Source: Candidatus Entotheonellaceae bacterium
Lineage (GTDB): Bacteria > Tectomicrobia > Entotheonellia > Entotheonellales > Entotheonellaceae
DNA: 64,000 nucleotides
Direction of reading: 5' to 3'
NCBI GenBank assembly: GCA_965238075.1
Contig: OZ250173.1
Span: forward strand, 1,856,001-1,920,000
Part shown: piece after piece, positions 1 through 64,000 of the stretch
Numbering within the stretch: the first letter of the stretch is position 1
Layout: every line of letters begins with the position of its first letter
The notes under the pieces: model-generated
What the model saw: only the letters and a program-made list of their open reading frames with translations
What the model was told of the DNA's origin: nothing
Database searches by the model: none
Position numbers and translations under genes: made by a program

Positions 1-1114
1 CCGGGCGGCCGATACGCACGCGGCTGATGTCCGACTCCCAGACGTTGGCGGTTACATACAGGCTCTGGGGGTCATGGATGACCAAAATGGGCGGGTCGCT
101 AGGGTCACCCGTCACCATTTCTCCGGGCTCGATCCTGTTGTAACCGACGACGCCGTCGCTCGGACTGCGCAGCACCGTTCTGGACAGCTTTAGGTCGAGG
201 GCTTGCACCCGCGCCTTGGCTTCTTCGTGCCGCGCTTCCAGAACCTTCAGGCGCTGCTGACCCAACTCCGCAAGACGCAACTCGGTGCGCGCCAGACCCA
301 GTGCCGCGCGGTGCTCCTCGACTTGTGCCGCGGCGCCGTGAGTATCTTTTTCGTACACCCGGATCATTTCCGGCGAATCCCCCGACGGGTAGTGCTGCTG
401 CGTCTGCCGCACTTGCTCCTGAGCCACCGACAGTCGTGCCTGCACGCGTTCGAAGGTCATGAGCGCGGCGTCCAGACGTTCCTCCGACACAATCCCCTCC
501 TCAAACAGGCTGCGGGTCCGTCCGAGCGCCATTTCCGTTTCGCGCAGAGCGGCCTCCTGCTCCCGCAGTCGCGCGCGGGCGGCCTCCAGACCGGCCTGCT
601 GTTCGGCTACCATCTTGGCAATGCGGTCGCGCTGCACGTCGAGCAGCACCTGGGCGCGCTGAGTGGCCTGCTGGCTGATTTCCAACGCAGCCGCGGCACG
701 ATCGATCTTGTACCGAGCCTGCTCGATGGCCAGCGGCAGTTCGAGGCGCAATTCCTCCATCTGCTGCGCGATACCCTCGGCAATGGCCTGCGCCTGGCGC
801 AGTTCCGTGAGCACGTCCTCCTGATCCAGACGCACCAACACCTGATCCTTGCTCACTCTGTCGCCCTCGGTAACCAGAACCTCCAGCACTCTGGCGGTCA
901 CCACCGGGGTGATGGCGTAGGAGTCCATTCTGACCTGCGCGTCGTTGGTGTATACATTCACCAAGCGGTCCAGGAGAAGGAATTCCTGCAAGGCCAGGCG
1001 GGAAAACCAGATCGCCCCGATGATCAGGACCACCGCGGCCATGAGCAGATACGGCCGTCCCAGGACACGGCGTATGGCCCGCACCATCGCAAACTGCCGG
1101 CCTCCCGCCCTCAT
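1..1114 (-). CDS. HlyD/EmrA-family membrane fusion (periplasmic adaptor) protein, 3' end beyond window
   Basis: Not in the ORF track because it runs off the edge. Read manually from ATG 1114: an N-terminal TM helix, then YTNDAQVRMDSYAITPVVTARVLEVLVTEGDRVSKDQVLVRLD (lipoyl-like half motif), followed by an Ala/Gln/Glu-rich coiled coil. Confidence 0.8.
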   Translation of the reverse strand, partial: MRAGGRQFAMVRAIRRVLGRPYLLMAAVVLIIGAIWFSRLALQEFLLLDRLVNVYTNDAQVRMDSYAITPVVTARVLEVLVTEGDRVSKDQVLVRLDQEDVLTELRQAQAIAEGIAQQMEELRLELPLAIEQARYKIDRAAAALEISQQATQRAQVLLDVQRDRIAKMVAEQQAGLEAARARLREQEAALRETEMALGRTRSLFEEGIVSEERLDAALMTFERVQARLSVAQEQVRQTQQHYPSGDSPEMIRVYEKDTHGAAAQVEEHRAALGLARTELRLAELGQQRLKVLEARHEEAKARVQALDLKLSRTVLRSPSDGVVGYNRIEPGEMVTGDPSDPPILVIHDPQSLYVTANVWESDISRVRIGRP

Positions 1115-1176
1115 ATCCGTCCCCCTGTCTCGTCCGCTTGGCGACTGCGTCTCGCCATCAGTCCGATACTTCCTTG

Positions 1177-1398
1177 TTAATCCAAACCATGTTCGTCGTC
1201 ATCGTCGATGTCCTCAGGGGTGGCGCGCACCAAGAAATAGACCACCGTAACCAGTCCGGCCACGAAGGCAAGGGCGCCAAACAGCAGGAAGAACATGCCG
1301 CCCAAATGCATGTGCCCACCGTTGGCGTGTACGGGCTGAGAGAATATGAGAAACAGGAAGAGGCCGATGCTGGCACTGATTTTGGCGTCGAGCCCCAC
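1177..1398 (-). CDS. small membrane protein (signal peptide-like, His motif, one TM, acidic tail)
   Basis: 73 aa ORF with a hydrophobic N-terminus ending VHA, then NGGHMH, a TM helix and a DDDDE tail. It is co-oriented with its neighbours. Confidence 0.55.
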   Translation of the reverse strand: MGLDAKISASIGLFLFLIFSQPVHANGGHMHLGGMFFLLFGALAFVAGLVTVVYFLVRATPEDIDDDDEHGLD

Positions 1399-1413
1399 GG
1401 CACCTGCCCCCGG

Positions 1414-1710
1414 CTACACGGCATCTCCGGCAATGTTCTGCGTTTCTCCCTCCTCAGGCGGACCGAACTGGATGAGGTTGCGGAGTCCGATAATGTAGCC
1501 AAAGGCAACAATGTGGGAGAGCAGCGTCAGCAATAAGCCGGCGTAGGTCAGCACCAGGTGGGTCAGCGGCGAGGTGTCCTGCATGCGGATGGTCACGTCG
1601 GTAACCAGTCCCAAAAAAACCAGTACCAACGAGCCCAGCATCAGCAAGACGATAAAGATCACACCGTTCCTCACGACAGGATGGAATTGGAGGCAAGAAG
1701 GCGAACCCAT
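1414..1710 (-). CDS. small two-TM membrane protein
   Basis: 98 aa ORF with two hydrophobic segments. A TTGAAT-N18-TATAGT promoter-like element lies at 1729-1758 on the - strand. Confidence 0.55.
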   Translation of the reverse strand: MGSPSCLQFHPVVRNGVIFIVLLMLGSLVLVFLGLVTDVTIRMQDTSPLTHLVLTYAGLLLTLLSHIVAFGYIIGLRNLIQFGPPEEGETQNIAGDAV

Positions 1711-1837
1711 GATTGCGACGTGTGCGCCACTATATCACGACGGCGAGCGGCTATTCAATCGACAGCGGCGCGCAAAGCCTTGACCTACATTGCGTAATAG
1801 CCCCGCGCAAGGAGTGGGAGGCATTGGGGAAGCAGTT

Positions 1838-3121
1838 TTACAAGGCGGCCAGCTCCCGCGTCTCGTCAGCAAATGCCGCGGGGTCAGTCACCGGACGCCG
1901 CTGCGCGATACGCTCACGGGCAGCCTGCAGAAGGTCAGGCTTGCCGTTGATGAAGAGGGCCGCTTGCAGGAAACCATCGGCGAAGTAGAACTGCGCGAAT
2001 CCGGGCTCCAGGCTCAGGGGGCCGCGCCGCACGCACCGATGACGGACGCTCATATCGCCGATGACATCGATGTGCAGGGCGCCCATGTGGGAGAAGAAAT
2101 AGGGCAGCTCCGTGTAGGCAAGATGGGCGCCTGCCATGTTCGCGCCAGCCGTGCGGCCGTGCTGCAGCGCCACGTCGTAGTGTTCGACGCGCAGATGGCG
2201 CCCCAGGGTCGGACTGTAGTAACGCGCGATGTCACCGGCGGCGTAGATGGCATCCGCCGCCTCAAGGTATTCGTTCACCACCACACCGTTATCGACGCTG
2301 AGCCCGGCAGCAACAGCCAGTTCGGTGTTTGGGGCAATACCCACCCCGATAACCACCACGTCCGCTTCGATATCTTCGCCGCCGTTCGTGACCACCCGCT
2401 CGACACGGCCCTGCGCGCCGACGAATTGCGCCGCTGCCGTATCGGTGCGCAGCGTGACGCCCTGTTGGCTCAGGAACGACGTGATGAAGGCGCTGGTTTC
2501 GGCGTCGAGCACCAGACTCAACGGCGCCGGGGTGACTTCGATCAGGGTCGTCTGCAAACCCGATTGGGCGAACGCAGTTGCGACCTCGCAACCAATAAAA
2601 CCGCCGCCTACCACGACCGCCCGCCGCGCGTTGGCCATGGCGGCTCGCAAGGCGTCAGAATCCTCAAGGGTGCGAAGGTAATAGATGCCGTCCAGGTCGG
2701 CACCCGTTATCGACAACCGGCGCGGACGCCCTCCGGTGGCCAGCAACAGCTTCTCAAACCCCACCTCGCTGCCATCGTCGAGCGTGACGGTGCGCGTGCT
2801 CACGTCCGCCGCCGTCGCCGACTGCCCCAGAAATTGTTCCACCCGGTGGCGCTCGTAGAATCGCGGCCGGCGGAGGAACACGTCCTCTCGCTCCATACGG
2901 CCCAGCAAGTAATCCTTCGATAACGGCACACGATCATAGGGCAGGTGGACCTCGGCACCGATCAACACCAAACGCCCCGTCTTGTCGCGGCGGCGAATGG
3001 CGTCAATGGCCGCGGTGGCTGCCAAGCCGCCGCCGATGATGACGTACGGAATCCGTTCCACAGGGACGTTCCTTTGCACTGGAGTGTTGGAATCGCTCGA
3101 TACGAGGTGAGCCTGTACCAT
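1838..3121 (-). CDS. FAD/NAD(P)-dependent ferredoxin reductase-like oxidoreductase
   Basis: Motifs IIGGGLAA, PYDRVPLSK, LLATG, VVGGGFIGCE, IYAAGD and PYFFS. The true start may be GTG 3061. Confidence 0.9.
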   Translation of the reverse strand: MVQAHLVSSDSNTPVQRNVPVERIPYVIIGGGLAATAAIDAIRRRDKTGRLVLIGAEVHLPYDRVPLSKDYLLGRMEREDVFLRRPRFYERHRVEQFLGQSATAADVSTRTVTLDDGSEVGFEKLLLATGGRPRRLSITGADLDGIYYLRTLEDSDALRAAMANARRAVVVGGGFIGCEVATAFAQSGLQTTLIEVTPAPLSLVLDAETSAFITSFLSQQGVTLRTDTAAAQFVGAQGRVERVVTNGGEDIEADVVVIGVGIAPNTELAVAAGLSVDNGVVVNEYLEAADAIYAAGDIARYYSPTLGRHLRVEHYDVALQHGRTAGANMAGAHLAYTELPYFFSHMGALHIDVIGDMSVRHRCVRRGPLSLEPGFAQFYFADGFLQAALFINGKPDLLQAARERIAQRRPVTDPAAFADETRELAAL

Positions 3122-3575
3122 ACGCAGCAGGCCGAAAACGTGTCAATATCACCCCTGCAAATTCGTCCGTTCAGGTCTGTCTGGACATGCTAGCCGGGAT
3201 AGGCTAGAGTGCGCCGCACAAACATGGCGGGTCTCCGTCTGTCCTACATGCCCAGTATTGAGCCAACGCCATAACGGTCTTACCTTACAGCCACTTCAAA
3301 ATAGATGTTTATGGCTGGCCAGAAATCCCGCCATGTAGGTCGTCTACCATGATAGATTCATGTTCATGGATGAAGAACTGTAAACTCATGTTGCAATTGG
3401 ATGTCCACAACCAGATTACTGATGAATACTGATCAGATAATTGAGGCCCAATAAGACGTAGCTCCATATTTGTTGTGTCCCCCTTGTTGTACGTAGTCCC
3501 GTGAAACCCTCACAATACCTGGAACTTTCGTGCAGAATTTGCTCATTTTGTCATTCACGAAGGTTTTTCTCAATC

Positions 3576-3584
3576 TGTGGAAAA
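3576..3584 (-). promoter_or_regulatory. consensus DnaA box upstream of dnaA
   Basis: TGTGGAAAA is TTTTCCACA (TTWTNCACA) on the - strand, about 35 bp upstream of the putative dnaA -35. Confidence 0.55.
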
Positions 3585-3619
3585 GCTCAGAGTCATAACG
3601 TGCCGCCTTGGGATGGTTA

Positions 3620-3648
3620 TTGACAAAATGTCTCTGTCGGAATATACA
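3620..3648 (+). promoter_or_regulatory. putative sigma70 promoter of dnaA-minCDE
   Basis: TTGACA-N17-TATACA. Confidence 0.5.
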
Positions 3649-3700
3649 GGCGTGTTTCGTACCTGCACGGGAAGGAAGGCGACTGTATAGGGGTATCACG

Positions 3701-5092
3701 TTGAGCGAGAAGCTATTGGCCGAGAACGAAGCGGGCCATATAGACAGGCGTCGTAATGATGACGCGGAAATAATCTGGCTCAAGGTGCTGCAAATTGTTC
3801 GCGAGCATGTGGACGATACCAAATTCAGCACTTGGTTCAAGCCACTTTACCTGCTCTCGGGCTCAAGCGGCATGTTGCGTGTGGCAGCCCCCAATAAATT
3901 CGTTCGCGACTGGGTTCTTGAGCACTACCACGGTCTGCTCGTTGACTTGTTGCAGCAGATCACTGGTATTCCCTACCAGATTTTTATCGTTGTGGGCGAA
4001 CCAAAGGCCGAGCCTACCCCGCAACCAGAGCCGGCGGCCGAGGTGGTCATGCCACCCAGCGCCAGCAGCGGATACACACAATTCAATTCCCGCTTTACCT
4101 TTGAAACGTTTGTCGTCGGCTCAAGCAATCAGTTTACGCAAGCCGCTTGCCTTGCGGTGTCGCGGCATCCGGCGGGCACGTACAATCCCCTCTTCATATA
4201 CGGCGACGTTGGCTTGGGCAAAACCCACTTGCTGCACGCCATTGGCCACTACGTTCAACAGCACCACCCGCATTTAGTGACCTGCTACGTTTCATCCGAA
4301 AAATTCCTCAATGATCTCGTCGGTGCACTAAGCCATGACAAGATGGAGGATTTCCGTAATCGTTACCGCAGAAACGATGTGATCCTCGTTGATGACGTGC
4401 AGTTTCTCATCGGCAAGGAGCGCACCCAGGAAGAATTTTTTCACACCTTCAACGTGCTGTTCAACGCCAACAAGCAGATCGTGCTGACCAGCGACAAACT
4501 GCCGAAGGCCATGACGGGACTGGAAAAACGTCTGCAGTCACGCTTCGAGTGGGGTCTGGTAACCGATTTGCAGCCGCCGGACCTGGAGACCAAGATCGCC
4601 ATCCTCAAGAGGAAGGCGGAGTACCGACAGTTCGAGTTGCCCGATGACGTGGTGTTGTATATCGCCCGTCTGATTCGCAGCGATGCGCGCAGGCTCGAGG
4701 GCGCGCTCACCACGGTGGAAGCGTTCGCCTCCATAACCGGGCAGGAGATCACCCTCGGACTAGCCAAGAGCTTGCTCGGCGACTTGGCAGAGGGAGAAGA
4801 CAAACCGATCACGATCGCTGAAATCGAGCGCGTCGTCGCGGATCACTATCACATCAAGACTGCCTTACTACGCTCAAAAAGGCGCCACAAGGACATCGCG
4901 CACGCCCGACATGTTGCCATGTACCTGACACGTCAACTGACCGGCGCATCGCTACCGCACATCGGCAAGACGTATGGCGACCGCGATCACACCTCTGTCA
5001 TACACGCCTGTAATAAAATAAAAGGGATGCTAAAGGAAAACTGGAATTTTCAGGAGGAAGTCGAGCAACTCATTCGCGTGCTCCAGAGTTAG
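3701..5092 (+). CDS. dnaA: chromosomal replication initiator DnaA, full length (domains I-IV)
   Basis: Domain I W...FSTWFKPL...APNKFVRDW; FTFETFVVGSSN; YNPLFIYGDVGLGKTHL; VDDVQF; LQSRFEWG; domain IV RHVAMYL...RDHTSV. The start is uncertain (TTG 3701 chosen). Confidence 0.95.
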   Translation: MSEKLLAENEAGHIDRRRNDDAEIIWLKVLQIVREHVDDTKFSTWFKPLYLLSGSSGMLRVAAPNKFVRDWVLEHYHGLLVDLLQQITGIPYQIFIVVGEPKAEPTPQPEPAAEVVMPPSASSGYTQFNSRFTFETFVVGSSNQFTQAACLAVSRHPAGTYNPLFIYGDVGLGKTHLLHAIGHYVQQHHPHLVTCYVSSEKFLNDLVGALSHDKMEDFRNRYRRNDVILVDDVQFLIGKERTQEEFFHTFNVLFNANKQIVLTSDKLPKAMTGLEKRLQSRFEWGLVTDLQPPDLETKIAILKRKAEYRQFELPDDVVLYIARLIRSDARRLEGALTTVEAFASITGQEITLGLAKSLLGDLAEGEDKPITIAEIERVVADHYHIKTALLRSKRRHKDIAHARHVAMYLTRQLTGASLPHIGKTYGDRDHTSVIHACNKIKGMLKENWNFQEEVEQLIRVLQS

Positions 5093-5117
5093 GGTAAGGG
5101 GGTCACGACAAGCAGAC

Positions 5118-5798
5118 ATGTTGAAATCACGAATCAGATTTACGGGCGTGGATTACGGTCTGCTGGTGTGCATGGACTGGGAGGTGCCCCTGTCACAGCT
5201 TCTGGTCGAGGTGGAGGAACACATCCAGAAATCGCCCGCCTTTTTTGCCGATGCAAAAGTATTTCTTGAGGTAGACACGCGGCCAGTTCTACAACACGAA
5301 ATGGAACAACTCGGTGTGGTGCTCGCGCGCTACGGGCTTACATTACAGGGCGTCGTTTCCGCTGCCAGTAGGGTCGAGGGCATCAGCCGGCCCCGGCCCG
5401 CGCCGGAACAACCCAAGGTGATTACGCCGATCATTAACGAAAAAGAGGCCACGGTGGTTGAACACCGCACCGTGCGTTCCGGCGAGAAGGTTGCCTCCGA
5501 AGGCCATCTTATCATCATGGGCGATGTCAACCCTGGGGCCGAGGTCATCGCCGAAAATAACATCATCGTTTGGGGTTCCCTCAAGGGTACGGCCTACGCC
5601 GGCGTGCCCAATCACGAGGACGCCGTGATTGCCGCGCTGCATCTCTCTCCCATTCAATTGCGAATCGCCGGATACATTGCCCGGTCGCCTGATGTGCGAC
5701 CGGTGACGACGGCGGTTCCCGAGTTGGCACGCATCGACCAGAACGAAATCGTGGTCGAATCCTGGGAGCGAGGCCGAGTCTCTCAAAAAGGGGGATAG
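5118..5798 (+). CDS. minC: septum site-determining protein MinC
   Basis: RTVRSGE..GHLIIMGDVNPGAEVIAENNIIVWGSLKG beta-helix. It lies directly upstream of minD. Confidence 0.92.
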   Translation: MLKSRIRFTGVDYGLLVCMDWEVPLSQLLVEVEEHIQKSPAFFADAKVFLEVDTRPVLQHEMEQLGVVLARYGLTLQGVVSAASRVEGISRPRPAPEQPKVITPIINEKEATVVEHRTVRSGEKVASEGHLIIMGDVNPGAEVIAENNIIVWGSLKGTAYAGVPNHEDAVIAALHLSPIQLRIAGYIARSPDVRPVTTAVPELARIDQNEIVVESWERGRVSQKGG

Positions 5799-5801
5799 TC
5801 T

Positions 5802-6602
5802 GTGGCGGGACAAGTTATCACCATAACTTCCGGCAAGGGAGGGGTTGGCAAAACCACTCTGAGTGCCAACGTCAGCGCAGCGCTTGCCAAGCTCGGCAAA
5901 AAGACGATCGCGGTGGATACGGATGTGGGGCTGCGTAATCTGGACATCGTCATGGGCTTGGAAAATCGCATCGTCTTCGACCTGGTCGACGTGGTGGAGG
6001 GGCGTTGCGACCTTTCAAAGGCCTGTATCCGCGACAGGCGCATCCCCTCTCTACAGTTGCTACCGGCAGCCCAAACACGTGACAAGACTGCGGTGAGCCC
6101 AAATGCTATGCGCAAGGTTTGCGACGATCTGCGGTCGCTTTGCGACTACGTCATCATTGACTCGCCAGCGGGTATCGAAAACGGTTTCGAAACAGCCACT
6201 ATCGGTGCTGATAACGTCATCATCGTCGTGACGCCGCACGTCTCATCGGTCCGTGATGCCGACCGCGTCATTGGCTTGCTGGAGTCGCGCGACAAACACG
6301 ATATTCACCTCGTGATCAACCGTCTGCAGCCGGAAATGGTGCGCCGCGGCGACATGCTCGGCATCAACGACATAATAGAAATTCTGGCAGTCGACCTCTT
6401 GGGCATCGTTCCTGAGGACGAATACATCGTTGTGTCCAGCAACCGCGGTGAGCTGGCCACCCTGAACCCCGACGAGTCGCCAGCCGGTCAGGAGTATCAG
6501 AACATCGCACGGCGCATGCAGGGTGAGGAAGTGCCGTTTATGACGATCGACGACAAGGCGAATATGTTTCAACGGCTGTTTCGTATGTTCAAAAGCAAAT
6601 AA
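5802..6602 (+). CDS. minD: septum site-determining ATPase MinD
   Basis: SGKGGVGKTT, DVGLRNLD, DSPAGIE, and a C-terminal amphipathic helix MFQRLFRMF. Confidence 0.96.
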   Translation: MAGQVITITSGKGGVGKTTLSANVSAALAKLGKKTIAVDTDVGLRNLDIVMGLENRIVFDLVDVVEGRCDLSKACIRDRRIPSLQLLPAAQTRDKTAVSPNAMRKVCDDLRSLCDYVIIDSPAGIENGFETATIGADNVIIVVTPHVSSVRDADRVIGLLESRDKHDIHLVINRLQPEMVRRGDMLGINDIIEILAVDLLGIVPEDEYIVVSSNRGELATLNPDESPAGQEYQNIARRMQGEEVPFMTIDDKANMFQRLFRMFKSK

Positions 6603-6640
6603 CCCGCCACCCCGGATACCTCCTGCAAAGGGGCTCCCCC

Positions 6641-6988
6641 GTGAAGAAACTCATCAGCAAAATCTTTGGATTCGGCCTGTCGGAGGACGATGCTCCCCAC
6701 CCAAGCAGACAGGCAGCGCGAGAGCGTTTGAAATTGGCTTTGACATACGACCGCGCGAGCATCGGTTACAACGCCCTGGAACGACTGCGTGACGAAATCA
6801 TCCAGGTAATTGCCAAACACCTGGACCTCGACCAGGAAGACATTACCATCCAACTCGACCGCACCATGGATCAGGACAAGCTGATCGCCAGCATTCCACT
6901 GCGCATCAACACTCGATCACACGGTTCAAAATCACCCGTCACCATGAAGGCCATGCCGCGCCCTTCCACGCGGCGGCGCCGGCGTTAG
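6641..6988 (+). CDS. minE: cell division topological specificity factor MinE
   Basis: SRQAARERLKLALTYDR...LRDEIIQVIAKHL...LIASIP. It follows minD. Confidence 0.9.
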   Translation: MKKLISKIFGFGLSEDDAPHPSRQAARERLKLALTYDRASIGYNALERLRDEIIQVIAKHLDLDQEDITIQLDRTMDQDKLIASIPLRINTRSHGSKSPVTMKAMPRPSTRRRRR

Positions 6989-7020
6989 GGTCAACCCGCC
7001 AAAATAATTTTACCCGCCCA

Positions 7021-7051
7021 TTGACACATGCCAATTTGAGCAGTATGCTCA
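7021..7051 (+). promoter_or_regulatory. lexA promoter with overlapping palindromic operator
   Basis: TTGACA(7021)-N17-TATGCT(7044). A perfect inverted repeat TGAGCA-gta-TGCTCA (7037-7051) covers the -10. Confidence 0.7.
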
Positions 7052-7151
7052 TTTGTGCACTATCTGCCTGATTGGCAGGTATGTCTCTGCAGCATACGGG
7101 GAAAAGGAACCTCCCCAATTCCTCATGGCAATGTCAACATCGGGGCGGATT

Positions 7152-7778
7152 ATGAGACCAAAGCTCACCGCGAGACAGCAGGAAATGCTCGATTACATCG
7201 AGCGCGAAACCAGTGCAACCGGTGTTCCCCCCAGCATCCGACAAATCGGCGCGGCATTGGGCATCAGTTCCACAAACGGCGTCCGACTGCATCTGCAAGC
7301 ACTCCAGAAGAAAGGCTACATCCGTCGTAGCCAACGCACCTCTAGAGGCATCGTCAGCCTCAACCGCCTTTCAAATGCGGCTTCTCCATCCTGTTCGACA
7401 ACCGTGGATATCCCCATTTTGGGACGGGTAGCAGCAGGCATGCCCGTCATGGCCGCCGAAAACCACGAGGGCTCCCTAACCCTCGATGCAAACCTGATCA
7501 AGAACCAGGAATCGTTCGCCCTGAGGGTGAACGGCGACAGTATGATCAACGCCGGAATTCTCGACGGCGACATTGTGGTGGTGCGTTTACAACAAGGTGC
7601 GGACAACGGCGACATTGTGGTTGCGCTCATGGGCGAAGAGGCCACCGTCAAGCGTTTTTATCGAGAGAAGGACACCATTCGCCTGCAGCCGGAAAATCCC
7701 GCCATGGCACCCATTTACAGCACCGACGTAGACATCTGCGGCAAGGTCATTGCCCTCATACGGCCCCACGTGTTCTAA
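7152..7778 (+). CDS. lexA: SOS repressor LexA
   Basis: LTARQ..PPSIRQIG winged HTH, VAAG (Ala-Gly cleavage site), GDSM (Ser) and TVKR (Lys). Confidence 0.95.
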   Translation: MRPKLTARQQEMLDYIERETSATGVPPSIRQIGAALGISSTNGVRLHLQALQKKGYIRRSQRTSRGIVSLNRLSNAASPSCSTTVDIPILGRVAAGMPVMAAENHEGSLTLDANLIKNQESFALRVNGDSMINAGILDGDIVVVRLQQGADNGDIVVALMGEEATVKRFYREKDTIRLQPENPAMAPIYSTDVDICGKVIALIRPHVF

Positions 7779-7793
7779 CGCGAGATGCGGATC

Positions 7794-9269
7794 ATGAGCA
7801 AGAAAAAGCGTGCATACAACTGTCAGGCGTGCGGTTGGCAAGCGGCCAGGTGGCTCGGACACTGCCCGGATTGCGGCGGTTGGGACACCTTTGTCGAAAC
7901 GCTGCAGATGTCGACCCCAGCGACGCGCCAGACGCAGCCAGGGACAACCCAGTCACCGCTGCCGCTAACGGAAATCGTCCACGACGACGCGGAGCGTTTG
8001 CTGACGGGCATTGGGGAATTCGACCGCGCGCTCGGCGGAGGTATCGTACGCGGATCTCTCGTGCTCATCGGCGGCGACCCGGGCATCGGCAAGTCGACCC
8101 TGCTTTTGCAAGCCGCCCGCGGTCTGAGCCGGGCTCACAAGGGCAACAGTTCCGCGGTCCTCTACGTCTCGGGCGAAGAATCGGCCAGCCAACTCCGCAT
8201 GCACGCCGAGCGGCTCGGCTTGCAGAATCAGAACATCCACATTCTGACCGAAACTTCCGTGACGCATATCTGCGCTCAGGCTGAAGCGCTGCGACCGGAC
8301 GTTCTGATTATCGACTCCATCCAGACCGTGTTCACGGAAAATTCGACCTCGGCACCAGGCAGCGTCAATCAAGTGCGCGAGAGCACCGCCCAACTGATGA
8401 ACCTCGCCAAGACACATGACCTGCCGATTTTAATCATCGGACACGTTACCAAAGAGGGCACCATTGCCGGCCCTCGGGTCATGGAGCACATGGTGGACAC
8501 CGTGCTCTACTTCGAGGGTGAACGGCACCACGTCTACCGCGTGTTGCGGGCGGTCAAGAACCGCTTCGGCCCGACGCACGAAATTGGCGTGTTCGAAATG
8601 CAATCAGCGGGCCTCATGGAAGTGGAAAGTCCGTCGGAACTCTTTCTGGCCGAACGGCCGTCACAAGCCAGCGGTTCGGTGGTGGTGGCGAGTCTGGAGG
8701 GCACCCGCCCGCTCCTCGTCGAGCTGCAGGCCCTGGGCAGTCCGAATGTCTTCGGCAACCCGCGGCGCGTTGCCAACGGCGTGGATTACCAGCGGCTCCT
8801 GCTCCTGCTGGCGGTTATGGAGAAGCGCCTGGGACTTCCCCTGCAAATAAACGATGTGTACGTCAATGTCGTTGGCGGCCTCAGCTTGAACGAGCCAGCC
8901 ATCGACCTCGGAGTCGTAGTAGCGGTTGCGTCGAGCTTGCAGGACGCGGTAATCGATGCCGATCTGGTCGTCCTGGGCGAGATTGGCTTAACAGGAGAAG
9001 TACGCGCCGTGGGGCATGTGGAAGCCCGCTTGCGGGAAGCGGCCAAACTCGGCTTTCGCCGCTGCCTGATTCCGCAGGCGAATGTTCAAGCCGCTTCGAT
9101 GGTGGCTGGAATTGAAAGCATCGGGATTCGGACGGTCTCGGAGGCACTGCAAATAGTACTGCCGCCGGAGCCATCTTTCAGCAGTCTGAAGGAACGCGAT
9201 AGACACGTGGTTGCTTCGGCACCATTTCGGAGAAGGGGAGGAAAAAAACATGACGAAACATACGCCTGA
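7794..9269 (+). CDS. radA: DNA repair protein RadA/Sms
   Basis: C4 zinc finger [24 protein letters not shown] motif and a Lon-like C-terminus. The 3' end overlaps the recA start. Confidence 0.96.
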
Positions 9270-10368
9270 TCGGCAAAGCGAGAAACAACGTGTCCTGAGC
9301 CTGGCTTTCAGCCAGATCGAAAAACAGTTCGGCAAGGGTGCCATCATGCGCCTCGGCGAGAGCCAAGCCCTGGATATTCCGGTCATTCCCACCGGTTCCC
9401 TGGCCTTGGACATTGCCTTGGGGGTTGGCGGCCTGCCACGCGGCCGTATCATTGAGATCTACGGGCCCGAAGCCTCCGGCAAAACCACTCTGGCCCTGCA
9501 CGTCGTAGCGTCAGCACAGCGCAGCGGTGGCGAGGCGGCGTTCATCGACGCCGAACACGCCCTTGATCCCTCCTACGCGGGCAAAGTGGGTGTCAACACG
9601 GACAATTTACTCATCTCACAGCCCGACAGTGGTGAGCAGGCATTGGAGATTGCCGACGTCCTGGTCCGAAGTGGGGCTTTGGATGTCGTCGTTATCGACT
9701 CAGTGGCAGCCCTCGTGCCCCAAGCCGAGATCGACGGCGATATGGGCGAACCCCAGATGGGCCTGCAAGCGCGTCTGATGTCGCAGGCCATGCGCAAGCT
9801 CACCGGCATCATCCACAAAACGAAGACCTGCATGATCTTCGTCAACCAGATCCGCCAAAAGATTGGTGTTTTCTTTGGCAGCCCGGAGACGACGACCGGC
9901 GGCAATGCCCTGAAGTTCTATGCTTCCGTCCGTCTCGATATCCGCCGCATCGACTCGATCAAATCCGGCCAAGAAGTCCTCGGAAACCGTACTCGGGTCA
10001 AGATCGTCAAAAACAAGGTGGCCCCGCCCTTCCGGCAGGCCGAGTTTGACGTGCTGTACGGTACGGGAATTTGCGCGATCGGAGAATTACTTGACTTGGC
10101 GGTACAGCGTGACATGGTGCAGAAAAGCGGTTCCTGGTTCTCCTACGCCGGCGAGCGTATTGGCCAGGGGAGAGAGAACGCCAAGGGTTTCCTGGAGGAA
10201 CACGCCGATGTGGCCACGGCCATCGAAGCGCGGATACGTGCAGCCTACGACATTCCGCAGGTAGCCAGCGAAAAGCTTGCCGCTGCCGCCGAGGCCGCCA
10301 GCACCGGAGAGGATCTGTATGAGCCTGCTTCCGTGGAAGAGGACGGCGATCGACTGGAAATCAGTTGA
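9250..10368 (+). CDS. recA: recombinase RecA
   Basis: [25 protein letters not shown] and [22 protein letters not shown]. Confidence 0.98.
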
Positions 10369-10423
10369 ATGCGCCCCAGGGCGCTGACGATAGGCAATCT
10401 CGATGGGAAGGAGCAGCGCGGTC

Positions 10424-10909
10424 ATGCGCGAAATGTTTGCCGGTGAATACGCATGCAAACTGGATGACAAGGGTCGCTTTTCCGTCCCGACGTCCCTCCG
10501 GGAGCCGTTCAGTCTTTCGGAAAGTAGCGATGCGAAGCGGGCAATGCTGGTCAAATCGCAACAGGAACGATGCCTTTGGCTTCTTCCCGTACCGCACTGG
10601 CGCGCGCTGCTTGAGTTCCAGCAGGAGCGGCTGAGCGAGCGTGAAAGCCGGCTCTTCATGCACCACGTGGTGTATGACGTGGTCGAGGTTGAAATGGACC
10701 GCGCCAATCGTCTTCTGGTACCCCGCAGGCTGCGAGAGCACATTGGCGCCAATGACAACGTCGTGCTCGTCGGTATGTACGATCACCTGGAGGTGTGGGG
10801 TAGTCAGGCTTGGTCTTCTCACCTCGCCGCCTTGGAAGAGGAACATGAAACGACCCTGAGCGACGTGCTCCGCATGCCCAGTTTCAAGCCAGCCCTTTCA
10901 GGCGCGTAA
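10424..10909 (+). CDS. mraZ: MraZ-family transcriptional regulator (SpoVT/AbrB-like)
   Basis: MFAGEY..KLDDKGRFSVP and second repeat EMDRANRLLVP..LR...VVLVG..DHLEVW. Confidence 0.85.
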   Translation: MREMFAGEYACKLDDKGRFSVPTSLREPFSLSESSDAKRAMLVKSQQERCLWLLPVPHWRALLEFQQERLSERESRLFMHHVVYDVVEVEMDRANRLLVPRRLREHIGANDNVVLVGMYDHLEVWGSQAWSSHLAALEEEHETTLSDVLRMPSFKPALSGA

Positions 10910-10971
10910 CCTGGCGGAGCGCGGCGATTTGCTCCAACGATTCCAGACCCCGGGACAAAAGAAAGGCTCGC

Positions 10972-12147
10972 ATGCTTGACTTGATGGAGGTGAATCAGCA
11001 AATCACCAAGATGGCTACTGAGAGGCATCTCGTTGCCGATGACATGGCCAAACGGCTCGCCTTGGCCGTGGAACGCCTGCATCTGGAATCCGCCCGCTGG
11101 CAGGAATTCGTTGACAAACTTGCGATGAGCAAGACCTCCTGGTTGGTTGCCACCATTCACGAGCCTCTCAACCGCACCTACGACCTGCCGCCGCGCCCCG
11201 AGACGGTCACCGTCGTGGCCGCTGACGGTTCGCAAATCATGCCGAGCCATCACGAGGTGATACCGGCTTTTCTGCTCAATATCGCCACGGTCGTCCTACA
11301 CTACGGCAACGGTGGAGGAGCAGCGTTTACCAGCACGCCAAGCCTGTTTTATCGTGACGAGGACCTGTACCTGGATTACGGCGGCGAGCGCGTGCAGGTA
11401 ACCGGTGACCTGCTGGGCATGCGCCGGACGCTGATGGAATTCGGCAGCCTTATCGAACAGGCGGTCGCCGCCCGCAAGGGTGGCGATGTTGTTTGTGCGC
11501 TTAGTGACGGCAGTCTGATTCTCTGGCAGCTCGAGGGGCGACCGCCGGATTACCAGGAATCCATGCTGACGGATTATCTGGCATGTCTTGATCAGGGCAA
11601 CCATCAAGACGTTCCGATCATTGGCTACATCAGTCGGCCACGCAGCCGCGACGTTGTGAACGCCTTGCGGGTTGGGCTTTGCCCCGAAGACGCCCCGAAC
11701 TACGATCGCTGCCCGTACGAACAGGATGAGCGACCGCCGTGTGCGCAGATCGAGGGGCTGACGGATCGCCGCCTTTTCGCCAATCTCCTGAAGGCGGGTG
11801 AGCGCTCCCAGGTCTTTGGCAGCACGTCCCGAATCCTCAGCAAGTACGGGGTGCACCGCATCGGCTTTTTCTATCTTCACGTGGGGTCGGAGATTGTGCG
11901 TATCGAGTTGCCGCAATGGGTCGGCGCAAACGCCGCGCTGCTTGATCTGGTCCATGCCGTCGCCTATGATCAGGCCCAGAAAGGCATGGGCTATCCGGTT
12001 GCCTTGGCTGAGGCCCATCAGCAAGCCGTGGTGCGGGGCGCCGAACGCGATCTATTTTACGACATGGTAACCGCCGTGTTCCGGCAACGTGGCGCACCCA
12101 TGGCCGTGTCACCCAAAAACCTTCGCAAACGCAGAATGACGGTGTAG
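10972..12147 (+). CDS. nurA: NurA-family 5'-3' nuclease
   Basis: VVAADGSQ, LSDGSL, GYISRP and C-terminal GYPVALAEAHQQAVV. It lies upstream of the HAS barrel gene and herA. Confidence 0.88.
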   Translation: MLDLMEVNQQITKMATERHLVADDMAKRLALAVERLHLESARWQEFVDKLAMSKTSWLVATIHEPLNRTYDLPPRPETVTVVAADGSQIMPSHHEVIPAFLLNIATVVLHYGNGGGAAFTSTPSLFYRDEDLYLDYGGERVQVTGDLLGMRRTLMEFGSLIEQAVAARKGGDVVCALSDGSLILWQLEGRPPDYQESMLTDYLACLDQGNHQDVPIIGYISRPRSRDVVNALRVGLCPEDAPNYDRCPYEQDERPPCAQIEGLTDRRLFANLLKAGERSQVFGSTSRILSKYGVHRIGFFYLHVGSEIVRIELPQWVGANAALLDLVHAVAYDQAQKGMGYPVALAEAHQQAVVRGAERDLFYDMVTAVFRQRGAPMAVSPKNLRKRRMTV

Positions 12148-12149
12148 CC

Positions 12150-12725
12150 ATGCAAGACGGCGAAATTGGTGAGGTGATCGGCAGCAGCAATACCGAATTC
12201 ATTGCCGAAAGCGTTTTGCTGCATAATTCCCCGCCCTTTGGCACCTTCATCAAGGTGCAGTCGCGCGAGACGATCTACGCTGCCGTGTTCAACTCCTATA
12301 CCCACAGCCTGGAGCCCAACCGCCTGGCCATTGCCTACCACCGCTCGGAGCAGGAACTGCGCGACGAGCAGCCGCAGATTTTCGAGCTCCTGAAGACAAA
12401 ATTCGAGGCGGTCATCATCGGGTACGAGTCCGAAGGCACTGTCCGCTACCATCTACCGCCGCAACCGCCCCGCATCCACAGTTTCGTCTATCCGTGTCGC
12501 CCCTTGGAAGTTCGCCGCCTGACCTCGCAATTCCACTTCCTGCGTTCGCTGATGAGCGTCGAGAAAACCCCGCGCGACGAGCTGATCGCCGCCGCTATCC
12601 GCAGCGCCTACGCGGAACACAAGGGCGAGCGGTCGTTCCTGGTCAAGGTCGGCAAGGAATTGATCAAAATCATCGGCGACGATTACGAGTTGCTTTCCTC
12701 TATCTTACGCAGAATCCAGGATTGA
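12150..12725 (+). CDS. HAS-barrel domain protein (HerA/NurA partner)
   Basis: IGEVIGSSNTEFIAE..PPFGTFIKV..YHLPPQPPRIH. It sits between nurA and herA. Confidence 0.75.
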   Translation: MQDGEIGEVIGSSNTEFIAESVLLHNSPPFGTFIKVQSRETIYAAVFNSYTHSLEPNRLAIAYHRSEQELRDEQPQIFELLKTKFEAVIIGYESEGTVRYHLPPQPPRIHSFVYPCRPLEVRRLTSQFHFLRSLMSVEKTPRDELIAAAIRSAYAEHKGERSFLVKVGKELIKIIGDDYELLSSILRRIQD

Positions 12726-12747
12726 CCACTGGGTTAAAGGCCAACAA

Positions 12748-14406
12748 ATGGATAACGTGCAGAAGGGCAGACGGCGCGTCGGCGTGATCGTCAACGGCTC
12801 CCTGATTAACGGTTTGGAGATGAAGCTGGACGAATGGTACTCCGTGGAGGACATTCGCGCCGGCCGGTTCGTGGTCATCGAAGGCGAGAAGAGCTGCTTC
12901 TTTTGCATGGTCACCGACGTGCGTCTCGACACCACCAACCCCCAGGTGCTGGCCGACCCGCCCGACGAGGCGGAAGAGCTCATGCGCCAGGTGCTGCACG
13001 GCACGACGACCTACGGCACCGTCTGCCTGCGCCCCCTCCTGATGACGGAGAAGGACGACGTTGTCGGCGACAGACCGGGGGAACCCCACCTCGTCAAAAC
13101 CATCCCCATTCACTTTTCCGTAGTCGGCGAGGCCGAAGAGGAAGACGTCAACCACATCTTTGGCCACGAGGGCAACCCCCGCTATTTTCACATCGGCCAA
13201 CCTCTGGACATGGATACGCCGGTCTGCATCGACTTGGAAAGCTTTATCGAGCGCAGCAACGGGATTTTCGGCAAGACGGGCACCGGCAAGACCTTCCTGA
13301 CCCGCCTGATGCTGGCGGGCCTGATTCATAAAGACCGTGCAGTCAACCTCATCTTCGACATGCACAGCGAATACGGCTGGCAGGCGACGCAGGAATCCGG
13401 CAGCGGCGGGCGGCAGGGATTCGTCAAGGGCCTGAAGCAACTCTTCGGCAGCAAGGTAGCCATCTTTACCATCGATCCCGAGTCGGCCCGGCGGCGCGGC
13501 GTGCAGAGCGATTTTGTGGTCAACATCCCTTACAGCCAGATCACCGTGGAAGACATCGCCTCTCTGTCAGACGAGCTCAACCTGCACCCAACCGCGGTGG
13601 AATCGGCGTACTTGATATGGAACAAGCACGGGCGCGAGTGGCTATCCACCCTGCTAAGCCAGGAGCCTGAGCAGATCAAGGACTTTGCCGACAACGTTGG
13701 CGCACACCCGGAATCCATTTCGGCCCTCCACCGCAAGCTCAAACGCCTGGAAAAATTCGACTTTCTGCAAAAGCAGGTGCACGAGGACGCCGTCTACAAA
13801 ATCATGGAGTTCCTTGGCAAGGGCATGCACATCGTCCTGGAATTCGGCCAACAAAGCAGCTTCCTGTGCTACATGCTGGTCGCCAACATCCTGACCCGCC
13901 GCATCCACGACCTCTACGTCAGGAAAACCGAGCAATACCTCGCCACCCACCAGCCGCAGGACAAGCCGAAGCAGCTCATCATCACCATCGAAGAGGCGCA
14001 CAAGTTTCTCAACCCGGTTGCCGCCCGACAGACCATCTTCGGTACCATTGCGCGTGAAATGCGCAAGTATTTCGTCTCCCTGCTCATTGTCGATCAGCGG
14101 CCCTCCAGTATCGATGATGAAATCCTGTCGCAGGTGGGCACCCGCATCACCGCGCTGTTGAACGACGAGAAGGACATTGGCGCCGTGCTCACCGGCGTCA
14201 GCAACGCCAGTTGGCTACGCGGCGTCCTGGCAAGCCTGGATTCCAAGCAACAAGCCCTGCTCATGGGACACGCCGTGCCGATGCCGGTCGTCATCCGCAC
14301 GCGAGACTACAATCCCGCCTTTTACAGCGCGCTGGGGTACGTGGAGGGCGAGGACCTGACCCGCAAAGCCGAGTCCAACATCGCGGATCTGTTCGGCGAC
14401 CGGTAG
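12748..14406 (+). CDS. herA: HerA helicase/translocase (DUF87 ATPase)
   Basis: N-terminal HAS barrel, Walker A GKTGTGKT, FDMHSEY, Walker B IEEAH, AREMRK and DQRP. Confidence 0.9.
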   Translation: MDNVQKGRRRVGVIVNGSLINGLEMKLDEWYSVEDIRAGRFVVIEGEKSCFFCMVTDVRLDTTNPQVLADPPDEAEELMRQVLHGTTTYGTVCLRPLLMTEKDDVVGDRPGEPHLVKTIPIHFSVVGEAEEEDVNHIFGHEGNPRYFHIGQPLDMDTPVCIDLESFIERSNGIFGKTGTGKTFLTRLMLAGLIHKDRAVNLIFDMHSEYGWQATQESGSGGRQGFVKGLKQLFGSKVAIFTIDPESARRRGVQSDFVVNIPYSQITVEDIASLSDELNLHPTAVESAYLIWNKHGREWLSTLLSQEPEQIKDFADNVGAHPESISALHRKLKRLEKFDFLQKQVHEDAVYKIMEFLGKGMHIVLEFGQQSSFLCYMLVANILTRRIHDLYVRKTEQYLATHQPQDKPKQLIITIEEAHKFLNPVAARQTIFGTIAREMRKYFVSLLIVDQRPSSIDDEILSQVGTRITALLNDEKDIGAVLTGVSNASWLRGVLASLDSKQQALLMGHAVPMPVVIRTRDYNPAFYSALGYVEGEDLTRKAESNIADLFGDR

Positions 14407-14435
14407 CGCCGTACCGGAGAGGATGGCATTTCGAT

Positions 14436-15668
14436 ATGCTCCACCTGCTGCACCTCGCCGACATCCATTTTGGCATGGAAAACCACGGCCGCCTCGACCC
14501 CGCCAGCGGGCTGAACCGCCGCCTGCTCGACTTCACCCGCTCGGTGCACACGGCGATTGATTACGCCCTCGACCACGACGTCCATCTCGCCATTTTCGCC
14601 GGCGATATCTACAAACACCGCGACCCCGACCCCTCCTGGCAACGCGCTTTCGCCGGATGCGTGCGACGCCTGGCCGAGGCCGAGATTCCCGTGGTCATCC
14701 TGGTCGGCAATCACGACCAGCCGAACACCTTCGGCAAAGCCCACGCCGTGGAAATCTTCGATACCCTTGGACTTCCCCGCGTGACGGTCATTAACAAGCC
14801 GAAACTGCACACGATCGCGACAGCCGCCGGCCCCGTGCAGGTCGCGGGCTTTCCCTATATGACGCGCAGTTTCATGCTGTCGCGCGAACAGTACAAAGCG
14901 CTCTCGATCGCCGACGCTCACCGGTTGATGGTCAAGCAGGCCGAAGAAATCCTGCGTTCCCTGGCGGCGCAACTCGACCCCTCGCTGCCGGCTGTGCTCA
15001 CCCTCCACGGCAGCGTGTCCAACGCCATCCTCAGCTCCGAACAAAGCATCATGATGATAGGGCACGATCCGATCATACCGCTCAGTATCCTGACCAATCC
15101 CGCCTGGGATTACGTCGCCCTGGGGCATATCCATCGCCATCAGGACTTACACCACGGGGCGCAGCCGCCGGTGGTGTATGCGGGCAGCATCGAGCGCATC
15201 GATTTCGGCGAGGAAAAGGAAGACAAAGGGTTCGTGTGGGCGCAGGTCGAAAAGGGGCATACCACGTTCACCTTCATTCCCGTGCCGGCGCGGCGCTTCG
15301 TCACCCTGCGCCTGGATGCTCGAAACGGCGACCCGGTTCAGTTACTGGAGGAAGGGCTGGCCACACACGATATCGACGACGCCATCGTGCGGGTTATCGT
15401 CACCATACCTGCCGAACACACCGCTCCCTTCGACGAGCGCCGGATGCGCGAGCGCCTTCGGTCCGCCTATCTCGTCGCCGGCATTGTCAGGGATGAGGTG
15501 CGCGGCCCGGCGCGCACGCGCGATTCCGGTCTGACCGAAACGCTGACACCGCTGCAGGCCATGGAGCGCTACCTGCAAAGCCGCCCGGAATACGCCGACC
15601 GCCAGCAGGCTCTGCTGGAACGCACGCAACGGTTGCTCCAGGAAATGCAGGAGGAACTCCTGGCATGA
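14436..15668 (+). CDS. sbcD: SbcD/Mre11 nuclease
   Basis: LHLADIHFG, FAGDIY, VGNHD, LTLHG, ALGHIH and YAGS phosphoesterase motifs. RBS GGAGAGG. Confidence 0.92.
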   Translation: MLHLLHLADIHFGMENHGRLDPASGLNRRLLDFTRSVHTAIDYALDHDVHLAIFAGDIYKHRDPDPSWQRAFAGCVRRLAEAEIPVVILVGNHDQPNTFGKAHAVEIFDTLGLPRVTVINKPKLHTIATAAGPVQVAGFPYMTRSFMLSREQYKALSIADAHRLMVKQAEEILRSLAAQLDPSLPAVLTLHGSVSNAILSSEQSIMMIGHDPIIPLSILTNPAWDYVALGHIHRHQDLHHGAQPPVVYAGSIERIDFGEEKEDKGFVWAQVEKGHTTFTFIPVPARRFVTLRLDARNGDPVQLLEEGLATHDIDDAIVRVIVTIPAEHTAPFDERRMRERLRSAYLVAGIVRDEVRGPARTRDSGLTETLTPLQAMERYLQSRPEYADRQQALLERTQRLLQEMQEELLA

Positions 15669-18600
15669 TTCCGCTCAGCCTGCGACTGCGGAATTTCATG
15701 AGCTATGGCGAGCATGTGCCACCCCTCAATTTCACCCCCATCACTACTGCTTGCCTCACGGGTGACAACGGACACGGCAAATCGGCCCTGCTGGACGCCA
15801 TCACCTGGGCGCTCTGGGGCCAGACGCGCGCCAAAAACCTCGACGACATCGTGCGCCTCGGCCAGGAGGAATGCGAGGTCGAGTTCGTCTTCGACCTCGA
15901 GGGCGACCGCTACCGCGTGCTGCGCAAGCGCAGTCTGCGGACCCGCAGCGGCCTCTCAGCTCTCGAACTGCACGGCTTCGACCCGGCGGCACAAAGCTAC
16001 CGCGCCCTGAGCGGCAACTCCATCCGCGAGACCGAAGCCAAAATCGCGCAAATCCTGCACATGAACTACGACACGTTCGTCAACTCGGTGTTCATCCTGC
16101 AAGGCCGGGCCGATGAATTCACCACCCGCCGTCCCGGCGAGCGCAAACGTATCCTGTCGGAAATACTGGGCTTGTCCGTTTTCGATGAGCTCCAAACACG
16201 CGCCCGAATTCATCACGGCAGCCTGGACCAGGAAGCCAAGACGATCGCCGAACATCTGCACGAGTTGCAACAACAGGTCGCGCGCAAAGCCGACCTTGCC
16301 GCCGCGGTGGATACCCACCGGAAAACACTAACCAGCTTGCAGGCCGAACTACACGAAGCCCAGAAAAACCTGACGCACCTGCAGCAACGGCAAAACGCTC
16401 TGGAATTGCAACAGCAGCGGCTCCAGGACGTGTCCCGACGCTTGCAGCAACTCCGTCAGGAACAGGGCGATCTGGCTCCGCAATTGGCCCTTCACCGTCA
16501 GCATCTCGCCGATTATGAAACCCTGCTGAAACAGGAACAAGCCATCACCACCGCCTATCAAGCATTGCAACAACTCCGCGACCAGGAACGTGTCTACAGC
16601 CAACAGGCGGACGAATACGCGGCGCTAAACCAGAAGCGCACAACCCTGCAACATGCCGTCGCATCGGCCCGCCAGCGCCTCGACATCCAACTGCAGAACG
16701 CCGAGCAGCGGGGCACGGAGATCGACGCGAAACGCCGGGATTGCGAGGTCATCGTGCTAGAGGAGCCGTGCATCGTGCAGGCATACGAGGCATTGCAAGC
16801 GGCCCGCCGACGCGATGGTGAAATGGCCCAGACACTGCAACAACGATACGTCCGGGAGCAGGAGAAGGGCCAGATTGAATTGAGCATCCAGCAGAAACGG
16901 CACGCACTGGAGCTGGAACAACGCTCCCTCCTGGACAGGCAGAAGGAATACCAGCGGAAGGAAGCCACGCTGCCGACCTGGCAGGAACAGACGGAGCAAT
17001 TGCGCCAGCAACTGGGCAACGTCGAACAGCAGGCACTGCAACTTGAGGGAGTGCGTGCAGCCGGCGCGACGCTGACATTTCAACTCGACCACGCCCTGCC
17101 GCAGAAGCACGATGCGTTGCGTACGGAAATCAGGGACTACGAGGGCAAACGTCTGCTGATTGAGAGTGCCGAGGCGCACTGCCCTTTGTGCGAAAACGCC
17201 CTGACCGATCAGGAACGGCACCGCGTGATGCGGAAGTTGAAGCTGGAAACCGAGCAGCGCGAGCAGCGCATCCGCGACATGCAGGACGAACGTAATCAGT
17301 TACAGGCGCGGCAGCAGGAACTGCATCTGACGTACAAGCAGTTAGAAGAGCAAATCAAGCAGGGCAGGACGCTCACACAACAGCTTGCCGCCGCGCAGGC
17401 AGGCCTCGAAGAGGCCACACGCGCCCGCGACCACTGCGCCGCGGTCTTGCAGGCGTTGCAAGAGATTGACGCTCAACTCGCGGCGGGCGCATACGCCCGC
17501 GAGGACTTGGCACATCTGGAACGGCTGAACATCGAGCTCGAACAACTGGCCTATGACCCCGAAGCATACGAGGCGTTGCGCGAAAAGCTGGCCCGACTCG
17601 CCGAAGCCGAGACCCGGCACCTGCAGTTGCAGCAGGCAAAGGCCGACCTGCTAACCTTAAACACCCAGCGCCAGGAGATAACCCAACAACAGGCCGTGCT
17701 GCGAGAGACCCTGACCTCAAACCGGTTCGCCCTCAGCGAGCAGCAGGAACTACAGGAAATAGCCGAGCGCCTCCAGCGCCTGGATTATCAGCCCGAACAG
17801 CACAACCTTCTGCGCCGCAAGCTGCAAGAACAGCAGGGTGTCGAACGCCCGTTCGCGCAGCTCGAAACCGCCCGCCAACACCTGAGCGAAACGCACGCCG
17901 CCCTCCAAGACCTCGAAGCTCGTCAGGCGCGTACCGATATAGAAATCGGGGCACGGGAAGAAGACCGCCAACGATTCGAGCACGAGGTGCAATCCCTCGA
18001 CGCGGTGCGCGCTGACGCCGACACCGTCGAGGACCTTGTGCGCGCGCTGCGGGAACGGGAAGGAGAGACCCGCCTCGCCTTGGGTCGTAGCCAGTCGCAA
18101 TATGAGGTGTGTTTACAGCAGGAGGCCGAGCTACAGGCACAACAACAGCAGCGGCAACGCGTGGTATCCGAACGGCAGCTCTACGACGACCTCACCCGCA
18201 TGTTCGGGAAGAACGGCATCCAAGCCATCATGATCGAGAACGCCATACCCGAGTTGGAAGAAGAGGCCAACCGCATCCTTTCCCGGGTCAGCGATAACGC
18301 CATGCACGTGACGCTCGAAACGCAGCGCGACACCCGCACTGGTGGCGTTGCCGAAACGCTCGACATCAAGATCAGCGACGACCTGGGCACCCGCAACTAC
18401 GAACTGTTCTCCGGCGGCGAGGCGTTTCGCATCAATTTCGCCCTGCGTATCGCACTGTCCCGCATGCTGGCCCGGCGCGCCGGCGCCCGCCTCCGCACCC
18501 TGGTGATCGACGAGGGCTTTGGCACCCAGGACACCCAGGGCCTCGAACGTTTGGTCGAGGTGATCAAGGCCATCCAGGACGACTTCGCCAAGATCATCAT

Positions 18601-18694
18601 CATTACCCATCTACGCGAATTGAAGAACGCCTTCGAGACCCATATCGAGGTCACCAAGCACCCCGTGCTCGGCTCTTCCTTCGAGGTGGTTTGA
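15665..18694 (+). CDS. sbcC: SbcC/Rad50 SMC-like ATPase
   Basis: LRNFMSY, Walker A GDNGHGKS, long coiled coil with zinc hook CPLC, signature FSGGE and Walker B VIDEGFG. ATGA overlap with sbcD. Confidence 0.93.
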   Translation: MIPLSLRLRNFMSYGEHVPPLNFTPITTACLTGDNGHGKSALLDAITWALWGQTRAKNLDDIVRLGQEECEVEFVFDLEGDRYRVLRKRSLRTRSGLSALELHGFDPAAQSYRALSGNSIRETEAKIAQILHMNYDTFVNSVFILQGRADEFTTRRPGERKRILSEILGLSVFDELQTRARIHHGSLDQEAKTIAEHLHELQQQVARKADLAAAVDTHRKTLTSLQAELHEAQKNLTHLQQRQNALELQQQRLQDVSRRLQQLRQEQGDLAPQLALHRQHLADYETLLKQEQAITTAYQALQQLRDQERVYSQQADEYAALNQKRTTLQHAVASARQRLDIQLQNAEQRGTEIDAKRRDCEVIVLEEPCIVQAYEALQAARRRDGEMAQTLQQRYVREQEKGQIELSIQQKRHALELEQRSLLDRQKEYQRKEATLPTWQEQTEQLRQQLGNVEQQALQLEGVRAAGATLTFQLDHALPQKHDALRTEIRDYEGKRLLIESAEAHCPLCENALTDQERHRVMRKLKLETEQREQRIRDMQDERNQLQARQQELHLTYKQLEEQIKQGRTLTQQLAAAQAGLEEATRARDHCAAVLQALQEIDAQLAAGAYAREDLAHLERLNIELEQLAYDPEAYEALREKLARLAEAETRHLQLQQAKADLLTLNTQRQEITQQQAVLRETLTSNRFALSEQQELQEIAERLQRLDYQPEQHNLLRRKLQEQQGVERPFAQLETARQHLSETHAALQDLEARQARTDIEIGAREEDRQRFEHEVQSLDAVRADADTVEDLVRALREREGETRLALGRSQSQYEVCLQQEAELQAQQQQRQRVVSERQLYDDLTRMFGKNGIQAIMIENAIPELEEEANRILSRVSDNAMHVTLETQRDTRTGGVAETLDIKISDDLGTRNYELFSGGEAFRINFALRIALSRMLARRAGARLRTLVIDEGFGTQDTQGLERLVEVIKAIQDDFAKIIIITHLRELKNAFETHIEVTKHPVLGSSFEVV

Positions 18695-18756
18695 GCAACT
18701 ACGCTGCGGGCTTTTTTCAACTCCGCTGAATCTCTTGAATGGGAACTCGATTCTCT

Positions 18757-19512
18757 ATGGTTAGCGGCAAAGTCTATCTCGTCGGCGCGGGACCGGGCGC
18801 CGCAGACCTGCTGACCGTGCGCGCCGTCAACGTGCTGGCGCGAGCCGAGATTGTCTTTCACGACGCACTGATCAACAAGGAAACGCTGTCGCATTGCGCC
18901 GCCGGGTGCGTCCTGGTTCCGGTCGGCACGCGTGGTGGTTTTCGTGTTCCCAACCGGCAAGAGCGCATCCACGAGCTTCTGGCCGAGGCAGCCGGGCGGT
19001 ACGGCACGATCGTCCGTCTCAAGGGCGGTGACCCGTGCGTTTTCGGCCGCGGCGGCGAAGAAATGGAGTTTCTCACCGCGTCCGGCATACCGTGGGAGGT
19101 CGTCCCTGGCATCAGCGCCGGCGTTGGTGGACTCTCGCTGCTCGGCTTTCCCGTTACGCATCGGGACGTGTCGTCATCGGTGACGCTGCTGACCGGCAGC
19201 CGCACGACCACCGGCATGTTTGACGAACTACCGCTGCCGGCACCTCTCACGCCCTCCCAAACCCTGGTGTTCTACATGTCGTTCCAGCATGTCGGCAACA
19301 TTGCGCACACGCTGATGACGCGCGGCATGCCGCCGGAGACGCCGGCTCTGTGCGTTTCCTGGCTGTCGTATCCGCATCAGGCGCTGCTCACAGCGCCGCT
19401 GTCGCAGATCGGCGATGCGGTAGCTGCCTCCGAGTTGACACCGCCGTCCCTGCTGGTCGTCGGCGACGTTGTGGCGTTCTGGCAACGCCTGCAAGCTGGC
19501 AGAGACGTGTGA
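18757..19512 (+). CDS. cobA: uroporphyrinogen-III C-methyltransferase
   Basis: KVYLVGAGPG..LLTVRA, VRLKGGDPCVFGRGGEE, VVPGISA and PVTHR. Confidence 0.92.
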   Translation: MVSGKVYLVGAGPGAADLLTVRAVNVLARAEIVFHDALINKETLSHCAAGCVLVPVGTRGGFRVPNRQERIHELLAEAAGRYGTIVRLKGGDPCVFGRGGEEMEFLTASGIPWEVVPGISAGVGGLSLLGFPVTHRDVSSSVTLLTGSRTTTGMFDELPLPAPLTPSQTLVFYMSFQHVGNIAHTLMTRGMPPETPALCVSWLSYPHQALLTAPLSQIGDAVAASELTPPSLLVVGDVVAFWQRLQAGRDV

Positions 19513-19520
19513 ACCATTTC

Positions 19521-21197
19521 ATGGATCAGCAATACGTCAGCGCCATCTTTGACGAAATCGCCAATCTGCTGGAACTGCGGCGCGACGATCCGTTTCGTAT
19601 CCGCGCCTATCGACGGGCCGCGCAAGCGATCCTGTCCGTCGACGAGAGCTTGCAGGCAATCGCTCGGCGCGGTGGGCTTGAAGACATTTCGGGCATTGGC
19701 AAGACACTCGCCAGCGAAATCGACGAACTCCTCGACACCGGCCGACTGCGTTATCACGACCACCTGAAAAGTACGGTGCCCGAGGGCCTGCCGGGCCTGC
19801 TGCGCCTCCCGAGTCTGACGATCCAGCAGGCACGCACCTTGTGGCAGCAGCATCGGATCACCTCTCTGAAGCAACTTGCCCAGGCTTACCGAGCCGACCA
19901 GACGCCCCTGGACGCAGCCACGCTTGCCGTCTTGGGTAGGGACCTTGCAGCCTGGGAGCGGGGCGAGAATCGCATGTTGCTCGGCACCGCCTGCCCGCGC
20001 GCCGAAGCCCTGACGCATAACCTCGCAAAGCTCTCGACCGTTCAACAGATTGAAATTGCTGGTAGTATCCGCCGCGGCGCGATCCTGGTAGGCGATATCA
20101 ATATCGTCATGGGCTCCGAGGACCCGGAGGGCCTGATTCGATATTGCCGTCGTCAGCCGGAAGTAACCCAGATTCTTGACAGCGGAGCGACCTCAACGGC
20201 GATGCGCATCTCCGAGGGTCTGCGCGTCTCGCTCGTCGCCGTGCCGCCGACGGAATTTGGCGGCGCCCTGCTGCTGGGGACCGGTTCCGACGCCCACTTG
20301 GCCGCGCTGCAGCAGTGGGCTCAACTTCACGGCTGGTGCCTCAACGAGCGCGCCGCGGCAGAAGAAGCGGACCTGTACGAACTGCTGGGATTGCCGTTTA
20401 TCGCTCCTGAATTGCGCGAGGGCCGCGGGGAGATTGAGGCGGCGGAAGCGGACAATCTGCCGCAACTCGTGTCGCAGCAAGATGTGCTTGGCGATTTTCG
20501 CGTCGGCAGCCATTGGGGAAACGGTGCCAACGGCCTGGACCAGATTGCCCAGGCCGCTCGGAAGATGGGCTACCAATACGTGGGCATCTGCGATGCCGCC
20601 TACTCAGCCGCCACAGGCCGCGGGCTCACCCCTGGCGAACTCGAGCAGCAGATCGCTTCGATCGAGTTGATGAACGCCGCCTTGCCGGACGATTTTCGCC
20701 TGCTGGCCGGCGTGGAAGTCGACATTTCACCCGACGGCGGCCTCCAGACCCCTGCGGAACTGCTACAGACGTGCGATGTGGTGGTCGCCGCCGCACGCAC
20801 TGGCCTCAAAGAACCGCGCCGTCAACTGACCCGCCGTTTGTGCAAGGCCATGGAGAATCCACTCGTCCACATTCTGGCACCCCCGCCCGGACGCCCTCCG
20901 GGTGACCCGGAGATGCCGCCCATCGACACGGAAGCGATCCTGGAAACCGCGGCTGCCACCAATACTTGTCTGGAAATCAATAGCCACCCCCTACGCCCTG
21001 GTCTGCCGGATGTCCACGTACGCACAGCCAGGGACCGCGGCGTGATGCTCGCCCTTGGCTCCGGCGCGCAGCACATACGCGAGATGCAATCCATGGCCCT
21101 CGGCGTGACGACGGCGCGCCGCGGCTGGGCCGAACCGCGGCATCTGCTCAATACCCGGCCACTCCAGGCAGTTCTGCAGTTTCTGAAAAAGGCGTGA
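19521..21197 (+). CDS. polX: PolX-PHP family protein with degenerate catalytic residues
   Basis: DPFRIRAYRRAA, HhH ISGIGK, AGSIRR, PFIAPELREG and a PHP fold (GVEVDI, EINS, GVTTARRGW). The catalytic Asp/His residues are substituted. Confidence 0.85.
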   Translation: MDQQYVSAIFDEIANLLELRRDDPFRIRAYRRAAQAILSVDESLQAIARRGGLEDISGIGKTLASEIDELLDTGRLRYHDHLKSTVPEGLPGLLRLPSLTIQQARTLWQQHRITSLKQLAQAYRADQTPLDAATLAVLGRDLAAWERGENRMLLGTACPRAEALTHNLAKLSTVQQIEIAGSIRRGAILVGDINIVMGSEDPEGLIRYCRRQPEVTQILDSGATSTAMRISEGLRVSLVAVPPTEFGGALLLGTGSDAHLAALQQWAQLHGWCLNERAAAEEADLYELLGLPFIAPELREGRGEIEAAEADNLPQLVSQQDVLGDFRVGSHWGNGANGLDQIAQAARKMGYQYVGICDAAYSAATGRGLTPGELEQQIASIELMNAALPDDFRLLAGVEVDISPDGGLQTPAELLQTCDVVVAAARTGLKEPRRQLTRRLCKAMENPLVHILAPPPGRPPGDPEMPPIDTEAILETAAATNTCLEINSHPLRPGLPDVHVRTARDRGVMLALGSGAQHIREMQSMALGVTTARRGWAEPRHLLNTRPLQAVLQFLKKA

Positions 21198-21223
21198 GGA
21201 AACGGGGAGGGGGAGTTGCGCTT

Positions 21224-21820
21224 TCAGATGTCGCGCCGGCCTTCCAGCGAGCGGCTCAGCGTGATTTCGTCGGCGTATTCAAGATGACCACCGACCGGCA
21301 GACCATGCGCGAGGCGTGTGAGGCGGATGCCGTGGGGTTTCACGAGCCGGGCGAGATAGAGGACCGTGGCTTCGCCTTCTATGTTGGGATTGGTCGCACA
21401 AATGATTTCGTGGATGCCGCCCCGTTCCACCCGGGCCAGCAAGGCATCAATCGTCAGTTGATCGGGTCCGATTCCGTCGAGCGGCGAAAGCGCGCCCATC
21501 AGGACGTGGTACAGCCCATTGTACACCCCGGTGCGCTCGATGAGAAACACATCGCTCGGGTCTTCCACCACGCAAATGAGACCGCCGTCGCGCGACGGGT
21601 CGGTGCACAGTGCGCAGGGATCGGCCTCCGTAATGCCGCGGCAGCGCGAACAAAAGATGATTTTCTCTTTCACTTCCACAATCGCCTGAGCGAGGCGCTG
21701 AGCGCGCTCCTGTGGGGTTCGCAGGATATAAAAGGCAAGGCGCTGGGCGGTTTTCTCACCGATGCCGGGCAGGCGGCAAAGCTCTTCCATCAGGGTGGAG
21801 AGCGTACGGGGTCGGAACAT
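21224..21820 (-). CDS. recR: recombination protein RecR
   Basis: LPGIGEKTAQRLAF, C4 zinc finger, VVED TOPRIM, ATNPNIEGEAT and LEYADE. Confidence 0.96.
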   Translation of the reverse strand: MFRPRTLSTLMEELCRLPGIGEKTAQRLAFYILRTPQERAQRLAQAIVEVKEKIIFCSRCRGITEADPCALCTDPSRDGGLICVVEDPSDVFLIERTGVYNGLYHVLMGALSPLDGIGPDQLTIDALLARVERGGIHEIICATNPNIEGEATVLYLARLVKPHGIRLTRLAHGLPVGGHLEYADEITLSRSLEGRRDI

Positions 21821-21839
21821 AGCGATTCCCTGTAGCAGC

Positions 21840-22157
21840 TCAGAAGAGACCGGGGATTTTCATTCCACCAGTCAGCTTGCTCATCTCGTCGGAAATCATC
21901 TCCTGAGACTTGCGCAGGGCTTCGTTAACACCAGCCAGAACAAGGTCTTCAAGCATTTCGATGTCGTCCGGGTCAACGACCTGCGGCTCAATCTTGAGGC
22001 GCAGGAGTTCATTTTTGCCGTTGACCGTGACCGAAACCATGCCACCGCCGACCGACGCCTCGACGGTCCGCTGCGCGAGTTCTTCTTGCATCTTGACCAT
22101 CTTCTGCTGCATCTGCTGGGCCTGCTTGAACAGATTGCCCATACCACCTTTCATCAT
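21840..22157 (-). CDS. ybaB: YbaB/EbfC nucleoid-associated protein
   Basis: [28 protein letters not shown]. It lies between dnaX and recR, with RBS GAGGAG. Confidence 0.93.
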
Positions 22158-22164
22158 ATACTCC

Positions 22165-23808
22165 TCATCGAGGTACGGCTTGAAAGATCTCCACGACAGC
22201 TTCCTTGAAAGCAAGTTTGTTCTTCTGCATGTCCTCTAAGGTGGACTCGCCGGAGTTGGTTGCGGCGGCGCCGGGGGTCGGAGCGATGTCCGGCTCTGGC
22301 TCTAGTAAAGGTTCGATAGCCACATGAAAGTCCGGTCCGAAAAGCTCCTGGGCGATTTCCCGGATCGTGGCGAGGTTTTCAGGCTCGCTTAATGTCGACA
22401 GATGGAACGCGTCGCGTTCGCGTATGCCAACCGTCAACTTGTTGTCCTGACTGGAAACGACGGTGCCCTGCTCCAGACAACCCGCCAACGAGGGGCGTTT
22501 CCGTGCAACCCGCTCCTGCAACATGGGCCAGGGGTCACCTTCGGATGAAGGCGGCGCCTCGGACGCTGTAGCAACAGTTGATTCCGACGCTGACGATTCA
22601 TGCACCGCGCTCGCAGCCGGCTCGGGGGCGGCTGCAGGGTAGGAGGTCGGCGGCGGCGACGGAGCTTGATCGTCGCCATACTGTTGCAGGTAGTCCAGCA
22701 CCGATTGCAGCGGCTGCACCCGGCCAATGCAAGCCATTCGCACCAGTGCCATTTCGAGAATCAGCATCGGATTGCTAGCATACCGCAGCGACCCTTCCGC
22801 CGTTGACAGCGTGTGAAACTGCCCGTAGATCTCCTCCGGGCTAACCGCGTCCGCAATACGGCGCAACGCCGTCATGTCTGACTCCGACAACGGGATTAAA
22901 CTCTCCGGATGCGGCACCGTCTTGAGCACAATGAGATGGCGCAGCGCCTCCAGCAGCGCCTTCATGATACTGCCGGCCTCATAACCCTCCATCTGTAGCT
23001 GGCCGACGGTATGTAAAGCCATTTCAGCGTCCTGTCTGAACAAGGCGCCCAGACAAGCCACCAACGGTTCGCTGCCCACGTGCCCGAGGAGCTGCCGCAC
23101 GTCGTCATCCTGAATCTCCGTGCCACAGAAGGCAATAACCTGATCGAGTAGACTCTGGCTGTCACGCATGCTGCCCTCAGCGGCTCGCGCAATATGCGCC
23201 AAGCTGGTCGGCGATATGGTGATGCCCTCGCTTTGCGTGATGGAGGCCAGTTGTGCGCAGATACCCGTGAGGGAGACGCGCTTGAACTCGAACCGCTGGC
23301 AGCGGGAGACAATGGTGAGGGGGATTTTTTCCAACTCGGTGGTGGCGAAGACGAACACGACGTGGGGCGGCGGCTCCTCAAGCGTCTTGAGCAGCGCGTT
23401 AAACGCCTCCTTGGTCAACATGTGGACTTCATCAATGATGTAAATCTTGTAGCGCCCGCCGGACGGCAGGTAGCGCAACTGCTCACGCAGGTCACGTATC
23501 TCGTCGATGCCGCGGTTGGAAGCGCCGTCGATTTCAATGATGTCCAGGTAGGAACCTTGCGTGATTTCTTGGCAGGATCGGCAGGTGTTGCACGGTTGAA
23601 CGGTGGGGCCTTGCTCACAATTGAGGGCTTTGGCCAGCAGGCGGGCCATGGTGGTTTTGCCGACGCCGCGGGTACCCGAGAACAGGTAGGCGTGGGCGAC
23701 GCGGTTGAGTTGGATGGCGTTTTTCAGGGTTCGGGTGACGTGTTGCTGCTCGACGACGTCGTCGAATGTTTGGGGGCGCCATCTCCGTGCGGTGACTTGG
23801 TACCCCAT
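22165..23808 (-). CDS. dnaX: DNA polymerase III subunit gamma/tau
   Basis: [42 protein letters not shown] and GSMRD. Confidence 0.96.
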
Positions 23809-23853
23809 AGATATCTCCATCAGCATCGACTGCAGTGGACCGCGATTCCAGAC

Positions 23854-24126
23854 GGCCGTGCACCCAGTCTCGACCTACCGGGACGAAACGCCGCTTCCCA
23901 TAGCGAGCTCAGATCAGGCACTCCTGCGGCCCCCGAGGAAAGCTGCTTACGGCTGCTTCCTTCCGGACCTGACCGGGTTCACAACGCCTCGTGGCACAGG
24001 ACCCAACCTTCAAAGCTGTTTATGGGGCGAACCTTCCGCCCGATGGGGCCTCAACATGAGGAATTCCGTCCCGCTATAGCGGATTGCGGGTTACAGGGCA
24101 CCGCTACCTCCCCACCTAGCACGACC
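23854..24126 (-). ncRNA. ffs: large (Alu-domain-containing) bacterial SRP RNA
   Basis: The minus strand begins GGTCGTGCTAGGTGGGGAGGTAGCGGTGCCCTGT (Bacillus scRNA-like Alu), contains helix 8 GTCAGGTCCGGAAGGAAGCAGC, and ends GGGTGCACGGCC. It sits in the usual position upstream of dnaX. Confidence 0.92.
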
Positions 24127-24152
24127 TTTCTTGCGCTCTTCACGCTGGTGAA

Positions 24153-24240
24153 CGGAGAGGGTGGGATTCGAACCCACGGGGCGCTTTTGGCACCCACGCG
24201 CTCTCCAGGCGCGCCGATTCGACCGCTCTCGCACCTCTCC
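24153..24240 (-). tRNA. tRNA-Ser(GGA)
   Basis: GGAGAGG acceptor, anticodon arm CGCGC-CTGGAGA-GCGCG, long variable arm and GGTTCGAATCC. No encoded CCA. Confidence 0.93.
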
Positions 24241-24261
24241 TCTTCACTGGCGACAAAAAAG

Positions 24262-24346
24262 CGGAGAGAGAGGGATTTGAACCCCCGGTACCCGTAGGTA
24301 CAGTTGATTTCGAATCAACCGCCTTCAACCGCTCGGCCATCTCTCC
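24262..24346 (-). tRNA. tRNA-Ser(CGA)
   Basis: GGAGAGA acceptor, anticodon arm GTTGA-TTCGAAA-TCAAC, variable arm and GGTTCAAATCC. Confidence 0.92.
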
Positions 24347-24390
24347 GTGGTTGCTGGTTCCGCGTGTGCATGCGGCGGCAATGCGTTGGG

Positions 24391-24882
24391 CTAAACGCCG
24401 CACCACCGCGCGCTCTGCGAACGCTGTTGCTGACGTAAGTTCCGAAAGAACGCGCTGAGCAAAACGCTACATTCCGCCTCGCAGACGCCGCTAACGACCG
24501 GAAATGTGTGATTGAGTCGTTGGCTACCCAGGATGTCGAATTGCGAGCCGCAGGCACCGGCCTTCGGGTCGTGACAGCCAAACACGAGCCGCGCAATTCG
24601 GCTCAGAATCGCGGCGCCGAGACACATGATACAGGGTTCAAGGGTGACGTACAAGACGGCCCCAGTGAGGTACCAAGTGCCCATTTTCTGGGCTGCCTGG
24701 CGCAGCGCCAACACCTCCGCGTGGGCTGTCGGATCGCCCAGCGCCTGCCGCTGGTTGCAACCCCGGCCGACGATCACGTCATCCACGACGACAACCGCCC
24801 CGACCGGCACGTCCGCGGCATGCAACGCTTTGCGCGCCTCGCCCAACGCCGCTTGCATGAAGTGTTGGTGATCGACTTGCAC
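24391..24882 (-). CDS. tadA: tRNA adenosine-34 deaminase TadA
   Basis: [33 protein letters not shown] and FFRNLR. Start GTG 24882 follows AGGAAG. Confidence 0.93.
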
Positions 24883-24909
24883 GGCTGCGGGACTTCCTGA
24901 CGTTCGGGG

Positions 24910-24945
24910 AAAAAAGAAGGGCACCCTTTTTCAGGAGGTGCCCTT
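24910..24945 (-). terminator. intrinsic terminator-like hairpin after tRNA-Arg
   Basis: On the minus strand, AAGGGCACC...GGTGCCCTT is followed by CTTTTTT. Confidence 0.65.
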
Positions 24946-24955
24946 GCGTGGGAAA

Positions 24956-25029
24956 CGCGCCGAAGAGGAGTTGAACCCCCAGCCTCCAGATCCGTAGTCT
25001 GGCGCTCTATCCAATTGAGCTACCGGCGC
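24956..25029 (-). tRNA. tRNA-Arg(ACG)
   Basis: GCGCCGGTAGCTCAATTGGATAGAGCG, anticodon arm CCAGA-CTACGGA-TCTGG and GGTTCAACTCC. Confidence 0.93.
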
Positions 25030-25044
25030 TCAGGAGCAATGTGA

Positions 25045-25134
25045 CGGAGAGGGAGGGATTCGAACCCTCGTAGCACTTTTTAGGCGCTAAATCGCTTAGC
25101 AGGCGATCACCTTCAGCCGCTCGGTCACCTCTCC
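25045..25134 (-). tRNA. tRNA-Ser(GCT)
   Basis: Anticodon arm ATCGC-CTGCTAA-GCGAT, long variable arm and GGTTCGAATCC. Confidence 0.93.
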
Positions 25135-25176
25135 AGGGTATGAACGGATGTGCGCGATTCGACGTGAGTGGAGCCA

Positions 25177-25260
<84 letters not shown>

Positions 25261-25346
25261 CGTGTCCAAGAACATCACGCTTGGTATTCGTTCAGAGCTG
25301 GAGAGAATAGCACGACATCATGGAAACCTTCAAGACATTCCTCTGG

Positions 25347-27920
25347 CTAGGCCGACGCACCGTTGGAGCTTCCCGGAAGCAGCGGGCTGCCCTCGCCCGT
25401 ATCATCCGTCTCATCGATGTCGTCCTCCCCGTCCTCCTCAATGCGTACCGCGCCGACGAGGCGTTGATCGGCTCGCAGATTGATGAGCCGTACGCCCTGT
25501 GTATTGCGACCGGTGGGCCGGATATCGCCGACCGGTAGGCGGACCAGGTTGCCTTGATCGCTCATAACCATGACGTCGTCATCATCGAAAACCTGCAAGA
25601 TACCCATGACAGGCCCGGTTTTGGCCGTGATGCGCAGGTTGATGAGTCCCTTGCCGCCGCGGCTTTGGGTACGGTATTCGGACTCGGTGGTACGTTTGCC
25701 GTAACCACTTTCGGAAACACTCAGAATCGTAGAATCGGGACTGAGGACCTCCATGCCGACGACCTCGTCGTCCTTAGCGAGCCGGAGACCCTTGACGCCG
25801 CGAGCCGTACGCCCGATGGCCCGTGCGTCCGATTCGTTGAAGCGAATGGCCTTGCCCTTTCGGGTGCCGAGGAGAATGTCCTGGTCGCCCTGGGTGACGC
25901 CGACGCGAATGAGTTCGTCGCCGTCGTCGAGGTTCAGAGCGATGATACCGGCTTGCCTGGGGTTGCTGTACGCCTTGAGGGAGGTCTTTTTCACGACGCC
26001 GAACTTGGTGGCCATAATCAGGTAGCGGTCGATCTCGAAGCGCCGGATCGGCACCACCGTGGAAATGCGCTCGTCGGGCTGGAGCTGCAACAGGTTGACC
26101 ACCGCCTTGCCCTTGGCGATTCGGCTGGCTAATGGTAGTTGGTAGACCTTGAGCCAATGGACCTTACCGATGTTGGTAAAGAATAACAAGTAGTCATGCG
26201 TCGAGGCGATGAAAAGTTGCTCGACGAAGTCCTCCTCGCGCGTCTGCATGGCCATCTTGCCTTTGCCGCCGCGGTGCTGGTTCTGGTACAGGTTGACAGG
26301 CTGGCGCTTGATGTAGCCGGTGTGGCTTTTCGTCACCACCATGTCTTCTTCGACGATGAGGTCTTCGAGGTGGATTTCTTCCTCGGCATCGACGATCTCC
26401 GTGCGCCTTGCGTCGCCGTACTGTTCCTTGAGAGCGAGAAGGTCATCTTTGATGATGCCTTGCAGGCGGGCGTCATTGGCCAGGATGTCTTCATAGTCCT
26501 GGATGGTTTCGCGGAGCTCGGTGTGCTCGGTGAGGATCTTGTCGCGCTCCAGCCCGGTCAGGCGCTGGAGACGCAAATCCAGAATGGCCTGCGCCTGAAT
26601 GGCCGAGAGCGTCGGGAGTGCTTCGTCGTCCGCAAAATCTAGGGCTCCTTGTTCAACCGCCTCGGTTTCAAGAAGGCGAAACCTGCCCTCCATAAGTCCC
26701 TGGCGTGCCTCGTCCGGCGAAGCAGCGTTGCGAATAAGCTCGATGACGGCGTCGAGATGATCCAAGGCAATCAAGAGACCAACCAGTACATGCTCACGCT
26801 CACGAGCGCGCTCCAGGTCGTGCTGCGTTCGGCGTATGATGACTTCGCGGCGGTGCTCCAGGAAATAGATCAGCATTTCTTTCAGGGTCAGGACACGCGG
26901 CTCGTTGTCGACCAGCGCCAGCATGATGATGCCAAACGTCGACTGCAGTTGCGTATTGGCATAGAGCTGGTTCAGCACTACTTGGGAAACCGCGTCGCGC
27001 TTGAGATCGATGACAATGCGCATGCCGCGGCGGTCGGATTCGTCGCGCAGGTCCGCAATCCCCTCGATCTTCTTGGCCCGCACCATTTCGGCAATGCGTT
27101 CCAGGAGCCTGGTTTTATTCAACTGATAGGGGATCTCACTGACGATGATACACTCGCGCTCAGTGCGGTCCGACACCTCGACATCACACCGGGCGCGAAG
27201 TTGCAGGAAGCCGCGCCCGGTATGGTAGGCCTCCAGGATGCCTTGCCGGCCATGGATGAAGCCCGCGGTAGGGAAATCCGGCCCAGGGACGCATTCTATC
27301 AACTCGGGCAGCGTGCAGTCCGGGTGCTCGAGAACGAGGACCAGGGCCTCGATGACTTCCGCAAGATTGTGCGGCGGGATGTTCGTTGCCATGCCGACAG
27401 CGATGCCGGCCGAACCGTTGACCAGCAAGTTCGGAATGGCGGAGGGTAAAACGGTCGGTTCTTGCCTCGTCTCGTCGTAGTTGGGGACGTAGTCAACGGT
27501 GCTTTTGTTGATGTCGCGCAGCATTTCCTCGCCGAGGCGGGTCATGCGCGCCTCGGTGTAACGCATCGCGGCGGGCGGATCGCCGTCCACCGAGCCAAAA
27601 TTTCCCTGCCCGTCAATCAGCGGATAACGCAGCGAGAAATTCTGCGCCATGCGTACCAGCGATGGATACACGGCGCCCTCGCCGTGCGGATGGTAGTTGC
27701 CGCTGACGTCGCCGGCGATCTTGGCGCATTTACGGTGTGCGCGGTTGGCCGTCAGGTTCAGGTCTCGCATGGTAGTGAGAATGCGCCGATGCACCGGCTT
27801 GAGGCCATCTCGCACGTCGGGCAGCGCCCGGCTGATGATGACCGACATCGCGTAGTCCATGAAGGACGTGCGGAGTTCGTCGGTAATACTAATCGGCGTA
27901 AAGGTTTCTTGAATGGCCAT
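25347..27920 (-). CDS. gyrA: DNA gyrase subunit A
   Basis: [28 protein letters not shown] catalytic Tyr, GyrA-box QHRGGKG and C-terminal pinwheel repeats. Confidence 0.97.
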
Positions 27921-27931
27921 GTCATCCCTGC

Positions 27932-30376
<2,445 letters not shown>

Positions 30377-31558
30377 CTAGTGGGTGCAGGAAGCAGCGTA
30401 TGGCATGTCGTTCCGGAGGGTCGTCTGGTCATTGAGTCGCTGCACTTGGAAGCGAGCCAGCGAGTTGAGATCATCGAACTGCTCCCGCTCCTCGGTAGCG
30501 GTGATAAAGGTTTGAAAAGCATGGGTCTTCAGAAACGTGAAAATGATCTCGCGGTTACGTGCATCGAGCTCGGAAACAATGTCATCAAGTAGCATGACGG
30601 GTCGATGGCCGCGTTGACGCTGGATACCGAGAGCCAATGCAGCTACCAACAGGAAAACGACGAGCCGTTGCTGACCCTGTGAGGCATAGCCACGCGACTC
30701 CCGGCCGCAAAAATTGATCGCAATGTCATCACGTTGTGGGCCGAAAAGGGTTTGCCCCATAGCCGTTTCGGCATGTTGCAGGCGCTGAGCCTCGGCCAGG
30801 AAATGCTCGCGCAATGGCGCGTCCGTACCATTGGTTGGCAGCAGCCTTTCGGATTGCTGGGTCGAACACTTGGCCAGAATGGCTGGACGGTAATCGAGTG
30901 ACAGGGTGCCGATGTCTGACCCCAAATCCTGCAGGAGTTCGGCCGACAGGATGCTGTTCAATAATTCGGTATGCCGCCAACGCGCCCGCATCAATTGGAT
31001 GGCAGCCGTAATAAACCGCTCGGTCCACGCGGCCAGAAAACCGGTGTCGGTTGACGTACGTAGCAACGAGTTGCGCTGTTTCAGAACATGCTGGAAATCC
31101 TGACTGACTCGTACGAAGCCGGGGTGCAAACTGGCAATCCCCCGGTCGATGAGATACCGCCTTCCCACAGGTCCACCCCGGACAACCTGTAACGTTCCCG
31201 GATGAAAGGCAACAGCAGTGAAACGGCTGGTAAATTCCCTCGTCTCCCTCGTTTCCTTACCATTGAGCCATAGGCGTCGAGTGCCCGCCGACAGTTGCAC
31301 GGCCAGCTCGCTTTGCCGATCGGCGCGCCGATCGGCAACCGTTGCCTTAACGATGCCTTGCGTGGCATCCCAGTTTCGTAGTTCTTCCCGATTGTTGGTG
31401 CGAAATGAGGACAGATTGGCCAAGAAAAAAATGGATTCCAACAGGTTCGTTTTGCCGCTGCCATTGAATCCGGTGATATAGGCACCAGCCGAGGGAAATA
31501 CCAAGTCGATATCATGGTAACTTCGGAAGCGATGAAGTGTCAGCTTCTCAAGTAACAT
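30377..31558 (-). CDS. recF: DNA replication/repair protein RecF
   Basis: FRSY, GFNGSGKTNLLE, GPQRDD, ASQGQQR and LLDDIVSELD. It lies between dnaN and gyrB. Confidence 0.93.
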   Translation of the reverse strand: MLLEKLTLHRFRSYHDIDLVFPSAGAYITGFNGSGKTNLLESIFFLANLSSFRTNNREELRNWDATQGIVKATVADRRADRQSELAVQLSAGTRRLWLNGKETRETREFTSRFTAVAFHPGTLQVVRGGPVGRRYLIDRGIASLHPGFVRVSQDFQHVLKQRNSLLRTSTDTGFLAAWTERFITAAIQLMRARWRHTELLNSILSAELLQDLGSDIGTLSLDYRPAILAKCSTQQSERLLPTNGTDAPLREHFLAEAQRLQHAETAMGQTLFGPQRDDIAINFCGRESRGYASQGQQRLVVFLLVAALALGIQRQRGHRPVMLLDDIVSELDARNREIIFTFLKTHAFQTFITATEEREQFDDLNSLARFQVQRLNDQTTLRNDMPYAASCTH

Positions 31559-31587
31559 TGCTTTATCCTGTTCGCGAACAAGGACGA

Positions 31588-32688
31588 TCAGACCCGCATT
31601 GGCATGATAACGTAGAAGAACGCATCGCTGCCGGACGGCCGGAGAATAACCGGGTTGACCGCGTCGGTAAGTTCCAGGCATACGTCGTTTTCAGTAGTAA
31701 CGGCCAGTACTTCCATCAAATAGCGGGCGTTAAAACCGATTGTCAGGTTATCGCCTTGATAGTCGGTTGAAATCTGATCGGTCGCCTCACCCATTTCCGG
31801 CGTGTTGGAACACAACGTGAGGTGTTGTGGGTCGAAGTCGATACGCACCGGCCGAGTTTTTTCGTTGGACAGGAGTGAAACGCGTCGCAGGGCTCGTAGC
31901 AGGCCCTCGTGGGCAACGGTTGCGGTAGCCTTGTGCTCTTTCGGAATAACACCCTGATAATCCGGGAACTGGCCTTCGATGAGGCGGGTCACCAGAGTGG
32001 CGCGGTCTTTACGGAAGACTAAATGGTTAGGCAGAACCGCGATTTCTATCTTTTCGGACTCGCCATCGGCGGAGAAGCGGCTGACTTCCTCAAGCGCTTT
32101 GCGGGGAACGATGACCTGTAAGGTCTTGTCCAGGCCCATCGCTTGTTTGACGTGTGCCAGTCGATGACCATCCGTAGCCACCATGGTCATATTACCGTTT
32201 TCGCAGGTCATCAACACGCCGCTGAGCGTATAGCGTGTTTCGTCATGCGAAGTCGCGAAAACCGTATGGCGAATCATATCGTCAAAGACGTTGCTATCGA
32301 TCTCGGTGAACTCGGCTTCGTCGATTGGAGGCAGAGCAGGATATTCCTCCGCCGGTAAGCAGGGAACCTTGAACTTGGATACGCCTGAAGTCAGATGTGC
32401 CCAGCCTTCGCTGCTAACCGCTAGATTGACAGGCTCGCCGGCTGGCAGTTCGCGCAGGATGTCATAGGTCTTGCGAGCTGGGAGTGTCGTCGTTCCGGGT
32501 TGGTTCACCGTTGTATCCAAGTAGCCCTTGTAGCCCAGTTCGAGGTCGGTGGCATGAATCACGGTTTCATTGCTGATCGCGGTCAACAGAAAATGGGACA
32601 GGATGGGTAGGGTGTTCTTCCGCTCGACAATGCCCTGTATCTTCTGCAAACCCTTCAGGAAAATATCTTGGCTGATGGTGAGGTTCAT
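31588..32688 (-). CDS. dnaN: DNA polymerase III beta sliding clamp
   Basis: TLPILS, ATDLE, VATDGHRL, LIEGQFPDY, IGFNARYL and VIMPMR. Confidence 0.97.
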   Translation of the reverse strand: MNLTISQDIFLKGLQKIQGIVERKNTLPILSHFLLTAISNETVIHATDLELGYKGYLDTTVNQPGTTTLPARKTYDILRELPAGEPVNLAVSSEGWAHLTSGVSKFKVPCLPAEEYPALPPIDEAEFTEIDSNVFDDMIRHTVFATSHDETRYTLSGVLMTCENGNMTMVATDGHRLAHVKQAMGLDKTLQVIVPRKALEEVSRFSADGESEKIEIAVLPNHLVFRKDRATLVTRLIEGQFPDYQGVIPKEHKATATVAHEGLLRALRRVSLLSNEKTRPVRIDFDPQHLTLCSNTPEMGEATDQISTDYQGDNLTIGFNARYLMEVLAVTTENDVCLELTDAVNPVILRPSGSDAFFYVIMPMRV

Positions 32689-32699
32689 GATTTGTTTTT

Positions 32700-32880
32700 C
32701 TCCTGCCTCTTAAAATTAAATAGTAGTAAACTTAAATCCGATGAATATGTGAAGAAAGGTCCCAACCCTTTCTTGATACGGCGTTTTCCTTGTGAGTAAA
32801 TTTTCCCCTGTGGATAAATTCTTATCCACACACCCGATGCGCCTGCGCTTGTGGAAAACTGATATTCGTGATTTCCACAT
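32700..32880. other. oriC: replication origin oriC (DnaA boxes, DnaA-trios, AT-rich unwinding element)
   Basis: Perfect boxes at 32809-32817 (TGTGGATAA), 32822-32830 (TTATCCACA) and 32850-32858 (TGTGGAAAA). One-mismatch boxes at 32748-32756, 32791-32799 and 32871-32879. TAGTAGTAA trios at 32721-32729 sit next to an AT run, directly upstream of dnaN. Confidence 0.85.
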
Positions 32881-33880
32881 CTGTATTTGCAAGTGTTTTA
32901 CGCAGCACACGAACCGTCCCCGCGAGACCTGCATCGCTGTTTAGCAAATCGCTGATCCTCCGATAAGCATGCTGAACCGTAGCCGTGCTACGACCGCCAA
33001 ATAGCCGGCCGATCTCCGGTAATGGTACATCGGTCAGTTCCTGGCACAGGTACATAGCAATTTGCCGCGGTATGAGGACAGCGTGGTCGCGATGTTTAGC
33101 CTTGATCTCCGATACCTTCACGCCAAAATAGCTGGCAACAGTTTGTTGGATGACCGAAATCTGGTGCTGATTCGTTGTGTGCGTCTGGCGTAACATGTCG
33201 CTGATGAGTCCATCATCAATGGAGCTGTCGTGCAACGAGGCATACGTTGCCAAGCGGGTCAGGCTGTTCTCCAGTTCTCGAATGTTCATCTGTGAATTCG
33301 ATGCGATGCGACTCGCTACGCTGTCGGGCAATGAGATATGGTAAGCGGCAGCTTTCTGGCGGAGGATGGCCAAGCGTGTTTCCAGTTCCGGAGGCTGAAT
33401 CTCGACGATGACCCCGCAACTCAACCGCGACTGTAGGCGCAAATCAAGGGATGTGATGTCCTGAGGTGTGGTCGTGCTCGCCATGACGATCTGTTTGCCG
33501 GTATTCAGCAGAACATCGAGGGTATGCAGCAGCGTTTGCTGCGTGTAGCTCTTACCGGCGATGTCCTGGATGTCGTCTACAAGCAGGATGTCCGTCTTCA
33601 GATACTGGCTACGCAGCGTCTCGATACGGCCATTTTGCAAAGCGTTGTGTAGTTTGTGGCTGAGGCTGTCAGGTGTCAGATAGGTGGTCTGCCAAGCGGG
33701 TTTACTTTCACTGAGGTGGTGGCCGATGGCAAGCAGCAAATGGGTTTTGCCCAAGCTGTCTCCCGCCCGAATAAGCAACGGATTATATGCGGCGGCAGGG
33801 TCGTTGGCGACGGCCAGGGCGGCTTGGTATGCGAGTCGGTTGGAGGGGCCGACTATGAAGTTGATGAATGTATGATTCAT
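32822..33880 (-). CDS. divergent DnaA paralog lacking domains I-II
   Basis: HTFINFIVGPSN, YNPLLIRAGDSLGKTHLL, VDDIQ, LQSRL, NIRELE and RQIAMYL..EIGRLFGGRSTATV. At most 48 in-frame codons precede the AAA+ domain. Confidence 0.88.
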   Translation of the reverse strand: MNHTFINFIVGPSNRLAYQAALAVANDPAAAYNPLLIRAGDSLGKTHLLLAIGHHLSESKPAWQTTYLTPDSLSHKLHNALQNGRIETLRSQYLKTDILLVDDIQDIAGKSYTQQTLLHTLDVLLNTGKQIVMASTTTPQDITSLDLRLQSRLSCGVIVEIQPPELETRLAILRQKAAAYHISLPDSVASRIASNSQMNIRELENSLTRLATYASLHDSSIDDGLISDMLRQTHTTNQHQISVIQQTVASYFGVKVSEIKAKHRDHAVLIPRQIAMYLCQELTDVPLPEIGRLFGGRSTATVQHAYRRISDLLNSDAGLAGTVRVLRKTLANTDVEITNISFPQAQAHRVCG

Positions 33881-34013
33881 GATGTCAGGGAGGATTGTGG
33901 TGACTGAAGGGAAGGTAGCATCAGGACAGTAGAAATTCACATTTTGCACAGGCCGAATACTAGCAAATTTATCGTTCTCTGACAAAGTCTTATTGCATCT
34001 TCTCAGGCGTTTC

Positions 34014-34043
34014 TTGACACCCACTTAGCGTGGGTGATACCCT
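34014..34043 (+). promoter_or_regulatory. putative rpmH promoter
   Basis: TTGACA-N18-TACCCT with an extended -10 TG. Confidence 0.45.
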
Positions 34044-34095
34044 CTGCCTTCTCAAACCACATATTTCCATTTTCATACAGGTTACTCCAAAACCC

Positions 34096-34248
34096 ATGAA
34101 ACGGACCTATCAACCGAAGAGGGTGAAGAGGCTGCGGAAGCACGGCTTCCGTGCCCGGATGGCGACCAAGGAGGGTCGTCGCGTGCTACGGAGGCGGCGC
34201 CTCAAAGGCCGGTGGCGTTTGGCCGTCACGGCTAGTCGCAACGATTGA
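34096..34248 (+). CDS. rpmH: 50S ribosomal protein L34
   Basis: [35 protein letters not shown]. Confidence 0.97.
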
Positions 34249-34261
34249 TGGAAGACGGCGT

Positions 34262-34621
34262 ATGGGTGACCAGCGCCTGCAATCCGTGGAACGTTTGCGG
34301 TGTCCGAGGGCCTATCGGCGGGTTTTCCAACAGGGGAAGAAGCTGTTAAGCCCTCTCTTTGTCTTCTACATCTTGCCTACCTCGCAACCCCACTCACGTT
34401 TGGGTTTGGCCGTGTCGAAACGCATTGGCTCGGCGGTGGTGCGTAATCGTGTCAAACGCCGTCTGCGCGAGGTGTTTCGCCGTCACAAGAACCTGTTGAA
34501 CCCGCACAGTGACGTCGTTGTCGTAGCTCGCAGTGCAGCGGCCAATGCGCCGGCTAGCGTCTACACGGAACAGTTTTGCGGGTTGTTGCGCGGTCGCCAG
34601 AGCGGGAGGCAAGAAGCCTGA
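34262..34621 (+). CDS. rnpA: ribonuclease P protein component
   Basis: RLGLAVSKRIGSAVVRNRVKRRLRE (RNR motif). Confidence 0.95.
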   Translation: MGDQRLQSVERLRCPRAYRRVFQQGKKLLSPLFVFYILPTSQPHSRLGLAVSKRIGSAVVRNRVKRRLREVFRRHKNLLNPHSDVVVVARSAAANAPASVYTEQFCGLLRGRQSGRQEA

Positions 34622-34628
34622 GTTCGTG

Positions 34629-34865
34629 ATGACTAAATTGTTGATCGTTCTCATCCGGGTATACCAAAAGGCCCTGTCGCCTCTCTTTCCCCCGTCTTGC
34701 CGTTTTTATCCCAGTTGTTCCGAGTATGTCGTTCAGGCGCTGCACGCGTATGGCTTGTGGCGCGGCCTGTTGAAAGGCGCTTGGCGCGTGCTGCGGTGCC
34801 AACCCCTGTCGCGCGGCGGCGTTGATTTTCCCATCCCTGGTGGGAATCGTGTCATAGGACGTTAG
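34629..34865 (+). CDS. yidD: membrane protein insertion efficiency factor YidD
   Basis: YQKALSP..CRFYPSCSEY..RVLRCQP..GGVD. Confidence 0.93.
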   Translation: MTKLLIVLIRVYQKALSPLFPPSCRFYPSCSEYVVQALHAYGLWRGLLKGAWRVLRCQPLSRGGVDFPIPGGNRVIGR

Positions 34866-34866
34866 C

Positions 34867-36558
34867 ATGGAAAAACGAGCCATTCTGGCCATCGTAATGT
34901 CCTTGGTCGTGGTCGTTGCGTGGTCGCTTTTGTTTGCGCCTTCGACGCCGCCCCCAACGGAATTTGACGAGACCGTTCCGCCCAGTGCCCTTTCGCCCGA
35001 TACGCAGCTACCGCCGGGATCCATCCGCATTGCGGAACAGGAAACCCCGTCCGCTCCCGGCGAAGCCGTGAAGCGGACTGATTCTGATATTCAGGAGCGA
35101 CTCATCCAGATTGATACCGGTGTGGCGCTCGTCACCCTGACGAGCCGCGGCGCCGGGGTGCAGACGGTGCAGTTTCGCAATTACCACACGGGTCTTGACG
35201 ACGACGCGACGCCCATTGAGATTACCCCGGTGCGTGGTGCATCAACGGTGCCGCTGGCGGCCAACGTTGTGATGGACGGCACCCTGGCGATCCCGCTGGG
35301 CCGCCAGATCTTCGCGAGCGACAGTGAGGACGTGGTACTGTCCGACTACCGTACGGACGCCGAGGTCAGCTTTCATACCACTCTGGAAAACGGCGTCACC
35401 GTGCACCGTAATTATCGATTTACCCTCGGTCGATACGACTTTGAGGTAGGCACCTCGGTGCAGGGCTTGCCACCACGTGCCAGGAATGCCTTGCATCTGC
35501 AATGGGGACCCGGGCTTCTCGACCCCGGCGATGACGAGGTGCGCCGCGGCCAGACGGCCGCCCTGCCCCGGAGTTACGTGAGCGGCAAAATCTTCGACGC
35601 GGTCCCGGATGAAGACGGCGCCCCCGTCGTTGAGCAGGGATCGGTCTCGTGGGCTTCCCTCGGTGACACCTACTTTACCGCCGTCCTCATTCCCCGCGAG
35701 CCGCAAGCCGACGCCGTCATCGTCAGCAGTAGCCGGGAGGGGGCGCTGACTGTTGCCGTCCGTACCCCCCTGCACCCCGACAGGCCTCAGCAAATCGTGC
35801 AGGTGTATGTCGGGCCCAAGGAGAAGCCTCTACTGGAGGCCGTTGAGCCCTCGCTCGGCAAGGTCATTGATCTTGGCTTTTTCTCCCCCATGGCCCGGCC
35901 CATGCTGCAGCTTCTGCGTTTGGTCAACCGCTGGGTTCACAACTACGGCGTGTCTATCATTCTCGTCACGATCCTCATTAAAATCATCTTCTGGCCGCTG
36001 ACCCACAAAAGCTACAAGTCCATGAAGGCGATGCAGAAATTGCAACCTAGAATGAAGGAGTTACAGGCGCTTTACAAAGACGACAAGCAGGGTCTCAATC
36101 GCGCCACGATGCAGCTCTACCGCGACCAGAAGGTCAACCCGATGGGCGGCTGCCTGCCGATGATCCTGCAAATTCCCTTCTTCTTCGCTTTTTATAATGC
36201 CCTCCTGTATTCCATTGAATTGCGCCATGCCCCGTTTATTTGTTGGGAAAACGAAGTCCTTTGGGGCTTCCGCGGCATCTGCGACCTGTCGGTGTATGAC
36301 CCGTCGTACATCACCCCCGTGCTGATGGGCGCCACCATGTTCTGGCAGCAGAGCATGACACCCACCGTGGGCGACCCGACGCAGGCCAAGATCATGAAGT
36401 TCATGCCGCTGATGTTTCTGTTCTTTTTCCTGAACGCGCCGGCCGGTTTGGTGGTGTATTGGCTGTTCAACAACATGCTCAGTGTCGTGCAGCAGATGTT
36501 GACGAATCGTACCCGCGGGCTGGAAAAGACCAGCGCCGGGACCGTGAGCAAACGCTAG
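34867..36558 (+). CDS. yidC: membrane protein insertase YidC
   Basis: N-terminal TM, periplasmic domain, NYGVSII..LQP..NPMGGCLP..Q.P, ELRHAPF and PAGLVVYW. Confidence 0.96.
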   Translation: MEKRAILAIVMSLVVVVAWSLLFAPSTPPPTEFDETVPPSALSPDTQLPPGSIRIAEQETPSAPGEAVKRTDSDIQERLIQIDTGVALVTLTSRGAGVQTVQFRNYHTGLDDDATPIEITPVRGASTVPLAANVVMDGTLAIPLGRQIFASDSEDVVLSDYRTDAEVSFHTTLENGVTVHRNYRFTLGRYDFEVGTSVQGLPPRARNALHLQWGPGLLDPGDDEVRRGQTAALPRSYVSGKIFDAVPDEDGAPVVEQGSVSWASLGDTYFTAVLIPREPQADAVIVSSSREGALTVAVRTPLHPDRPQQIVQVYVGPKEKPLLEAVEPSLGKVIDLGFFSPMARPMLQLLRLVNRWVHNYGVSIILVTILIKIIFWPLTHKSYKSMKAMQKLQPRMKELQALYKDDKQGLNRATMQLYRDQKVNPMGGCLPMILQIPFFFAFYNALLYSIELRHAPFICWENEVLWGFRGICDLSVYDPSYITPVLMGATMFWQQSMTPTVGDPTQAKIMKFMPLMFLFFFLNAPAGLVVYWLFNNMLSVVQQMLTNRTRGLEKTSAGTVSKR

Positions 36559-36571
36559 GCGAGGCGGAGGC

Positions 36572-37960
36572 GTGGAAGCGTCCCGGCACGACACGATCGC
36601 CGCCATTGCTACGCCGTTAGGCGTGGGCGGGATCGGCGTGGTGCGCGTCAGTGGACCGGTCGCCGTCGCCGTGGCGCAGCGAGTATTCGTGCGGCCCAGC
36701 GGTTTGCCGCTGACACGTCTGCAATCGCACCGCGTCTATCATGGGTTCGTGGTTGATGAACAAGGTGAGCGGATCGACGAAGCGTTGCTCTGCGTCATGC
36801 GGCAGCCGCATTCCTACACGCGCGAGGACGTGGTGGAGATCAGTTGCCACGGTGGCGTGATGACCACGCAGCGCGTTCTGGAAACGGTTTTGGCGCCGGG
36901 CGTGCGGGTGGCCGAACCCGGCGAGTTTACGCGGCGGGCGTTCCTCAACGGGCGCCTCGACCTCACCCAGGCCGAGGCGGTCATCGACCTGATCAACGCC
37001 CGCACCCAGGCGAGCCATCGTGCCGCCATCAATCAACTCGACGGCGCCCTGTCCCGCCATCTCCGGGCGCTACGCGAGGAATTGATACAGGTCAGCGTCT
37101 ACCTGGAGGCGGGGATCGATTTTCCCGAAGAAGACTTGCAATTGGTCTCCGAGGCGGTCCTCTGCGAGCGATTACAGGCGGTGGCAACTCAGCTGGAAGC
37201 TCTCAGCGCCTCGTTTGCGCGTGGCCGCTTGCTGCGCGACGGCATGGCCGTCGCCGTCGTTGGCCGTCCCAACGTGGGAAAATCCAGCCTCCTGAACGCC
37301 CTGTTAGGTCGCGACCGCGCTATCGTGTCACCGCAGCCGGGCACAACGCGCGACACCATTGAAGAGGAATTGAGCATCGACGGCGTGCTGGTGCGCCTGA
37401 CGGACACCGCCGGCCTTCACACCGCGGCGGATTTGATCGAGCAGGAAGGCATGCGCCGGGCTCGCACCGTGGTTGAGCGTGCCGAATTGTTGATCGTCGT
37501 ACTCGACGGCAGCGTCACGCTGACCGCGGACGACCTTCTGGTGCTGGCCGAGACAGCGGAAGTACCGCGCCTGCTGGTACGCAACAAATGTGATCTGCCC
37601 ATGTCTTGGCCCGTCGCTGACTTGGCATTGTCGGGCGCGTTGGATCCCGTGCTTGACGTCTCGGCCTTGCGGCAACATGGCCTGCACGAACTTGAGCAGG
37701 CCATTGTGCGCCAAGCGCTGGGCAACGAGCCGCTGAGTCAGGATGAGGTGCTTCTGACCCGCGTCCGGCACCATCAGCGCATCATAAGCGCCCTGGAGAA
37801 CGTCCGCACGGCGCGGCACGGCCTGCAACACGAGATGCCGCTTGAGTGCGTGGCGCTCGACGTCGGCGAGGCGCTGCAGCACATCGCCGACGTGCTCGGG
37901 GAGAGCGTCGCGGGCGAGGTGCTGGACCGCATTTTCCATCAATTCTGCGTGGGCAAATGA
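36572..37960 (+). CDS. mnmE: tRNA modification GTPase MnmE/TrmE
   Basis: DTIAAIATP, GEFTRRAFLNG, GRPNVGKSS, GTTRD, DTAG, NKCD and FCVGK. Confidence 0.96.
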   Translation: MEASRHDTIAAIATPLGVGGIGVVRVSGPVAVAVAQRVFVRPSGLPLTRLQSHRVYHGFVVDEQGERIDEALLCVMRQPHSYTREDVVEISCHGGVMTTQRVLETVLAPGVRVAEPGEFTRRAFLNGRLDLTQAEAVIDLINARTQASHRAAINQLDGALSRHLRALREELIQVSVYLEAGIDFPEEDLQLVSEAVLCERLQAVATQLEALSASFARGRLLRDGMAVAVVGRPNVGKSSLLNALLGRDRAIVSPQPGTTRDTIEEELSIDGVLVRLTDTAGLHTAADLIEQEGMRRARTVVERAELLIVVLDGSVTLTADDLLVLAETAEVPRLLVRNKCDLPMSWPVADLALSGALDPVLDVSALRQHGLHELEQAIVRQALGNEPLSQDEVLLTRVRHHQRIISALENVRTARHGLQHEMPLECVALDVGEALQHIADVLGESVAGEVLDRIFHQFCVGK

Positions 37961-37980
37961 CCCTTGTTGAGGAGTAGGCC

Positions 37981-39909
37981 ATGCCTGTGGCATCAACAAC
38001 CCGTAGGTATGACGTGATCGTGGTGGGAGCCGGGCACGCCGGCTGCGAGGCTGCCCTGGCCGCGGCGCGCATGGGCTGCCGCACCGCCGTTTTTACCACC
38101 AACCTGGACAGCATCGCCCTGATGCCCTGCAACCCCGCCATCGGTGGCATCGCCAAAGGCCACTTGGTGCGCGAGATCGACGCCATGGGCGGCGAAATGG
38201 CCCGCTGCATCGACAAGACGGGCATCCAGTTTCGCGTTTTGAACCGCAGCAAGGGGCCTGCCGTGCGCGGCTACCGCGCTCAGGCCGACAAGCTGGGTTA
38301 CCGCCTGGAGATGAAAGCGCGGCTGGAGGCGCAAGACGGCCTGGACATCAAGCAGGCGCTGATCGAGCGCTTACTGGTCGAAGGCGACCGTGTCTGCGGC
38401 GTCGTCACCCAAATGGGCGAGACGTATCAGGCCCGAGCCATCGTGGTCAGCACCGGCACCTTTCTCGGCGGCGTCATTCACGTCGGCCTCAGGCAGTTTC
38501 CGGCCGGTCGCGCCGGGGAATTTCCGGCCAACGGGCTGTCGCAGGACTACGCCGACCACGGCTTTCCGCTGGGTCGCCTCAAAACCGGTACCTGCCCGCG
38601 CCTCAATGCCCGCACCATCGACTTTGACAGCCTGGAGGTGCAACCCGCCGACGACCCGCCGCCGCCGTTCTCATTCGACACCGAGGCGATTACCCAATCC
38701 CAATTGCCCTGCTATCTGACTTACACTAATGACCGCACGCACGACGTCATCCGGCAGAATCTCGACCGCTCGCCGCTGTACAGCGGCGTGATCATGGGTG
38801 TTGGGCCACGCTACTGCCCGTCGATCGAAGACAAGGTCAAACGCTTTCCCGACAAGACGCGGCACCAAATTTTCCTCGAACCCGAGGGCCGCGACACGGT
38901 GGAAATCTACCCGAACGGTATTTCCACCAGCCTGCCCGAAGATGTTCAGGTCGCCATGGTGCGCACGATTCGTGGGTTGGAAGAGGCCGAAGTCATGCGC
39001 CCGGGCTATGCGGTGGAGTACGACTTCGTGCCGCCCACCGAGCTGCGCCCGACCCTGGAAACCAAGCGTCTCGCCGGCCTCTACCACGCCGGGCAGATCA
39101 ACGGCACTACCGGCTACGAAGAGGCCGCGGCGCAGGGCCTGATGGCCGGCATCAACGCGGCGCTCCAGGTACGCGGGCGACCGCCGCTGGTCATCAAGCG
39201 CACCGAGGGATACGTCGGCGTCCTCATTGACGACCTGGTGACGCTGGGCACCAGCGAGCCCTACCGCATGTTTACCTCGCGCTCGGAGTACCGCCTCATC
39301 CTGCGGCAGGACAACGCCGATCTGCGGCTGCGCGACAAGGGCTATGCGGTGGGTTTGGTGCCCGAGGATACTTACCGACGCTTCTGCGACAAACGCCAGC
39401 ACATCGAAGCGGAGATTGGCCGGCTCGCCGCCTGCCGCGTGATGCCCCATGCCGGGGTCAACGACTTGCTGACGCGGCGCGGCACCGACGCGCTCAGCCA
39501 GCCGGCCTTGGCGTCGGAGTTGCTCAGGCGGCCGCAATTGACCTATACCGACGTGCTGCAACTGATGGGCGAGGCGCCCGAACTCGGCCCGGATGTGATC
39601 GAGCAGGTCGAGATCCACCTGAAGTACGAGGGCTACATTCGGCGGCAGCTCGAACAAGTCGCGCGCGTCGCGCAGCTCGAAGACATGCCGCTGCCGACCG
39701 ATTTCGATTACTGCCAAGTGCCCGGCCTGTCGCTTGAGATTCAGGAAAAGCTGCTGCACATCCGTCCGGCCTCGCTGGGACAAGCCGGGCGTATTTCCGG
39801 CGTCACGCCCGCCGCGGTGGCCATCCTCATGGTCTATTTTCAGAAGCACCGCACCTCGCATGCCCACCACCGATCAACGCCTCAGGAAGCGCCTCTGCCA
39901 GCAGTGTGA
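37981..39909 (+). CDS. mnmG: tRNA uridine modification enzyme MnmG/GidA
   Basis: [47 protein letters not shown] and EPYRMFTSR. Confidence 0.97.
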
Positions 39910-40537
39910 GCGCCGCGGCCTCGACCTTTCCGCGGGCCAGGTTGACGCTTTGATGCGCTACCTGGAGCTTGTGTTGCAGGCGCGCCCGCACCTCAACCTC
40001 ACCGGCCTGCGCGACCCCGAACGCATCCTCGATGTGCTTATCATTGAGTCGCTCGATTTCTGCCGCCCCGATTTGATCCCCACCGCCGGGCGCGTTCTCG
40101 ACCTCGGCACCGGCGCCGGCGTGCCGGGCATGACGCTGGCCGTCTGGGGCGGCGCCCTTCATGTCACCCTCCTCGACCGCACCCGCAAGAAAATCGCCTT
40201 CGTGCGCCACGCTGCCTTGGCCCTGGGACTGCACAATTGCCACCCCGCCTGGGGTTCCGCTGAAGAACTATCCCGCCGCACGCCTCCCGACGAACGTTTC
40301 GATGCCGTCGTGGCGCGCGGCGTTGGTTCCATCGCCCACCTCATGCGACTCACCCTGCCCTTATTGCGCCCGCATGGAAAACTCCTGCTGCGCAAGCCGC
40401 CAGATAGTCCCGAGCACTGGGAAGCCGAGGCGCTTCTGGCTTCTCCCGCCTGGGCCGGCATGCGGACGTTCCCGCTGCCCGAGAACGGCGCCACGGCGTG
40501 GGTTCTGCTAGCCATTGAGCGTAGCGTCGCCGCTTGA
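39860..40537 (+). CDS. rsmG: 16S rRNA m7G527 methyltransferase RsmG/GidB
   Basis: [21 protein letters not shown] and FDAVVARG. It follows mnmG. Confidence 0.9.
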
Positions 40538-40589
40538 CGCGACCTCGAATCTCCCTTTTGATGTCACAAAGGACCGCTTCTTTGTAGAT

Positions 40590-41108
40590 CTACAAAGAAC
40601 GATAAGGACGGTACGCTTCGTGTCCCGGGGCACGCAATTCGTCCCCGAGTTGGTTATAGGTGTAGTGGTACGGAGGCCCGTCGGCCTCAACCTCCACCCC
40701 CAATATCATCGGTATCCTCAACCTCTTGGCCTTTTCTTCATAAGGCAGAGATCCTTTGGCCGGGTCTATTATCCTGTCCCTTCTGTCGTACACAAAAAGG
40801 ACCGGTATCGGGGGATCAAGCCCCACCAATTCCTCCAGGTGGTCAAAAGGATCGTATTGACCCGGATGGTGTTTATATTTTCCGTAGAGTGGTGGTGCGG
40901 ACAAACCAACCGTCGCCACCAGGTGTTGCAATGGTGGGTGTTGGTAGATACTGGCCGCCACCAAGGACCCGCCACTGTGGCCATAGAGGTTAAAGAGTTC
41001 AAGAACTCATCGCTCAGATAGCGAAATAATACTCTCTGAGTCGGGATTTCGCCAGTGTCGGTAGTAGCCATGCGGTCTGTAGACCGCAATCGGATCCTCT
41101 TCCCGTTC
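40590..41108 (-). pseudogene. 3' half of a split alpha/beta hydrolase
   Basis: The frame upstream of the listed ORF reads LELFNLYGHSGGSLVAAS (nucleophile elbow), then IPVLFVYDRRD (acid) and APGHEA (His). Its 5' part duplicates 42658-42768. Confidence 0.65.
40996..41108. repeat. left copy of ~110 bp imperfect direct repeat flanking the IS3 element
   Basis: 41064-41108 is identical over 45 bp to 42724-42768. The remainder aligns with indels. Confidence 0.9.
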
Positions 41109-41113
41109 CCTCT

Positions 41114-42660
41114 TGCCAACTGACTGAGACACCGGGACCCCTCGGTTGAATTACTGTAGGGCGGTGGAGGTGAAAACCGATGACCGCAGAGAGAGACTCG
41201 ATGACATTGAATGAGATTCCCTATCCGTCCCTGGGGGTCGAGGAGCGTAGCGACGAGGCCCCCAGGGACGGCCGAGCCAGAGCGACGCCGGACCCGGAGG
41301 TCGTGGCCAAGCCGAAGCGGCGCCAGTTCACCGCGCAGTATCGGCTGCGGACCCTTGAGGAGGCCGATCGCTGCACACAGCCCGGCGAGGTTGGCCGCCT
41401 GCTTCGCCGCGAGGGGTTGTACAGCTCTCATCTGGCGACTTGGCGCAAGGCGCGGCGCAAGGGCTCGTTGCGGGAGTTGGCCTCGAAGAAGCGCGGCGCG
41501 AAACCGGCCGAACGCAACCCGTTGGATGCGAAGGTGCGCGTGCTCGAAGCGAAAGTGGCTCGCCTGGAACACGAGTTGCACACCGCGCACACGATCCTGG
41601 ACGTGCAGGGAAAAGTTGCCGGGCTGCTGGGATTGAACCTCGAACACGAAACGCGCTCCTGATGGCGGCCCAACCGCTGGCGGAGCAGGTCGGCGTCGTG
41701 CCGGCGTGCCAGGCGCTGGGCGTGTCGCGGGCGACTTTCTACCGTCGTCAGAGGTTAACTCCCGGGCACCAGCAGCCCCGTTCAACGCCCGCCCGGGCGC
41801 TGTGTGACTCCGAGCGCGAGCAGGTCCTCGATGTGCTCGCCTGTCCACGCTTCGTTGACCGTGCGCCGGCGGAGGTTGTGGCGACGCTGCTCGACGAAGG
41901 CCACTACCTGTGCTCGGAGCGTACGATGTATCGGATCCTGGCCACCAACCAGCCGGTCCGAGAAGGCGCAATCAGCGTGAGCATCCCCAGTACGCCAAAC
42001 CCGAACTGGTGGCCACGGCCCCGAACCAGACCTGGTCCTGGGATATCACCAAACTGCTGGGGCCGACGAAGTGGACGTACTTCTACCTCTACGTCGTGCT
42101 CGACATCTTCAGCCGCTACGCGGTCGGCTGGATGGTCGCCGACCGGGAGAACTCGGCGCTGGCCGCTTGTCTCATCGAAGAGACCTGCCACAAACAAGGC
42201 GTCCGGCCCCAGATCCTCACCTTGCACTCCGACCGCGGGGCGCCGATGACGAGCAAGTGCACCGCACAACTGCTCGCCGACCTCGGGGTCACGCGGTCGC
42301 TGAGCCGCCCCCAGGTGTCCGATGACAACCCGTTCTCCGAGGCGCAGTTCAAGACCCTGAAGTATCACCCAGGCTTCCCTGGGCGCTTTCACAACATCAC
42401 CGCCGCCATCGCCTTCTGTCGAACGTTCTTCCCTTGGTACAACACCGAGCATCGACATGGCGGCATTGCCATGCTCACCCCGGGCGACGTCCATCACCAT
42501 CGAACCCAGAGCGTGCTGCACCAGCGCCGGCGGACCCTTCAAGCCGCTTGGACCCGTCATCCCGAACGCTTCGTTCGAGGCATCCCAAAACCAGACCCCC
42601 TGCCCGAAGCGGTCTGGATCAATCCACCCGTGAGATCCACAACAGGAGAAACTGCTCAGT
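41114..42660 (+). mobile_element. defective IS3-family element
   Basis: Left end TGCCAACTGACTGAGACACCG, orfA 41180-41662 and orfB from ATG 41662 with DDE core (WSWDIT, LHSDRG, DDNPFSE). There is a -1 frameshift near 41960, and no right inverted repeat is seen. Confidence 0.88.
41180..41662 (+). CDS. IS3-family transposase OrfA
   Basis: PDPEV..KRRQFTAQYRL..LLRREGLYSSHL HTH plus a leucine-zipper-like C-terminus. Confidence 0.85.
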   Translation: MTAERDSMTLNEIPYPSLGVEERSDEAPRDGRARATPDPEVVAKPKRRQFTAQYRLRTLEEADRCTQPGEVGRLLRREGLYSSHLATWRKARRKGSLRELASKKRGAKPAERNPLDAKVRVLEAKVARLEHELHTAHTILDVQGKVAGLLGLNLEHETRS

Positions 42661-42686
42661 TCAATCCCGAACTCATCGCGAAATAA
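41662..42686 (+). pseudogene. IS3-family transposase OrfB, frameshifted
   Basis: The N-part (ACQALGVSRATFYR..CSERTMYRIL) and C-part (RRNQREHP..rve core) are in different frames. Confidence 0.85.
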
Positions 42687-42768
42687 TACTCTCAGATTTC
42701 ATCGTTAAACGTTCAGTGTCGGTGTAGCCATGCGGTCTGTAGACCGCAATCGGATCCTCTTCCCGTTC
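42658..42768. repeat. right copy of ~110 bp imperfect direct repeat
   Basis: Matches 40996-41108 and contains the palindrome TGCGGTCT-gt-AGACCGCA. Confidence 0.9.
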
Positions 42769-43140
42769 GATGAGTCTGGCGCTGCTTAAAAAACCGGCCA
42801 GAACTTCATCGTCATACTCCGCCCGACTTTCGTCGAGGTCGCCGTCCAAAAACAAACTGGCAACCGGCTCTTGACCGGACAGGACTCGGTCCGGCATCGC
42901 TAACATCAGGGGTGCGGGTATGTCCAGCGTGGTAAAAAATTGGACGATTTTGTAACCCGGCTCAGGTCCGTCACTGACTATCTGCCAGTTGACGATAGCC
43001 TGAGTGACCGCGTCACTGTCAGAGTTATCGTAAGATGATGACGATGCACCATCTCCACCACCACCACAACCCGTCAGGACACAGAGTCCGGTGGTGGCAG
43101 TGGCACCAAGCAAAAAGTTCCGACGAGTTAATCTCAACAC
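42673..43140 (-). pseudogene. 5' half of a Tat-exported lipoprotein (split hydrolase)
   Basis: RBS GGAAGGAG, twin-arginine TRRNFL, lipobox LTGC and a Gly/Ser linker. It ends inside the duplicated segment. Confidence 0.65.
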
Positions 43141-43181
43141 TGCAGTCTCCTTCCTGTGTGAACAGTGTGTAAAAAACTACC

Positions 43182-43705
43182 CACTGTACATGACAAAAGT
43201 CATTAAGTAGTTGAAAGACAAGGTGTAACCTCCTATGGCGGAAGGTCTCAAACCGATCTGCAACGACTCATGTCTCAGGGAGATTACACCCGTGAAGCAC
43301 TCTACCATGCTCGCCGACTTGCTCCAATCGACCTTTGCCTTACACCGCGCTCGCCTCACCTGCCTGGCCGCCATCGTCATCGCCTTGTTCAAGGTCAAAA
43401 TCGTCAATCTGGCACAACCCGGCACCGCCTTCCCAGGCGCCGCCGAGATCGGCTCGCACGGTCGGCGCCTGAAATGCTTCTTCAAACACGTCCAATTCCA
43501 ACCCGCTCGCATGGCTGAGTTCATCCTCGCTTTTCTACCCGATGCCCCCTACACCTTAGCCTTGGATCGAACCCAATGGATGCTTGGCAGGACACCGATC
43601 AACTTCCTCGTCTTGTTCGTCGTCCACGACGGCATTGCCTTTCCTCTTTTCTGGAAGGTTCTGGCGAAAAAGGGCAATTCCAATACCCAGGGGCGCATCT
43701 CGGTA
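43182..43705 (+). mobile_element. truncated IS4-family element (5' remnant)
   Basis: IR-like CACTGTACATGACAAAA at 43182. Transposase N-terminus RLTCL..VNLAQ..RRLKCFF..LALDRTQW..AFPLFW..KKGNSN, then the sequence is cut off. Confidence 0.75.
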
Positions 43706-43813
43706 GCGGCGGTGAAAACGGGGAGAAGAGAAAGATACTGAAAATAAAGGGGCCGGCAGCTCCCCACGCGCCGGATTCTTTCAACGTTTCCGTAGGCATA
43801 AGGAGGCTCACTT

Positions 43814-45307
43814 ATGACTGCATCTGTCACCGCTTCGATGCTCTACGATCTCGTGTCGTGTCCGCATCGGGTTGCTATGGATCTGTTCGCCGACCCCTCG
43901 GAGCGCGATGCGCCAAATCCATTCATCCAGCTCCTCTGGGAGAAAGGCTCGCTTTTCGAGAAACAGGTCATCGAAGGTCTGGAGGTGCCCTGCACCGATC
44001 TTTCCCTGGAAGCTGGCGACGAAAAGGAACGGCAGACGCTGGAGGCCATGCAGCGCGGCGATTTCATGATCTACAGCGGACGTATACAGGCTGTGGGCCT
44101 GCTCGGTGATCCGGATCTGTTGCGCAGAGAAGGTGACGGGTATATGGCTGGCGACATCAAGTCAGGTTCGGGGGAGGAAGGCCCAGAGGACCATTCAAGG
44201 CCCAAGAAGCACTACGCCGTACAGCTCGCCCTTTACACGGACATTTTGGAGCGCAAGGGCCTTTCCGCTGGCAGACGCGCCTTCGTCTGGGACATCAACG
44301 GGGAAGAAGTCGTCTACGACTTCGAGGAACTTCACGGCAAACGGAATCCGAGGACCCTCTGGCAAGACTACCAGGAGTGTCTCGGCGAAGCGAAATCAAT
44401 CGTTGATCAGGCCAGTAAGACCCTTGCTGCATACAGCAGTCTCTGCAAGCTTTGCCACTGGTACACCGCTTGCACGTCACGCCTGGTCGATGCGAACGAC
44501 CTGACGCTGATCCCCCAGTTGGGCCGCACCAGTCGCGACACCTTGATGAATCGGTTCCCGACCATCCTGTCTTTGGCCGAGTCCGATCCCGCCAACTTTG
44601 TCGTTGGTAAAAAGACTGCCTTTCCGGGGATCGGGCTTGCGACCCTGGAGAAGTTTCACGCCCGCGCGCAGCTCATCGCGGCAGGTGACAAGGCAAAGCC
44701 CTATCTCCGGGAGTCGATCACGCTGCCAGGGGCGGAGTTGGAACTCTTTTTCGATATCGAAGTCGACCCGATGCGCGACATTTGTTACCTGCACGGATTC
44801 GTTGAGCGGCGCCACCGCAACAACGAAACGGAGAGGTTCGTTGCCTTCTTTGCCGATGAACCCACTGCGGAAGCCGAACGGCAGGCCTTTGAGGAGGCGT
44901 GGTGCTACCTGCGGGAACGTCAGTCCTGCGTCATGTATTACTACTCGAAATACGAGCGGACCATCTACAGGAAACTCCGCGAGAAATACCCTGACGTGTG
45001 CACGGAGGAAGAACTGGAAGCGCTGTTCGACCCGGAGCGGTCGGTGGATCTTTATTACGACGTGGTACTCAAGGCCACCGAATGGCCGACGCGAGACTTT
45101 TCGATTAAGACGTTGGCGAGTTATCTGGGGTTTGCTTGGCGGGATCCGCATCCGTCTGGAGCGGCGTCAATTGAATGGTTTCACCGTTGGGTAGAAACGG
45201 GCGATGCAACGATTCGCCAACGAATTCTTGACTATAACGAAGACGATTGCCGGGCGACGCGCGTCCTGCGTGACGGGATTGATGGCCTTGCCTTGAAGCC
45301 GAGGTAA
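43814..45307 (+). CDS. TM0106-family RecB-like nuclease with C-terminal RNase H-like domain
   Basis: GDPDLL..GDIK..QLALY (PD-(D/E)xK), CKLCHWY..C, FFDIE, YSKYE, VDLY, SIKTLA and YNEDDC. RBS AGGAGG. Confidence 0.85.
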   Translation: MTASVTASMLYDLVSCPHRVAMDLFADPSERDAPNPFIQLLWEKGSLFEKQVIEGLEVPCTDLSLEAGDEKERQTLEAMQRGDFMIYSGRIQAVGLLGDPDLLRREGDGYMAGDIKSGSGEEGPEDHSRPKKHYAVQLALYTDILERKGLSAGRRAFVWDINGEEVVYDFEELHGKRNPRTLWQDYQECLGEAKSIVDQASKTLAAYSSLCKLCHWYTACTSRLVDANDLTLIPQLGRTSRDTLMNRFPTILSLAESDPANFVVGKKTAFPGIGLATLEKFHARAQLIAAGDKAKPYLRESITLPGAELELFFDIEVDPMRDICYLHGFVERRHRNNETERFVAFFADEPTAEAERQAFEEAWCYLRERQSCVMYYYSKYERTIYRKLREKYPDVCTEEELEALFDPERSVDLYYDVVLKATEWPTRDFSIKTLASYLGFAWRDPHPSGAASIEWFHRWVETGDATIRQRILDYNEDDCRATRVLRDGIDGLALKPR

Positions 45308-45344
45308 GCCGGATGACCGAGCTGCAGCAAACGGAGGACGCCCT

Positions 45345-45404
45345 ATGAAATCCTTTCAACTTGTCGTCGAGCAGACCCGTCGTTCTGGATGGGCGGCGGG
45401 GTAG
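45345..45404 (+). CDS. putative attenuator leader peptide MKSFQLVVEQTRRSGWAAG
   Basis: GGAGG RBS 7 nt before the ATG and a 19-codon ORF directly before a strong terminator. Confidence 0.45.
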   Translation: MKSFQLVVEQTRRSGWAAG

Positions 45405-45424
45405 TTGGTTTTGGCAGTCCGATT

Positions 45425-45459
45425 GAGGCCGTCCTGAGTATCGGGACGGCCTTTTTTTT
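45425..45459 (+). terminator. intrinsic terminator
   Basis: GAGGCCGTCCTGA-gta-TCGGGACGGCC followed by T8. Confidence 0.85.
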
Positions 45460-45548
45460 CTTCGAGGCCAAGGAAGGGAGAGGGTGTTGTCCGGCAGCAC
45501 CAGCCTTCACCGGCCGGTGAGGAGCGAAAGACTCTGGAACAACGAGAT

Positions 45549-47447
45549 TCAGGCCAGACGCAGCACCAGATCTTCGGGAATCGGCAGGCGGGCGATTTGT
45601 CCGGGAAAGCCGAGTTCCTGGCGGATGACCTGAAAAAAAACGCTGTCGTGCACCTTCCGGCCTTGCAGACGACTGGCCAGCACGTCGGCGACGGCCAAGT
45701 CCCGACTGAACGTGACCAAGCCGGGGTGCGGTATGAGGTCGTAATTGCCCCACCGACTTCGGTATAGCCCGCGCCGGTTCCAGCGCACCGCGGCGTGCAG
45801 TCCTTCCACCATCCCATACATGTCGAATAGACAACCGTACAGCTTCGCCAGATCACAACAGACACGGGCAAAATGGGTCATGTTCGGACCGTGCCACGCC
45901 GTGCGCAGCACGTCCGGGATGAGGCCGAACAGATTGGCGACACTGAGGCGCGTCGGCCCCTTGAACCGTGCGAAGCTGAGGAACGGCGCGCCGCGGTGAG
46001 CCAACAGCGCTTCGGGTACATAGGCAGCCAGGGCGGGATGATGTAGCCGTACACCGGCCTCGCGCAAGATCGCCTCAATGCTTTCTTGCGGCGCGCACCG
46101 TCCGTCCCAGAAGGCTTCGGTGACATTCAGGTACTGTGCTTTGTGCTTCCGAATCACCTCTGCCAGGCCGGTGCGCCGCAGGTAGTCCGCCTCTTGCTCG
46201 GCAATCCAGGCGCGATGTTGCCGGCTGTGCTTGGCCCAATCCCATGTGGCGCCGCCGAGGTTGCGGCTCGACGTATGGCCCTCAAGGAGCACCGCCTGTC
46301 CGGGCAGGGCGCCGAGCAGCATGTCCAGGGCCACCGGGTCCGTGTACGTTCCCGGGGCGTAACCGTGCCACGTGACCTTGATGAAGACGTGCGTGGGGGA
46401 AGATGATTGCCGCAAGCGTCCGAAGAGACGGGCGAGTCCTTCCTGGTCGTAGACCTCGGCAACAAGGCCGGTGCCGTAGCACAGGTTGGCGTCCAATGGC
46501 TCGGTCAGGTCGGTGAGCGGGCAGCTTGTCTGGGGGCCGCGTAGACGGCTGACCTGTGGGCTGCGGCGCTGTTTGGCGGATGGTTCCTTGACGGCGAATT
46601 TGTCGCGTCTTTCTTGCCAGAGCCGCAGGATACGTTGCGCGAGCCATGTCAGTAGCCCAGGCGTGGCCCGGTCTCGGTCTGACGGCAGGGCAATGCTCCC
46701 GACAGGCTCCGTCGTCATCCAGGTGCGTGCGGCCGGCACCGTGCGGCTGAACTCGTCGCAGCTCGTTCGTACCTCGTCGTCGTGTGCATTGCGCCACGCC
46801 GCCTGTGGCACGATGACCCACGTCAGGTGTTCCCGCGTACAGCGTTCAAGCTGTTCCCGCAGCGAGGGCCGGGCATGGCGGCAAAATCCCACCTCGCCCC
46901 GCGCGCAACCGACTTGTTCCCATAGCAGGCGCATCAACCGGTAGCTTTGTGACCGTCCGGCGCCGGCGCCGTCACCGCTGGCGGCGAGCAGCAGGCCCAC
47001 CTGCTCGGGCTTGAGGGGCGAGCCCGCGAGCTGTTGGTACACGCGCTCCGCCCAGGCCTCGACCAACAAGGGGTGACAGGGGTCCACGTCGTCGTAGGCG
47101 ATCGTCGTCTGGGGAAATTGCTGCCGTACGCTTGCGGTAATTTCGGCCAGTTGTGCTTTTTGCACGAGGCCAAAATCAAGCATGGTGGGAATCAGGAAGA
47201 TATCGCCCCTGCGGGCTGCCGCCTCGTGGGCCAGGACCGTTGCCAGGTCGAAACGCAGCGCGGCTGACGGCTTGTCGGGCGCGCGCAGGAGGTGAGACGC
47301 GGGTGGCAGGCAGGCCAGACGGATACGCGGCGCAAAGCCGAGTTGCGGCGCCAACGGCTCCGTCAGCGCCTCGGCTTGCGCCAGGGCGGTCGGCCAGTCG
47401 GGGTGATACGCCGTCAACTCGGTGACGAGTATGAATGAGGGAGGCAT
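45549..47447 (-). CDS. CbiX/SirB-like chelatase-fold + DUF362-like fusion protein
   Basis: The N-half resembles the two-domain CbiX fold (IFLIP..RQQFP..HPLL..ERV; LLLAASG..RLLWEQ..EVGF..PSL..VIVP). The C-half resembles DUF362 (VFIK..TYTDP..EG..YLNV..LSVANLFGLIP..H). It is the last gene of the guanidine operon. Confidence 0.6.
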   Translation of the reverse strand: MPPSFILVTELTAYHPDWPTALAQAEALTEPLAPQLGFAPRIRLACLPPASHLLRAPDKPSAALRFDLATVLAHEAAARRGDIFLIPTMLDFGLVQKAQLAEITASVRQQFPQTTIAYDDVDPCHPLLVEAWAERVYQQLAGSPLKPEQVGLLLAASGDGAGAGRSQSYRLMRLLWEQVGCARGEVGFCRHARPSLREQLERCTREHLTWVIVPQAAWRNAHDDEVRTSCDEFSRTVPAARTWMTTEPVGSIALPSDRDRATPGLLTWLAQRILRLWQERRDKFAVKEPSAKQRRSPQVSRLRGPQTSCPLTDLTEPLDANLCYGTGLVAEVYDQEGLARLFGRLRQSSSPTHVFIKVTWHGYAPGTYTDPVALDMLLGALPGQAVLLEGHTSSRNLGGATWDWAKHSRQHRAWIAEQEADYLRRTGLAEVIRKHKAQYLNVTEAFWDGRCAPQESIEAILREAGVRLHHPALAAYVPEALLAHRGAPFLSFARFKGPTRLSVANLFGLIPDVLRTAWHGPNMTHFARVCCDLAKLYGCLFDMYGMVEGLHAAVRWNRRGLYRSRWGNYDLIPHPGLVTFSRDLAVADVLASRLQGRKVHDSVFFQVIRQELGFPGQIARLPIPEDLVLRLA

Positions 47448-47467
47448 TGTCAGGCCACCATGCGTCC

Positions 47468-48595
47468 TTACGCCGCGCCTGCCTTGGGCAAGTGGCCGGC
47501 GCGGACCAGGCAACCGAGCGTGTCACAAATCACGCGGCAGGCCATCAGAGAGGTGATCTCGGCGTTGTCGTACGGCGGTGCACACTCGACGACTTCCATG
47601 CCGGCGAAGCCCTCGGCGGCTATCAGGTGGATGAATTTCAACACCTCTCGCGGCAGAAAACCACCCGGCTCCGGCCATCCCGTGCCGGGAACAAACGCCG
47701 CGTCGAGACAGTCGATATCGAACGACAGCCACACCGCATCGGCCCCGTCCCATGCTACCTCAAGGGCGCGTTCCGCAGCTTTCTCGATTCCCATCTCGAC
47801 GCAGTCCGTGACGGTCATGATCGTTGTGCCGCGTTCCCGTGACACCTTGACCCCGGCGCGCGGCGCCTGCCAGCCGCCAATACCGATCTGCACCAGGTTT
47901 TTGGCCGGCACGTTGGGCAGGTTGGTGGCATGAAACCACGGCGTGGTGTGCATGCGTTCGTCGAGGTCCGTGTCTTGCGTGTCGACATGGCGGTCGAAGT
48001 GGATGATTCCAAGGTTGCCGCCGCCCAGATGCTCGGCGATTGCTCGTGTGGTGGGATAACCCAGCGAGTGATCGCCGCCGAGCACCACCGGAAAAGCGCC
48101 CGAAGCAAAGACGTGTCCCACGGCCTTGCTCACCTGGTCGAAGGTCTTTTCGATATTGGCGGGGATGGTGAAAATATCGCCCAGGTCGCACATGGTGATC
48201 GATTCACGCAGGTCGACGCCGAGCTCGAAGCTGTAGGAGCCGTACAGGGCGGATATTTTGCGGATGCCCTGCGGTCCGAAGCGGGCGCCGGCCCGGTACG
48301 TGGTGCCGCCGTCGAAGGGCGCCCCAACAATCGCTACGTCGTAGTTGCCGCATTGCCGCACGTCCTCAAGGAAATGTTGCTTGAGGAAGGTGTTGATGCC
48401 GGCGAAATGCGGTAATTCCCCGCGGCTGAACGTGGGTATTGACCGGTCCACGACCGAATCGGCCGCCGGCAATCCCACCTCGAGCCGCCAGGCGATTTCC
48501 TGCTCGTATTTCGTTTGCGGCAGCGCAGCTTCCGCCTCGACGGCGTAACGCGCCTCCGGACCGTGCCGCGACTGCGGTGTGGCATCCTCAGGCAT
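47468..48595 (-). CDS. gdmH: guanidine hydrolase (GdmH-like, ureohydrolase family)
   Basis: N-terminal extension DRSIPTFSRGELPHFAGINTF, GTTYR, GGDHS, HFDRHVDTQ..DERMH, SFDIDCLD and PGTGWPEPGG. It closely matches my recollection of Synechocystis Sll1077 rather than canonical agmatinase. Confidence 0.85.
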   Translation of the reverse strand: MPEDATPQSRHGPEARYAVEAEAALPQTKYEQEIAWRLEVGLPAADSVVDRSIPTFSRGELPHFAGINTFLKQHFLEDVRQCGNYDVAIVGAPFDGGTTYRAGARFGPQGIRKISALYGSYSFELGVDLRESITMCDLGDIFTIPANIEKTFDQVSKAVGHVFASGAFPVVLGGDHSLGYPTTRAIAEHLGGGNLGIIHFDRHVDTQDTDLDERMHTTPWFHATNLPNVPAKNLVQIGIGGWQAPRAGVKVSRERGTTIMTVTDCVEMGIEKAAERALEVAWDGADAVWLSFDIDCLDAAFVPGTGWPEPGGFLPREVLKFIHLIAAEGFAGMEVVECAPPYDNAEITSLMACRVICDTLGCLVRAGHLPKAGAA

Positions 48596-48631
48596 TCCTG
48601 TTCTCCTCGCTCCCAACGTGTATATCTTGTA

Positions 48632-49537
48632 TCACAACGCCTCATCACCAACGTACGTCATGCGAAAAATCGGCAAGGGCATGTCCCGGGCTTCTCCCGG
48701 CGGATGAATAAGTTCCTCCAAGCGCTGCTTGGTGGCAAAGAACGCCGGCGCCAGCAGGTGCTCGGGGCGACGCGGCCGCGGCACGGGCACCTCGATGATC
48801 TCCTTGATCGAACCGGGATTACGCCCCAGCACGACAATCCGGTCGGCCAGGTAGGTGGCTTCGTCAAGATCGTGGGTGATAAACAGAACGGTGATATTGA
48901 CGTTACGCCAGATCTGCAACAGATAACCCTGCATCTGCGCCCTGGTCTGCGCATCGAGGGCCCCGAAGGGTTCGTCCATGAGCAGAACGCGCGGCTCGTT
49001 GGCGAGGGCGCGGGCAATGGCCACGCGCTGCTGCATACCGCCCGAGAGTTGGTGTGGATAGTGGTCGATAAAGTCAGCCAGCCCCACCATGTCGATCCAC
49101 TGTCTGGCGGTTGCCTCGGCGTGCTGCGAGCTGCAGCCGGTCATGCGCAGTCCGAACATGACGTTCTTTTTCACCGTCAGCCACGGGAACAGGGTATAGC
49201 TCTGAAACACCATGCCGCGCTCTGGGCCCGGCTCCCGCACTGCTTCGCCATCCAGCAGGACCGTGCCGGCCGTCGGGGATTCCAGGCCGGCAATGATCCG
49301 GTTCAGGGTCGACTTGCCGCAGCCGGAGGGACCGATGACACAGATGAATTCGCGGCGGTGGATCTGGAAGGTGATGTCCCGGAGCGCCACCACGTCCTCG
49401 CCCTGGCTGCCGATAAAGGTCTTGTCGAGTCCCTGGACGTGCAGAATCACCGGGCGCTGCCGGATGCGGCCAAAACGCTCGCGCACCGCCGGCTCCATGT
49501 CCGTATAGCTGGGAAGTTCAAGAGGCAGCGCCATCAA
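48632..49537 (-). CDS. NitT/TauT-family ABC transporter ATP-binding protein
   Basis: [38 protein letters not shown] and ITHDLDEA. Confidence 0.93.
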
Positions 49538-50600
49538 CAGACCTCGCCTCCCGGGTGGGAGATGCGGGAACGGCGGCCGGCACCCGTCTACGGACCGCGG
49601 CGCCGAGCGTTCGAGAGAGGGTCGTCAGAAAGCCTGGGGCCCCTTGCCGCTGCGCCGGAAACATCTGGCGTCCGAACAGCCGCAGGATCTGATCGGTGCC
49701 GATCCCAAGCAGGCCGATGCTCACGATGCCGGCATAGACCCGCTCGAAATTGAAATAGCGCCCCTGCTGCTGGATATACGCCGTGATGCCGCTCTTTTCA
49801 CCGATGAGCTCCGCCACGATGAGGTACGTCCAGGCCCAGCCGAGCAGGATGCGCATGTCGATATACAGCCTGGGCAGCACACCGGGAATCACCACGTGCG
49901 TCACCAGCCGCCAGCGCCTGGCGCCGAGGGTCTGGGCGGCTTCCAGGAGCGCGGTGTCGGTCTGCCGCGTGGTGTTGGCCAGCACCAGCACCATCTGGAA
50001 GAAGGTGCCGATAAAGATGATGGCGACTTTCGGGGCTTCCTGGGTGCCGAGAATGGCGACCATCAGCGTGCCGAAGGCTGGCGCCGGCATGTAGCGAATG
50101 AAGTCGATAACCGGTTCGTTGAGCTTCGAGAACAGGGCGAACGTGCCGCACAGGACGCCCAGCGGCACGCCCAGGAGGCTCGCCCACACAAAACCCCAGA
50201 AGATAACCCGCAGGCTTTCGTAGATCCGTTGGTGGAACCATTTGTCGGTTATCCGGTTGCGCGGCGGTGTGGTGAAGACCGTGTACAGGGCGTGCAAGAC
50301 CTCATGGGGTGCCGGCAGGAACACGGGGTTGGCCGGCTGGCCCACGGCCGGCGTCTTGCCGTCTTGTAACGCCCGGGCATTCATCCGCTCCACCATCGGC
50401 GGGTCGTACCGTTTGCCCTCCAGCAGGACGGTGTCGTGAGACGCAAGGATCAAAACCTTGGGGTGCCAGACGAACGGCAGATAACTGACCGCGCACCACA
50501 CGCCGCAGGGCAGCAGGAACGCCAGGATGCTCAGCGCCAAGGCACGGCGTGGCGCGAACTCGCGTCGGACCGCCAGCCAGGGTGTTGGCGCGTGCTGCAT
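49518..50600 (-). CDS. NitT/TauT-family ABC transporter permease
   Basis: [23 protein letters not shown] (EAA loop) and WTYLIVAEL. Confidence 0.92.
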
Positions 50601-50601
50601 G

Positions 50602-51633
50602 CTACTTCTGCTTCAGGGTAAAGGTGAGGCTCGGGTCGAAGTAGCTATCCCCGGTCTCCGCCTGCGGATAGACGCCGTACTTGACGTTGAAGGTGTCGAC
50701 GTAGGCGTTCGAGCCCTTGAGGGATTTCAGCCCCGCCGATTCGTCGGCCTGCCAGACGGACAGGGCCTCGTCGAGCGACAGGATGCGCGTGCCGGCCAGA
50801 AACGGGGCGTATTCGTCGGGCGGCAGCCCGACGCGGGCACTGAGTATTTCGAGCATCTCCTCGCGGTTGGCCGGGTCCTCCATGAACGCCACGATGCGAT
50901 ACCACACCCGCACCACTTTGGCCCAGTCGCCGCCTCTTTCTGACAGGCTTTCGTGCGACACGTACAGCATATCGTAGATGATGCCGGGACTGTCCGCGCT
51001 GGAGTACAGCCGCTTCGAGCCGGGAACGATCTTGAGCGCCTGGCCCGAGTTCGGCTGCCAGGCGGTGATGGCGTCGACGCTGCCGGCTGCCAGCGCCTGG
51101 GGCAGTTCATTCGTTGGGATATTCACCAGCGTGACGTCGTTTTCGGTCATGCCGTGGGCTTCGAGGGCCGTCAGCAGCAGCAGGTGCCCGACAAAGCCGA
51201 CCTCAACGCCGACCTTTTTGCCTTTCAGGTCCGTGATCGAATCAATGCCGGGTTGGCCAACGACCATATCATTGCCGTTGGAATAGTCGTTCAGAATAAT
51301 GGCGGTTGACGGCTTGCCTGAAGCCGCCCCTATGACCAGGGCGTCGCCGTTCGTCATGCAGACGGCATCAGCCTGGCCGGCGGCGAAGGCATCCATGCCC
51401 GCTACGTAGTCCATCCACAACAACTCCACCGCGACGCCTTCCTGAGCGAAAAAGTCCTTCTGTCTGGCAATCTCCCAAGTCACCCAGCCGGGCCAGTCGC
51501 TGTAGATGAGTTTCAACGCTGGGCGATCCTCAGCTACGGCATGAGCGCCCCAGCCGGGCAGCAGGATCAAGCCCAGTAGACATAGACACAGTATCTGCCG
51601 CTTCATAGTCGCGTATGCCATGCGTTTTTCCAC
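50602..51633 (-). CDS. ABC substrate-binding protein (NMT1/urea-guanidine type)
   Basis: Signal peptide, [22 protein letters not shown] and AWQP. GTG start follows AAGGAG. Confidence 0.9.
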
Positions 51634-51738
51634 CTTCTTCGCTCCTTTGTAGACTGTGCACCGCGAGGCGGGAAACCCGACAGGCAACACGGATTGCGCC
51701 TGTATGCCTCCCGCACGAGCCCCTGTGTCACTTGATGA

Positions 51739-51773
51739 AGCAAATTAGGTGCCAAAGAGCAAACGGGATGCCA
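51739..51773 (-). promoter_or_regulatory. two tandem sigma54 (-24/-12) promoter motifs
   Basis: On the minus strand, TGGCAT-cccgt-TTGCT (51773-51758) and TGGCAC-ctaat-TTGCT (51754-51739). Confidence 0.75.
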
Positions 51774-52069
51774 AATTCGCAAAGTCGCTGCCCGATCGGC
51801 TCGACATCCGGGACCTGTTGCCGAATGATCATCACGACTTGCAACGGGTTGGCGCTTTGACACGATCAAGTCTTTCGGCAGAGCCGGGCCGGGACCGGGG
51901 AAGAGAGCAATTCCACAAGAACGGCTTGTATCATAACATTTACGTAGGAAAGTCCACATTAAGGTTAAAATTATGCGTTCTGCCGGAGCAATCTCACGCA
52001 GACAAGCTTGCACGCCGCAAGCCTTGGCGGTCATACTGGCCGCAAATTGTCAGAAAAGGAGTTGTTCAG

Positions 52070-52927
52070 ATGTCGTTACCGGCTGCACAGGATAGGGAAG
52101 GAATGCTGTCGTTGGAGACGCCGTTCGAGGCGTTGCCGCTGGTTTGTGTGGATGTCGAGACCACTGGGTTGACGCCGGACAAGGGCGCCCGTGTTTGCGA
52201 GATTGCCTTGCTGCGCAGCGCGGGGGAGCGGGAAGTGGCGCGCTTCGAGTCGCTGGTGCATCCGCAGCAGCCGATACCGCCGGAGGTGATCGCCGTGCAC
52301 GGCATTACCGACGCCATGGTCGCCGAGGCGCCTGCCTTCACGGCCCTGCTGCCGGATATCCGTGACCTGCTGCAGGGCGCCGTCGTCGTTGGCCACAACG
52401 TGCACTTCGACCTGCGCTTCCTGCGCCACGAGTGGCGCATCGCCGGCGACGCGCTGCCGGAATGTGTCGCTATCGACACGCTTTCCTTGGCGCGTACGTA
52501 TTTCGACTTCTCCCGCAACGGCCTCGGCGCCATCGCCGCCGCCCTGGGCATCGCCCATACCGCCGCGCACCGCGCCATGGGCGACGTGCTGGCCACTTGG
52601 AACGTCCTGCAGCATTTTGTCGCGGAATTGCGCCGTCGTGGGCCGGTGACCCTGGCCGATCTGATCCTGCCGCGCGTGCCTGACGCCGCCGGCGTCGGCA
52701 TCCGCGACATGGTAACCGCCCTGCAAGACGCCCTGCCTCAGAGTGCCCCCCTGTGCATGCGCTATCGTGCTTGGCACGCCCCCGAAACCGTCCGCGTCGT
52801 GCAGCCCCTCAGCGTCTACTTCCAACGCGGTTACGGTTTCCTTCATGCCTTCTGCCACCTCCGCCGCGAGGAGCGGCACTTCCGCCTGGATCGTATCCTC
52901 GAGCTCAGCCCATTAGGTGACGAGTAG
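52070..52927 (+). CDS. DEDDh 3'-5' exonuclease fused to C-terminal WYL domain
   Basis: VDVETTG, GHNVHFD and AHRAMGD; C-terminal MRY..TVRVVQP..FLHAFCHLRREERHFRLDRI. RBS AAGGGAG. Confidence 0.85.
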   Translation: MSLPAAQDREGMLSLETPFEALPLVCVDVETTGLTPDKGARVCEIALLRSAGEREVARFESLVHPQQPIPPEVIAVHGITDAMVAEAPAFTALLPDIRDLLQGAVVVGHNVHFDLRFLRHEWRIAGDALPECVAIDTLSLARTYFDFSRNGLGAIAAALGIAHTAAHRAMGDVLATWNVLQHFVAELRRRGPVTLADLILPRVPDAAGVGIRDMVTALQDALPQSAPLCMRYRAWHAPETVRVVQPLSVYFQRGYGFLHAFCHLRREERHFRLDRILELSPLGDE

Positions 52928-54037
52928 GGGAATCTTGCCCGTTTGGATGCGCTGCTCCACGTCGGCGCTGCACGCGGGTGCGTGGCCGAAGGTCTGCTGC
53001 CAGAGGGTCTGCGTTTCCATGCACAGATAGAGCGGTGCGTCGGGCGCGTAGCGGCGAATCCAGCCCCACATCTTCGCGTACATCTCGGCACGGAGCGGCC
53101 TGAAATAGCGGATTTTGCCGTCGTCGGAGGGAAACAGCTCGGCGGTCATCAATCGGCTCTTGGGAAAACGCGTCCGCACCACGTCCTTGAGGTCCGGGGT
53201 GAAGCGCAGGCTGCCCAAGCTCATCGTGGTGACGGCCCGCGGGTCAACGGCCTGGAAGACCTGCTTCACAAAGGGCTCGTACACGTCTTCCCAGCCGCGG
53301 AAGTGCAAGAGAGGGTCGAAATGCAGGCCGATCTTGTAACCCGCCTCAAGGCAGCGCTGGGCCGCTCGCAGGCGCGCCGCCAGCGGGGCCGTCTTGTGCT
53401 CTTCGCGCTGCACCACGGACTGCGGATTGATGGACCACGACACCATCACCCGCCCTTGGGGTTCCACGTCCAGCAGGCCCTCGATCAGGTCGCTTTTGGT
53501 CTTCAGCTCGAACAGCACGTTGGGAAACTGGCGGATGAACGGCACCAGCAGCCCCGAAAAGCCGGTCAGCGGGTCGAGCGACAGGCTATCGCTGAACTCC
53601 CCTGAGCCCATGCGCACCAGCTGGTGCGGCCGGGCGCGCAGAAATGCCGTGACTTCCTCGAACAGCCGGTCGATGTTGGTGTACACGGTCAGGTAGGGCG
53701 TATTGATATAGCTTTGCAGGTAGCAGTAGGTGCAGTCGTAGTTGCAGTTGGACACCGTATCGACGATGACGTACCCGCAGCATAGCCGACCGTCGGTATT
53801 GCGGCTGCTGGCGCCAGGGCAGTCGCGCACGAAACGGCCCTTCTGCGCGGTGAGATACAGGTGCTTCTTGGCCAGGGTCATCAACGCCGCCTGATCCGAC
53901 GGCGCCGGCAACGGCGGCGGCCCGTCGATCACGTCCATTGGCACCGCGGCCAGTTGGCGCACCACATTGGCGGTGATCGGGCTGTCCACAACCTGCCTGT
54001 CGATCCACACGTGCTGCGGTCGGTAAACACGAGACAT
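52913..54037 (-). CDS. spore photoproduct lyase-like radical SAM protein
   Basis: CPG..CCGY, NCNYDCTYCYLQ, GEFSDSL, ELKTKS, SWSINP, HFDP and YLCME. Confidence 0.85.
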   Translation of the reverse strand: MSRVYRPQHVWIDRQVVDSPITANVVRQLAAVPMDVIDGPPPLPAPSDQAALMTLAKKHLYLTAQKGRFVRDCPGASSRNTDGRLCCGYVIVDTVSNCNYDCTYCYLQSYINTPYLTVYTNIDRLFEEVTAFLRARPHQLVRMGSGEFSDSLSLDPLTGFSGLLVPFIRQFPNVLFELKTKSDLIEGLLDVEPQGRVMVSWSINPQSVVQREEHKTAPLAARLRAAQRCLEAGYKIGLHFDPLLHFRGWEDVYEPFVKQVFQAVDPRAVTTMSLGSLRFTPDLKDVVRTRFPKSRLMTAELFPSDDGKIRYFRPLRAEMYAKMWGWIRRYAPDAPLYLCMETQTLWQQTFGHAPACSADVEQRIQTGKIPLLVT

Positions 54038-54084
54038 CGTCGTATGGTCCTTGAATCTCAGGTACTTGCACGGTAAGAGCAGCC

Positions 54085-54113
54085 ATTGTAGGGGTGCCTC
54101 GGCGGGCGGTCAA
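54085..54113 (-). promoter_or_regulatory. putative sigma70 promoter of the SplB-like gene
   Basis: TTGACC-N17-TACAAT on the minus strand. Confidence 0.65.
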
Positions 54114-54210
54114 GCAGGCTGCCCATGGTTCACGCAACGGCCCCTCCCCGAACTTGATATACTCGCCGCTCCAACCCATCATACCGACATACCGAAAAGG
54201 AGAACCTATC

Positions 54211-55416
54211 ATGGCCCAAAAGCCGTTGCTTGACGGGATTCGTGTGCTCGACCTGGGGCGCTTCATCGCCGCGCCGTATGCCGGACAATTGCTGGCTGAC
54301 CTCGGTGCCGAGGTGGTTCGGGTGGAGCGCCCCAGACCGGAGCCGGACCGGGTGCGGGGACCGCATCTGAACGGCGATTCCATGTACTTCGTCACCATTA
54401 ACCGCCACAAGAAGTCCGCCGCTTTCAACCTGTTCGACGAAGCGGGCCGGCGCCTGCTCGATCAACTCATCGTCAAGGCCGACATCCTCATCCAGAACTA
54501 CTCGCCGCGCGCCGCGCGTGACCTCGGCTTCGCCAAGGAGCGGCTGCTCGGCCTCAACCCGCGCCTGATCGCGCTGTCCATCACGGGCTACGGCGCTGAC
54601 GGACCGGACGCGGAGCGGGTCGCCTTCGACGGGTTGGCGCAGGCGAGGAGCGGCGCCATGGCCTGCAACGGCAGCGGTCAGCCGTTTCTCAACCACCTGC
54701 CGTACGTCGATTTCAGCACCGCTCTGTACGGCGGCTTCGGCATCATGGCGGCCCTGTACGAGCGCGAGCGCACCGGCAAGGGGCAATTCGTGGAAGTGTC
54801 GCTGATCGAAACCATCAGCGCCTTTGCGGGCACCTACGGCATGATCGCCGAAACCGCGCTGACCGACACCACTCGCCACCAGCAGGGCAACGCGTTGATC
54901 TACGCGCTCGGCGACTGCGTGCAGGCCAGCGACGGCGGCTTCGTGATCTTCAATTGCATCGGCAACATGTTCAAACGCCTGTGCGAGATGATCGGCCACC
55001 CGGAACTGCTGGACGATCCGTGCTACGCCACCGACGACCTGCGCTACGCCAACCGCGACGAGCTCATGGCGCACGTCACCGAGTGGGCGGGCGGCCTGCC
55101 GACCCCCGACATCCTCGCTGCTGCCGAACGCTTCCGTCTGCCCTTCGAGCGCGTCAGCACCGTGGCGGACCTGGCGAGCGATCCGCACGCCGCCGCGCGC
55201 GCCCTGTTTCCATGCGTTGACCAGCCCGGCATGGGGCCGATTCCGGTGGCCCGGCAGGGGTTGAACCTCAGCGCCCATCCGCATCCCGACCTGCGTCCGG
55301 CGCCGGCCATCGGCGAGCACACCGCGGAGGTGCTGCAGAACTGGCTGGGCTACACCCCGGAGCAGGTCCACGAGTTGCTGGAGGACGCCGTCGCGCCCGC
55401 CGCCGAGGCCCGTTAG
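54211..55416 (+). CDS. CaiB/BaiF class III CoA-transferase
   Basis: LDGIRVLDL..AAP..LADLGAEVVRVE, NRHKKS, ITGYG, DFSTALY and APAIGEHT. Confidence 0.92.
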   Translation: MAQKPLLDGIRVLDLGRFIAAPYAGQLLADLGAEVVRVERPRPEPDRVRGPHLNGDSMYFVTINRHKKSAAFNLFDEAGRRLLDQLIVKADILIQNYSPRAARDLGFAKERLLGLNPRLIALSITGYGADGPDAERVAFDGLAQARSGAMACNGSGQPFLNHLPYVDFSTALYGGFGIMAALYERERTGKGQFVEVSLIETISAFAGTYGMIAETALTDTTRHQQGNALIYALGDCVQASDGGFVIFNCIGNMFKRLCEMIGHPELLDDPCYATDDLRYANRDELMAHVTEWAGGLPTPDILAAAERFRLPFERVSTVADLASDPHAAARALFPCVDQPGMGPIPVARQGLNLSAHPHPDLRPAPAIGEHTAEVLQNWLGYTPEQVHELLEDAVAPAAEAR

Positions 55417-55552
55417 CGGGGCGGCGAAAACTTCTTGATGTTCCCGGAGCGGCGGTGCTAGGATACGCTACCTTTAACAGCGCCTTAACAGGCGTTCTGT
55501 GTCATGCGTGGAGACCGAGACCTGGGCCGGCATCCTACGAGGGGACAACGAG

Positions 55553-57532
55553 ATGAGTGCTGCTGTGGTGTGGTTATTCGTGTTTGTGCTCCTTTATTGG
55601 ATCTATTGCATCTACTGGGGGGTGAAGGGAGCCAAAACGGCCAGGACAGCCTCGGATTACTTCATCGCCGGGCGCTCGATTCCGCTGTGGGTGTTCGTGC
55701 TTGCTGCCACCGCCACGTCATTCTCCGGCTGGACCTTCATGGGCCACCCCGGCCTCGTCTACCGCGACGGTTTCCAATACGCCTACGCCTCGTTCTACGC
55801 CATTACCATCCCGTTCACCGGCCTGATGTTCCTGAAGCGCCAATGGATGCTCGGCAAGCGCTTCGGCTACGTGACGCCGGGTGAAATGTACGCCGATTAC
55901 TTCCGCTCCGACCTGATGCGCATCCTCACCGTCTTGGTGGCTCTGATATTTTCCGTGCCCTACCTCGGGGTGCAGCTGCGAGCCTCCGGCTTCCTGTTCA
56001 ACGTCCTCACCGACAATCTGTTCCCCGTCTGGCTCGGCATGTGGCTGCTGTCGCTGGTCGTCATCGTTTACGTCGCCTCGGGCGGCCTGCGGGCGGTAGC
56101 CTACGTGGATACGGTGCAGTGCGTCCTGCTGGCACTGGGTATCACGGCCATCGGGCTGATCACCCTGAGCTACGTCGGCGGTTTCGGCGCCCTGAACGAG
56201 GGCATCGCCAAGCTGGCGGAGATCGACAGCAAGCGCACGCCGGCGGGATACAGCCACTACATCGCCATACCAGGGGTCATCCAGTTCGTGAAGTCGGGGC
56301 CGAGCGCCGTCGGCGGCGCCTGGACGGGGATCATGATTCTCACGTACATGTTCGCGCTCATGGGTATTCAGTCGGCGCCGGCGTTCTCGATGTGGTCATT
56401 TTCCAACCGTAACCCGCGCCCCTTCGCGCCGCAGCAGGTGTGGGCGTCGTCGTTCGGTATCGGCTTCATCCTGATCGTCTTCACGGCCATCCAGGGCATG
56501 GGGGCGCACTTGTTGGGGGCTGACAAGGCGATGCTGGACGCCGTGCAGGCGGCGCAGGCGGCGGGGCAACCCGCCGGGTTTGCCAGCGATGTGCTGAAGC
56601 TGGGCGGCGACATCATGGAAATGCCGGGCAAACAGGGTTTCCTGGTGCCGGTGTTGATTCGCCTGATGAGCGACGTGGCGCCGTGGCTCGTGGGTCTGCT
56701 GGCAGTGTGCGCCCTGGCGGCGATGCAGTCGACCGGTGCGGCCTACATGTCTACGGCGGCCGGCATGCTGACGCGCGATCTGTACAAGCGCTTCTTCAAC
56801 CCCGATGCGTCGCATGAGTCGCAGAAACTGCTCGGGCGTATCGGCGTGGTGGTGATTACGATTCTGGCCCTGGTGGTGGCGACCACCTCGCGCGATGCCC
56901 TGGTGCTGCTCGGCGGCCTGGCAGTGGCGTACGGCTTCCAGATGTGGCCGGCGCTGATCGCCACCTGCTGGTGGCCGTGGCTGACGCGGCAGGGGGTCAC
57001 GGTAGGGCTCATCGCCGGCATCATTGCAGTGACGCTCACCGAGTCGATCGGCCAACAATGGTTCGGCATCACCGCATGGGGCAGATGGCCGCTGACCATT
57101 CACTCGGCGGGTTGGGGCCTGATCTTCAACCTCGGCCTGGCCATCCTGATTTCGCTTGTAACGCAAAGCCGCGAAGGGACCGAGCATCGCATGCGGTTCC
57201 ACAGCTTCCTGAAAGAACACGCCGGCCTGCCCGAGGCCAAGAAACCCCTGATTCCCTGGGCCTGGGGCATCACGATTGCCTGGTTCTTCTTCGGCATCGG
57301 GCCGGGGGCCGTCATCGGCAACACGATTTTCGGCAACCCGAACGACGCCGCCACGTGGATATTCGGCATACCCTCCATCTGGGCCTGGCACATCTTGTGG
57401 TGGGCGCTGGGCGTCGGCATGATGTGGTTCCTGGCCTACAAGATGCAGATGTCCACGGTGCCGGATCAGGAGGTCGTGGCGCTGGTGGAAGACATCGGCG
57501 ACGTGAAGGTTCCAGAGGCCGCGTCGGACTAG
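55553..57532 (+). CDS. sodium:solute symporter (SSS) family protein
   Basis: DYFIAGR, ATSFSGWTF.G, YVASGGLRAVAYVD, LAAMQST and many TM helices. Confidence 0.92.
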   Translation: MSAAVVWLFVFVLLYWIYCIYWGVKGAKTARTASDYFIAGRSIPLWVFVLAATATSFSGWTFMGHPGLVYRDGFQYAYASFYAITIPFTGLMFLKRQWMLGKRFGYVTPGEMYADYFRSDLMRILTVLVALIFSVPYLGVQLRASGFLFNVLTDNLFPVWLGMWLLSLVVIVYVASGGLRAVAYVDTVQCVLLALGITAIGLITLSYVGGFGALNEGIAKLAEIDSKRTPAGYSHYIAIPGVIQFVKSGPSAVGGAWTGIMILTYMFALMGIQSAPAFSMWSFSNRNPRPFAPQQVWASSFGIGFILIVFTAIQGMGAHLLGADKAMLDAVQAAQAAGQPAGFASDVLKLGGDIMEMPGKQGFLVPVLIRLMSDVAPWLVGLLAVCALAAMQSTGAAYMSTAAGMLTRDLYKRFFNPDASHESQKLLGRIGVVVITILALVVATTSRDALVLLGGLAVAYGFQMWPALIATCWWPWLTRQGVTVGLIAGIIAVTLTESIGQQWFGITAWGRWPLTIHSAGWGLIFNLGLAILISLVTQSREGTEHRMRFHSFLKEHAGLPEAKKPLIPWAWGITIAWFFFGIGPGAVIGNTIFGNPNDAATWIFGIPSIWAWHILWWALGVGMMWFLAYKMQMSTVPDQEVVALVEDIGDVKVPEAASD

Positions 57533-57534
57533 TT

Positions 57535-57627
57535 CCCTTCACCCCAACCCGCTCCCTCTCCAGGGGAGAGGGAGCAACAGCAACAATTCCCTCTCCCTGC
57601 GCGGGGGAGGGCTGGGGAGAGGGGGAT
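57535..57627. repeat. REP-like composite palindrome (CCCTCTCCC...GGGAGAGGG family)
   Basis: CCCTTCACCCCAACC..CTCCCTCTCC-AG-GGGAGAGGGAG followed by the inverted unit TCCCTCTCCC..GGGGGAGGGCTGGGGAGAGGGG. Confidence 0.75.
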
Positions 57628-57657
57628 TGTTGAGCGGCCGGCAAGGGGCGCTGCATC

Positions 57658-57903
57658 ATGGCACCGTGGGTCATTCCCTGGTACGGCTTTTCGTCTTTTC
57701 TGCTGGGCTTGTTGCTCTTCTGGCCCCTCCGCAAACTTATCCTGGCCCTCAGCATCAACCGCCACCAGCGCCGCATTCAGGCCGATATCGACGACGCGGA
57801 CCGGGAGCGGTTGCGGCAGCGGGTCACCTGGGTCGCCGCCTTTATCGCCATGACGTTCGCCTTCCTGTACAACCACTTCATCTTCTTCAGGTCGGTTGGC
57901 TGA
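57658..57903 (+). CDS. small two-TM membrane protein
   Basis: 81 aa with two hydrophobic segments, between the SSS transporter and the TPR gene. Confidence 0.65.
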   Translation: MAPWVIPWYGFSSFLLGLLLFWPLRKLILALSINRHQRRIQADIDDADRERLRQRVTWVAAFIAMTFAFLYNHFIFFRSVG

Positions 57904-57904
57904 C

Positions 57905-58489
57905 ATGAACGCGTTCTACCGCAGGGAGAATCGCGCTGGCGTCCTGGCGCTGATGCTGTTCGTGGGCGTCGTTGCCTTCGTGCTGTATTGGCGCACCGTA
58001 GTGGAGGACACACCGGGCGACTATCACGTCAAGACGGGCAACTACCGCCTGCAAGACGCGCAGTATGATCGGGCTGTCGCCGAATTCGAGCTCGCCCTGG
58101 AAGCGCATGCCCACCACCCTTTGGCCCACCTCGGCATCGCCCTGGCCCTGATGCATCAAGAGCGCTACGAGGCCTCCCTGGAAGCCTTCGACCGCGCTCT
58201 GGCGCTCGATGATTCCCTTGCCGTAGTCTATGCTGACCGGGGCATTTTGTATGACCGCACCGGTCAGCACGCCCTGGCCTTGCAGGACTACCGCCACGCC
58301 CTGGCCCTGGACCCCAAGCTGGCCGACGGTCCCGGCTGGCTGTGGCGCTTCCTCCGCAACATACCCGAACGTCCCCCCACCATCGCCGACCGCGCCGCTT
58401 ACCTCGAAGCCGAACTACGCAAGGCGCCTGAAGACCGCGTCCTGCGCCTGCCGGAGGTCGACGCGCAGCAGCGCATGTACAAGTATTGA
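57905..58489 (+). CDS. membrane-anchored TPR protein
   Basis: N-terminal TM and repeats A..EFELAL, AHLGIA..EA..AFDRAL.LD, YADRG..A..DY..AL.LDP. Confidence 0.85.
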   Translation: MNAFYRRENRAGVLALMLFVGVVAFVLYWRTVVEDTPGDYHVKTGNYRLQDAQYDRAVAEFELALEAHAHHPLAHLGIALALMHQERYEASLEAFDRALALDDSLAVVYADRGILYDRTGQHALALQDYRHALALDPKLADGPGWLWRFLRNIPERPPTIADRAAYLEAELRKAPEDRVLRLPEVDAQQRMYKY

Positions 58490-58592
58490 TACGCTGCACG
58501 CCGGTGCTTGAGAAAGCCCTTTGACGTGCTATGCTTCACGCCCATGGCTTCAGATTGACGGGTCGGCGGGTTGCGGCGTGGCCCGTATTCCT

Positions 58593-58632
58593 GCTCCCTC
58601 TCCCCTGGAGGGAGAGGGTTGGGGTGAGGGGG
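58593..58632. repeat. second REP-like palindrome of the same family
   Basis: GCTCCCTCTCCC-CTGGA-GGGAGAGGGTTGGGGTGAGGGG. Confidence 0.75.
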
Positions 58633-58715
58633 AACGCCTCGAATTACAAGCCGTCTTGAACCGAAAATGGTTTAGCGTAGTGCGACAAGTGACGAAGAAC
58701 GGACAGGAGAGTCTC

Positions 58716-59456
58716 ATGATTTCAGATGCGGACGTGAAGGCGTTGGTGCGTGAGCGCTACGCCGAGGTGGCGAATGCCGCGGGCGGTTGTTGCGCCGATG
58801 ATAGTTGCGGCACGTCCACGCAGCTTTACGACGACGAGCAGGTCGAAGGACTGCCGAGCGAGGCGCTGATGGCGTCGGCGGGCTGCGGCAATCCGACGGC
58901 CATCGACGACCTCAGACCCGGCGACACGGTGGTGGACTTCGGCAGCGGCGGCGGTATCGACTGCTTCATTGCGGCCAAGGCGGTGGGGGAGCAGGGTCAC
59001 GTCATCGGCGTGGACATGACGCCCGATATGGTGGACCTCGCGCGCCGTAACGCGGCAAGCCTCGGCATGACGAACGTGACGTTTCACCTCACCGAGATGG
59101 AAAGCACGCCCGTCGCCGGCGACTCGGTGGACGTGATCATCTCGAACTGCGTCATTAACCTGGCGCCGGACAAGGACGCGGTGTTCCGTGAGGCCTATCG
59201 CATCCTGAAGCCGGGGGGCCGGATGTTCATTTCGGACATGCTGCTCACGGCGCCGCTGCCGGCGCACGCGACCGCCGACGCGCGGAACTGGGTGGCCTGC
59301 CTGTCGGGCGCCGAGCCGCAGGAAGTCTATCTCGACCGGATGCGGCAGGCGGGCTTTGAGCGCATGGAGATCGTGGACGACAAGCCCTGGCAGGGCGAAC
59401 AGGAATGGGCGTCGCGCGTCCACAGCATGAATATCAAGGCGTACAAGCCGGCGTAG
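58716..59456 (+). CDS. arsM: arsenite methyltransferase ArsM-like
   Basis: [37 protein letters not shown] and WVACLSGA conserved cysteines. Confidence 0.82.
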
Positions 59457-59519
59457 GCATCCTGCCGCGCGCTGCCGATGCGCTGTTCCCGTCGGCTGCC
59501 GAATGAAAGGAGAGGCCAT

Positions 59520-59720
59520 ATGCGCAAGATCCATGAGCGTTTTGTGACGGACAGCACCGGAAGGCGGACGGCAGTGTTGCTGGATATGGGGGAATACGAG
59601 AAGCTGCTCCAGGAACTCGAAGAACTCGAATCCCTCAAAGCCTATGATGCGGCCAAGTCGTCTGCTGACGAAGCCATCCTGCTCGACCGAGCCCTGGCAG
59701 AAATCGAAGCGCGTCGGTAG
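59520..59720 (+). CDS. putative type II antitoxin
   Basis: FVTDSTGRRTAVLL..YEKLLQELEELE..AYDAAK. RBS AGGAGAGG; the stop overlaps the toxin start. Confidence 0.75.
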   Translation: MRKIHERFVTDSTGRRTAVLLDMGEYEKLLQELEELESLKAYDAAKSSADEAILLDRALAEIEARR

Positions 59721-59975
59721 TGCCCTACTCCGTTGTTATCTTAACGGAGGGCTCAGAAGGAAATGGCCCAGTTGCCATTAGATATGTATGAGCGCATGCG
59801 TGATGCACTCCTTCATCTGAGCGATGTGCCGCGCCCCGCTGGTTGTGCCAAGTTGAGGGGCAGGGAGGGTTGGCGCATCCGGGTTGGGAACTATCGGGTG
59901 ATCTATGAGATTGATGACATTCTACGCCGCATCACGATACTCCACACTGGGCAAAGACGTGACATTTACCGTTAA
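59720..59975 (+). pseudogene. RelE/ParE-family toxin with +1 frameshift
   Basis: GTG 59720 (MPYSVVIL) is out of frame by one base with RRAQKEM..PRPAGCAKL.G..WRIRVGNYRVIYEI..QRRDIY. Confidence 0.75.
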
Positions 59976-60007
59976 GAATTTTCCCATAACTCAAAGGGAG
60001 CATTAAC

Positions 60008-60781
60008 GTGCCAGACACCATCCTGTACGAAAAAGAAGGCCACGTCGTTACCATCACCTACAATCGGCCCGAGCGGCTCAACGCCATCAACGGCCAGATG
60101 CGCGAGGAACTGAACGCCGCCTGGCTGCGTTTCCGCGACGATACCGACGCCTGGGTGGCCATCCTGACCGGGGCGGGGCGGGCTTTCTGCGCCGGTGCCG
60201 ACATCAAGGAGGGCGGCTCGGCGGGCACCTTCGCGGGCACGTATTGGGAAAAACCCACCATCAACTCGTTCGAGAGCGGCCTGGAACTGTTCAAGCCGAT
60301 CATCGCGGCGATCAACGGCCCGTGCCTCGGCTATGGTGTCACCGGCGTGTCGTTCTGCGATTTCGTCATCGCCTCGGAGCGCGCGACCTTTGGCTTCCCG
60401 GAGGTGCGTATCGGCGTGCCCACAATCGTGGGCGCGGTCCGCATGCCGGGCCGCATCGGCTGGACCAACGCCATGGAACTGCTGCTTATCGGTGAGTCCG
60501 TGGACGCGGCGCGCGCCAAGGAAATGGGGCTGGTGTGGAAGGTGGTGCCGCACGACGATCTACTGAGCGAGGCGAAAGCGCTGGCCGCCCGGCTGTGTCA
60601 ATCGGCGCCGCTAGCGGTGCGCGCTACCAAGGAAGTGGCGGTGCGCACCCGCAGCCTGCCGTGGATCGAAGCGGTGCGCTTTGGCGAAACCATGCGGTTG
60701 GTGGCCGGCGAAACCGCCGACGCCAGCGAGGGCAAGCAGGCGTTCAGAGAGAAACGCTCCCCGGTCTGGCAGGGCAAGTAA
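60008..60781 (+). CDS. enoyl-CoA hydratase/isomerase (crotonase) family protein
   Basis: NRPERLNA, AFCAGADI, KPIIAAING, FGFPEV and AFREKRSP. Confidence 0.92.
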   Translation: MPDTILYEKEGHVVTITYNRPERLNAINGQMREELNAAWLRFRDDTDAWVAILTGAGRAFCAGADIKEGGSAGTFAGTYWEKPTINSFESGLELFKPIIAAINGPCLGYGVTGVSFCDFVIASERATFGFPEVRIGVPTIVGAVRMPGRIGWTNAMELLLIGESVDAARAKEMGLVWKVVPHDDLLSEAKALAARLCQSAPLAVRATKEVAVRTRSLPWIEAVRFGETMRLVAGETADASEGKQAFREKRSPVWQGK

Positions 60782-60839
60782 ACCGCTGGATACTGAGTGC
60801 AGGAGTCAGAACGATCTGAAGAGCATGGCGCGACACCGT

Positions 60840-62003
<1,164 letters not shown>

Positions 62004-62099
62004 TCATCGTCCTCGTATTCGAACCGGGCGCCAGCGAGGCGTCCCCCCGATAGAGGCCGGAGGCGATCATCCGAACGATTCATTCCCGCGACTACCCAA

Positions 62100-62400
62100 C
62101 TAAGCTCGACTTTGTACAAAATGAGGGAGTATCCAGGGACATTGCCCCTGTGTTGTAAGATGGCAGGTCCCACTCAAACCGTCTTGCAGCGAGGTCAGCG
62201 ATGCCCCCTTCAGCACACAGTAGCACCGTCCTGGCGTCCTTTCAAAGTCTCTTCAGGGTTGGCCCCAACGCCCCAGAGCCTGTCCTCGTGAAAACGGGGA
62301 TCAGTGAGCGCCTGGGGCTACGACACAAGACCATCGCCCAGTGGACGCGCCAGATGATCCGGGTGGTGCGGCGTTGGCTGCCGCACGTCACGATAGTACT
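62100..62400 (+). mobile_element. internally deleted IS701-like transposase remnant
   Basis: End-like CTAAGCTCGACTTTGTACAAAA. ORF 62201 joins a transposase-like N-terminus (VLASFQSLF) directly to the internal motif RHKTIAQWTRQMIRVVRRWLP. Confidence 0.55.
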
Positions 62401-62435
62401 AGGAACGTTAAGTCTATTGGGAGGAAGCGATTGCA

Positions 62436-63146
62436 ATGACAGCGGCGACGAATGAGGTGCTCAAGCGCGAGGTCAAGGTGTTGATGTTCGATCAGTACGG
62501 TACCGTTGTCGATATGCAGCAAGGCTTGATCGATGCGGTCACACCCTTTCTGCGCGAGAAGGGCTGGGACGGTGAGCCGCACCGCTTTGTCACCTGGTGG
62601 CGGCGCATCCATTACGAGGATTCGATGATCGATGCGCTGTGTGACCGCGGTCACACGCCGTACCGGCAGATCGGCCACCGGGCGGTGTCGCACGTGATGA
62701 CTCGAGCAGGTATTGCCTATACTCAGGAAGAGGTGCAGTGGCTGGTCGCCCAGATCGAACAACTGCGGCCTTTTCCAGACGTTCTTGACACGCTGTCCCA
62801 ACTCCGAACCCGTTACCGTCTCGTGATTCTGTCTAACGGCGACCGGGATATGCTGGAAAATGCGAAGCCGTCGATTGGCTTCGATTTTGACCAGACGATC
62901 TCGGTTGAAGAAGCGGGTTACTTCAAGCCCCATTACAAGACGTATCAGAAGGCTGAAGAGCTAATCGGAGAGGCGCGGACGAGCATTATGCACGTCGCCA
63001 ATCACGCCTTCGACTGCATCGGTGCCAAGGCTTATGGCATGCGCGCGGCATTCATCGATCGTCGCAGCCGCCCCTATGGCGAAACACCGCATCAGCCGGA
63101 CCTGGTCGTACCGAACTTTGCAGCGTTGGCCGAGGCGTTGACATAG
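62436..63146 (+). CDS. haloacid dehalogenase type II (HAD)
   Basis: FDQYGTVVD, PFPDV, ILSNG, FKP..Y and HVANHAFDCIGAK..G. Confidence 0.9.
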   Translation: MTAATNEVLKREVKVLMFDQYGTVVDMQQGLIDAVTPFLREKGWDGEPHRFVTWWRRIHYEDSMIDALCDRGHTPYRQIGHRAVSHVMTRAGIAYTQEEVQWLVAQIEQLRPFPDVLDTLSQLRTRYRLVILSNGDRDMLENAKPSIGFDFDQTISVEEAGYFKPHYKTYQKAEELIGEARTSIMHVANHAFDCIGAKAYGMRAAFIDRRSRPYGETPHQPDLVVPNFAALAEALT

Positions 63147-63169
63147 GGCTCAGACGGGAGGAAGACACC

Positions 63170-63393
63170 ATGAAACAGGCGACGAAAAAATTCGACAACT
63201 TTTGGATCGGGGGTGCGTCATAGATACGGTTCAAGAGCACTGCGGCGTCAAACTAAACAAAGTGGGGCAACGCGACACGTGGCTACGAAACGAATCAGGT
63301 AGAACCTGGTGGGTTCTGGGTGAAGTAGCAGAAGAAGCCCTGCGCCAGGTACGGAAAACCGAGTGCAGGGCTTTTTGCTTGAACCACGAGTGA
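63170..63393 (+). pseudogene. frameshifted fragment of a hypothetical gene
   Basis: RBS GGGAGG plus ATG 63170 stops after 17 codons, while a protein-like frame (63202-63393) continues. Confidence 0.3.
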
Positions 63394-63584
63394 GCGAGGC
63401 GCAGAAAGCGCAAGACGACGTAAAGCGCCAGCGGGGATATCAAAGACGATCCGCTGGATGAGGGGCGTTCTTCTGACCCTGCGGATTCTGGTGCTTGGGC
63501 TGCTCTGGCGGTTGTTCTCTACACATGACAGGGAGCGGGTTGACCCCACGCAAAGCCGTGAGCAAAGCCTTACCCCGAGCCGCA

Positions 63585-64000
63585 TCAACAACCCATCAGG
63601 GTCTCCGCGACCAGCATATCGACGACGCGCTTCAGCGCCTCGTGTTCATCGGCGCCCTCGGCAACGGCTTTGTGGAACGTGTCCAACTGCCAGTGGGCGC
63701 TCGTCCCCCGCGCCACGATGGTGCGGGCGTGCTCGATTTCAGCCACGCAGTCGAAATGCTCGGCGTCTTCCCGAACAAACTCGATGATCTCGTCGATGAG
63801 ATCGGGGTACGGCACCACCTCGCCGCGCCCGAAGTCGATCAGCCCCTCATCCATGCCGAAGCGGTGCGCGCGCCAGCGGTTCTCTTCGATGAGCAGCCGC
63901 GGGTAGCGCCGCCAGCGCTGGTTACTGCGCCGCAGGCGGTACAGCAGCCGCAGCCAGCAGCGATACAGCGCCGCGATGCAAACGGCGTCCTCGACGCGGG
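63585..64000 (-). CDS. YbdK-like carboxylate-amine (glutamate-cysteine) ligase, 5' end beyond window
   Basis: LIEENRWRAHRFG..LID..ARGTSA C-terminal motifs of the GCS2 family. Confidence 0.82.
   Translation of the reverse strand, partial: RVEDAVCIAALYRCWLRLLYRLRRSNQRWRRYPRLLIEENRWRAHRFGMDEGLIDFGRGEVVPYPDLIDEIIEFVREDAEHFDCVAEIEHARTIVARGTSAHWQLDTFHKAVAEGADEHEALKRVVDMLVAETLMGC

Follow-up and report, generated by a model that had tools for sequence, protein, structure and literature searches.

In SOS operons lexA is autoregulated, and recA or sbcDC stand under LexA in some bacteria; in the archaeal operon of the HerA, Mre11, Rad50 and NurA genes, nurA comes last. For Sulfolobus and Pyrococcus, the portions of PMC3326311 and PMC5448004 drawn on here describe an operon of these four genes in which Mre11/Rad50 work on the DNA end, while the HerA hexamer supplies the NurA dimer with DNA. 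In those published accounts that we could draw on, bacterial NurA-HerA is a rarity limited to a few lineages, Deinococcus-Thermus among them. One bacterial arrangement with all four genes, nurA-hepA-sbcD-sbcC of Oceanithermus profundus, has already been published, with sbcD and sbcC directly after the herA gene (PMC5448004). According to the same paper, nurA of Thermus runs into hepA with a stop/start overlap that leaves no place for a HAS gene; the neighbours there are metabolic genes, with no reported link to lexA, recA or polX. When the bacterial nurA or herA was knocked out, in Deinococcus and Thermus, damage resistance was modest or even better than before, as summarized in part of PMC9960219.

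The window analysed here, a 64-kb stretch from Candidatus Tectimicrobiota (Entotheonella), carries lexA, radA, recA, a MraZ paralogue, nurA, a HAS-barrel gene, herA, sbcD, sbcC, cobA and polX, co-oriented between 7152 and 21197 (Table 1). Eleven co-oriented genes had been proposed in a sequence-only reading, and Pfam, NCBIfam and start-codon inspection placed all of them on the + strand with the identities given there. That reading ended the cluster correctly at 21197 and began it at 7021, where the top-ranking promoter-like site has its −35 hexamer. Two + strand ORFs, 21194-21835 and 21762-22208, were rejected as further cluster genes, being antisense shadows of minus-strand recR and ybaB. 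The cluster sits in the replication-origin region and its 3′ end converges on recR-ybaB-dnaX; the 64-kb surroundings, rich in genes for replication and repair on either strand, also hold two dnaA genes, dnaN, recF and gyrBA. Since dnaA and minCDE upstream also lie on the + strand, co-orientation alone is unremarkable.

Table 1. Features of the cluster and its flanks, in window coordinates
Feature	Position	Strand	Evidence
Sigma-70-like promoter	7021..7049	+	TTGACA-17 nt-TATGCT; best + strand site in scan, 10/12 matches
Candidate LexA operator region	7046..7078	+	TGCTCATTTGTGCA at 7046-7059, overlapping the −10; palindrome CTGCCTGATTGGCAG at 7064-7078
lexA (208 aa)	7152..7778	+	TIGR00498, 216 bits (cut-off 111)
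radA/sms	7794..9269	+	TIGR00416, 611.7 bits, full length
recA	9250..10368	+	TIGR02012, 558.8 bits; overlaps radA end by 20 nt
MraZ paralogue	10403..10909 (start 10403, 10424 or 10433)	+	PF02381, 1.9e-27, two stretches
nurA (391 aa)	10972..12147	+	PF09376, 2e-36, profile positions 2-254 of 254
Stand-alone HAS-barrel protein (191 aa), HerA N-terminal-like	12150..12725	+	AF2 fold; weak PF09378
herA (552 aa)	12748..14406	+	PF01935 (DUF87/HerA central domain), 1.5e-35
sbcD (Mre11-type nuclease)	14436..15668	+	TIGR00619, 125.4 bits (cut-off 77.65)
sbcC (Rad50-type ATPase, 1009 aa)	15665..18694	+	TIGR00618, 278.8 bits, below cut-off 478.5
cobA (uroporphyrinogen-III C-methyltransferase)	18757..19512	+	NF004790, 256 bits (cut-off 198)
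polX (Pol beta-like + PHP domain)	19521..21197	+	NF006375, 304 bits, below cut-off 426
recR	21224..21820	-	TIGR00615, 256 bits; convergent, marks cluster end
recF	30377-31681	-	found within window

The operon-like packing with gaps under about 65 bp, claimed from the letters, was borne out: junctions are overlaps or gaps of at most 62 nt, or up to 64 nt depending on the choice of start. From lexA onwards they measure 6-15 nt (lexA-radA), a 20-nt overlap (radA/recA), 34-64 nt (recA-mraZ), 62 nt (mraZ-nurA), 2 nt (nurA-HAS), 22 nt (HAS-herA), 29 nt (herA-sbcD), a 4-nt overlap (sbcD/sbcC), 44-62 nt (sbcC-cobA) and a 4-nt overlap or an 8-nt gap (cobA/polX). The accompanying statement that there is no obvious terminator stood in that no + strand terminator-like site falls in the intergenic gaps, but the scan performed at chance level (20 sites found, 17.8 expected), and the absence of terminators therefore weighs little.

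As had been claimed, the NurA/HerA/SbcD(Mre11)/SbcC(Rad50) set is complete, with catalytic motifs, Walker motifs and zinc hook in place and with sbcD and sbcC next to herA in the same orientation. NurA carries two DG motifs (VAADG and LSDG) and AEAH, as these motifs are defined in the consulted part of PMC13748450; it had no PDB sequence match at E<=0.1, and no solved NurA was reached. In HerA, residues 11-74 form its own HAS barrel (PF09378, 9.9e-7), and the Walker motifs GKTGTGKT and EEAHKF are invariant in the HerA alignment. Its PDB sequence matches include 8wiv (1e-19) and 4d2i (5e-16), while Deinococcus radiodurans HerA (7wrw/7wrx) is missing from the nine found at E<=0.001. The zinc hook of SbcC spans residues 485-534 (PF04423, Rad50_zn_hook, 27.4 vs 24.3). 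The description of the set as archaeal-style held for gene content but not for the proteins: SbcD and SbcC scored best with the bacterial sbcd and sbcc models, and archaeal orthology was rejected on the equivalog models HerA_Thermprot (79.3 vs 800 bits), Mre11_Pyroc (70.4 vs 600 bits) and Rad50_Sulf (147.4 vs 1000 bits). Judged by sequence, SbcCD, HerA and NurA here are bacterial-type and not archaeal orthologues.

Compared with the archaeal operon, as far as the cited portions describe it, the window holds the same four protein families, adjacent and co-oriented, with the same expected division of labour. It differs in the bacterial type of its proteins, none of which passes an archaeal equivalog model, in the place of nurA ahead of herA, in the extra HAS-barrel gene between the two, and in being embedded behind lexA-radA-recA. 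With Oceanithermus profundus it shares a bacterial NurA and HerA and the position of sbcD and sbcC. Assignment to the Deinococcus-Thermus type of NurA-HerA was rejected, as neither drHerA nor drNurA gave a match in the PDB sequence searches and a 576-nt gene separates nurA and herA. Membership of the HerA-based anti-phage systems (Sir2-HerA, DUF4297-HerA) was likewise rejected, the cognate effector being absent and the defence HerA models missed.

The stand-alone HAS-barrel protein is the least-described element of the cluster, and a HAS-barrel gene between nurA and herA was not mentioned in the literature searched. Its match to PF09378 lies below threshold (E=0.0082, 16.7 bits vs a gathering value of 25.2), and a profile-profile comparison with the HerA of the window was not significant (E 0.17). 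The AF2 model is of high quality (pLDDT 91.6, pTM 0.86), and Foldseek returned 63 PDB matches at E<=0.001, the top matches listed being all HerA chains; the best include 9x1m (2.7e-7), 4d2i (1.9e-6) and 7wrw (1.8e-4), and the TM values (query) of the listed HerA matches are 0.36-0.52. At the level of the predicted structure, the fold was thus confirmed as that of the HerA N-terminal barrel. Many homologues are annotated with PF09378, and one bears the NCBI name 'HAS-barrel domain-containing protein'. While the fold is the same as that of the HerA HAS-barrel domain (PF09378), the 191-aa protein differs from it in standing alone, without the ATPase domain, and in carrying a C-terminal helical bundle (residues 118-190). 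Prediction of a complex between HerA and the HAS protein gave weak support (median score 0.44, best control 0.00). Of 157 solved complexes, 116 attain the support mark, as do 2 of 215 mismatches; scores <=0.60 were given by only 18 of the 157 together with both mismatches that passed. At least 93% of contacts recur between the prediction runs, and the partner pLDDT is at least 84. Contacts between barrels, as in solved HerA rings, may also account for the weak pass, in place of genuine binding.

Both promoter hexamers are invariant across the window and the corresponding loci of two close Entotheonella relatives (L001 and L002), and the candidate operator motifs downstream are conserved in both; in the palindrome CTGCCTGATTGGCAG, L001 is changed on both arms (CTGTC..GACAG) and the symmetry is kept. 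Neither motif is enriched above chance elsewhere in the 64-kb window. The left motif, TGCTCATTTGTGCA, resembles a putative LexA-box consensus of Fibrobacter, and the palindromes at 7046-7078 stand as a candidate operator. The protein itself has the winged-helix DNA-binding domain (PF01726, 8.2e-23) and the S24 self-cleaving domain (PF00717, 9.8e-35), and the residues for RecA-stimulated self-cleavage are intact: Ala-Gly (VAAG), Ser (GDSM) and Lys (VKRF). An intact LexA and palindromes just downstream of the −10 make SOS control of the cluster plausible. In the manner of LexA-regulated SOS operons, the cluster has lexA first behind a promoter, palindromes just past the −10 and recA in the string; it differs in that a string of eleven genes runs behind lexA at its head and includes a full end-resection set, and no such SOS operon was found in the literature searched.

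Among the remaining genes, the recA ATG at 9250 is preceded by a ribosome-binding site, GGGGAGG, and PolX also matches HHH_8 and Pol-beta thumb domains. The MraZ paralogue has the two MraZ/SpoVT-AbrB repeats that define family membership and matched solved MraZ chains at 5e-12; it was rejected as equivalog MraZ (TIGR00242, 86.8 bits vs a cut-off of 98.35) and as head gene of a dcw cluster, lying instead between recA and nurA. Both it and cobA are conserved in L001 and L002; cobA is probably a passenger without a repair role.

Gene neighbourhoods were surveyed at 80 HerA loci of other genomes, with 10 kb of flanking sequence to either side. The full gene order recurred only in L001 and L002, where it is identical to that of the window, with protein identities of 84-97%; its presence in two independent assemblies argues against an assembly artefact. 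Synteny among three genomes as close as these is expected anyway. Linkage to recA and lexA had been called rare, and indeed recA, lexA and polX were near herA in 2 of 80 loci, both from these close relatives, and in none of the other 78. The earlier reading had named absence of the linkage in relatives as its own refutation; beyond the genus, the linkage was indeed absent from the loci surveyed. So far, then, the superoperon is a genus-level peculiarity. A gene for SbcD follows herA in 4 of 72 scorable loci (2 of 70 excluding L001 and L002), the additional cases, L028 and L060, belonging to Chloroflexota in a second, separate HerA clade; in L060 the string reads nurA-HAS-herA-sbcD-sbcC-uvrD-like helicase. 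The repeated juxtaposition of herA and sbcD in Entotheonella, Chloroflexota and Oceanithermus argues for functional coupling.

Outside the two Entotheonella MAGs, the sole conserved part is the widespread unit nurA/HAS-barrel gene/herA. Over all loci covered, this unit occurs in Tectimicrobiota, Latescibacterota, Gemmatimonadota, Handelsmanbacteria and Chloroflexota. In 31 of 73 scorable loci, the gene immediately upstream of herA is the HAS-barrel gene. Where more than 6 kb of upstream sequence was available (n=58), HAS and nurA occurred together in 22 loci, HAS alone in 4, nurA alone in 0 and neither in 32, an association that comprises only 3-4 independent contrasts (sign-test p ~0.5). The family of the HAS gene comprises 690 clusters at 50% identity, with homologues in Armatimonadota, Moduliflexota, Actinomycetota and Thermoanaerobacterium as well. 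Between phyla, HerA proteins share 47-66% identity, and their tree mostly agrees with the division into phyla. The cluster is thus a known repair system in a lineage-specific form, only its three-gene core being widespread.

Taken together, we lean, by a narrow measure, towards a tight recombinational-repair cluster, found so far in Entotheonella only, forming one main transcription unit behind a conserved lexA promoter and autoregulated by LexA. A less probable but still serious reading is that several independent transcription units lie side by side through origin-proximal compaction of DNA-metabolism genes, only the first being controlled by LexA; the split could, for example, run lexA-radA-recA / mraZ-like / nurA-HAS-herA-sbcDC / cobA-polX. 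It would fit the two widest gaps (34-64 nt and 62 nt), one on either side of the MraZ paralogue, the presence of a transcription factor gene exactly at that boundary, and L002, where an extra insert of ~160 nt between mraZ and nurA widens the gap to ~220 nt with a TTGACA inside it; tight coupling at this junction is thus not required. The nurA-HAS-herA module also stands alone in other phyla, and the 64-kb surroundings are crowded with genes for replication and repair in both orientations. On the other hand, the promoter scan placed no site in the internal gaps, the + strand sites at 9425 and 11942 being inside genes, and the stop/start overlaps at radA/recA, sbcD/sbcC and cobA/polX argue for coupling within blocks.

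It seems improbable that nurA-HAS-herA serves mainly as defence against foreign DNA, its place among repair genes being secondary, although bacterial NurA-HerA acts mainly against viral DNA according to the consulted part of a 2026 review (PMC13748450), HerA ATPases that are motors of solved anti-phage systems are among the nearest PDB sequences (8wiv, 9c1m, 8xau), and a gene for an N6/N4 DNA methylase occurs downstream from herA in L006, L007, L010 and L014 (Latescibacterota, Gemmatimonadota, Zixibacteria). Against this, PADLOC matched HerA only in part, towards its C terminus, and left NurA, SbcD and the HAS protein without a match; the HerA_antiphage model NF042943 was missed (83.3 vs 800 bits); and no Sir2, DUF4297 or other effector is encoded at the locus. 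The conservation of HerA and its phylum-following tree are unlike typical mobile defence genes, and linkage is to recA, sbcDC and polX here and to sbcDC and a UvrD-like helicase in L060. We give very little credence to the idea that this HerA clade is a NurA-independent housekeeping DNA translocase, NurA and HAS being optional and the 'complete' set over-read. The 32 of 58 loci with neither gene nearby and the position of herA after atpD-atpC in reduced Dependentiae genomes favour it, but nurA may lie elsewhere in those genomes, the survey having covered 10 kb on each side, and it is present in 22 of the 26 loci with a HAS gene.

If the cluster is a single LexA-autoregulated repair unit, an old bacterial nurA/HAS/herA core would have been joined to bacterial sbcDC downstream in the Entotheonella lineage and to lexA-radA-recA and the MraZ paralogue upstream, while polX closes the string. 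From the protein families we infer a course in which SbcCD would recognize and trim broken or blocked ends, and the HerA hexamer, with the HAS-barrel protein as a putative accessory subunit, would push duplex DNA into the NurA dimer, so that the 5′ strand is resected. RecA would be loaded on the 3′ tail (recF and recR are in the same window), RadA would drive branch migration and PolX would fill gaps, while LexA cleavage after damage would raise expression of the whole set. A bolder version, which we consider unlikely, holds that NurA, HerA and HAS as cap or bridge of the HerA ring form a motor in many bacteria, and that the Entotheonella version is SOS-wired with the MraZ paralogue as a repressor of division/cell-wall genes. 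If true, there would be a resection motor of three subunits, against the two of the motor described for archaea and Deinococcus, its SOS wiring would place it in one operon with RecA, RadA, SbcCD and PolX, and the MraZ paralogue would be an SOS-induced checkpoint analogous to SulA or YneA, acting via transcription.

In contrast with the published view of a rare bacterial system, our survey found a distinct, well-conserved bacterial HerA clade in many phyla, with a HAS-barrel gene in 26 of the 58 loci with sufficient upstream sequence and nurA as well in 22 of these. In one lineage a member of this clade shares its gene string with sbcDC, recA and lexA, which makes the locus a tangible candidate for a resection pathway under SOS control, alternative to the RecBCD/AddAB type, and the HAS-barrel protein a new candidate subunit for NurA-HerA biochemistry.

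Searches of Pfam and NCBIfam, with inspection of the start codons, bore out the eleven genes and the coordinates that a sequence-only reading had listed for this region. All junctions within the cluster, inspected for start codons and ribosome-binding sites, are overlaps or leave at most 62 nt between genes.

Features of the lexA-to-polX cluster and of the convergent genes at its end (window positions)
Feature	Position	Strand	Basis or remark
Promoter-like site and eleven genes	7021-21197	+	Pfam and NCBIfam for gene identities
lexA	7152-7778	+	Pfam, NCBIfam
radA/sms	7794-9269	+	Pfam, NCBIfam
recA	9250-10368	+	Pfam, NCBIfam
MraZ-family gene	10403/10433-10909	+	Pfam, NCBIfam
nurA	10972-12147	+	Pfam, NCBIfam
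191-aa ORF (HAS protein)	12150-12725	+	Sub-threshold Pfam match, then fold
herA	12748-14406	+	Pfam, NCBIfam
sbcD	14436-15668	+	Pfam, NCBIfam
sbcC, with Rad50 zinc hook	15665-18694	+	Pfam, NCBIfam
cobA	18757-19512	+	Pfam, NCBIfam
polX	19521-21197	+	Pfam, NCBIfam
recR	21224-21820	-	Downstream of dnaX-ybaB
ybaB	21840-22214	-	Follows dnaX

The MraZ-like protein looks like a paralogue, since it scored 86.8 bits, below the MraZ equivalog cut-off of 98.35, and its gene lies outside any dcw cluster. Between sbcC and polX stands cobA, the gene for uroporphyrinogen-III C-methyltransferase, whose stop and the polX start may overlap; it has the same place in L001 and L002, the HerA loci of two close Entotheonella relatives with the same gene order, and a role in repair is not evident. 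The cluster really ends at 21197, convergent with dnaX-ybaB-recR. A twelfth gene on the plus strand (ORF 21194/21284-21835) was rejected as an antisense shadow of recR, and the plus-strand ORF 21762-22208 as a shadow of ybaB; these ORFs, of 213 and 148 aa within 21194-22208, overlie the two minus-strand genes (21224-22214). The former had no family match, its best Atlas score (0.89, with low recognition) gave no lead, and its tblastn 'conservation' in L001 and L002 (73-78%) is misleading.

The window is a replication-origin neighbourhood. Directly upstream of the cluster are dnaA (3608-5092) and minCDE, and the minus strand carries dnaX-ybaB-recR, tadA, gyrA, gyrB, recF, dnaN and a second dnaA (32822-34024), after which come rnpA-yidD-yidC-mnmE-mnmG-rsmG. 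The two dnaA genes are 28 kb apart; the plus-strand copy is full length (TIGR00362, 526 bits), and the minus-strand copy, which as called matched only profile positions 107-437, is the first gene of the classical order dnaA-dnaN-recF-gyrB-gyrA, opposite rnpA-yidC. Either copy may mark oriC, and forks starting at one of them would meet the repair cluster head-on. The genes recBCD, addAB and adnAB were not found within the 64-kb window, where the only RecB-like protein is a TM0106-type/Cas4-like nuclease (43814-45307). This nuclease gene adjoins IS3-/IS4-family transposase fragments (41910-42686 and 43235-43741). Two further DNA-damage genes converge nearby, one for a protein with a DEDD (DnaQ-like) exonuclease domain (51749-52927, plus strand), the other for a spore-photoproduct-lyase-family radical SAM protein (52913-54037, minus strand).

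The best promoter-like site in the 19.5 kb scanned was TTGACA-17-TATGCT at 7021-7049, with both hexamers invariant in the window, L001 and L002. The first of two conserved motifs (7046-7059) overlaps the -10 hexamer and may resemble a LexA-box consensus of Fibrobacter; the second is the palindrome CTGCCTGATTGGCAG (7064-7078), which in L001 reads CTGTC..GACAG, with both arms changed and the symmetry kept. LexA itself has its DNA-binding domain, the Ala-Gly site and the Ser and Lys. To judge from these features, the region upstream of lexA resembles an autoregulated lexA promoter with candidate LexA operators. Motif recurrence gave no sign of a LexA regulon in the 64 kb: with up to three mismatches one conserved motif matched 12 times (7.95 expected) and the other 4 times (4.97 expected), and a degenerate form matched 10 times (14.7 expected).

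No promoter-like sites were found by the scan in the internal intergenic gaps, and no intergenic terminator-like sites were found in the cluster by a terminator scan that performed at chance level overall. A second promoter, if there is one, most likely lies at the mraZ-nurA junction, because in L002 an insert widens this gap to ~220 nt. The extra stretch, of ~160 nt (L002 8004-8225), is without counterpart in the window or L001 and has a TTGACA within it. Directly after the recA stop, a short GC-rich palindrome without a T run, GCGCCC..GGGCGC (10369-10402), is not kept in L001 and may be a weak attenuator, or nothing. SOS control and a single transcript, as the sequence-only reading had proposed, are plausible as candidate regulation.

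The resection genes had also been called archaeal-style, a description that suits their content but not their proteins. SbcD passed the bacterial sbcd model (125.4 against a cut-off of 77.65 bits), and the best model for SbcC was the bacterial sbcc, at 278.8 bits and below its cut-off, while the archaeal Mre11, Rad50 and HerA equivalogs of NCBIfam, like the anti-phage HerA equivalogs, were all missed by far. Since bacterial models match best and archaeal ones fail, the set is archaeal-style in content only. The nearest solved sequences to HerA were the bacterial SIR2-associated HerA 8wiv (1e-19) and Sulfolobus HerA 4d2i (5e-16), and the D. radiodurans protein was not among its nine PDB sequence matches. 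NurA, which covers the whole Pfam NurA profile and retains both DG motifs and the AH motif, had no relative among PDB sequences at E<=0.1. Neither protein had a PDB sequence match to Deinococcus HerA/NurA, and the set belongs to another bacterial clade of HerA and NurA than the pair studied in Deinococcus-Thermus. In the excerpted text of one paper (PMC9960219), NurA-HerA is confined among bacteria to a few that lack RecBCD, Deinococcus-Thermus for example; knock-outs have modest or even opposite phenotypes, and a defence role is favoured.

Linkage was surveyed in the best 80 of at least 592 loci confirmed in one scan of genome contigs with a HerA alignment, including flanks of up to 10 kb. 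The nearest two loci (97% HerA identity) are Entotheonella MAGs; the set excludes other Tectimicrobiota, the homologues of 80-86% HerA identity labelled Candidatus Tectimicrobiota, Tectomicrobia or Entotheonella. The window proteins were compared with the 80 loci by tblastn and, across all ORFs, by iterated local profiles, and the profiles (nurA, HAS, sbcD, sbcC, recA, lexA, polX, mraZ and cobA) found nothing beyond plain tblastn. The claimed linkage held as a whole, from minCDE-lexA to polX, in two of these best 80 loci, L001 and L002, both Entotheonella, with cluster proteins 84-97% identical to those of the window, but failed in the other 78, from all of which recA, lexA, polX, the MraZ paralogue and cobA were absent. 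Linkage of radA elsewhere was rejected; the radA-profile matches in 13 loci are proteins of 514-940 aa that have a Lon/ChlI-like C-terminal domain in common with RadA, and the only one inspected, in L017, is a YifB/Mg-chelatase-type ATPase.

sbcD follows herA in 4 of the 72 loci that extend downstream by more than 1.3 kb, namely the two Entotheonella loci and the Chloroflexota loci L028 and L060. In three of the four sbcC comes next; a methyltransferase takes its place in L028, and L060 reads selA-selB-...-nurA-HAS-herA-sbcD-sbcC-uvrD-like helicase. Both Chloroflexota loci (L060 4175-17851, L028 2541-9981) have selB upstream of nurA-HAS-herA-sbcD, with selA in L060, whose helicase after sbcC is UvrD/PcrA-like. 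A HerA tree of the window and 79 loci (80 rows; L059 was left out for its short match; quick mode, SH-aLRT support only) largely followed phyla, and starred branches separate the Entotheonella clade from L028 and L060. On this tree the herA-sbcD adjacency, as scored, took at least three changes; because selB upstream is common to L028 and L060, theirs may be one event, and we count at least two independent juxtapositions among the loci examined. Section 3.1 of PMC5448004 adds a third, in Oceanithermus profundus. In the excerpted text of that paper, sbcD-sbcC come after hepA in Oceanithermus, and nurA overlaps hepA among metabolic neighbours in Thermus; the Oceanithermus order nurA-hepA-sbcD-sbcC is thus a bacterial precedent for the four-gene arrangement of the window. 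In the literature searched, we found no paper linking nurA/herA to lexA, recA or polX, and no treatment of Entotheonella repair genes.

Further afield, a homologue of the HAS gene lies directly 5' of herA in 31 of the 73 loci that extend upstream by more than 600 nt; two more copies, both partial, sit at contig ends, and two are unlinked. nurA was present in 24 of the best 80 of at least 592 loci, ending within 900 nt upstream of herA in 14, lying 1-5.5 kb upstream in nine (mostly Dehalococcoidia), separated from it by one to four genes, and downstream in one. Among the 58 loci reaching more than 6 kb upstream, HAS and nurA were both found in 22, HAS alone in four, nurA alone in none and neither in 32. 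The independent events behind these counts are few (3-4 contrasts), and the sign test was not significant. A hint of gene order in other Tectimicrobiota MAGs comes from the consecutive locus tags of HerA and HAS protein, KatS3mg131_0040/_0041 and NKDENANG_02579/_02580.

Many of L003-L013 and L071 (Latescibacterota, Gemmatimonadota, Handelsmanbacteria) have conserved genes before nurA-HAS-herA, encoding a STAS and histidine-kinase-like ATPase protein, a 196-aa protein of no known family and an SH3-domain protein. Downstream of herA, L006, L007, L010 and L014 (Zixibacteria) have a gene for an N6/N4 DNA methylase. In Dependentiae/Babeliales-type loci (L024, L030, L033, L036, L039, L042, L043, L049, L052, L064 and others), herA directly follows the ATP synthase beta and epsilon genes (atpD-atpC), with no adjacent nurA or HAS gene and with neighbour gene clusters c3 in 16 loci and c4 in 13. 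Chloroflexaceae and Thermodesulfobacteriota herA have unrelated neighbours.

The naming of the HAS-barrel gene was upheld by fold, the match to the Pfam HAS barrel alone being sub-threshold (E 0.0082). An AlphaFold2 model from a 37-sequence alignment (pLDDT 91.6, pTM 0.86) shows a beta barrel at residues 7-115 followed by helices at 118-190; Foldseek gave 63 PDB matches at E<=0.001, and the top matches listed were all HerA chains (archaeal, Deinococcus and anti-phage systems). The protein had 143 homologues in a 90%-cluster database, many annotated PF09378 and one, from Thermoanaerobacterium, named 'HAS-barrel domain-containing protein'; at 50% identity the family comprises 690 clusters with E<=0.001 (425 at E<=1e-10), the best 150 of which are nearly all of 150-275 aa. 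At the sequence level its similarity to the neighbouring HerA was not significant (BLASTP E 1.2; hhalign E 0.17), and a profile search of PDB sequences gave chance-level matches only.

Complex prediction for HerA with the HAS protein gave a median score of 0.44 (best control 0.00), with contact agreement of at least 93% and partner pLDDT of at least 84. It passed a mark that 116 of 157 solved complexes attain, as do 2 of 215 mismatches. This support is weak; scores of 0.60 or less include only 18 solved complexes out of the 157, together with both passing mismatches. Solved HerA rings have barrel-to-barrel contacts within them, so the pass may reflect likeness alone. We infer that the HAS protein is probably an accessory subunit of HerA; no published description of a HAS-barrel partner of HerA was found in the literature searched.

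Taken together, the observation of the sequence-only reading stands, and its interpretation is partly right. The resection set is of bacterial and not archaeal type, and its replacement of RecBCD or AddAB would be a conjecture. Beyond the genus-level relatives that were examined, the wider linkage is missing; the cluster consists of known repair modules strung together behind lexA in one lineage. Its most original element is the triad of nurA, the HAS-barrel gene and herA, which is conserved across phyla.

What the first reader, a model, noticed from the sequence alone, without database searches (positions are those of the whole stretch)
32822..33880. Two DnaAs with swapped roles: a domain-I-less, signature-altered paralog occupies the canonical origin slot
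Seen: the gene between rpmH and dnaN is DnaA-like but has no room for domains I-II (at most 48 codons upstream of the AAA+ domain). Its Walker A starts with Ala (AGDSLGKT), and its domain IV signature RDHTTV is changed to RSTATV. Walker B, the arginine finger (LQSRL) and sensor II (NIRELE) are retained. A complete DnaA with RDHTSV lies ~29 kb away beside minCDE. Known: domain I recruits the helicase and regulators; the Asp-His of the signature reads DnaA-box bases; two dnaA genes occur in some lineages such as Chlamydiae. Inference: the short paralog may be a non-initiating regulator or co-polymerising subunit with altered DNA specificity. It has no Hda-type N-terminal clamp motif.
Basis: partly seen in the sequence, partly recalled or inferred. 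Interest (0 to 1): 0.8.

Follow-up and report, generated by a model that had tools for sequence, protein, structure and literature searches.

The report
Short DnaA paralogue beside the origin
The gene in the usual dnaA position next to the replication origin encodes a conserved, fast-evolving DnaA relative that has lost its helicase-recruiting end and its DnaA-box-reading residues, while a normal DnaA is encoded 29 kb away, so this bacterium probably starts replication with one DnaA and modulates it with the other.

Summary
Window 32822-33880 (-) encodes a 352-aa protein with DnaA domains III and IV only, between rpmH and dnaN. A canonical 463-aa DnaA lies at 3701-5092, followed by minCDE.

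The short form is not an artefact. All 51 closest protein clusters (55-98% identity) lack domain I. They are a derived branch of a larger family of ~334-aa domain-I-less DnaAs, most of whose named members come from Tectomicrobia, including Entotheonella. Three large contigs appear to carry both a short and a full-length gene.

The window's clade (n=49) keeps the Walker A Lys/Thr, Walker B, both box VII arginines and the domain IV scaffold arginines. It has fixed replacements at the box-reading Asp-His, the sensor-I Asp and the hydrophobic single-strand-binding residue. It evolves 4-6 times faster than its full-length partner.

New here: the window's only perfect DnaA boxes, its densest box cluster and its most AT-rich 40-mer lie at and just after the short gene's 3' end. 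The invariant residues of the clade-specific, disordered tail are the box codons.

Best reading (about 0.5): an ATP-dependent accessory subunit that docks on and limits the canonical DnaA oligomer. No DNA of close relatives was obtained, so synteny and dN/dS are untested.

The parts
32822..33880 (-). Short dnaA paralogue (352 aa; DnaA domains III and IV only), stop codon included
   Evidence: ORF and translation. Pfam PF00308 and PF08299, no PF11638. TIGR00362 scores 364.9 bits against a cut-off of 343.9, aligned to model positions 107-437 only. AlphaFold2 model mean pLDDT 81.9; best Foldseek hits are DnaA structures 8btg, 1l8q and 3r8f.
32825..32884 (-). Coding segment of the clade-specific C-terminal tail (residues 333-352), which holds three DnaA-box-like 9-mers
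   Evidence: The ~334-aa relatives and canonical DnaAs end before this tail. Residues 336-352 have pLDDT below 50. In the 40 of 49 members with the standard tail, the invariant positions are V(-18), F-P-Q and C(-2) (40/40 each) and G/E at -1 (36/4); these are the box codons in the window's DNA.
32871..32879 (+). DnaA-box-like 9-mer, 2 mismatches (overlaps the Val-Glu codons of the tail)
32850..32858 (-). DnaA box, 1 mismatch (TTTTCCACA; spans the Phe-Pro-Gln codons)
32822..32830 (+). Perfect DnaA box, identical with the last two codons plus the stop (Cys-Gly-TAA) of the short gene
32809..32817 (-). Perfect DnaA box, 4 nt after the stop; forms an inverted pair with the previous box
   Evidence: pair I5
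32791..32799 (-). DnaA-box-like 9-mer, 2 mismatches
32748..32756 (-). DnaA-box-like 9-mer, 2 mismatches
32711..32750 (.). Most AT-rich 40-mer of the whole 64-kb window (80% A+T); candidate unwinding element between the box cluster and dnaN
   Evidence: The 2-kb window 32001-34000 has the lowest G+C of the 32 windows (0.518).
31588..32688 (-). dnaN (beta clamp), followed by recF, gyrB and gyrA on the same strand
34093..34248 (+). rpmH, divergent from the short dnaA; followed by rnpA, yidD, yidC, mnmE and mnmG
33942..33985 (-). Promoter-like site (TTGTCA-17-TAGTAT, 33985..33957), with a relaxed DnaA box (TTTTGCACA on +, 33942-33950) just downstream; a lead only
3701..5092 (+). Canonical full-length dnaA (463 aa from TTG 3701; domains I-IV, all tested functional residues canonical)
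3576..3584 (-). DnaA box, 1 mismatch, upstream of the full-length dnaA
5118..6988 (+). minC (5118-5798), minD (5802-6602) and minE (within 6641-6988), directly after the full-length dnaA

Best explanation
The full-length DnaA (3701-5092) is the real initiator. It binds the DnaA boxes at 32748-32879, which lie in and just after the 3' end of the short gene, and it opens the adjacent AT-rich stretch before dnaN.

The short protein is a neofunctionalised DnaA paralogue. It still binds ATP and still carries the arginine finger, so it can dock through its AAA+ faces onto a canonical DnaA protomer. It cannot recruit the helicase (no domain I), cannot read DnaA boxes in the canonical way (the Asp-His of the signature is gone) and has a remodelled single-strand pocket.

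My committed reading is that it joins the end of the DnaA oligomer at the origin and limits or terminates it. That would make it a DNA-tethered functional analogue of Hda that does not use the clamp.

Shown: the domain architecture, the residue pattern, conservation across the clade, the faster rate, co-occurrence with a canonical DnaA, and the origin-like DNA at the gene's 3' end.

Inferred: hetero-oligomerisation, the negative sign of the effect, and that the tail's conservation is at the DNA level.

The confidence of 0.5 is for docking on and modulating the canonical DnaA complex; the limiting (negative) sign alone I hold at roughly 0.3.
For: 1. Architecture. Domains III and IV only. The fold is DnaA-like.

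2. Residues kept in the 352-aa clade (n=49; E. coli numbering from the alignment):
- K178 49/49; T/S179 49/49; D235 49/49; D236 47/49.
- R281 48/49; R285 (arginine finger) 49/49; R334 42/49.
- R399 and R407 49/49.

3. Residues replaced, mostly by one fixed alternative:
- D433 in 0 of 49 (S in 42); H434 in 0 of 49 (T 34, A 13).
- D269 in 0 of 49 (T in 45).
- V211 (B. subtilis I190) -> H in 48/49.
- The B. subtilis N187 position -> H/Y in 48/49.
- R227 -> L in 36/49.
- F239 -> D/E in 48/49.
- E249 (B. subtilis E228) is not among the five commonest residues (46 of 49).
- All these positions are canonical in 94 of 94 full-length partners.

4. What these residues do, from the papers read:
- V211/R245 are needed for binding the single-stranded unwinding element, and R285 is the arginine finger (PMC3287180, passages).
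- B. subtilis N187, I190, I193, R202 and E228 capture DnaA-trio bases, and K222 contacts the backbone (PMC10721633, passages).
- Domains III-IV alone unwind oriC in vitro, but N-terminally truncated DnaA supports neither replication in vitro nor viability (PMC5448010, passages).

5. Selection. 47 invariant columns and 124 at 90% or more, out of 333. Site entropies correlate with those of canonical DnaAs (Spearman 0.57, p=1e-29). There are 17 fixed differences. Length is constant: 38 of the 51 closest clusters are exactly 352 aa.

6. Rate. Tree path P0001-P0034 is 0.416 against 0.066 for the partner pair P0002-P0127 (same 103,114-base contig). For the pair on the 180,180-base contig the values are 1.327 against 0.350.

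7. Origin DNA. 3 of the 7 boxes with at most 1 mismatch, and both perfect ones, lie in 32809-32858. Six boxes with at most 2 mismatches fall within 300 bp, against a window mean of 0.46 and a next-best of 4. The most AT-rich 40-mer adjoins them.

8. Complex prediction. AAA+ domain of the short protein against that of the full-length one, with ATP and Mg. Verdict: weak support. Median score 0.41, best of 3 controls 0.00.
- The mark was reached by 58 of 80 solved complexes and 2 of 110 mismatched pairs.
- At 0.60 or under it was reached by only 7 of those 80 solved complexes, and by both mismatches that passed.
- The runs agree in at least 95% of contacts; partner pLDDT is at least 83.
- DnaA-DnaA oligomers are solved (2hcb, 8btg), so this may be likeness from memory.
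Against: - No expression, binding or phenotype data exist.
- The sign of the effect (inhibitor versus helper) rests only on which residues are lost.
- E. coli R245 is not universal among canonical DnaAs (R in only 48 of 103), so its loss counts for little.
- K243 (B. subtilis K222) and the R202 position are retained (48/49 each), so some single-strand contact may survive.
- The recognition-helix residues vary within the clade (T435 position: A 24, S 16, T 9). This fits loss of specificity but also fits a shifting new specificity.
- Sensor II R334 is missing in 7 of 49, so ATP hydrolysis may not be essential to the role.
- The complex prediction is only weak support.
- No DNA of close relatives was obtained. 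Synteny in relatives, dN/dS and the synonymous-site test of the tail are all untested.
Confidence: 0.5

Rival explanations
1. Positive co-initiator. The short protein is a structural 'filler' subunit of a mixed DnaA oligomer at the origin. It lengthens or stabilises the complex, while the full-length protomers supply box reading, strand capture and helicase recruitment.
For: The ATP site, both box VII arginines and the domain IV scaffold arginines are retained. Domains III-IV of E. coli DnaA suffice for unwinding in vitro (PMC5448010, passages). The gene lies at the origin. Complex prediction: weak support, 0.41 against a best control of 0.00, with the caveats and counts given under the best explanation. 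The ~334-aa sister group keeps the box-reading residues (D433 30/32, H434 32/32), so the ancestral short form could well have been a co-initiator.
Against: In the 352-aa clade the residues that position a protomer on a box (D433, H434) and those needed for strand capture (V211/I190, N187 position, E228 position) are replaced. R227 (36/49 -> L) and L290 (-> V/A) are changed too; I recall these as needed for unwinding-competent contacts, but did not see that in a paper. A filler that cannot be placed on boxes has no obvious way to be positioned.
Confidence: 0.2
2. Independent DNA-binding regulator. Domain IV has acquired a new sequence specificity, and the protein acts as a transcription factor or site-specific DNA binder that does not touch the canonical DnaA.
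For: The HTH scaffold and R399/R407 are invariant (49/49), while the base-contacting positions are replaced. DnaA itself is also a transcription factor (general knowledge).
Against: The replaced positions are small and variable within the clade (S/N/A; T/A; A/S/T), which is unlike a conserved new reading head. No repeated non-box motif was found in 32650-34150. Strict retention of the arginine finger and R281 (49/49 and 48/49) points to AAA+ oligomer contacts.
Confidence: 0.1
3. Decaying relic. The old origin-linked dnaA lost its function after a second copy took over. Its frame is kept open only by cis constraints: origin boxes in its 3' end, and promoter or read-through for dnaN.
For: It evolves 4-6 times faster than its partner. 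Many initiator-specific residues are lost. No Shine-Dalgarno-like sequence is evident before the ATG (my reading). The tail's conserved residues coincide with box codons.
Against: 47 invariant and 124 near-invariant columns of 333 across sequences down to 55% identity. The catalytic Lys, the Walker B Asp and the arginine finger are 49/49. The replacements are fixed to one residue (H 48/49, T 45/49, D/E 48/49) rather than scattered. Site entropies track those of functional DnaAs. The length of 352 aa is kept in 38 of the 51 closest clusters.
Confidence: 0.07
4. Assembly error or recent truncation of an ordinary dnaA.
For: None found.
Against: 51 of 51 closest clusters, from several sources and including contigs of about 4 Mb, have the same N-terminus and no domain I. 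More than 90 further clusters of 332-344 aa form the sister group.
Confidence: 0.01

Closest known systems
Canonical bacterial DnaA (TIGR00362; e.g. E. coli, B. subtilis 8btg, Aquifex 1l8q/2hcb)
   Same: AAA+ domain III and HTH domain IV, with the same fold. Walker A Lys/Thr, Walker B, R281, R285, R399 and R407 are kept. It sits in the rpmH-dnaA-dnaN slot beside DnaA boxes. It scores above the TIGR00362 cut-off.
   Different: No domains I-II. The box-reading Asp-His, the sensor-I Asp and the hydrophobic ISM residue are replaced. It has a 20-residue disordered tail. It evolves 4-6 times faster. It coexists with a fully canonical DnaA.
Hda / HdaA (DnaA-related inactivator of DnaA-ATP, Proteobacteria)
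   Same: A DnaA-derived AAA+ protein without domain I that keeps an arginine finger and coexists with DnaA. This is the proposed functional analogy (docking on DnaA-ATP).
   Different: Hda has no domain IV and works on the clamp through an N-terminal clamp-binding motif (recalled). The short protein has domain IV and starts 3 residues before the conserved T-F-x-N-F, leaving no room for such a motif. TIGR03420 scores 82.2 bits against a cut-off of 194.8. Foldseek ranks Hda structures far below DnaA (8e-11 against 2.5e-27).
Engineered N-terminally truncated E. coli DnaA (domains III-IV)
   Same: The same architecture. Such proteins unwind oriC in vitro but support neither replication in vitro nor viability (PMC5448010, passages).
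   Different: This one is natural, conserved in a clade, accompanied by a full-length DnaA, and further altered in its DNA-reading and strand-binding residues.
Two dnaA copies of Chlamydiales
   Same: Two dnaA genes in one genome (PMC2878342, passage).
   Different: In Waddlia neither copy is linked to the GC-skew minimum (same passage). As far as I recall, both chlamydial proteins are full-length; this was not tested here. I found no report of a domain-I-less copy at the origin.
~334-aa domain-I-less DnaAs, named members mostly Tectomicrobia (Entotheonella factor ETSY1_16885, E. gemina ETSY2_50570 and MAGs)
   Same: The same start (M-x-x-T-F-x-N-F) and the same absence of domains I-II. The window's clade nests among them: the short-family split has 100/100 support. 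Both types appear to sit on the same contigs as a full-length DnaA (contig lengths 180,180 and 199,965).
   Different: They keep G172, a hydrophobic V211 position, R227, F239, D269 (30/32) and RDH[TS]TV (D433 30/32, H434 32/32), and they have no tail. The window's 352-aa clade sits on a long stem (0.725) with all of these changed.

Membership tests
DnaA, chromosomal replication initiator (TIGR00362 / Pfam DnaA domains) | AAA+ ATPase domain III (PF00308) | tested here: met
   Residues 2-159, 6.4e-48.
DnaA, chromosomal replication initiator (TIGR00362 / Pfam DnaA domains) | C-terminal helix-turn-helix domain IV (PF08299) | tested here: met
   Residues 242-309, 1.2e-25.
DnaA, chromosomal replication initiator (TIGR00362 / Pfam DnaA domains) | N-terminal domain I (PF11638), the helicase and regulator interaction hub | tested here: not met
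   No PF11638. Only 48 open codons lie upstream. The domain-I profile finds nothing but the other dnaA in the window.
DnaA, chromosomal replication initiator (TIGR00362 / Pfam DnaA domains) | Score above the curated equivalog cut-off | tested here: met
   364.9 bits against 343.9, but aligned to model positions 107-437 of 437 only.
DnaA, chromosomal replication initiator (TIGR00362 / Pfam DnaA domains) | DnaA signature residues that contact DnaA-box bases (E. coli D433, H434, T435) | tested here: not met
   S298, T299 and A300 in the window. D433 0/49 and H434 0/49 in the clade, against D 92/103 and H 101/103 in general DnaAs. The role of these residues comes from PMC13451751 (passages citing E. 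coli data) and from recall of the 1j1v structure paper.
DnaA, chromosomal replication initiator (TIGR00362 / Pfam DnaA domains) | Hydrophobic ISM residue for single-strand binding (E. coli V211 / B. subtilis I190) | tested here: not met
   His in 48/49, against I/V in 98/103 general DnaAs.
DnaA, chromosomal replication initiator (TIGR00362 / Pfam DnaA domains) | Walker A Lys/Thr, Walker B Asp-Asp, box VII arginines (R281, R285) | tested here: met
   49/49, 49/49, 49/49 and 47/49, 48/49, 49/49.
DnaA, chromosomal replication initiator (TIGR00362 / Pfam DnaA domains) | Sensor-I aspartate (E. coli D269) | tested here: not met
   Thr in 45/49 and Asp in 0/49, against Asp in 100/103 general DnaAs. 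The role in tight nucleotide binding is recalled.
DnaA, chromosomal replication initiator (TIGR00362 / Pfam DnaA domains) | Initiates replication at oriC (origin unwinding, helicase loading) | not testable with these tools
   Needs biochemistry or genetics.
Hda (TIGR03420) | Score above the curated cut-off | tested here: not met
   82.2 bits against 194.8.
Hda (TIGR03420) | N-terminal clamp-binding motif; no domain IV | tested here: not met
   The protein begins M-N-H directly before T-F-I-N-F and has domain IV. The motif definition is recalled.
Domain-I-less short DnaA family (named members mostly Tectomicrobia; defined here) | Starts at the M-x-x-T-F-x-N-F motif, has domains III+IV only, and forms one side of a supported split from all full-length DnaAs | tested here: met
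   Alignments. Split 100/100 with length 0.384 in a 65-row tree. An AU test does not reject a common origin with the Tectimicrobiota-type full-length DnaA (p=0.138).
Domain-I-less short DnaA family (named members mostly Tectomicrobia; defined here) | Coexists with a canonical full-length DnaA in the same genome | tested here: met
   Seen directly in the window. Inferred for three further contigs from identical longest-contig lengths of 103,114, 180,180 and 199,965.
Domain-I-less short DnaA family (named members mostly Tectomicrobia; defined here) | Occupies the rpmH-dnaN slot in relatives as well | not tested
   No DNA of relatives was obtained.

The most novel reading that the evidence does not exclude
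Tectomicrobia and their kin run a two-protein DnaA system that has not been described. A domain-I-less DnaA paralogue is encoded at the origin, and a canonical DnaA is encoded elsewhere.

In the window's lineage the paralogue has gone further. It has given up DnaA-box reading and DnaA-trio capture and has become a dedicated ATP-dependent terminator of the initiator oligomer, an Hda-like brake evolved independently and without the clamp. Its reading frame has run on into the origin, so that three DnaA boxes are now read as the conserved residues of its tail, with the stop codon lying inside a perfect box.
Probability: 0.3. Interest if true: 0.8.

Novelty: new variant of a known kind. Interest (0 to 1): 0.66.

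Why it matters
DnaA is treated as a single-copy, four-domain initiator in nearly all bacteria. Known brakes on it (Hda, YabA, SirA and others) are lineage-specific.

Here there is a conserved natural 'domains III-IV only' DnaA at the origin, paired with a canonical DnaA. It offers an evolutionary experiment on which DnaA functions can be split between two proteins, and a possible independent origin of an Hda-like regulator.

It also matters for annotation. These proteins pass the TIGR00362 equivalog cut-off and are named 'chromosomal replication initiator protein' by the sources. In these genomes the origin-linked 'dnaA' is therefore probably not the initiator, and origin predictors keyed to dnaA would still land on the right place for the wrong reason.

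The overlap of coding tail and DnaA boxes is a compact example of protein conservation that may be imposed by a DNA element.

Tried and rejected
1. Genome scan for relatives (alignment A2, genome contigs). One generic peptide pattern swamped the scan. 79 of 80 have at least 86 open codons upstream; L014 is cut by its contig end.
- no synteny check;
- no dN/dS;
- no synonymous-site test of the tail.

Accession-level names and contig lists for the clusters stayed unknown. The organism of the window is therefore placed only by similarity: full-length DnaA 68% to a 'Candidatus Tectimicrobiota' protein and about 50% to Nitrospinota.

3. Split-gene idea (domain I encoded separately). No domain-I ORF other than the full-length dnaA exists in the window. 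The rest of the genome was not seen.

4. Terminator hairpin after the short gene. The fold is not better than shuffles (z = -0.92), and the consensus scan found none there.

5. DnaA-trio / basal-unwinding-system test.
- The + strand near 32720 can be read as three 3'-[G/A]AT-5' trios (my reading), but they lie about 20 nt or more from the nearest (weak) box.
- The search rules I could read (PMC8287927, section 13) allow 0-16 bp.
- The orientation rules are in supplements that were closed.
- Left as inconclusive.

6. Search for a new repeated motif for the altered domain IV in 32650-34150. Nothing beyond the inverted box pair was found.

7. PMC5835720 was searched for the base-contact residues, with 0 occurrences. 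The primary structure paper for domain IV with DNA was not in reach, so that point rests on a secondary passage and on recall.

8. Phylogenetic origin. The free tree puts the short family outside all full-length DnaAs, but a tree joining it to the Tectimicrobiota-type full-length clade is not rejected (delta lnL 16.0, p-AU 0.138). Ancient paralogue versus lineage-specific duplication with acceleration stays open.

9. GC skew within 64 kb gives no clear minimum.
Full report
**What is there**

The finding's coordinates are exact. Window 32822-33880 (-) is an ORF of 352 codons from ATG 33880 to TAA 32822-32824. The frame is open for only 48 more codons upstream, up to GTG 34024, and a TAA directly precedes that GTG. 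rpmH begins 212 bases from the ATG on the other strand, at 34093.

Pfam finds the DnaA ATPase domain (residues 2-159, 6.4e-48) and the DnaA C-terminal HTH (242-309, 1.2e-25), but no DnaA_N. NCBIfam's DnaA equivalog TIGR00362 is passed (364.9 bits, cut-off 343.9), but only over model positions 107-437 of 437. Hda (TIGR03420) fails at 82.2 against 194.8.

A domain-I profile built from the full-length relatives was run over all 903 stop-to-stop ORFs of the window. It hits only the other dnaA (4.8e-40; next best E=1.5).

The neighbourhood is the textbook origin neighbourhood:
- On the minus strand: gyrA, gyrB, recF, dnaN, short dnaA.
- Diverging on the plus strand: rpmH, rnpA, yidD, yidC, mnmE, mnmG.

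The second gene is an ORF at 3608-5092. Close relatives begin at the position of TTG 3701, giving 463 aa. It has all of DnaA_N, Bac_DnaA and Bac_DnaA_C and scores 526 bits on TIGR00362 over the whole model. It is followed by minC, minD and minE, then lexA, radA and recA. The two proteins are 37% identical over 329 residues.

**Not an artefact: a family**

The closest 51 protein clusters to the short protein (55-98% identity) are 288-375 aa long. 38 of them are exactly 352 aa, and none carries PF11638. They share the N-terminus M-[NDK]-x-T-F-x-N-F.

Next comes a group of about 334 aa at roughly 45-51% identity, which also starts at that motif. A search with one of its members lists more than 90 clusters of 332-344 aa. 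Six of them carry organism names:
- Candidatus Tectomicrobia (2 clusters)
- Candidatus Tectimicrobiota (1)
- Candidatus Entotheonella factor (ETSY1_16885)
- Candidatus Entotheonella gemina (ETSY2_50570)
- candidate division KSB1 (1)

The first domain-I-bearing hits appear only at about 45% identity to the window's protein.

In the library of 50%-identity representatives, the 352-aa clade is a single representative (P0047). Nearly all of the other 149 best hits are proteins of 430 aa or more.

The full-length gene's relatives fall into three groups:
- a tight group at 87-98% identity;
- a broad group at 65-75%, including a 'Candidatus Tectimicrobiota' protein at 68%;
- Nitrospinota at about 50%.

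The window therefore comes from a Tectomicrobia-related lineage.

**Co-occurrence**

Besides the window itself, three pairs of clusters (one short, one full-length) share an identical longest-contig length:
- 103,114 (P0034 / P0127)
- 180,180 (P0079 / P0179)
- 199,965 (P0411 / P0150)

For contigs of this size a chance match is very unlikely, but this is an inference from table columns, not a look at the contigs.

**Phylogeny**

The tree has 65 rows and uses 334 columns of domains III-IV only (IQ-TREE, LG+C20+F+G4, careful search). The rows are:
- 10 of the 352-aa clade;
- 11 labelled ~334-aa type;
- 4 other short proteins;
- 12 relatives of the full-length gene;
- 5 named DnaAs;
- 22 DnaAs from the loci;
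- E. coli DnaA.

This is a selection from what I had: 49 members of the 352-aa clade, 32 of the ~334-aa group, 94 full-length partners and 80 loci were available.

Results:
- All 23 short-family rows fall on one side of a split (100/100, length 0.384) from all full-length DnaAs. Two other short proteins (P0344, P0354) fall among ordinary DnaAs and are probably truncated calls.
- The 352-aa clade is monophyletic (100/100) on a long stem (0.725) inside the short family.
- The window's full-length DnaA groups with Tectimicrobiota-type proteins (100/100), and these group with Nitrospinota (100/98). It therefore looks like the vertically inherited DnaA.
- An AU test does not reject a tree in which the short family and the Tectimicrobiota-type full-length clade form one clade (delta lnL 16.0, p=0.138). 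A duplication in this phylum followed by acceleration remains possible. The tree is unrooted.

On rate: between the window and the 103,114-base contig, the short proteins are 0.416 substitutions per site apart and the full-length ones 0.066. For the 180,180-base contig the values are 1.327 and 0.350.

**Residue anatomy**

E. coli numbering comes from an alignment with the annotated K-12 gene. B. subtilis numbering comes from the ungapped phmmer alignment to 8btg, where window residue i corresponds to B. subtilis residue i+112. The groups are: 49 of the 352-aa clade, 32 of the ~334-aa group, 94 full-length partners and 103 general DnaAs of 430-520 aa.

Kept in the 352-aa clade:
- G177 and K178: 49/49
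- T/S179: 49/49
- D235: 49/49; D236: 47/49
- K243 as K/R: 48/49
- the B. subtilis R202 position: 48/49
- R281: 48/49; R285: 49/49
- R334: 42/49
- R399 and R407: 49/49
- H439: 43/49

Replaced in the 352-aa clade:

| Position | 352-aa clade (n=49) | General DnaAs (n=103) |
|---|---|---|
| G172 | A in 45 | G in 101 |
| B. subtilis N187 position | H 42, Y 6 | N in 95 |
| V211 / B. subtilis I190 | H in 48 | I/V in 98 |
| R227 | L in 36 | R in 101 |
| F239 | D/E in 48 | F in 97 |
| R245 | Y/H in 48 | R in only 48, so a weak argument |
| E249 / B. subtilis E228 | T/M/A/V/L in 46 | E in 100 |
| D269 | T in 45, D in 0 | D in 100 |
| L290 | V/A in 44 | L in 96 |
| D433 | S in 42, D in 0 | D in 92 |
| H434 | T/A in 47, H in 0 | H in 101 |
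| T435 | A 24, S 16, T 9 | T 65, S 28 |

The 94 full-length partners are canonical at every one of these positions.

The ~334-aa group differs from the 352-aa clade:
- It keeps G172, a hydrophobic V211 position, R227 (31/32), F239, D269 (30/32), D433 (30/32) and H434 (32/32).
- It has R at the N187 position (21/32), Q at the R202 position (21/32) and A at the E228 position (21/32).
- It keeps sensor II R334 in only 10 of 32.

One 323-aa protein (P0295) has the signature R-N-S-S-T-V without a tail and sits next to the 352-aa clade with weak support (85/60). It looks like an intermediate.

What these residues do, from the papers:
- V211 and R245 are the H and B motifs needed for binding the single-stranded unwinding element. 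R285 is the arginine finger (PMC3287180, passages).
- B. subtilis N187, I190, I193, R202 and E228 form or flank the dinucleotide pocket that captures DnaA-trio bases, and alanine substitutions are severely defective. K222 contacts the backbone (PMC10721633, passages).
- R399, D433, H434 and T435 contact bases of the DnaA box (PMC13451751, passages referring to E. coli data, plus my recall of the 1j1v paper, which I did not see).
- The roles of D269, R334, R227 and L290 are recalled, not read.

**Selection**

Within the 352-aa clade, 47 of 333 columns are invariant and 124 are at least 90% conserved. Column entropies correlate with those of canonical DnaAs (Spearman 0.57, p=1.2e-29). 17 columns are fixed (at least 85%) to a residue different from the one fixed in canonical DnaAs. 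This is the pattern of a folded, functioning protein under a changed constraint, not of decay. A true dN/dS could not be computed.

**Structure**

AlphaFold2 with the 28-row alignment A2 gives mean pLDDT 81.9 and pTM 0.60. Residues 336-352 are below 50. Foldseek's best PDB matches are B. subtilis DnaA in the origin-opening complex (8btg, 2.5e-27) and Aquifex DnaA (1l8q, 3r8f, 2hcb). Hda structures are far weaker.

**The origin and the tail**

Boxes with at most one mismatch to TTATCCACA are no more frequent in the window than chance (7 found, 5.65 expected). But three of them, including the only two perfect ones, lie within 32809-32858.

With at most two mismatches, the densest 300-bp stretch of the whole window holds six boxes (32748-32879). 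The window mean is 0.46 and the next-best stretch has 4. The most AT-rich 40-mer of the window (32711-32750, 80% A+T) adjoins the cluster on the dnaN side. The enclosing 2-kb window has the lowest G+C of the 32 windows (0.518). Genes diverge from this point. This is an origin of the dnaA-dnaN type, inferred from sequence alone.

Three of the six boxes lie inside the last 20 codons of the short gene:
- One perfect box is exactly the codons Cys-Gly-stop.
- The Phe-Pro-Gln codons carry the one-mismatch box.
- The Val-Glu codons carry a two-mismatch box.

This 20-residue tail is absent from the ~334-aa group and from canonical DnaAs and is predicted to be disordered.

Among the 49 clade members:
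- F-P-Q is present in 48, and the one exception has F-P-H, which would keep the box.
- Among the 40 with the standard tail, V(-18), F, P, Q and C(-2) are 40/40, and the last residue is G (36) or E (4). A Glu codon GAA there would give the permitted box variant with T at the fifth position.
- The other tail positions vary freely.
- Six members stop one residue after F-P-Q (five are 345 aa; the sixth, P0003, is 368 aa), and two stop four residues after it.

I read this as a frame that runs on into the origin's box cluster, with the 'conserved motif' imposed by the DNA element. That is an inference. Q is far commoner than H (48:1), which a pure box constraint does not predict. The test on synonymous sites needs relatives' DNA.

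**Mechanism**

The canonical protein has everything an initiator needs, and the boxes are canonical, so it is the likely initiator.

The short protein keeps what is needed to bind ATP and to insert an arginine finger into a neighbour's ATP site. It lacks what is needed to bring the helicase, to be positioned on a box and to capture trio bases.

A complex prediction of the two AAA+ domains with ATP and Mg gave weak support:
- Median score 0.41; best of 3 controls 0.00.
- The mark was reached by 58 of 80 solved complexes and 2 of 110 mismatched pairs.
- At 0.60 or under it was reached by only 7 of those 80 solved complexes, and by both mismatches that passed.
- The runs agree in at least 95% of contacts; partner pLDDT is at least 83.
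- Solved DnaA oligomers exist, so the pass may be likeness from memory.

I commit to an accessory subunit that docks on the DnaA oligomer. My confidence is about 0.5 for docking and modulation. The sign is less sure: I hold a limiting or capping role at roughly 0.3 and a helper role at about 0.2. The relic, independent-regulator and artefact readings are less likely, for the reasons given under the rivals.

**Literature**

Seven searches were run:
- DnaA + Tectomicrobia: 0 papers.
- Entotheonella + DnaA: 2 papers, 1 listed, judged unrelated from its title and abstract alone.
- Paralogue and two-copy phrases: only Chlamydiales, Wolbachia typing alleles and E. coli alleles.
- Truncated or domain-I-lacking DnaA: only engineered truncations and reviews.
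- Residue terms.

I found no description of a natural domain-I-less DnaA at the origin beside a canonical one. The library lacks most subscription-journal papers, and supplements were closed, so this is not proof of absence.

**Verdict**

This is a new variant of a known kind: a DnaA paralogue family with a derived, probably regulatory branch. The main gaps are the DNA of relatives and any experiment.

Noticed in passing
proteins P0244, P0245, P0247, P0250 (also P0243, P0248): Among the best matches to the short protein in the 50%-representative library are 650-700-aa proteins with two DnaA ATPase domains in tandem and no domain I. P0244 also has the HTH domain; the other three show none at E<=1e-4. 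Two proteins of about 1900 aa have two matched stretches. Origin and context are unknown.
   Followed up: partly
~334-aa short DnaA group (32 proteins): The sensor II arginine (E. coli R334) is kept in only 10 of 32 (S 10, H 5, G 3, A 2), although the box-reading residues are intact. These proteins may bind but not hydrolyse ATP.
   Followed up: no
window 32822-33880 and its 352-aa clade: Seven phenylalanines conserved in canonical DnaAs (E. coli F169, F206, F222, F250, F251, F254, F286) are leucine in the clade, while the full-length partner in the same genomes keeps Phe.
   Followed up: no
protein P0295 (323 aa): A short DnaA with the signature R-N-S-S-T-V (Asp-His already lost) but a canonical Walker A and no C-terminal tail. 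It is placed beside the 352-aa clade with weak support (85/60) and may be an intermediate.
   Followed up: partly
window 33942-33985 (-): A promoter-like site (TTGTCA-17-TAGTAT with TG) about 70 nt upstream of the short gene's ATG, with a relaxed DnaA box (TTTTGCACA) right after its -10 element. No Shine-Dalgarno-like sequence is evident before the ATG, whereas dnaN has one.
   Followed up: partly
window 3401-3625: One 1-mismatch and two 2-mismatch DnaA-box-like 9-mers lie upstream of and at the start of the full-length dnaA. This may be autoregulation.
   Followed up: no
window 10972-12147 (+) and downstream: A NurA-domain protein (2e-36) directly follows lexA-radA-recA. The next large ORF (12748-14406) was not examined; it could be a HerA-like partner.
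   Followed up: no
window 23856-25260 (-): Large SRP RNA (191 bits) and five tRNA genes lie between dnaX (22165-23826) and gyrA.
   Followed up: no
protein P0397 (368 aa): One short DnaA (78% identical to the query P0060) is labelled candidate division KSB1, whereas the other five named members are Tectomicrobia. This could be mis-binning or transfer.
   Followed up: no

Follow-up and report, generated by a model that had tools for sequence, protein, structure and literature searches.

Guanidine hydrolase is a recently discovered enzyme, and a 64,000-nucleotide stretch of DNA from a Candidatus Entotheonellaceae bacterium (OZ250173.1:1856001-1920000; hereafter the window) carries a gene predicted to encode one, directly followed by a gene for a 632-aa protein. 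Literature searches returned no description of this second protein, here called the partner, and the question raised by the locus is what it does beside the hydrolase.

A predicted operon for guanidine import and hydrolysis

The operon contains five genes, all on the minus strand, which encode the substrate-binding protein (SBP), permease and ATPase of an ABC transporter, a GdmH-type hydrolase and the partner. The SBP (50602..51633) belongs to the NitT/TauT (NMT1/SsuA-like) type, carries a signal peptide and matches Pfam NMT1 (1.7e-20) and NMT1_2 (3.7e-14); its longest ORF spans 50602-51690, and an alternative GTG start lies in frame at 51633 with AAGGAG 8 nt upstream. Its top NCBIfam model is TIGR03427, a putative urea ABC transporter SBP (1.9e-45, below cut-off), and the protein is likely the guanidine-binding subunit, a counterpart of Synechocystis GimA/Sll1080. 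The permease (49518..50600) matches Pfam BPD_transp_1 (1.3e-23), with a TauC-like model as top NCBIfam match, below cut-off, and the ATPase (48632..49537) matches Pfam ABC_tran (2e-35). The hydrolase gene (47468..48616) ends in a TAA stop codon at 47470-47468, exactly 20 nt from the ATG of the partner at 47447, whose ORF runs to the stop at 45549. The true start of the hydrolase is possibly the internal Met at residue 8. ORF calls and Pfam thus reproduce the gene order and the 20-bp spacing given in a preliminary description of this DNA.

The operon is delimited by two plus-strand genes: a divergent exonuclease-WYL gene (51749-52927) and a convergent PD-(D/E)XK/RNase H-like gene (43814-45307). 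Between the convergent ends there is a 13-bp GC-rich hairpin (45425..45453), with a T tail on the plus strand only, which is likely a terminator. Searches for a guanidine riboswitch found none in the window or in eight diverse loci that contain the partner. The gimABC genes encode a guanidine importer (PMC12704784), and the five genes of the window are best explained as a guanidine import and hydrolysis operon formed by a GimABC-like ABC transporter, GdmH and the partner.

In a PDB search, the hydrolase matched the guanidinase of N. inopinata (9FEK; E 1.2e-209, 699 bits) and Synechocystis GdmH (7ESR/7OI1; E 2.9e-169, 566 bits), and no other ureohydrolase scored above 174 bits. It falls below the NCBIfam agmatinase cut-offs, and the Pfam arginase family PF00491 (E 5.4e-79) covers it over profile positions 2-278 of 280. 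Residues H183, D208, H210, D212, D300 and D302 are invariant in an alignment of 50 homologues linked to the partner (alignment A3) and, from the arginase-family motifs GGDHS, DxHxD and DxDxxD, we take them to be the dinuclear metal ligands. The residues reported to confer guanidine specificity in Synechocystis GdmH, Thr97 and Trp305 (PMC11410670), correspond to T106 (GTTYR) and W314 (GTGW), and both positions are invariant in all 50 of these homologues. By its sequence the hydrolase is assigned as a GdmH-type guanidinase, nearest to the N. inopinata enzyme.

Domain architecture of the partner

The N half of the partner (residues 1-260; 46668..47447, minus strand) shows the two-lobed fold of class II chelatases of the CbiX/SirB type. 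Pfam CbiX matches it above cut-off (30.7 bits, E 4e-7), a PDB profile search aligns SirB across residues 60-258 (E 0.004), and Foldseek finds the SirB structures 5ZTA, 5ZT7 and 6JV6 (E 3e-7 to 2e-6, TMt 0.73-0.78), the top matches including complexes of SirB with Ni, Co and Fe. These three approaches agree with the chelatase-like domain proposed in the preliminary description, which had also stated that CbiX-family members include the Ni-chelatase CfbA. Its reading of the motifs holds as well: there is no GHGS, and residues 90-96 are LDFGLVQ. We take the catalytic, metal-binding histidine pair of SirB to be His10 and His76, with numbers matched via the chain offset. The equivalent position 10 of the partner is E in the window protein and D or E in 75 of the 78 family sequences, and position 94, equivalent to His76, is L in the window protein and L, V, M or I in all 78. 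Of the 78 members, 34 keep the histidine of the C-lobe GHG motif; the window protein has Asp there. From the alignments, the N half is read as a chelatase fold with an equivalent of neither SirB catalytic histidine.

Residues 261-340 (46428..46667, minus strand) comprise a long helix, a linker of low confidence (287-296) and a small beta unit, according to AF2 secondary structure and pLDDT, and are the least conserved part, with a mean identity to the window protein of 0.37 among 62 distant sequences. In the same 62 sequences, mean identity is 43% for the N half and 63% for the C half (residues 341-632 and stop codon; 45549..46427, minus strand), which is the most conserved part.

We know of no function for DUF362, the family to which the C half had been likened. 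Pfam DUF362 (PF04015) matches residues 321-632 of the window protein below significance (13.6 bits against a cut-off of 24, E 0.07). A profile of the C half, which finds 232 matching representatives in 1.84 billion, retrieves standalone proteins of about 300-350 aa (E 1e-57 to 1e-27); 24 of 25 of these match Pfam DUF362, many above cut-off and the top one at 65.4 bits. Furthermore, the 30 named matches in the Atlas all belong to DUF362 clusters, with a best score of 0.94. The earlier likeness to DUF362 thus stands transitively, through the standalone relatives and the Atlas, but not as a direct Pfam match, and the assignment of the C half as a divergent DUF362 domain is established indirectly, by way of intermediate sequences. 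The AF2 model of residues 321-632 has a pLDDT of 91.5 and a pTM of 0.91; it gave no Foldseek match in PDB at E <= 1e-3, and no LarA structure is among the 50 Foldseek matches listed. DUF362 is placed in Pfam clan CL0471 together with DUF2088, the N-terminal domain of LarA (PMC11770544). In the model of the full-length partner, the highly conserved loops 362-367 and 553-573 are of low confidence.

The C half carries the motifs KVTWHG (357-362), LEGH (388-391) and AWHGP (517-521), as previously described. Its invariant residues include H361, E389, H391, E444, H519, C531, E548, D570 and D588, and further polar or charged ones (R395, N396, Y562, R563, S564 and R565). Nine residues (K357, T369, E389, P478, K496, F507, G508, H519 and D588) are common to the standalone DUF362-like proteins, which points to a catalytic or ligand site that was inherited and is not necessarily related to nickel. 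By contrast, the standalone relatives lack H361, H391, C451, C530 and C531, five residues that vary little or not at all within the gdmH-linked clade.

Conservation of the gdmH-partner pair and search for nickel chaperones

Partner loci were collected from contigs at one genome per species, which gave 77 loci. As expected if the two genes co-occur, a check suggested in the preliminary description, a gdmH homologue (55-99% identical) is found directly upstream and on the same strand in 71 of the 77. In 69 of these 71 loci the aligned segments are 15-350 nt apart, and the remaining two, at 410 and 515 nt, are cases in which only a gdmH fragment aligned. Among the six loci without gdmH upstream, two lie at contig ends, one (L067) is a deletion remnant, and three (L021, L043 and L064) have no adjacent gdmH. 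Adjacency to gdmH is therefore near-obligate.

The loci belong to Tectimicrobiota, Binatota, Myxococcota, Latescibacterota, Acidobacteriota, Poribacteria, Verrucomicrobiota and Planctomycetota, from soil, sponge-symbiont and freshwater lineages, and include the cultured Singulisphaera acidiphila DSM 18658. The partner tree keeps the phyla together, needing no more label changes than the minimum (seven for eight groups) and, given also the spread over eight phyla, the pairing is judged to be old and maintained; patristic distances in the GdmH and partner trees show a moderate correlation (r = 0.45 over 1431 pairs). The surroundings of the pair vary: 21-24 loci have ABC transporter genes, 12 an OprB porin and five or six urease genes, and the 289 other neighbour ORFs fall in clusters present in fewer than four loci. 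The only tetrapyrrole gene among the neighbours scanned is one TP_methylase in one locus, although some partner homologues are named sirohydrochlorin ferrochelatase or CbiX protein in databases. Fusions of GdmH with the partner were looked for in longer proteins, where a negative counts as weak evidence, and in the 150 best profile matches, and none turned up. There is no Nitrospirota locus among the 77, and since comammox Nitrospira has a close GdmH, the partner would not be universally needed. Altogether, this gene order points to a functional tie of the partner, which lies in the operon position of Synechocystis GhaA/GhaB, to GdmH. It partly supports the interpretation in the preliminary description, and the data fit both options named there, a metal-delivery or maturation factor and an enzyme that converts a guanidine derivative.

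The absence of hypA and hypB from the operon, pointed out in the preliminary description, extends beyond it. No Pfam match to HypA, HypB or urease families was obtained among the 53 ORFs called across the 64-kb window, and no HypA or HypB was found within 3.5 kb of the 77 loci, as searched in 20 representatives of recurrent clusters and 282 of the 289 other ORFs. The sole cobW-family match near partner loci is a UreG, encoded alongside ureD and ureF. The partner itself gave no Pfam or NCBIfam match to a HypA or HypB domain, only one of the 78 family members has a Walker A motif (P-loop), and there is no run of three or more His.

Candidate roles of the partner and comparison with known systems

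For Synechocystis, gdmH, together with ghaA and ghaB, is reported to form a single transcript in which ghaAB lie downstream (PMC12704784). MefH and DmgH are described as needing co-expressed HypA/HypB for their activation (PMC11399263), and co-encoded HypA/HypB-type maturases are required for enzyme activation (PMC12186494). Since Ni-ureohydrolases rely on co-encoded chaperones in these accounts (PMC12704784, PMC11399263), and since the N half of the partner folds like chelatases that handle metals, the partner might assist GdmH as an accessory or maturation factor placed in the operon position of GhaA/GhaB; judged from sequence, we give this reading about an even chance. Its most likely role would then be to help to build or maintain the dinuclear metal centre of GdmH, on which the two proteins are predicted to act together. 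This could involve delivery, selection or insertion of nickel by the partner, which would functionally replace the HypA/HypB-type GhaA/GhaB. The clade-specific H361, H391, C451 and C530-C531 of the DUF362-like half are candidate metal ligands, and the degenerate chelatase-like half may be a docking or secondary binding module. As the partner has no P-loop, it would carry out any insertion without hydrolysing nucleotides, in which it would differ from HypB and UreG; without a P-loop and a His-rich tract, it resembles no known nickel chaperone. A more specific proposal, which we make tentatively and hold at rather less than even, is that the partner represents a new class of nucleotide-independent Ni-ureohydrolase maturases, in which a dead chelatase module would be joined to a DUF362 module whose clade-specific Cys/His residues would carry nickel.

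A conserved and unnamed protein, the partner stands out in at least eight phyla as a strong candidate for a GdmH helper of a new kind. The nickel loading of guanidinases outside cyanobacteria is stated as unclear in the discussion of these enzymes in PMC11410670, and the partner is a concrete candidate to fill this gap. Should it turn out to be a maturase, nickel-handling proteins would gain a new type and DUF362 its first function, with a possible gain of activity for recombinant guanidinases in cyanobacterial ethylene/guanidine biotechnology. If the new class is real, there would be two unrelated guanidinase maturation systems, one of HypA/HypB type in cyanobacteria and the other based on the partner in at least eight other phyla.

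It is somewhat unlikely that the partner is instead an enzyme of guanidine metabolism, with a DUF362-like half that acts before or after GdmH, for example by freeing guanidine from a guanidino compound or by processing a product or side product, and with an adjacency that reflects a shared pathway. The stronger conservation of the C half, its many invariant polar and charged residues, which look more like an active site than the surface of a simple metal carrier, the nine residues in common with standalone proteins and the lack of chaperone hallmarks would all suit an enzyme, as would the low confidence of the two conserved loops, frequent in substrate lids. However, a GimABC-like importer and a GdmH with the residues for free guanidine leave no need for an upstream step, urea is handled by urease, encoded beside the pair in several loci, and we know of no reaction for any DUF362 protein. 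Moreover, when a gene immediately follows that of a single enzyme, one to one, across eight phyla while the rest of the neighbourhood varies, it more typically encodes a subunit or maturase than a neighbour in the pathway. An enzymatic partner would extend the guanidine pathway.

It appears improbable that the partner is a GdmH subunit with a structural or regulatory, non-catalytic role, such as a hexamer stabiliser or a small-molecule gate acting via the chelatase-like cleft. The analogy would be with metformin hydrolase, a heteromer whose second subunit is inactive but required. Heteromeric Ni-ureohydrolases are documented in PMC11399263. The tight gene pairing and a chelatase domain that lost its catalytic His but kept its fold agree with such a subunit, and the lack of a detected riboswitch makes another layer of control plausible. 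On the other hand, Synechocystis and N. inopinata GdmH are active without a partner-like subunit in the work presented in PMC11410670, no GdmH-partner fusion was found in the searches above, and the invariant Cys/His set of the C half would be left unexplained. Finally, an incidental adjacency, with an unrelated role for instance in tetrapyrrole metabolism, is very unlikely: the names of some homologues and the Pfam CbiX match would favour it, but gdmH is directly upstream in nearly all loci of eight phyla, the SirB catalytic histidines are missing and tetrapyrrole genes are not recurrent nearby.

Returning to the favoured reading of an accessory or maturation factor, the partner can be set against four known systems. 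It shares with CbiX/SirB the two-lobed alpha/beta fold of its N half, but it has E10 and L94 in place of the catalytic histidines, is fused to a 300-aa domain absent from chelatases, and has no tetrapyrrole gene context. Its C half is homologous to DUF362 via intermediates and has nine invariant residues in common with it, whereas the gdmH-linked clade adds invariant WHG, EGH, C451, VCCD and an RSRWGNYD loop. The locus of comammox Nitrospira, as depicted in PMC11410670, comprises a riboswitch, an APC permease and the guanidinase and, like that of the window, has no HypA/HypB-type genes; in contrast, the window has an ABC transporter, no detected riboswitch and the partner gene. With GhaA/GhaB (HypA2/HypB-type) and the HypA/HypB proteins of metformin and dimethylguanidine hydrolases, the partner has no sequence or domain kinship and is a single 632-aa chain, which, unlike GhaA/GhaB, lacks a P-loop GTPase motif and a His-rich tract; nevertheless, as GhaA/GhaB do, it follows a Ni-ureohydrolase gene directly downstream.

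The guanidinase operon and its chromosomal surroundings

The hydrolase gene belongs to an operon of five closely packed genes on the minus strand (window 45549-51690). Pfam and NCBIfam assigned four of them, all on this strand: a NitT/TauT-type substrate-binding protein (longest open reading frame 50602-51690, its likely start being the GTG at 51633, with AAGGAG 8 nt 5' of the GTG), a permease (49518-50600), an ABC ATPase (48632-49537) and an arginase-family hydrolase, gdmH (47468-48616). The fifth, recognized by open reading frame calling, starts at ATG 47447 (minus strand) and encodes the 632-residue partner. This ATG lies exactly 20 nt past the gdmH stop codon, the spacing given in the preliminary description, and the absence of hypA and hypB claimed there for the operon extends to the whole window, where none of the 53 ORFs matches the HypA or HypB families of Pfam. 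Urease families also had no Pfam match among the 53 ORFs called over the 64 kb.

Sequence comparison identifies the hydrolase as a guanidinase. Its match to 9FEK, a crystal-structure sequence identified in the text of PMC11410670 as the Nitrospira inopinata guanidinase, has an E-value of 1.2e-209 and that to Synechocystis GdmH (7ESR/7OI1) 2.9e-169, while the next ureohydrolase reaches only 4e-50. Thr97 and Trp305, which a passage of PMC11410670 reports as setting guanidine specificity, align with T106 and W314. These two residues and the His/Asp metal-site positions do not vary among the 50 homologues compared from partner-encoding loci.

The operon is bordered by a divergent gene on one side and a convergent nuclease gene on the other, and a 13-bp hairpin is found at 45425-45453. 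The divergent gene, a DEDDh exonuclease-WYL fusion (51749-52927, plus strand), has an equivalent location in the closest Entotheonella relative (locus L003, 2413-3438). It is followed by a radical SAM gene resembling spore photoproduct lyase (52913-54037, minus strand); this lineage is not known to form spores. An integrase-core (rve) ORF, likely an insertion sequence (41910-42686, plus strand), is located some 3 kb away from the operon's 3' end, surrounded by several ORFs without any family (40769-43741).

Elsewhere, the window probably spans the chromosomal replication origin, since it contains two DnaA-family genes (3608-5092, plus strand; 32822-34024, minus strand), a minus-strand run headed by dnaA and continued by dnaN-recF-gyrB-gyrA (25347-32688) opposite a plus-strand rnpA-yidC-mnmE-mnmG run (34151-39909), and a drop of GC to 0.52 at 32-34 kb. 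A plus-strand cluster at 10972-18694 encodes NurA, a product without assignment, HerA (DUF87/HAS-barrel), an Mre11-like phosphoesterase and a Rad50/SbcC-like protein, an end-resection module of archaeal style in a bacterial genome. At 23856-25260 on the minus strand, a large SRP RNA and five tRNAs are encoded in a cluster with a tRNA-adenosine-deaminase-like gene (24391-24924).

The two halves of the partner

Full-length modelling with AlphaFold2 on a 78-sequence alignment gave a pLDDT of 84.8 and a pTM of 0.73. The N-terminal half (about residues 1-260) folds as a class II chelatase. It scores 30.7 bits with Pfam CbiX, its top Foldseek matches are SirB structures (E 3e-7 to 2e-6, TMt 0.73-0.78), ahead of DR2241, ferrochelatases, CbiK and CbiX, and the family profile matches SirB in the PDB across residues 60-258. 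The PDB yielded SirB, on this half, as the only match to that profile and no match at E <= 1 to the single partner sequence. The catalytic histidine pair of SirB aligns with E10 and L94 of the window partner. Among the 78 family members, position 10 is D or E in 75 and position 94 is aliphatic in all, so that the loss of the usual chelatase histidine ligands, first described for this protein, holds for the family. The second-lobe GHG motif is found in only 34/78 members, the window partner having GDG instead.

The C-terminal half forms the conserved core: distant members are 63% identical here and 43% identical in the N-terminal half. Its own score falls below the Pfam DUF362 cut-off. Its profile matched just 232 representatives in 1.84 billion proteins, which comprise the fusions and, as a second tier, proteins of 300-350 residues that stand alone; 24 of 25 second-tier proteins match DUF362 (best 65 bits), and an Atlas search concurs. 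A second Atlas search, excluding DUF362, retrieved nothing beyond the partner's own family (0.75). The earlier two-domain assignment thus stands directly for the chelatase-like half and, for the DUF362-like half, through the standalone relatives and not by its own Pfam score. Modelled alone, the C-terminal half reaches a pLDDT of 91.5 and a pTM of 0.91, and Foldseek found no relative of this model in the PDB (best match E 0.024, TM <= 0.27). Nine residues are invariant in both the gdmH-linked clade and the standalone tier, and H361, H391, C451, C530 and C531 are restricted to the gdmH-linked clade. Neither a Walker A motif nor a His-rich tract is present in the partner.

Two of the most conserved stretches, residues 362-367 in the WHGYAPGT motif (46347-46364) and 553-573 in the RWNRRGLYRSRWGNYDL motif (45729-45791), have pLDDT <50 in the full-length model and are placed with confidence when the C-terminal half is modelled alone. 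Such behaviour would suit mobile loops that line an interface or an active site.

Distribution and gene neighbourhoods

The partner family numbers at least 733 full-length homologues; those that carry a name are called "hypothetical" or "sirohydrochlorin ferrochelatase". Scanning one genome per species gave 77 partner loci, which were assigned by the titles of their records: 19 in each of Acidobacteriota and Planctomycetota, 16 in Myxococcota, nine in Latescibacterota, five in Verrucomicrobiota, three in each of Tectimicrobiota and Poribacteria, one in Binatota and two unclassified, with none in Cyanobacteriota or Nitrospirota. The nearest relative of the window partner shows 93% identity on the tree alignment, which puts the window genome close to Candidatus Entotheonella / Tectimicrobiota, and the tree agrees with the phylum labels at the minimum count of changes.

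The association of fusion and gdmH proposed from the single operon was borne out, as in 71 of the 77 loci the partner gene is immediately preceded by a gdmH homologue in the same orientation. The other six are at contig ends (L015, L060), have other neighbours (L021, L043, L064) or, in L067 from Latescibacterota, are a deletion remnant or an assembly error. In L067 the C-terminal half alone matches (8001-8906), gdmH and the N-terminal half are missing, and a single 943-residue ORF (7079-9910, plus strand) joins part of a substrate-binding protein to part of a permease. Proteins with the C-terminal half only also occur, some from long contigs, and may be either true split genes or frameshifts. 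No protein fusing GdmH to the partner was found above 1106 residues, which counts as weak evidence.

Neighbouring ORFs of at least 90 residues within 3.5 kb were scanned as 20 representatives of recurrent clusters and 282 of 289 others, seven of at least 969 residues being left out. Besides gdmH, the partner is repeatedly accompanied by ABC transporter genes (21-24 loci), by an OprB porin gene (12) and by urease genes (5-6). HypA and HypB were absent from the scanned neighbours, and the sole cobW-family gene is UreG, adjoining ureD and ureF. The transport modules beside the pair are exchangeable, because in some loci a urea transporter (PF03253) or a sodium:solute symporter replaces the ABC system 3' of the partner (L005, 9416-10375, plus strand; L020 and L064, about 9.7-11.3 kb). 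The search for a guanidine riboswitch was negative throughout: Rfam gave nothing at gathering score across the window and nothing relevant at E <= 10 in 51400-52000, and eight of the 77 loci, picked to span eight lineages, had none.

In L056, a Planctomycetota-like MAG, the gdmH-partner pair is followed after some 0.9 kb by a "Ni_insertion" gene of LarC type (10725-11450, plus strand; PF01969, E 1e-88). This gene was rejected as part of the system and taken as coincidence, since the other 76 loci and the window lack a counterpart.

Possible role of the partner and comparison with known loci

By analogy, the partner may be an accessory factor of GdmH with the metal centre as its probable target; in this, the simplest reading, it would have taken the place of ghaAB by non-orthologous displacement. 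Our confidence in this reading is evenly balanced, because the partner has lost the chelatase histidines and its conserved DUF362 core might just as well form an active site. With such a core the partner would be a pathway enzyme; given the consistent pairing with gdmH, we regard this as rather unlikely. A structural or regulatory subunit, which the pairing would also suit, is less probable still, and a role unrelated to guanidine use is hardly credible beside 71 gdmH-linked loci.

For the accessory-factor reading there is precedent: in Synechocystis, ghaA and ghaB lie 3' of gdmH and share its transcript (PMC12704784), activation of the related metformin and dimethylguanidine hydrolases is stated in PMC11399263 to have required HypA/HypB co-expression, and a passage of PMC11410670 describes as unclear how the comammox guanidinase is loaded with nickel. 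Twelve of the 15 supplementary files of the latter make no mention of CbiX, sirohydrochlorin, hypA or hypB. Literature searches found no description of the partner or of any non-Hyp guanidinase accessory protein; titles and opening abstract lines on DUF362 did not concern guanidine, CbiX with guanidine gave unrelated papers only, and guanidinase with chelatase gave none. The nickel-delivery proteins mentioned in passages of a 2025 review are those of Synechocystis only. A nickel-ureohydrolase operon with an accessory gene is already known, and the accessory part in the window is unrelated to the known one: the operon has parts equal to those of the Synechocystis locus, but the partner occupies the position of ghaAB.
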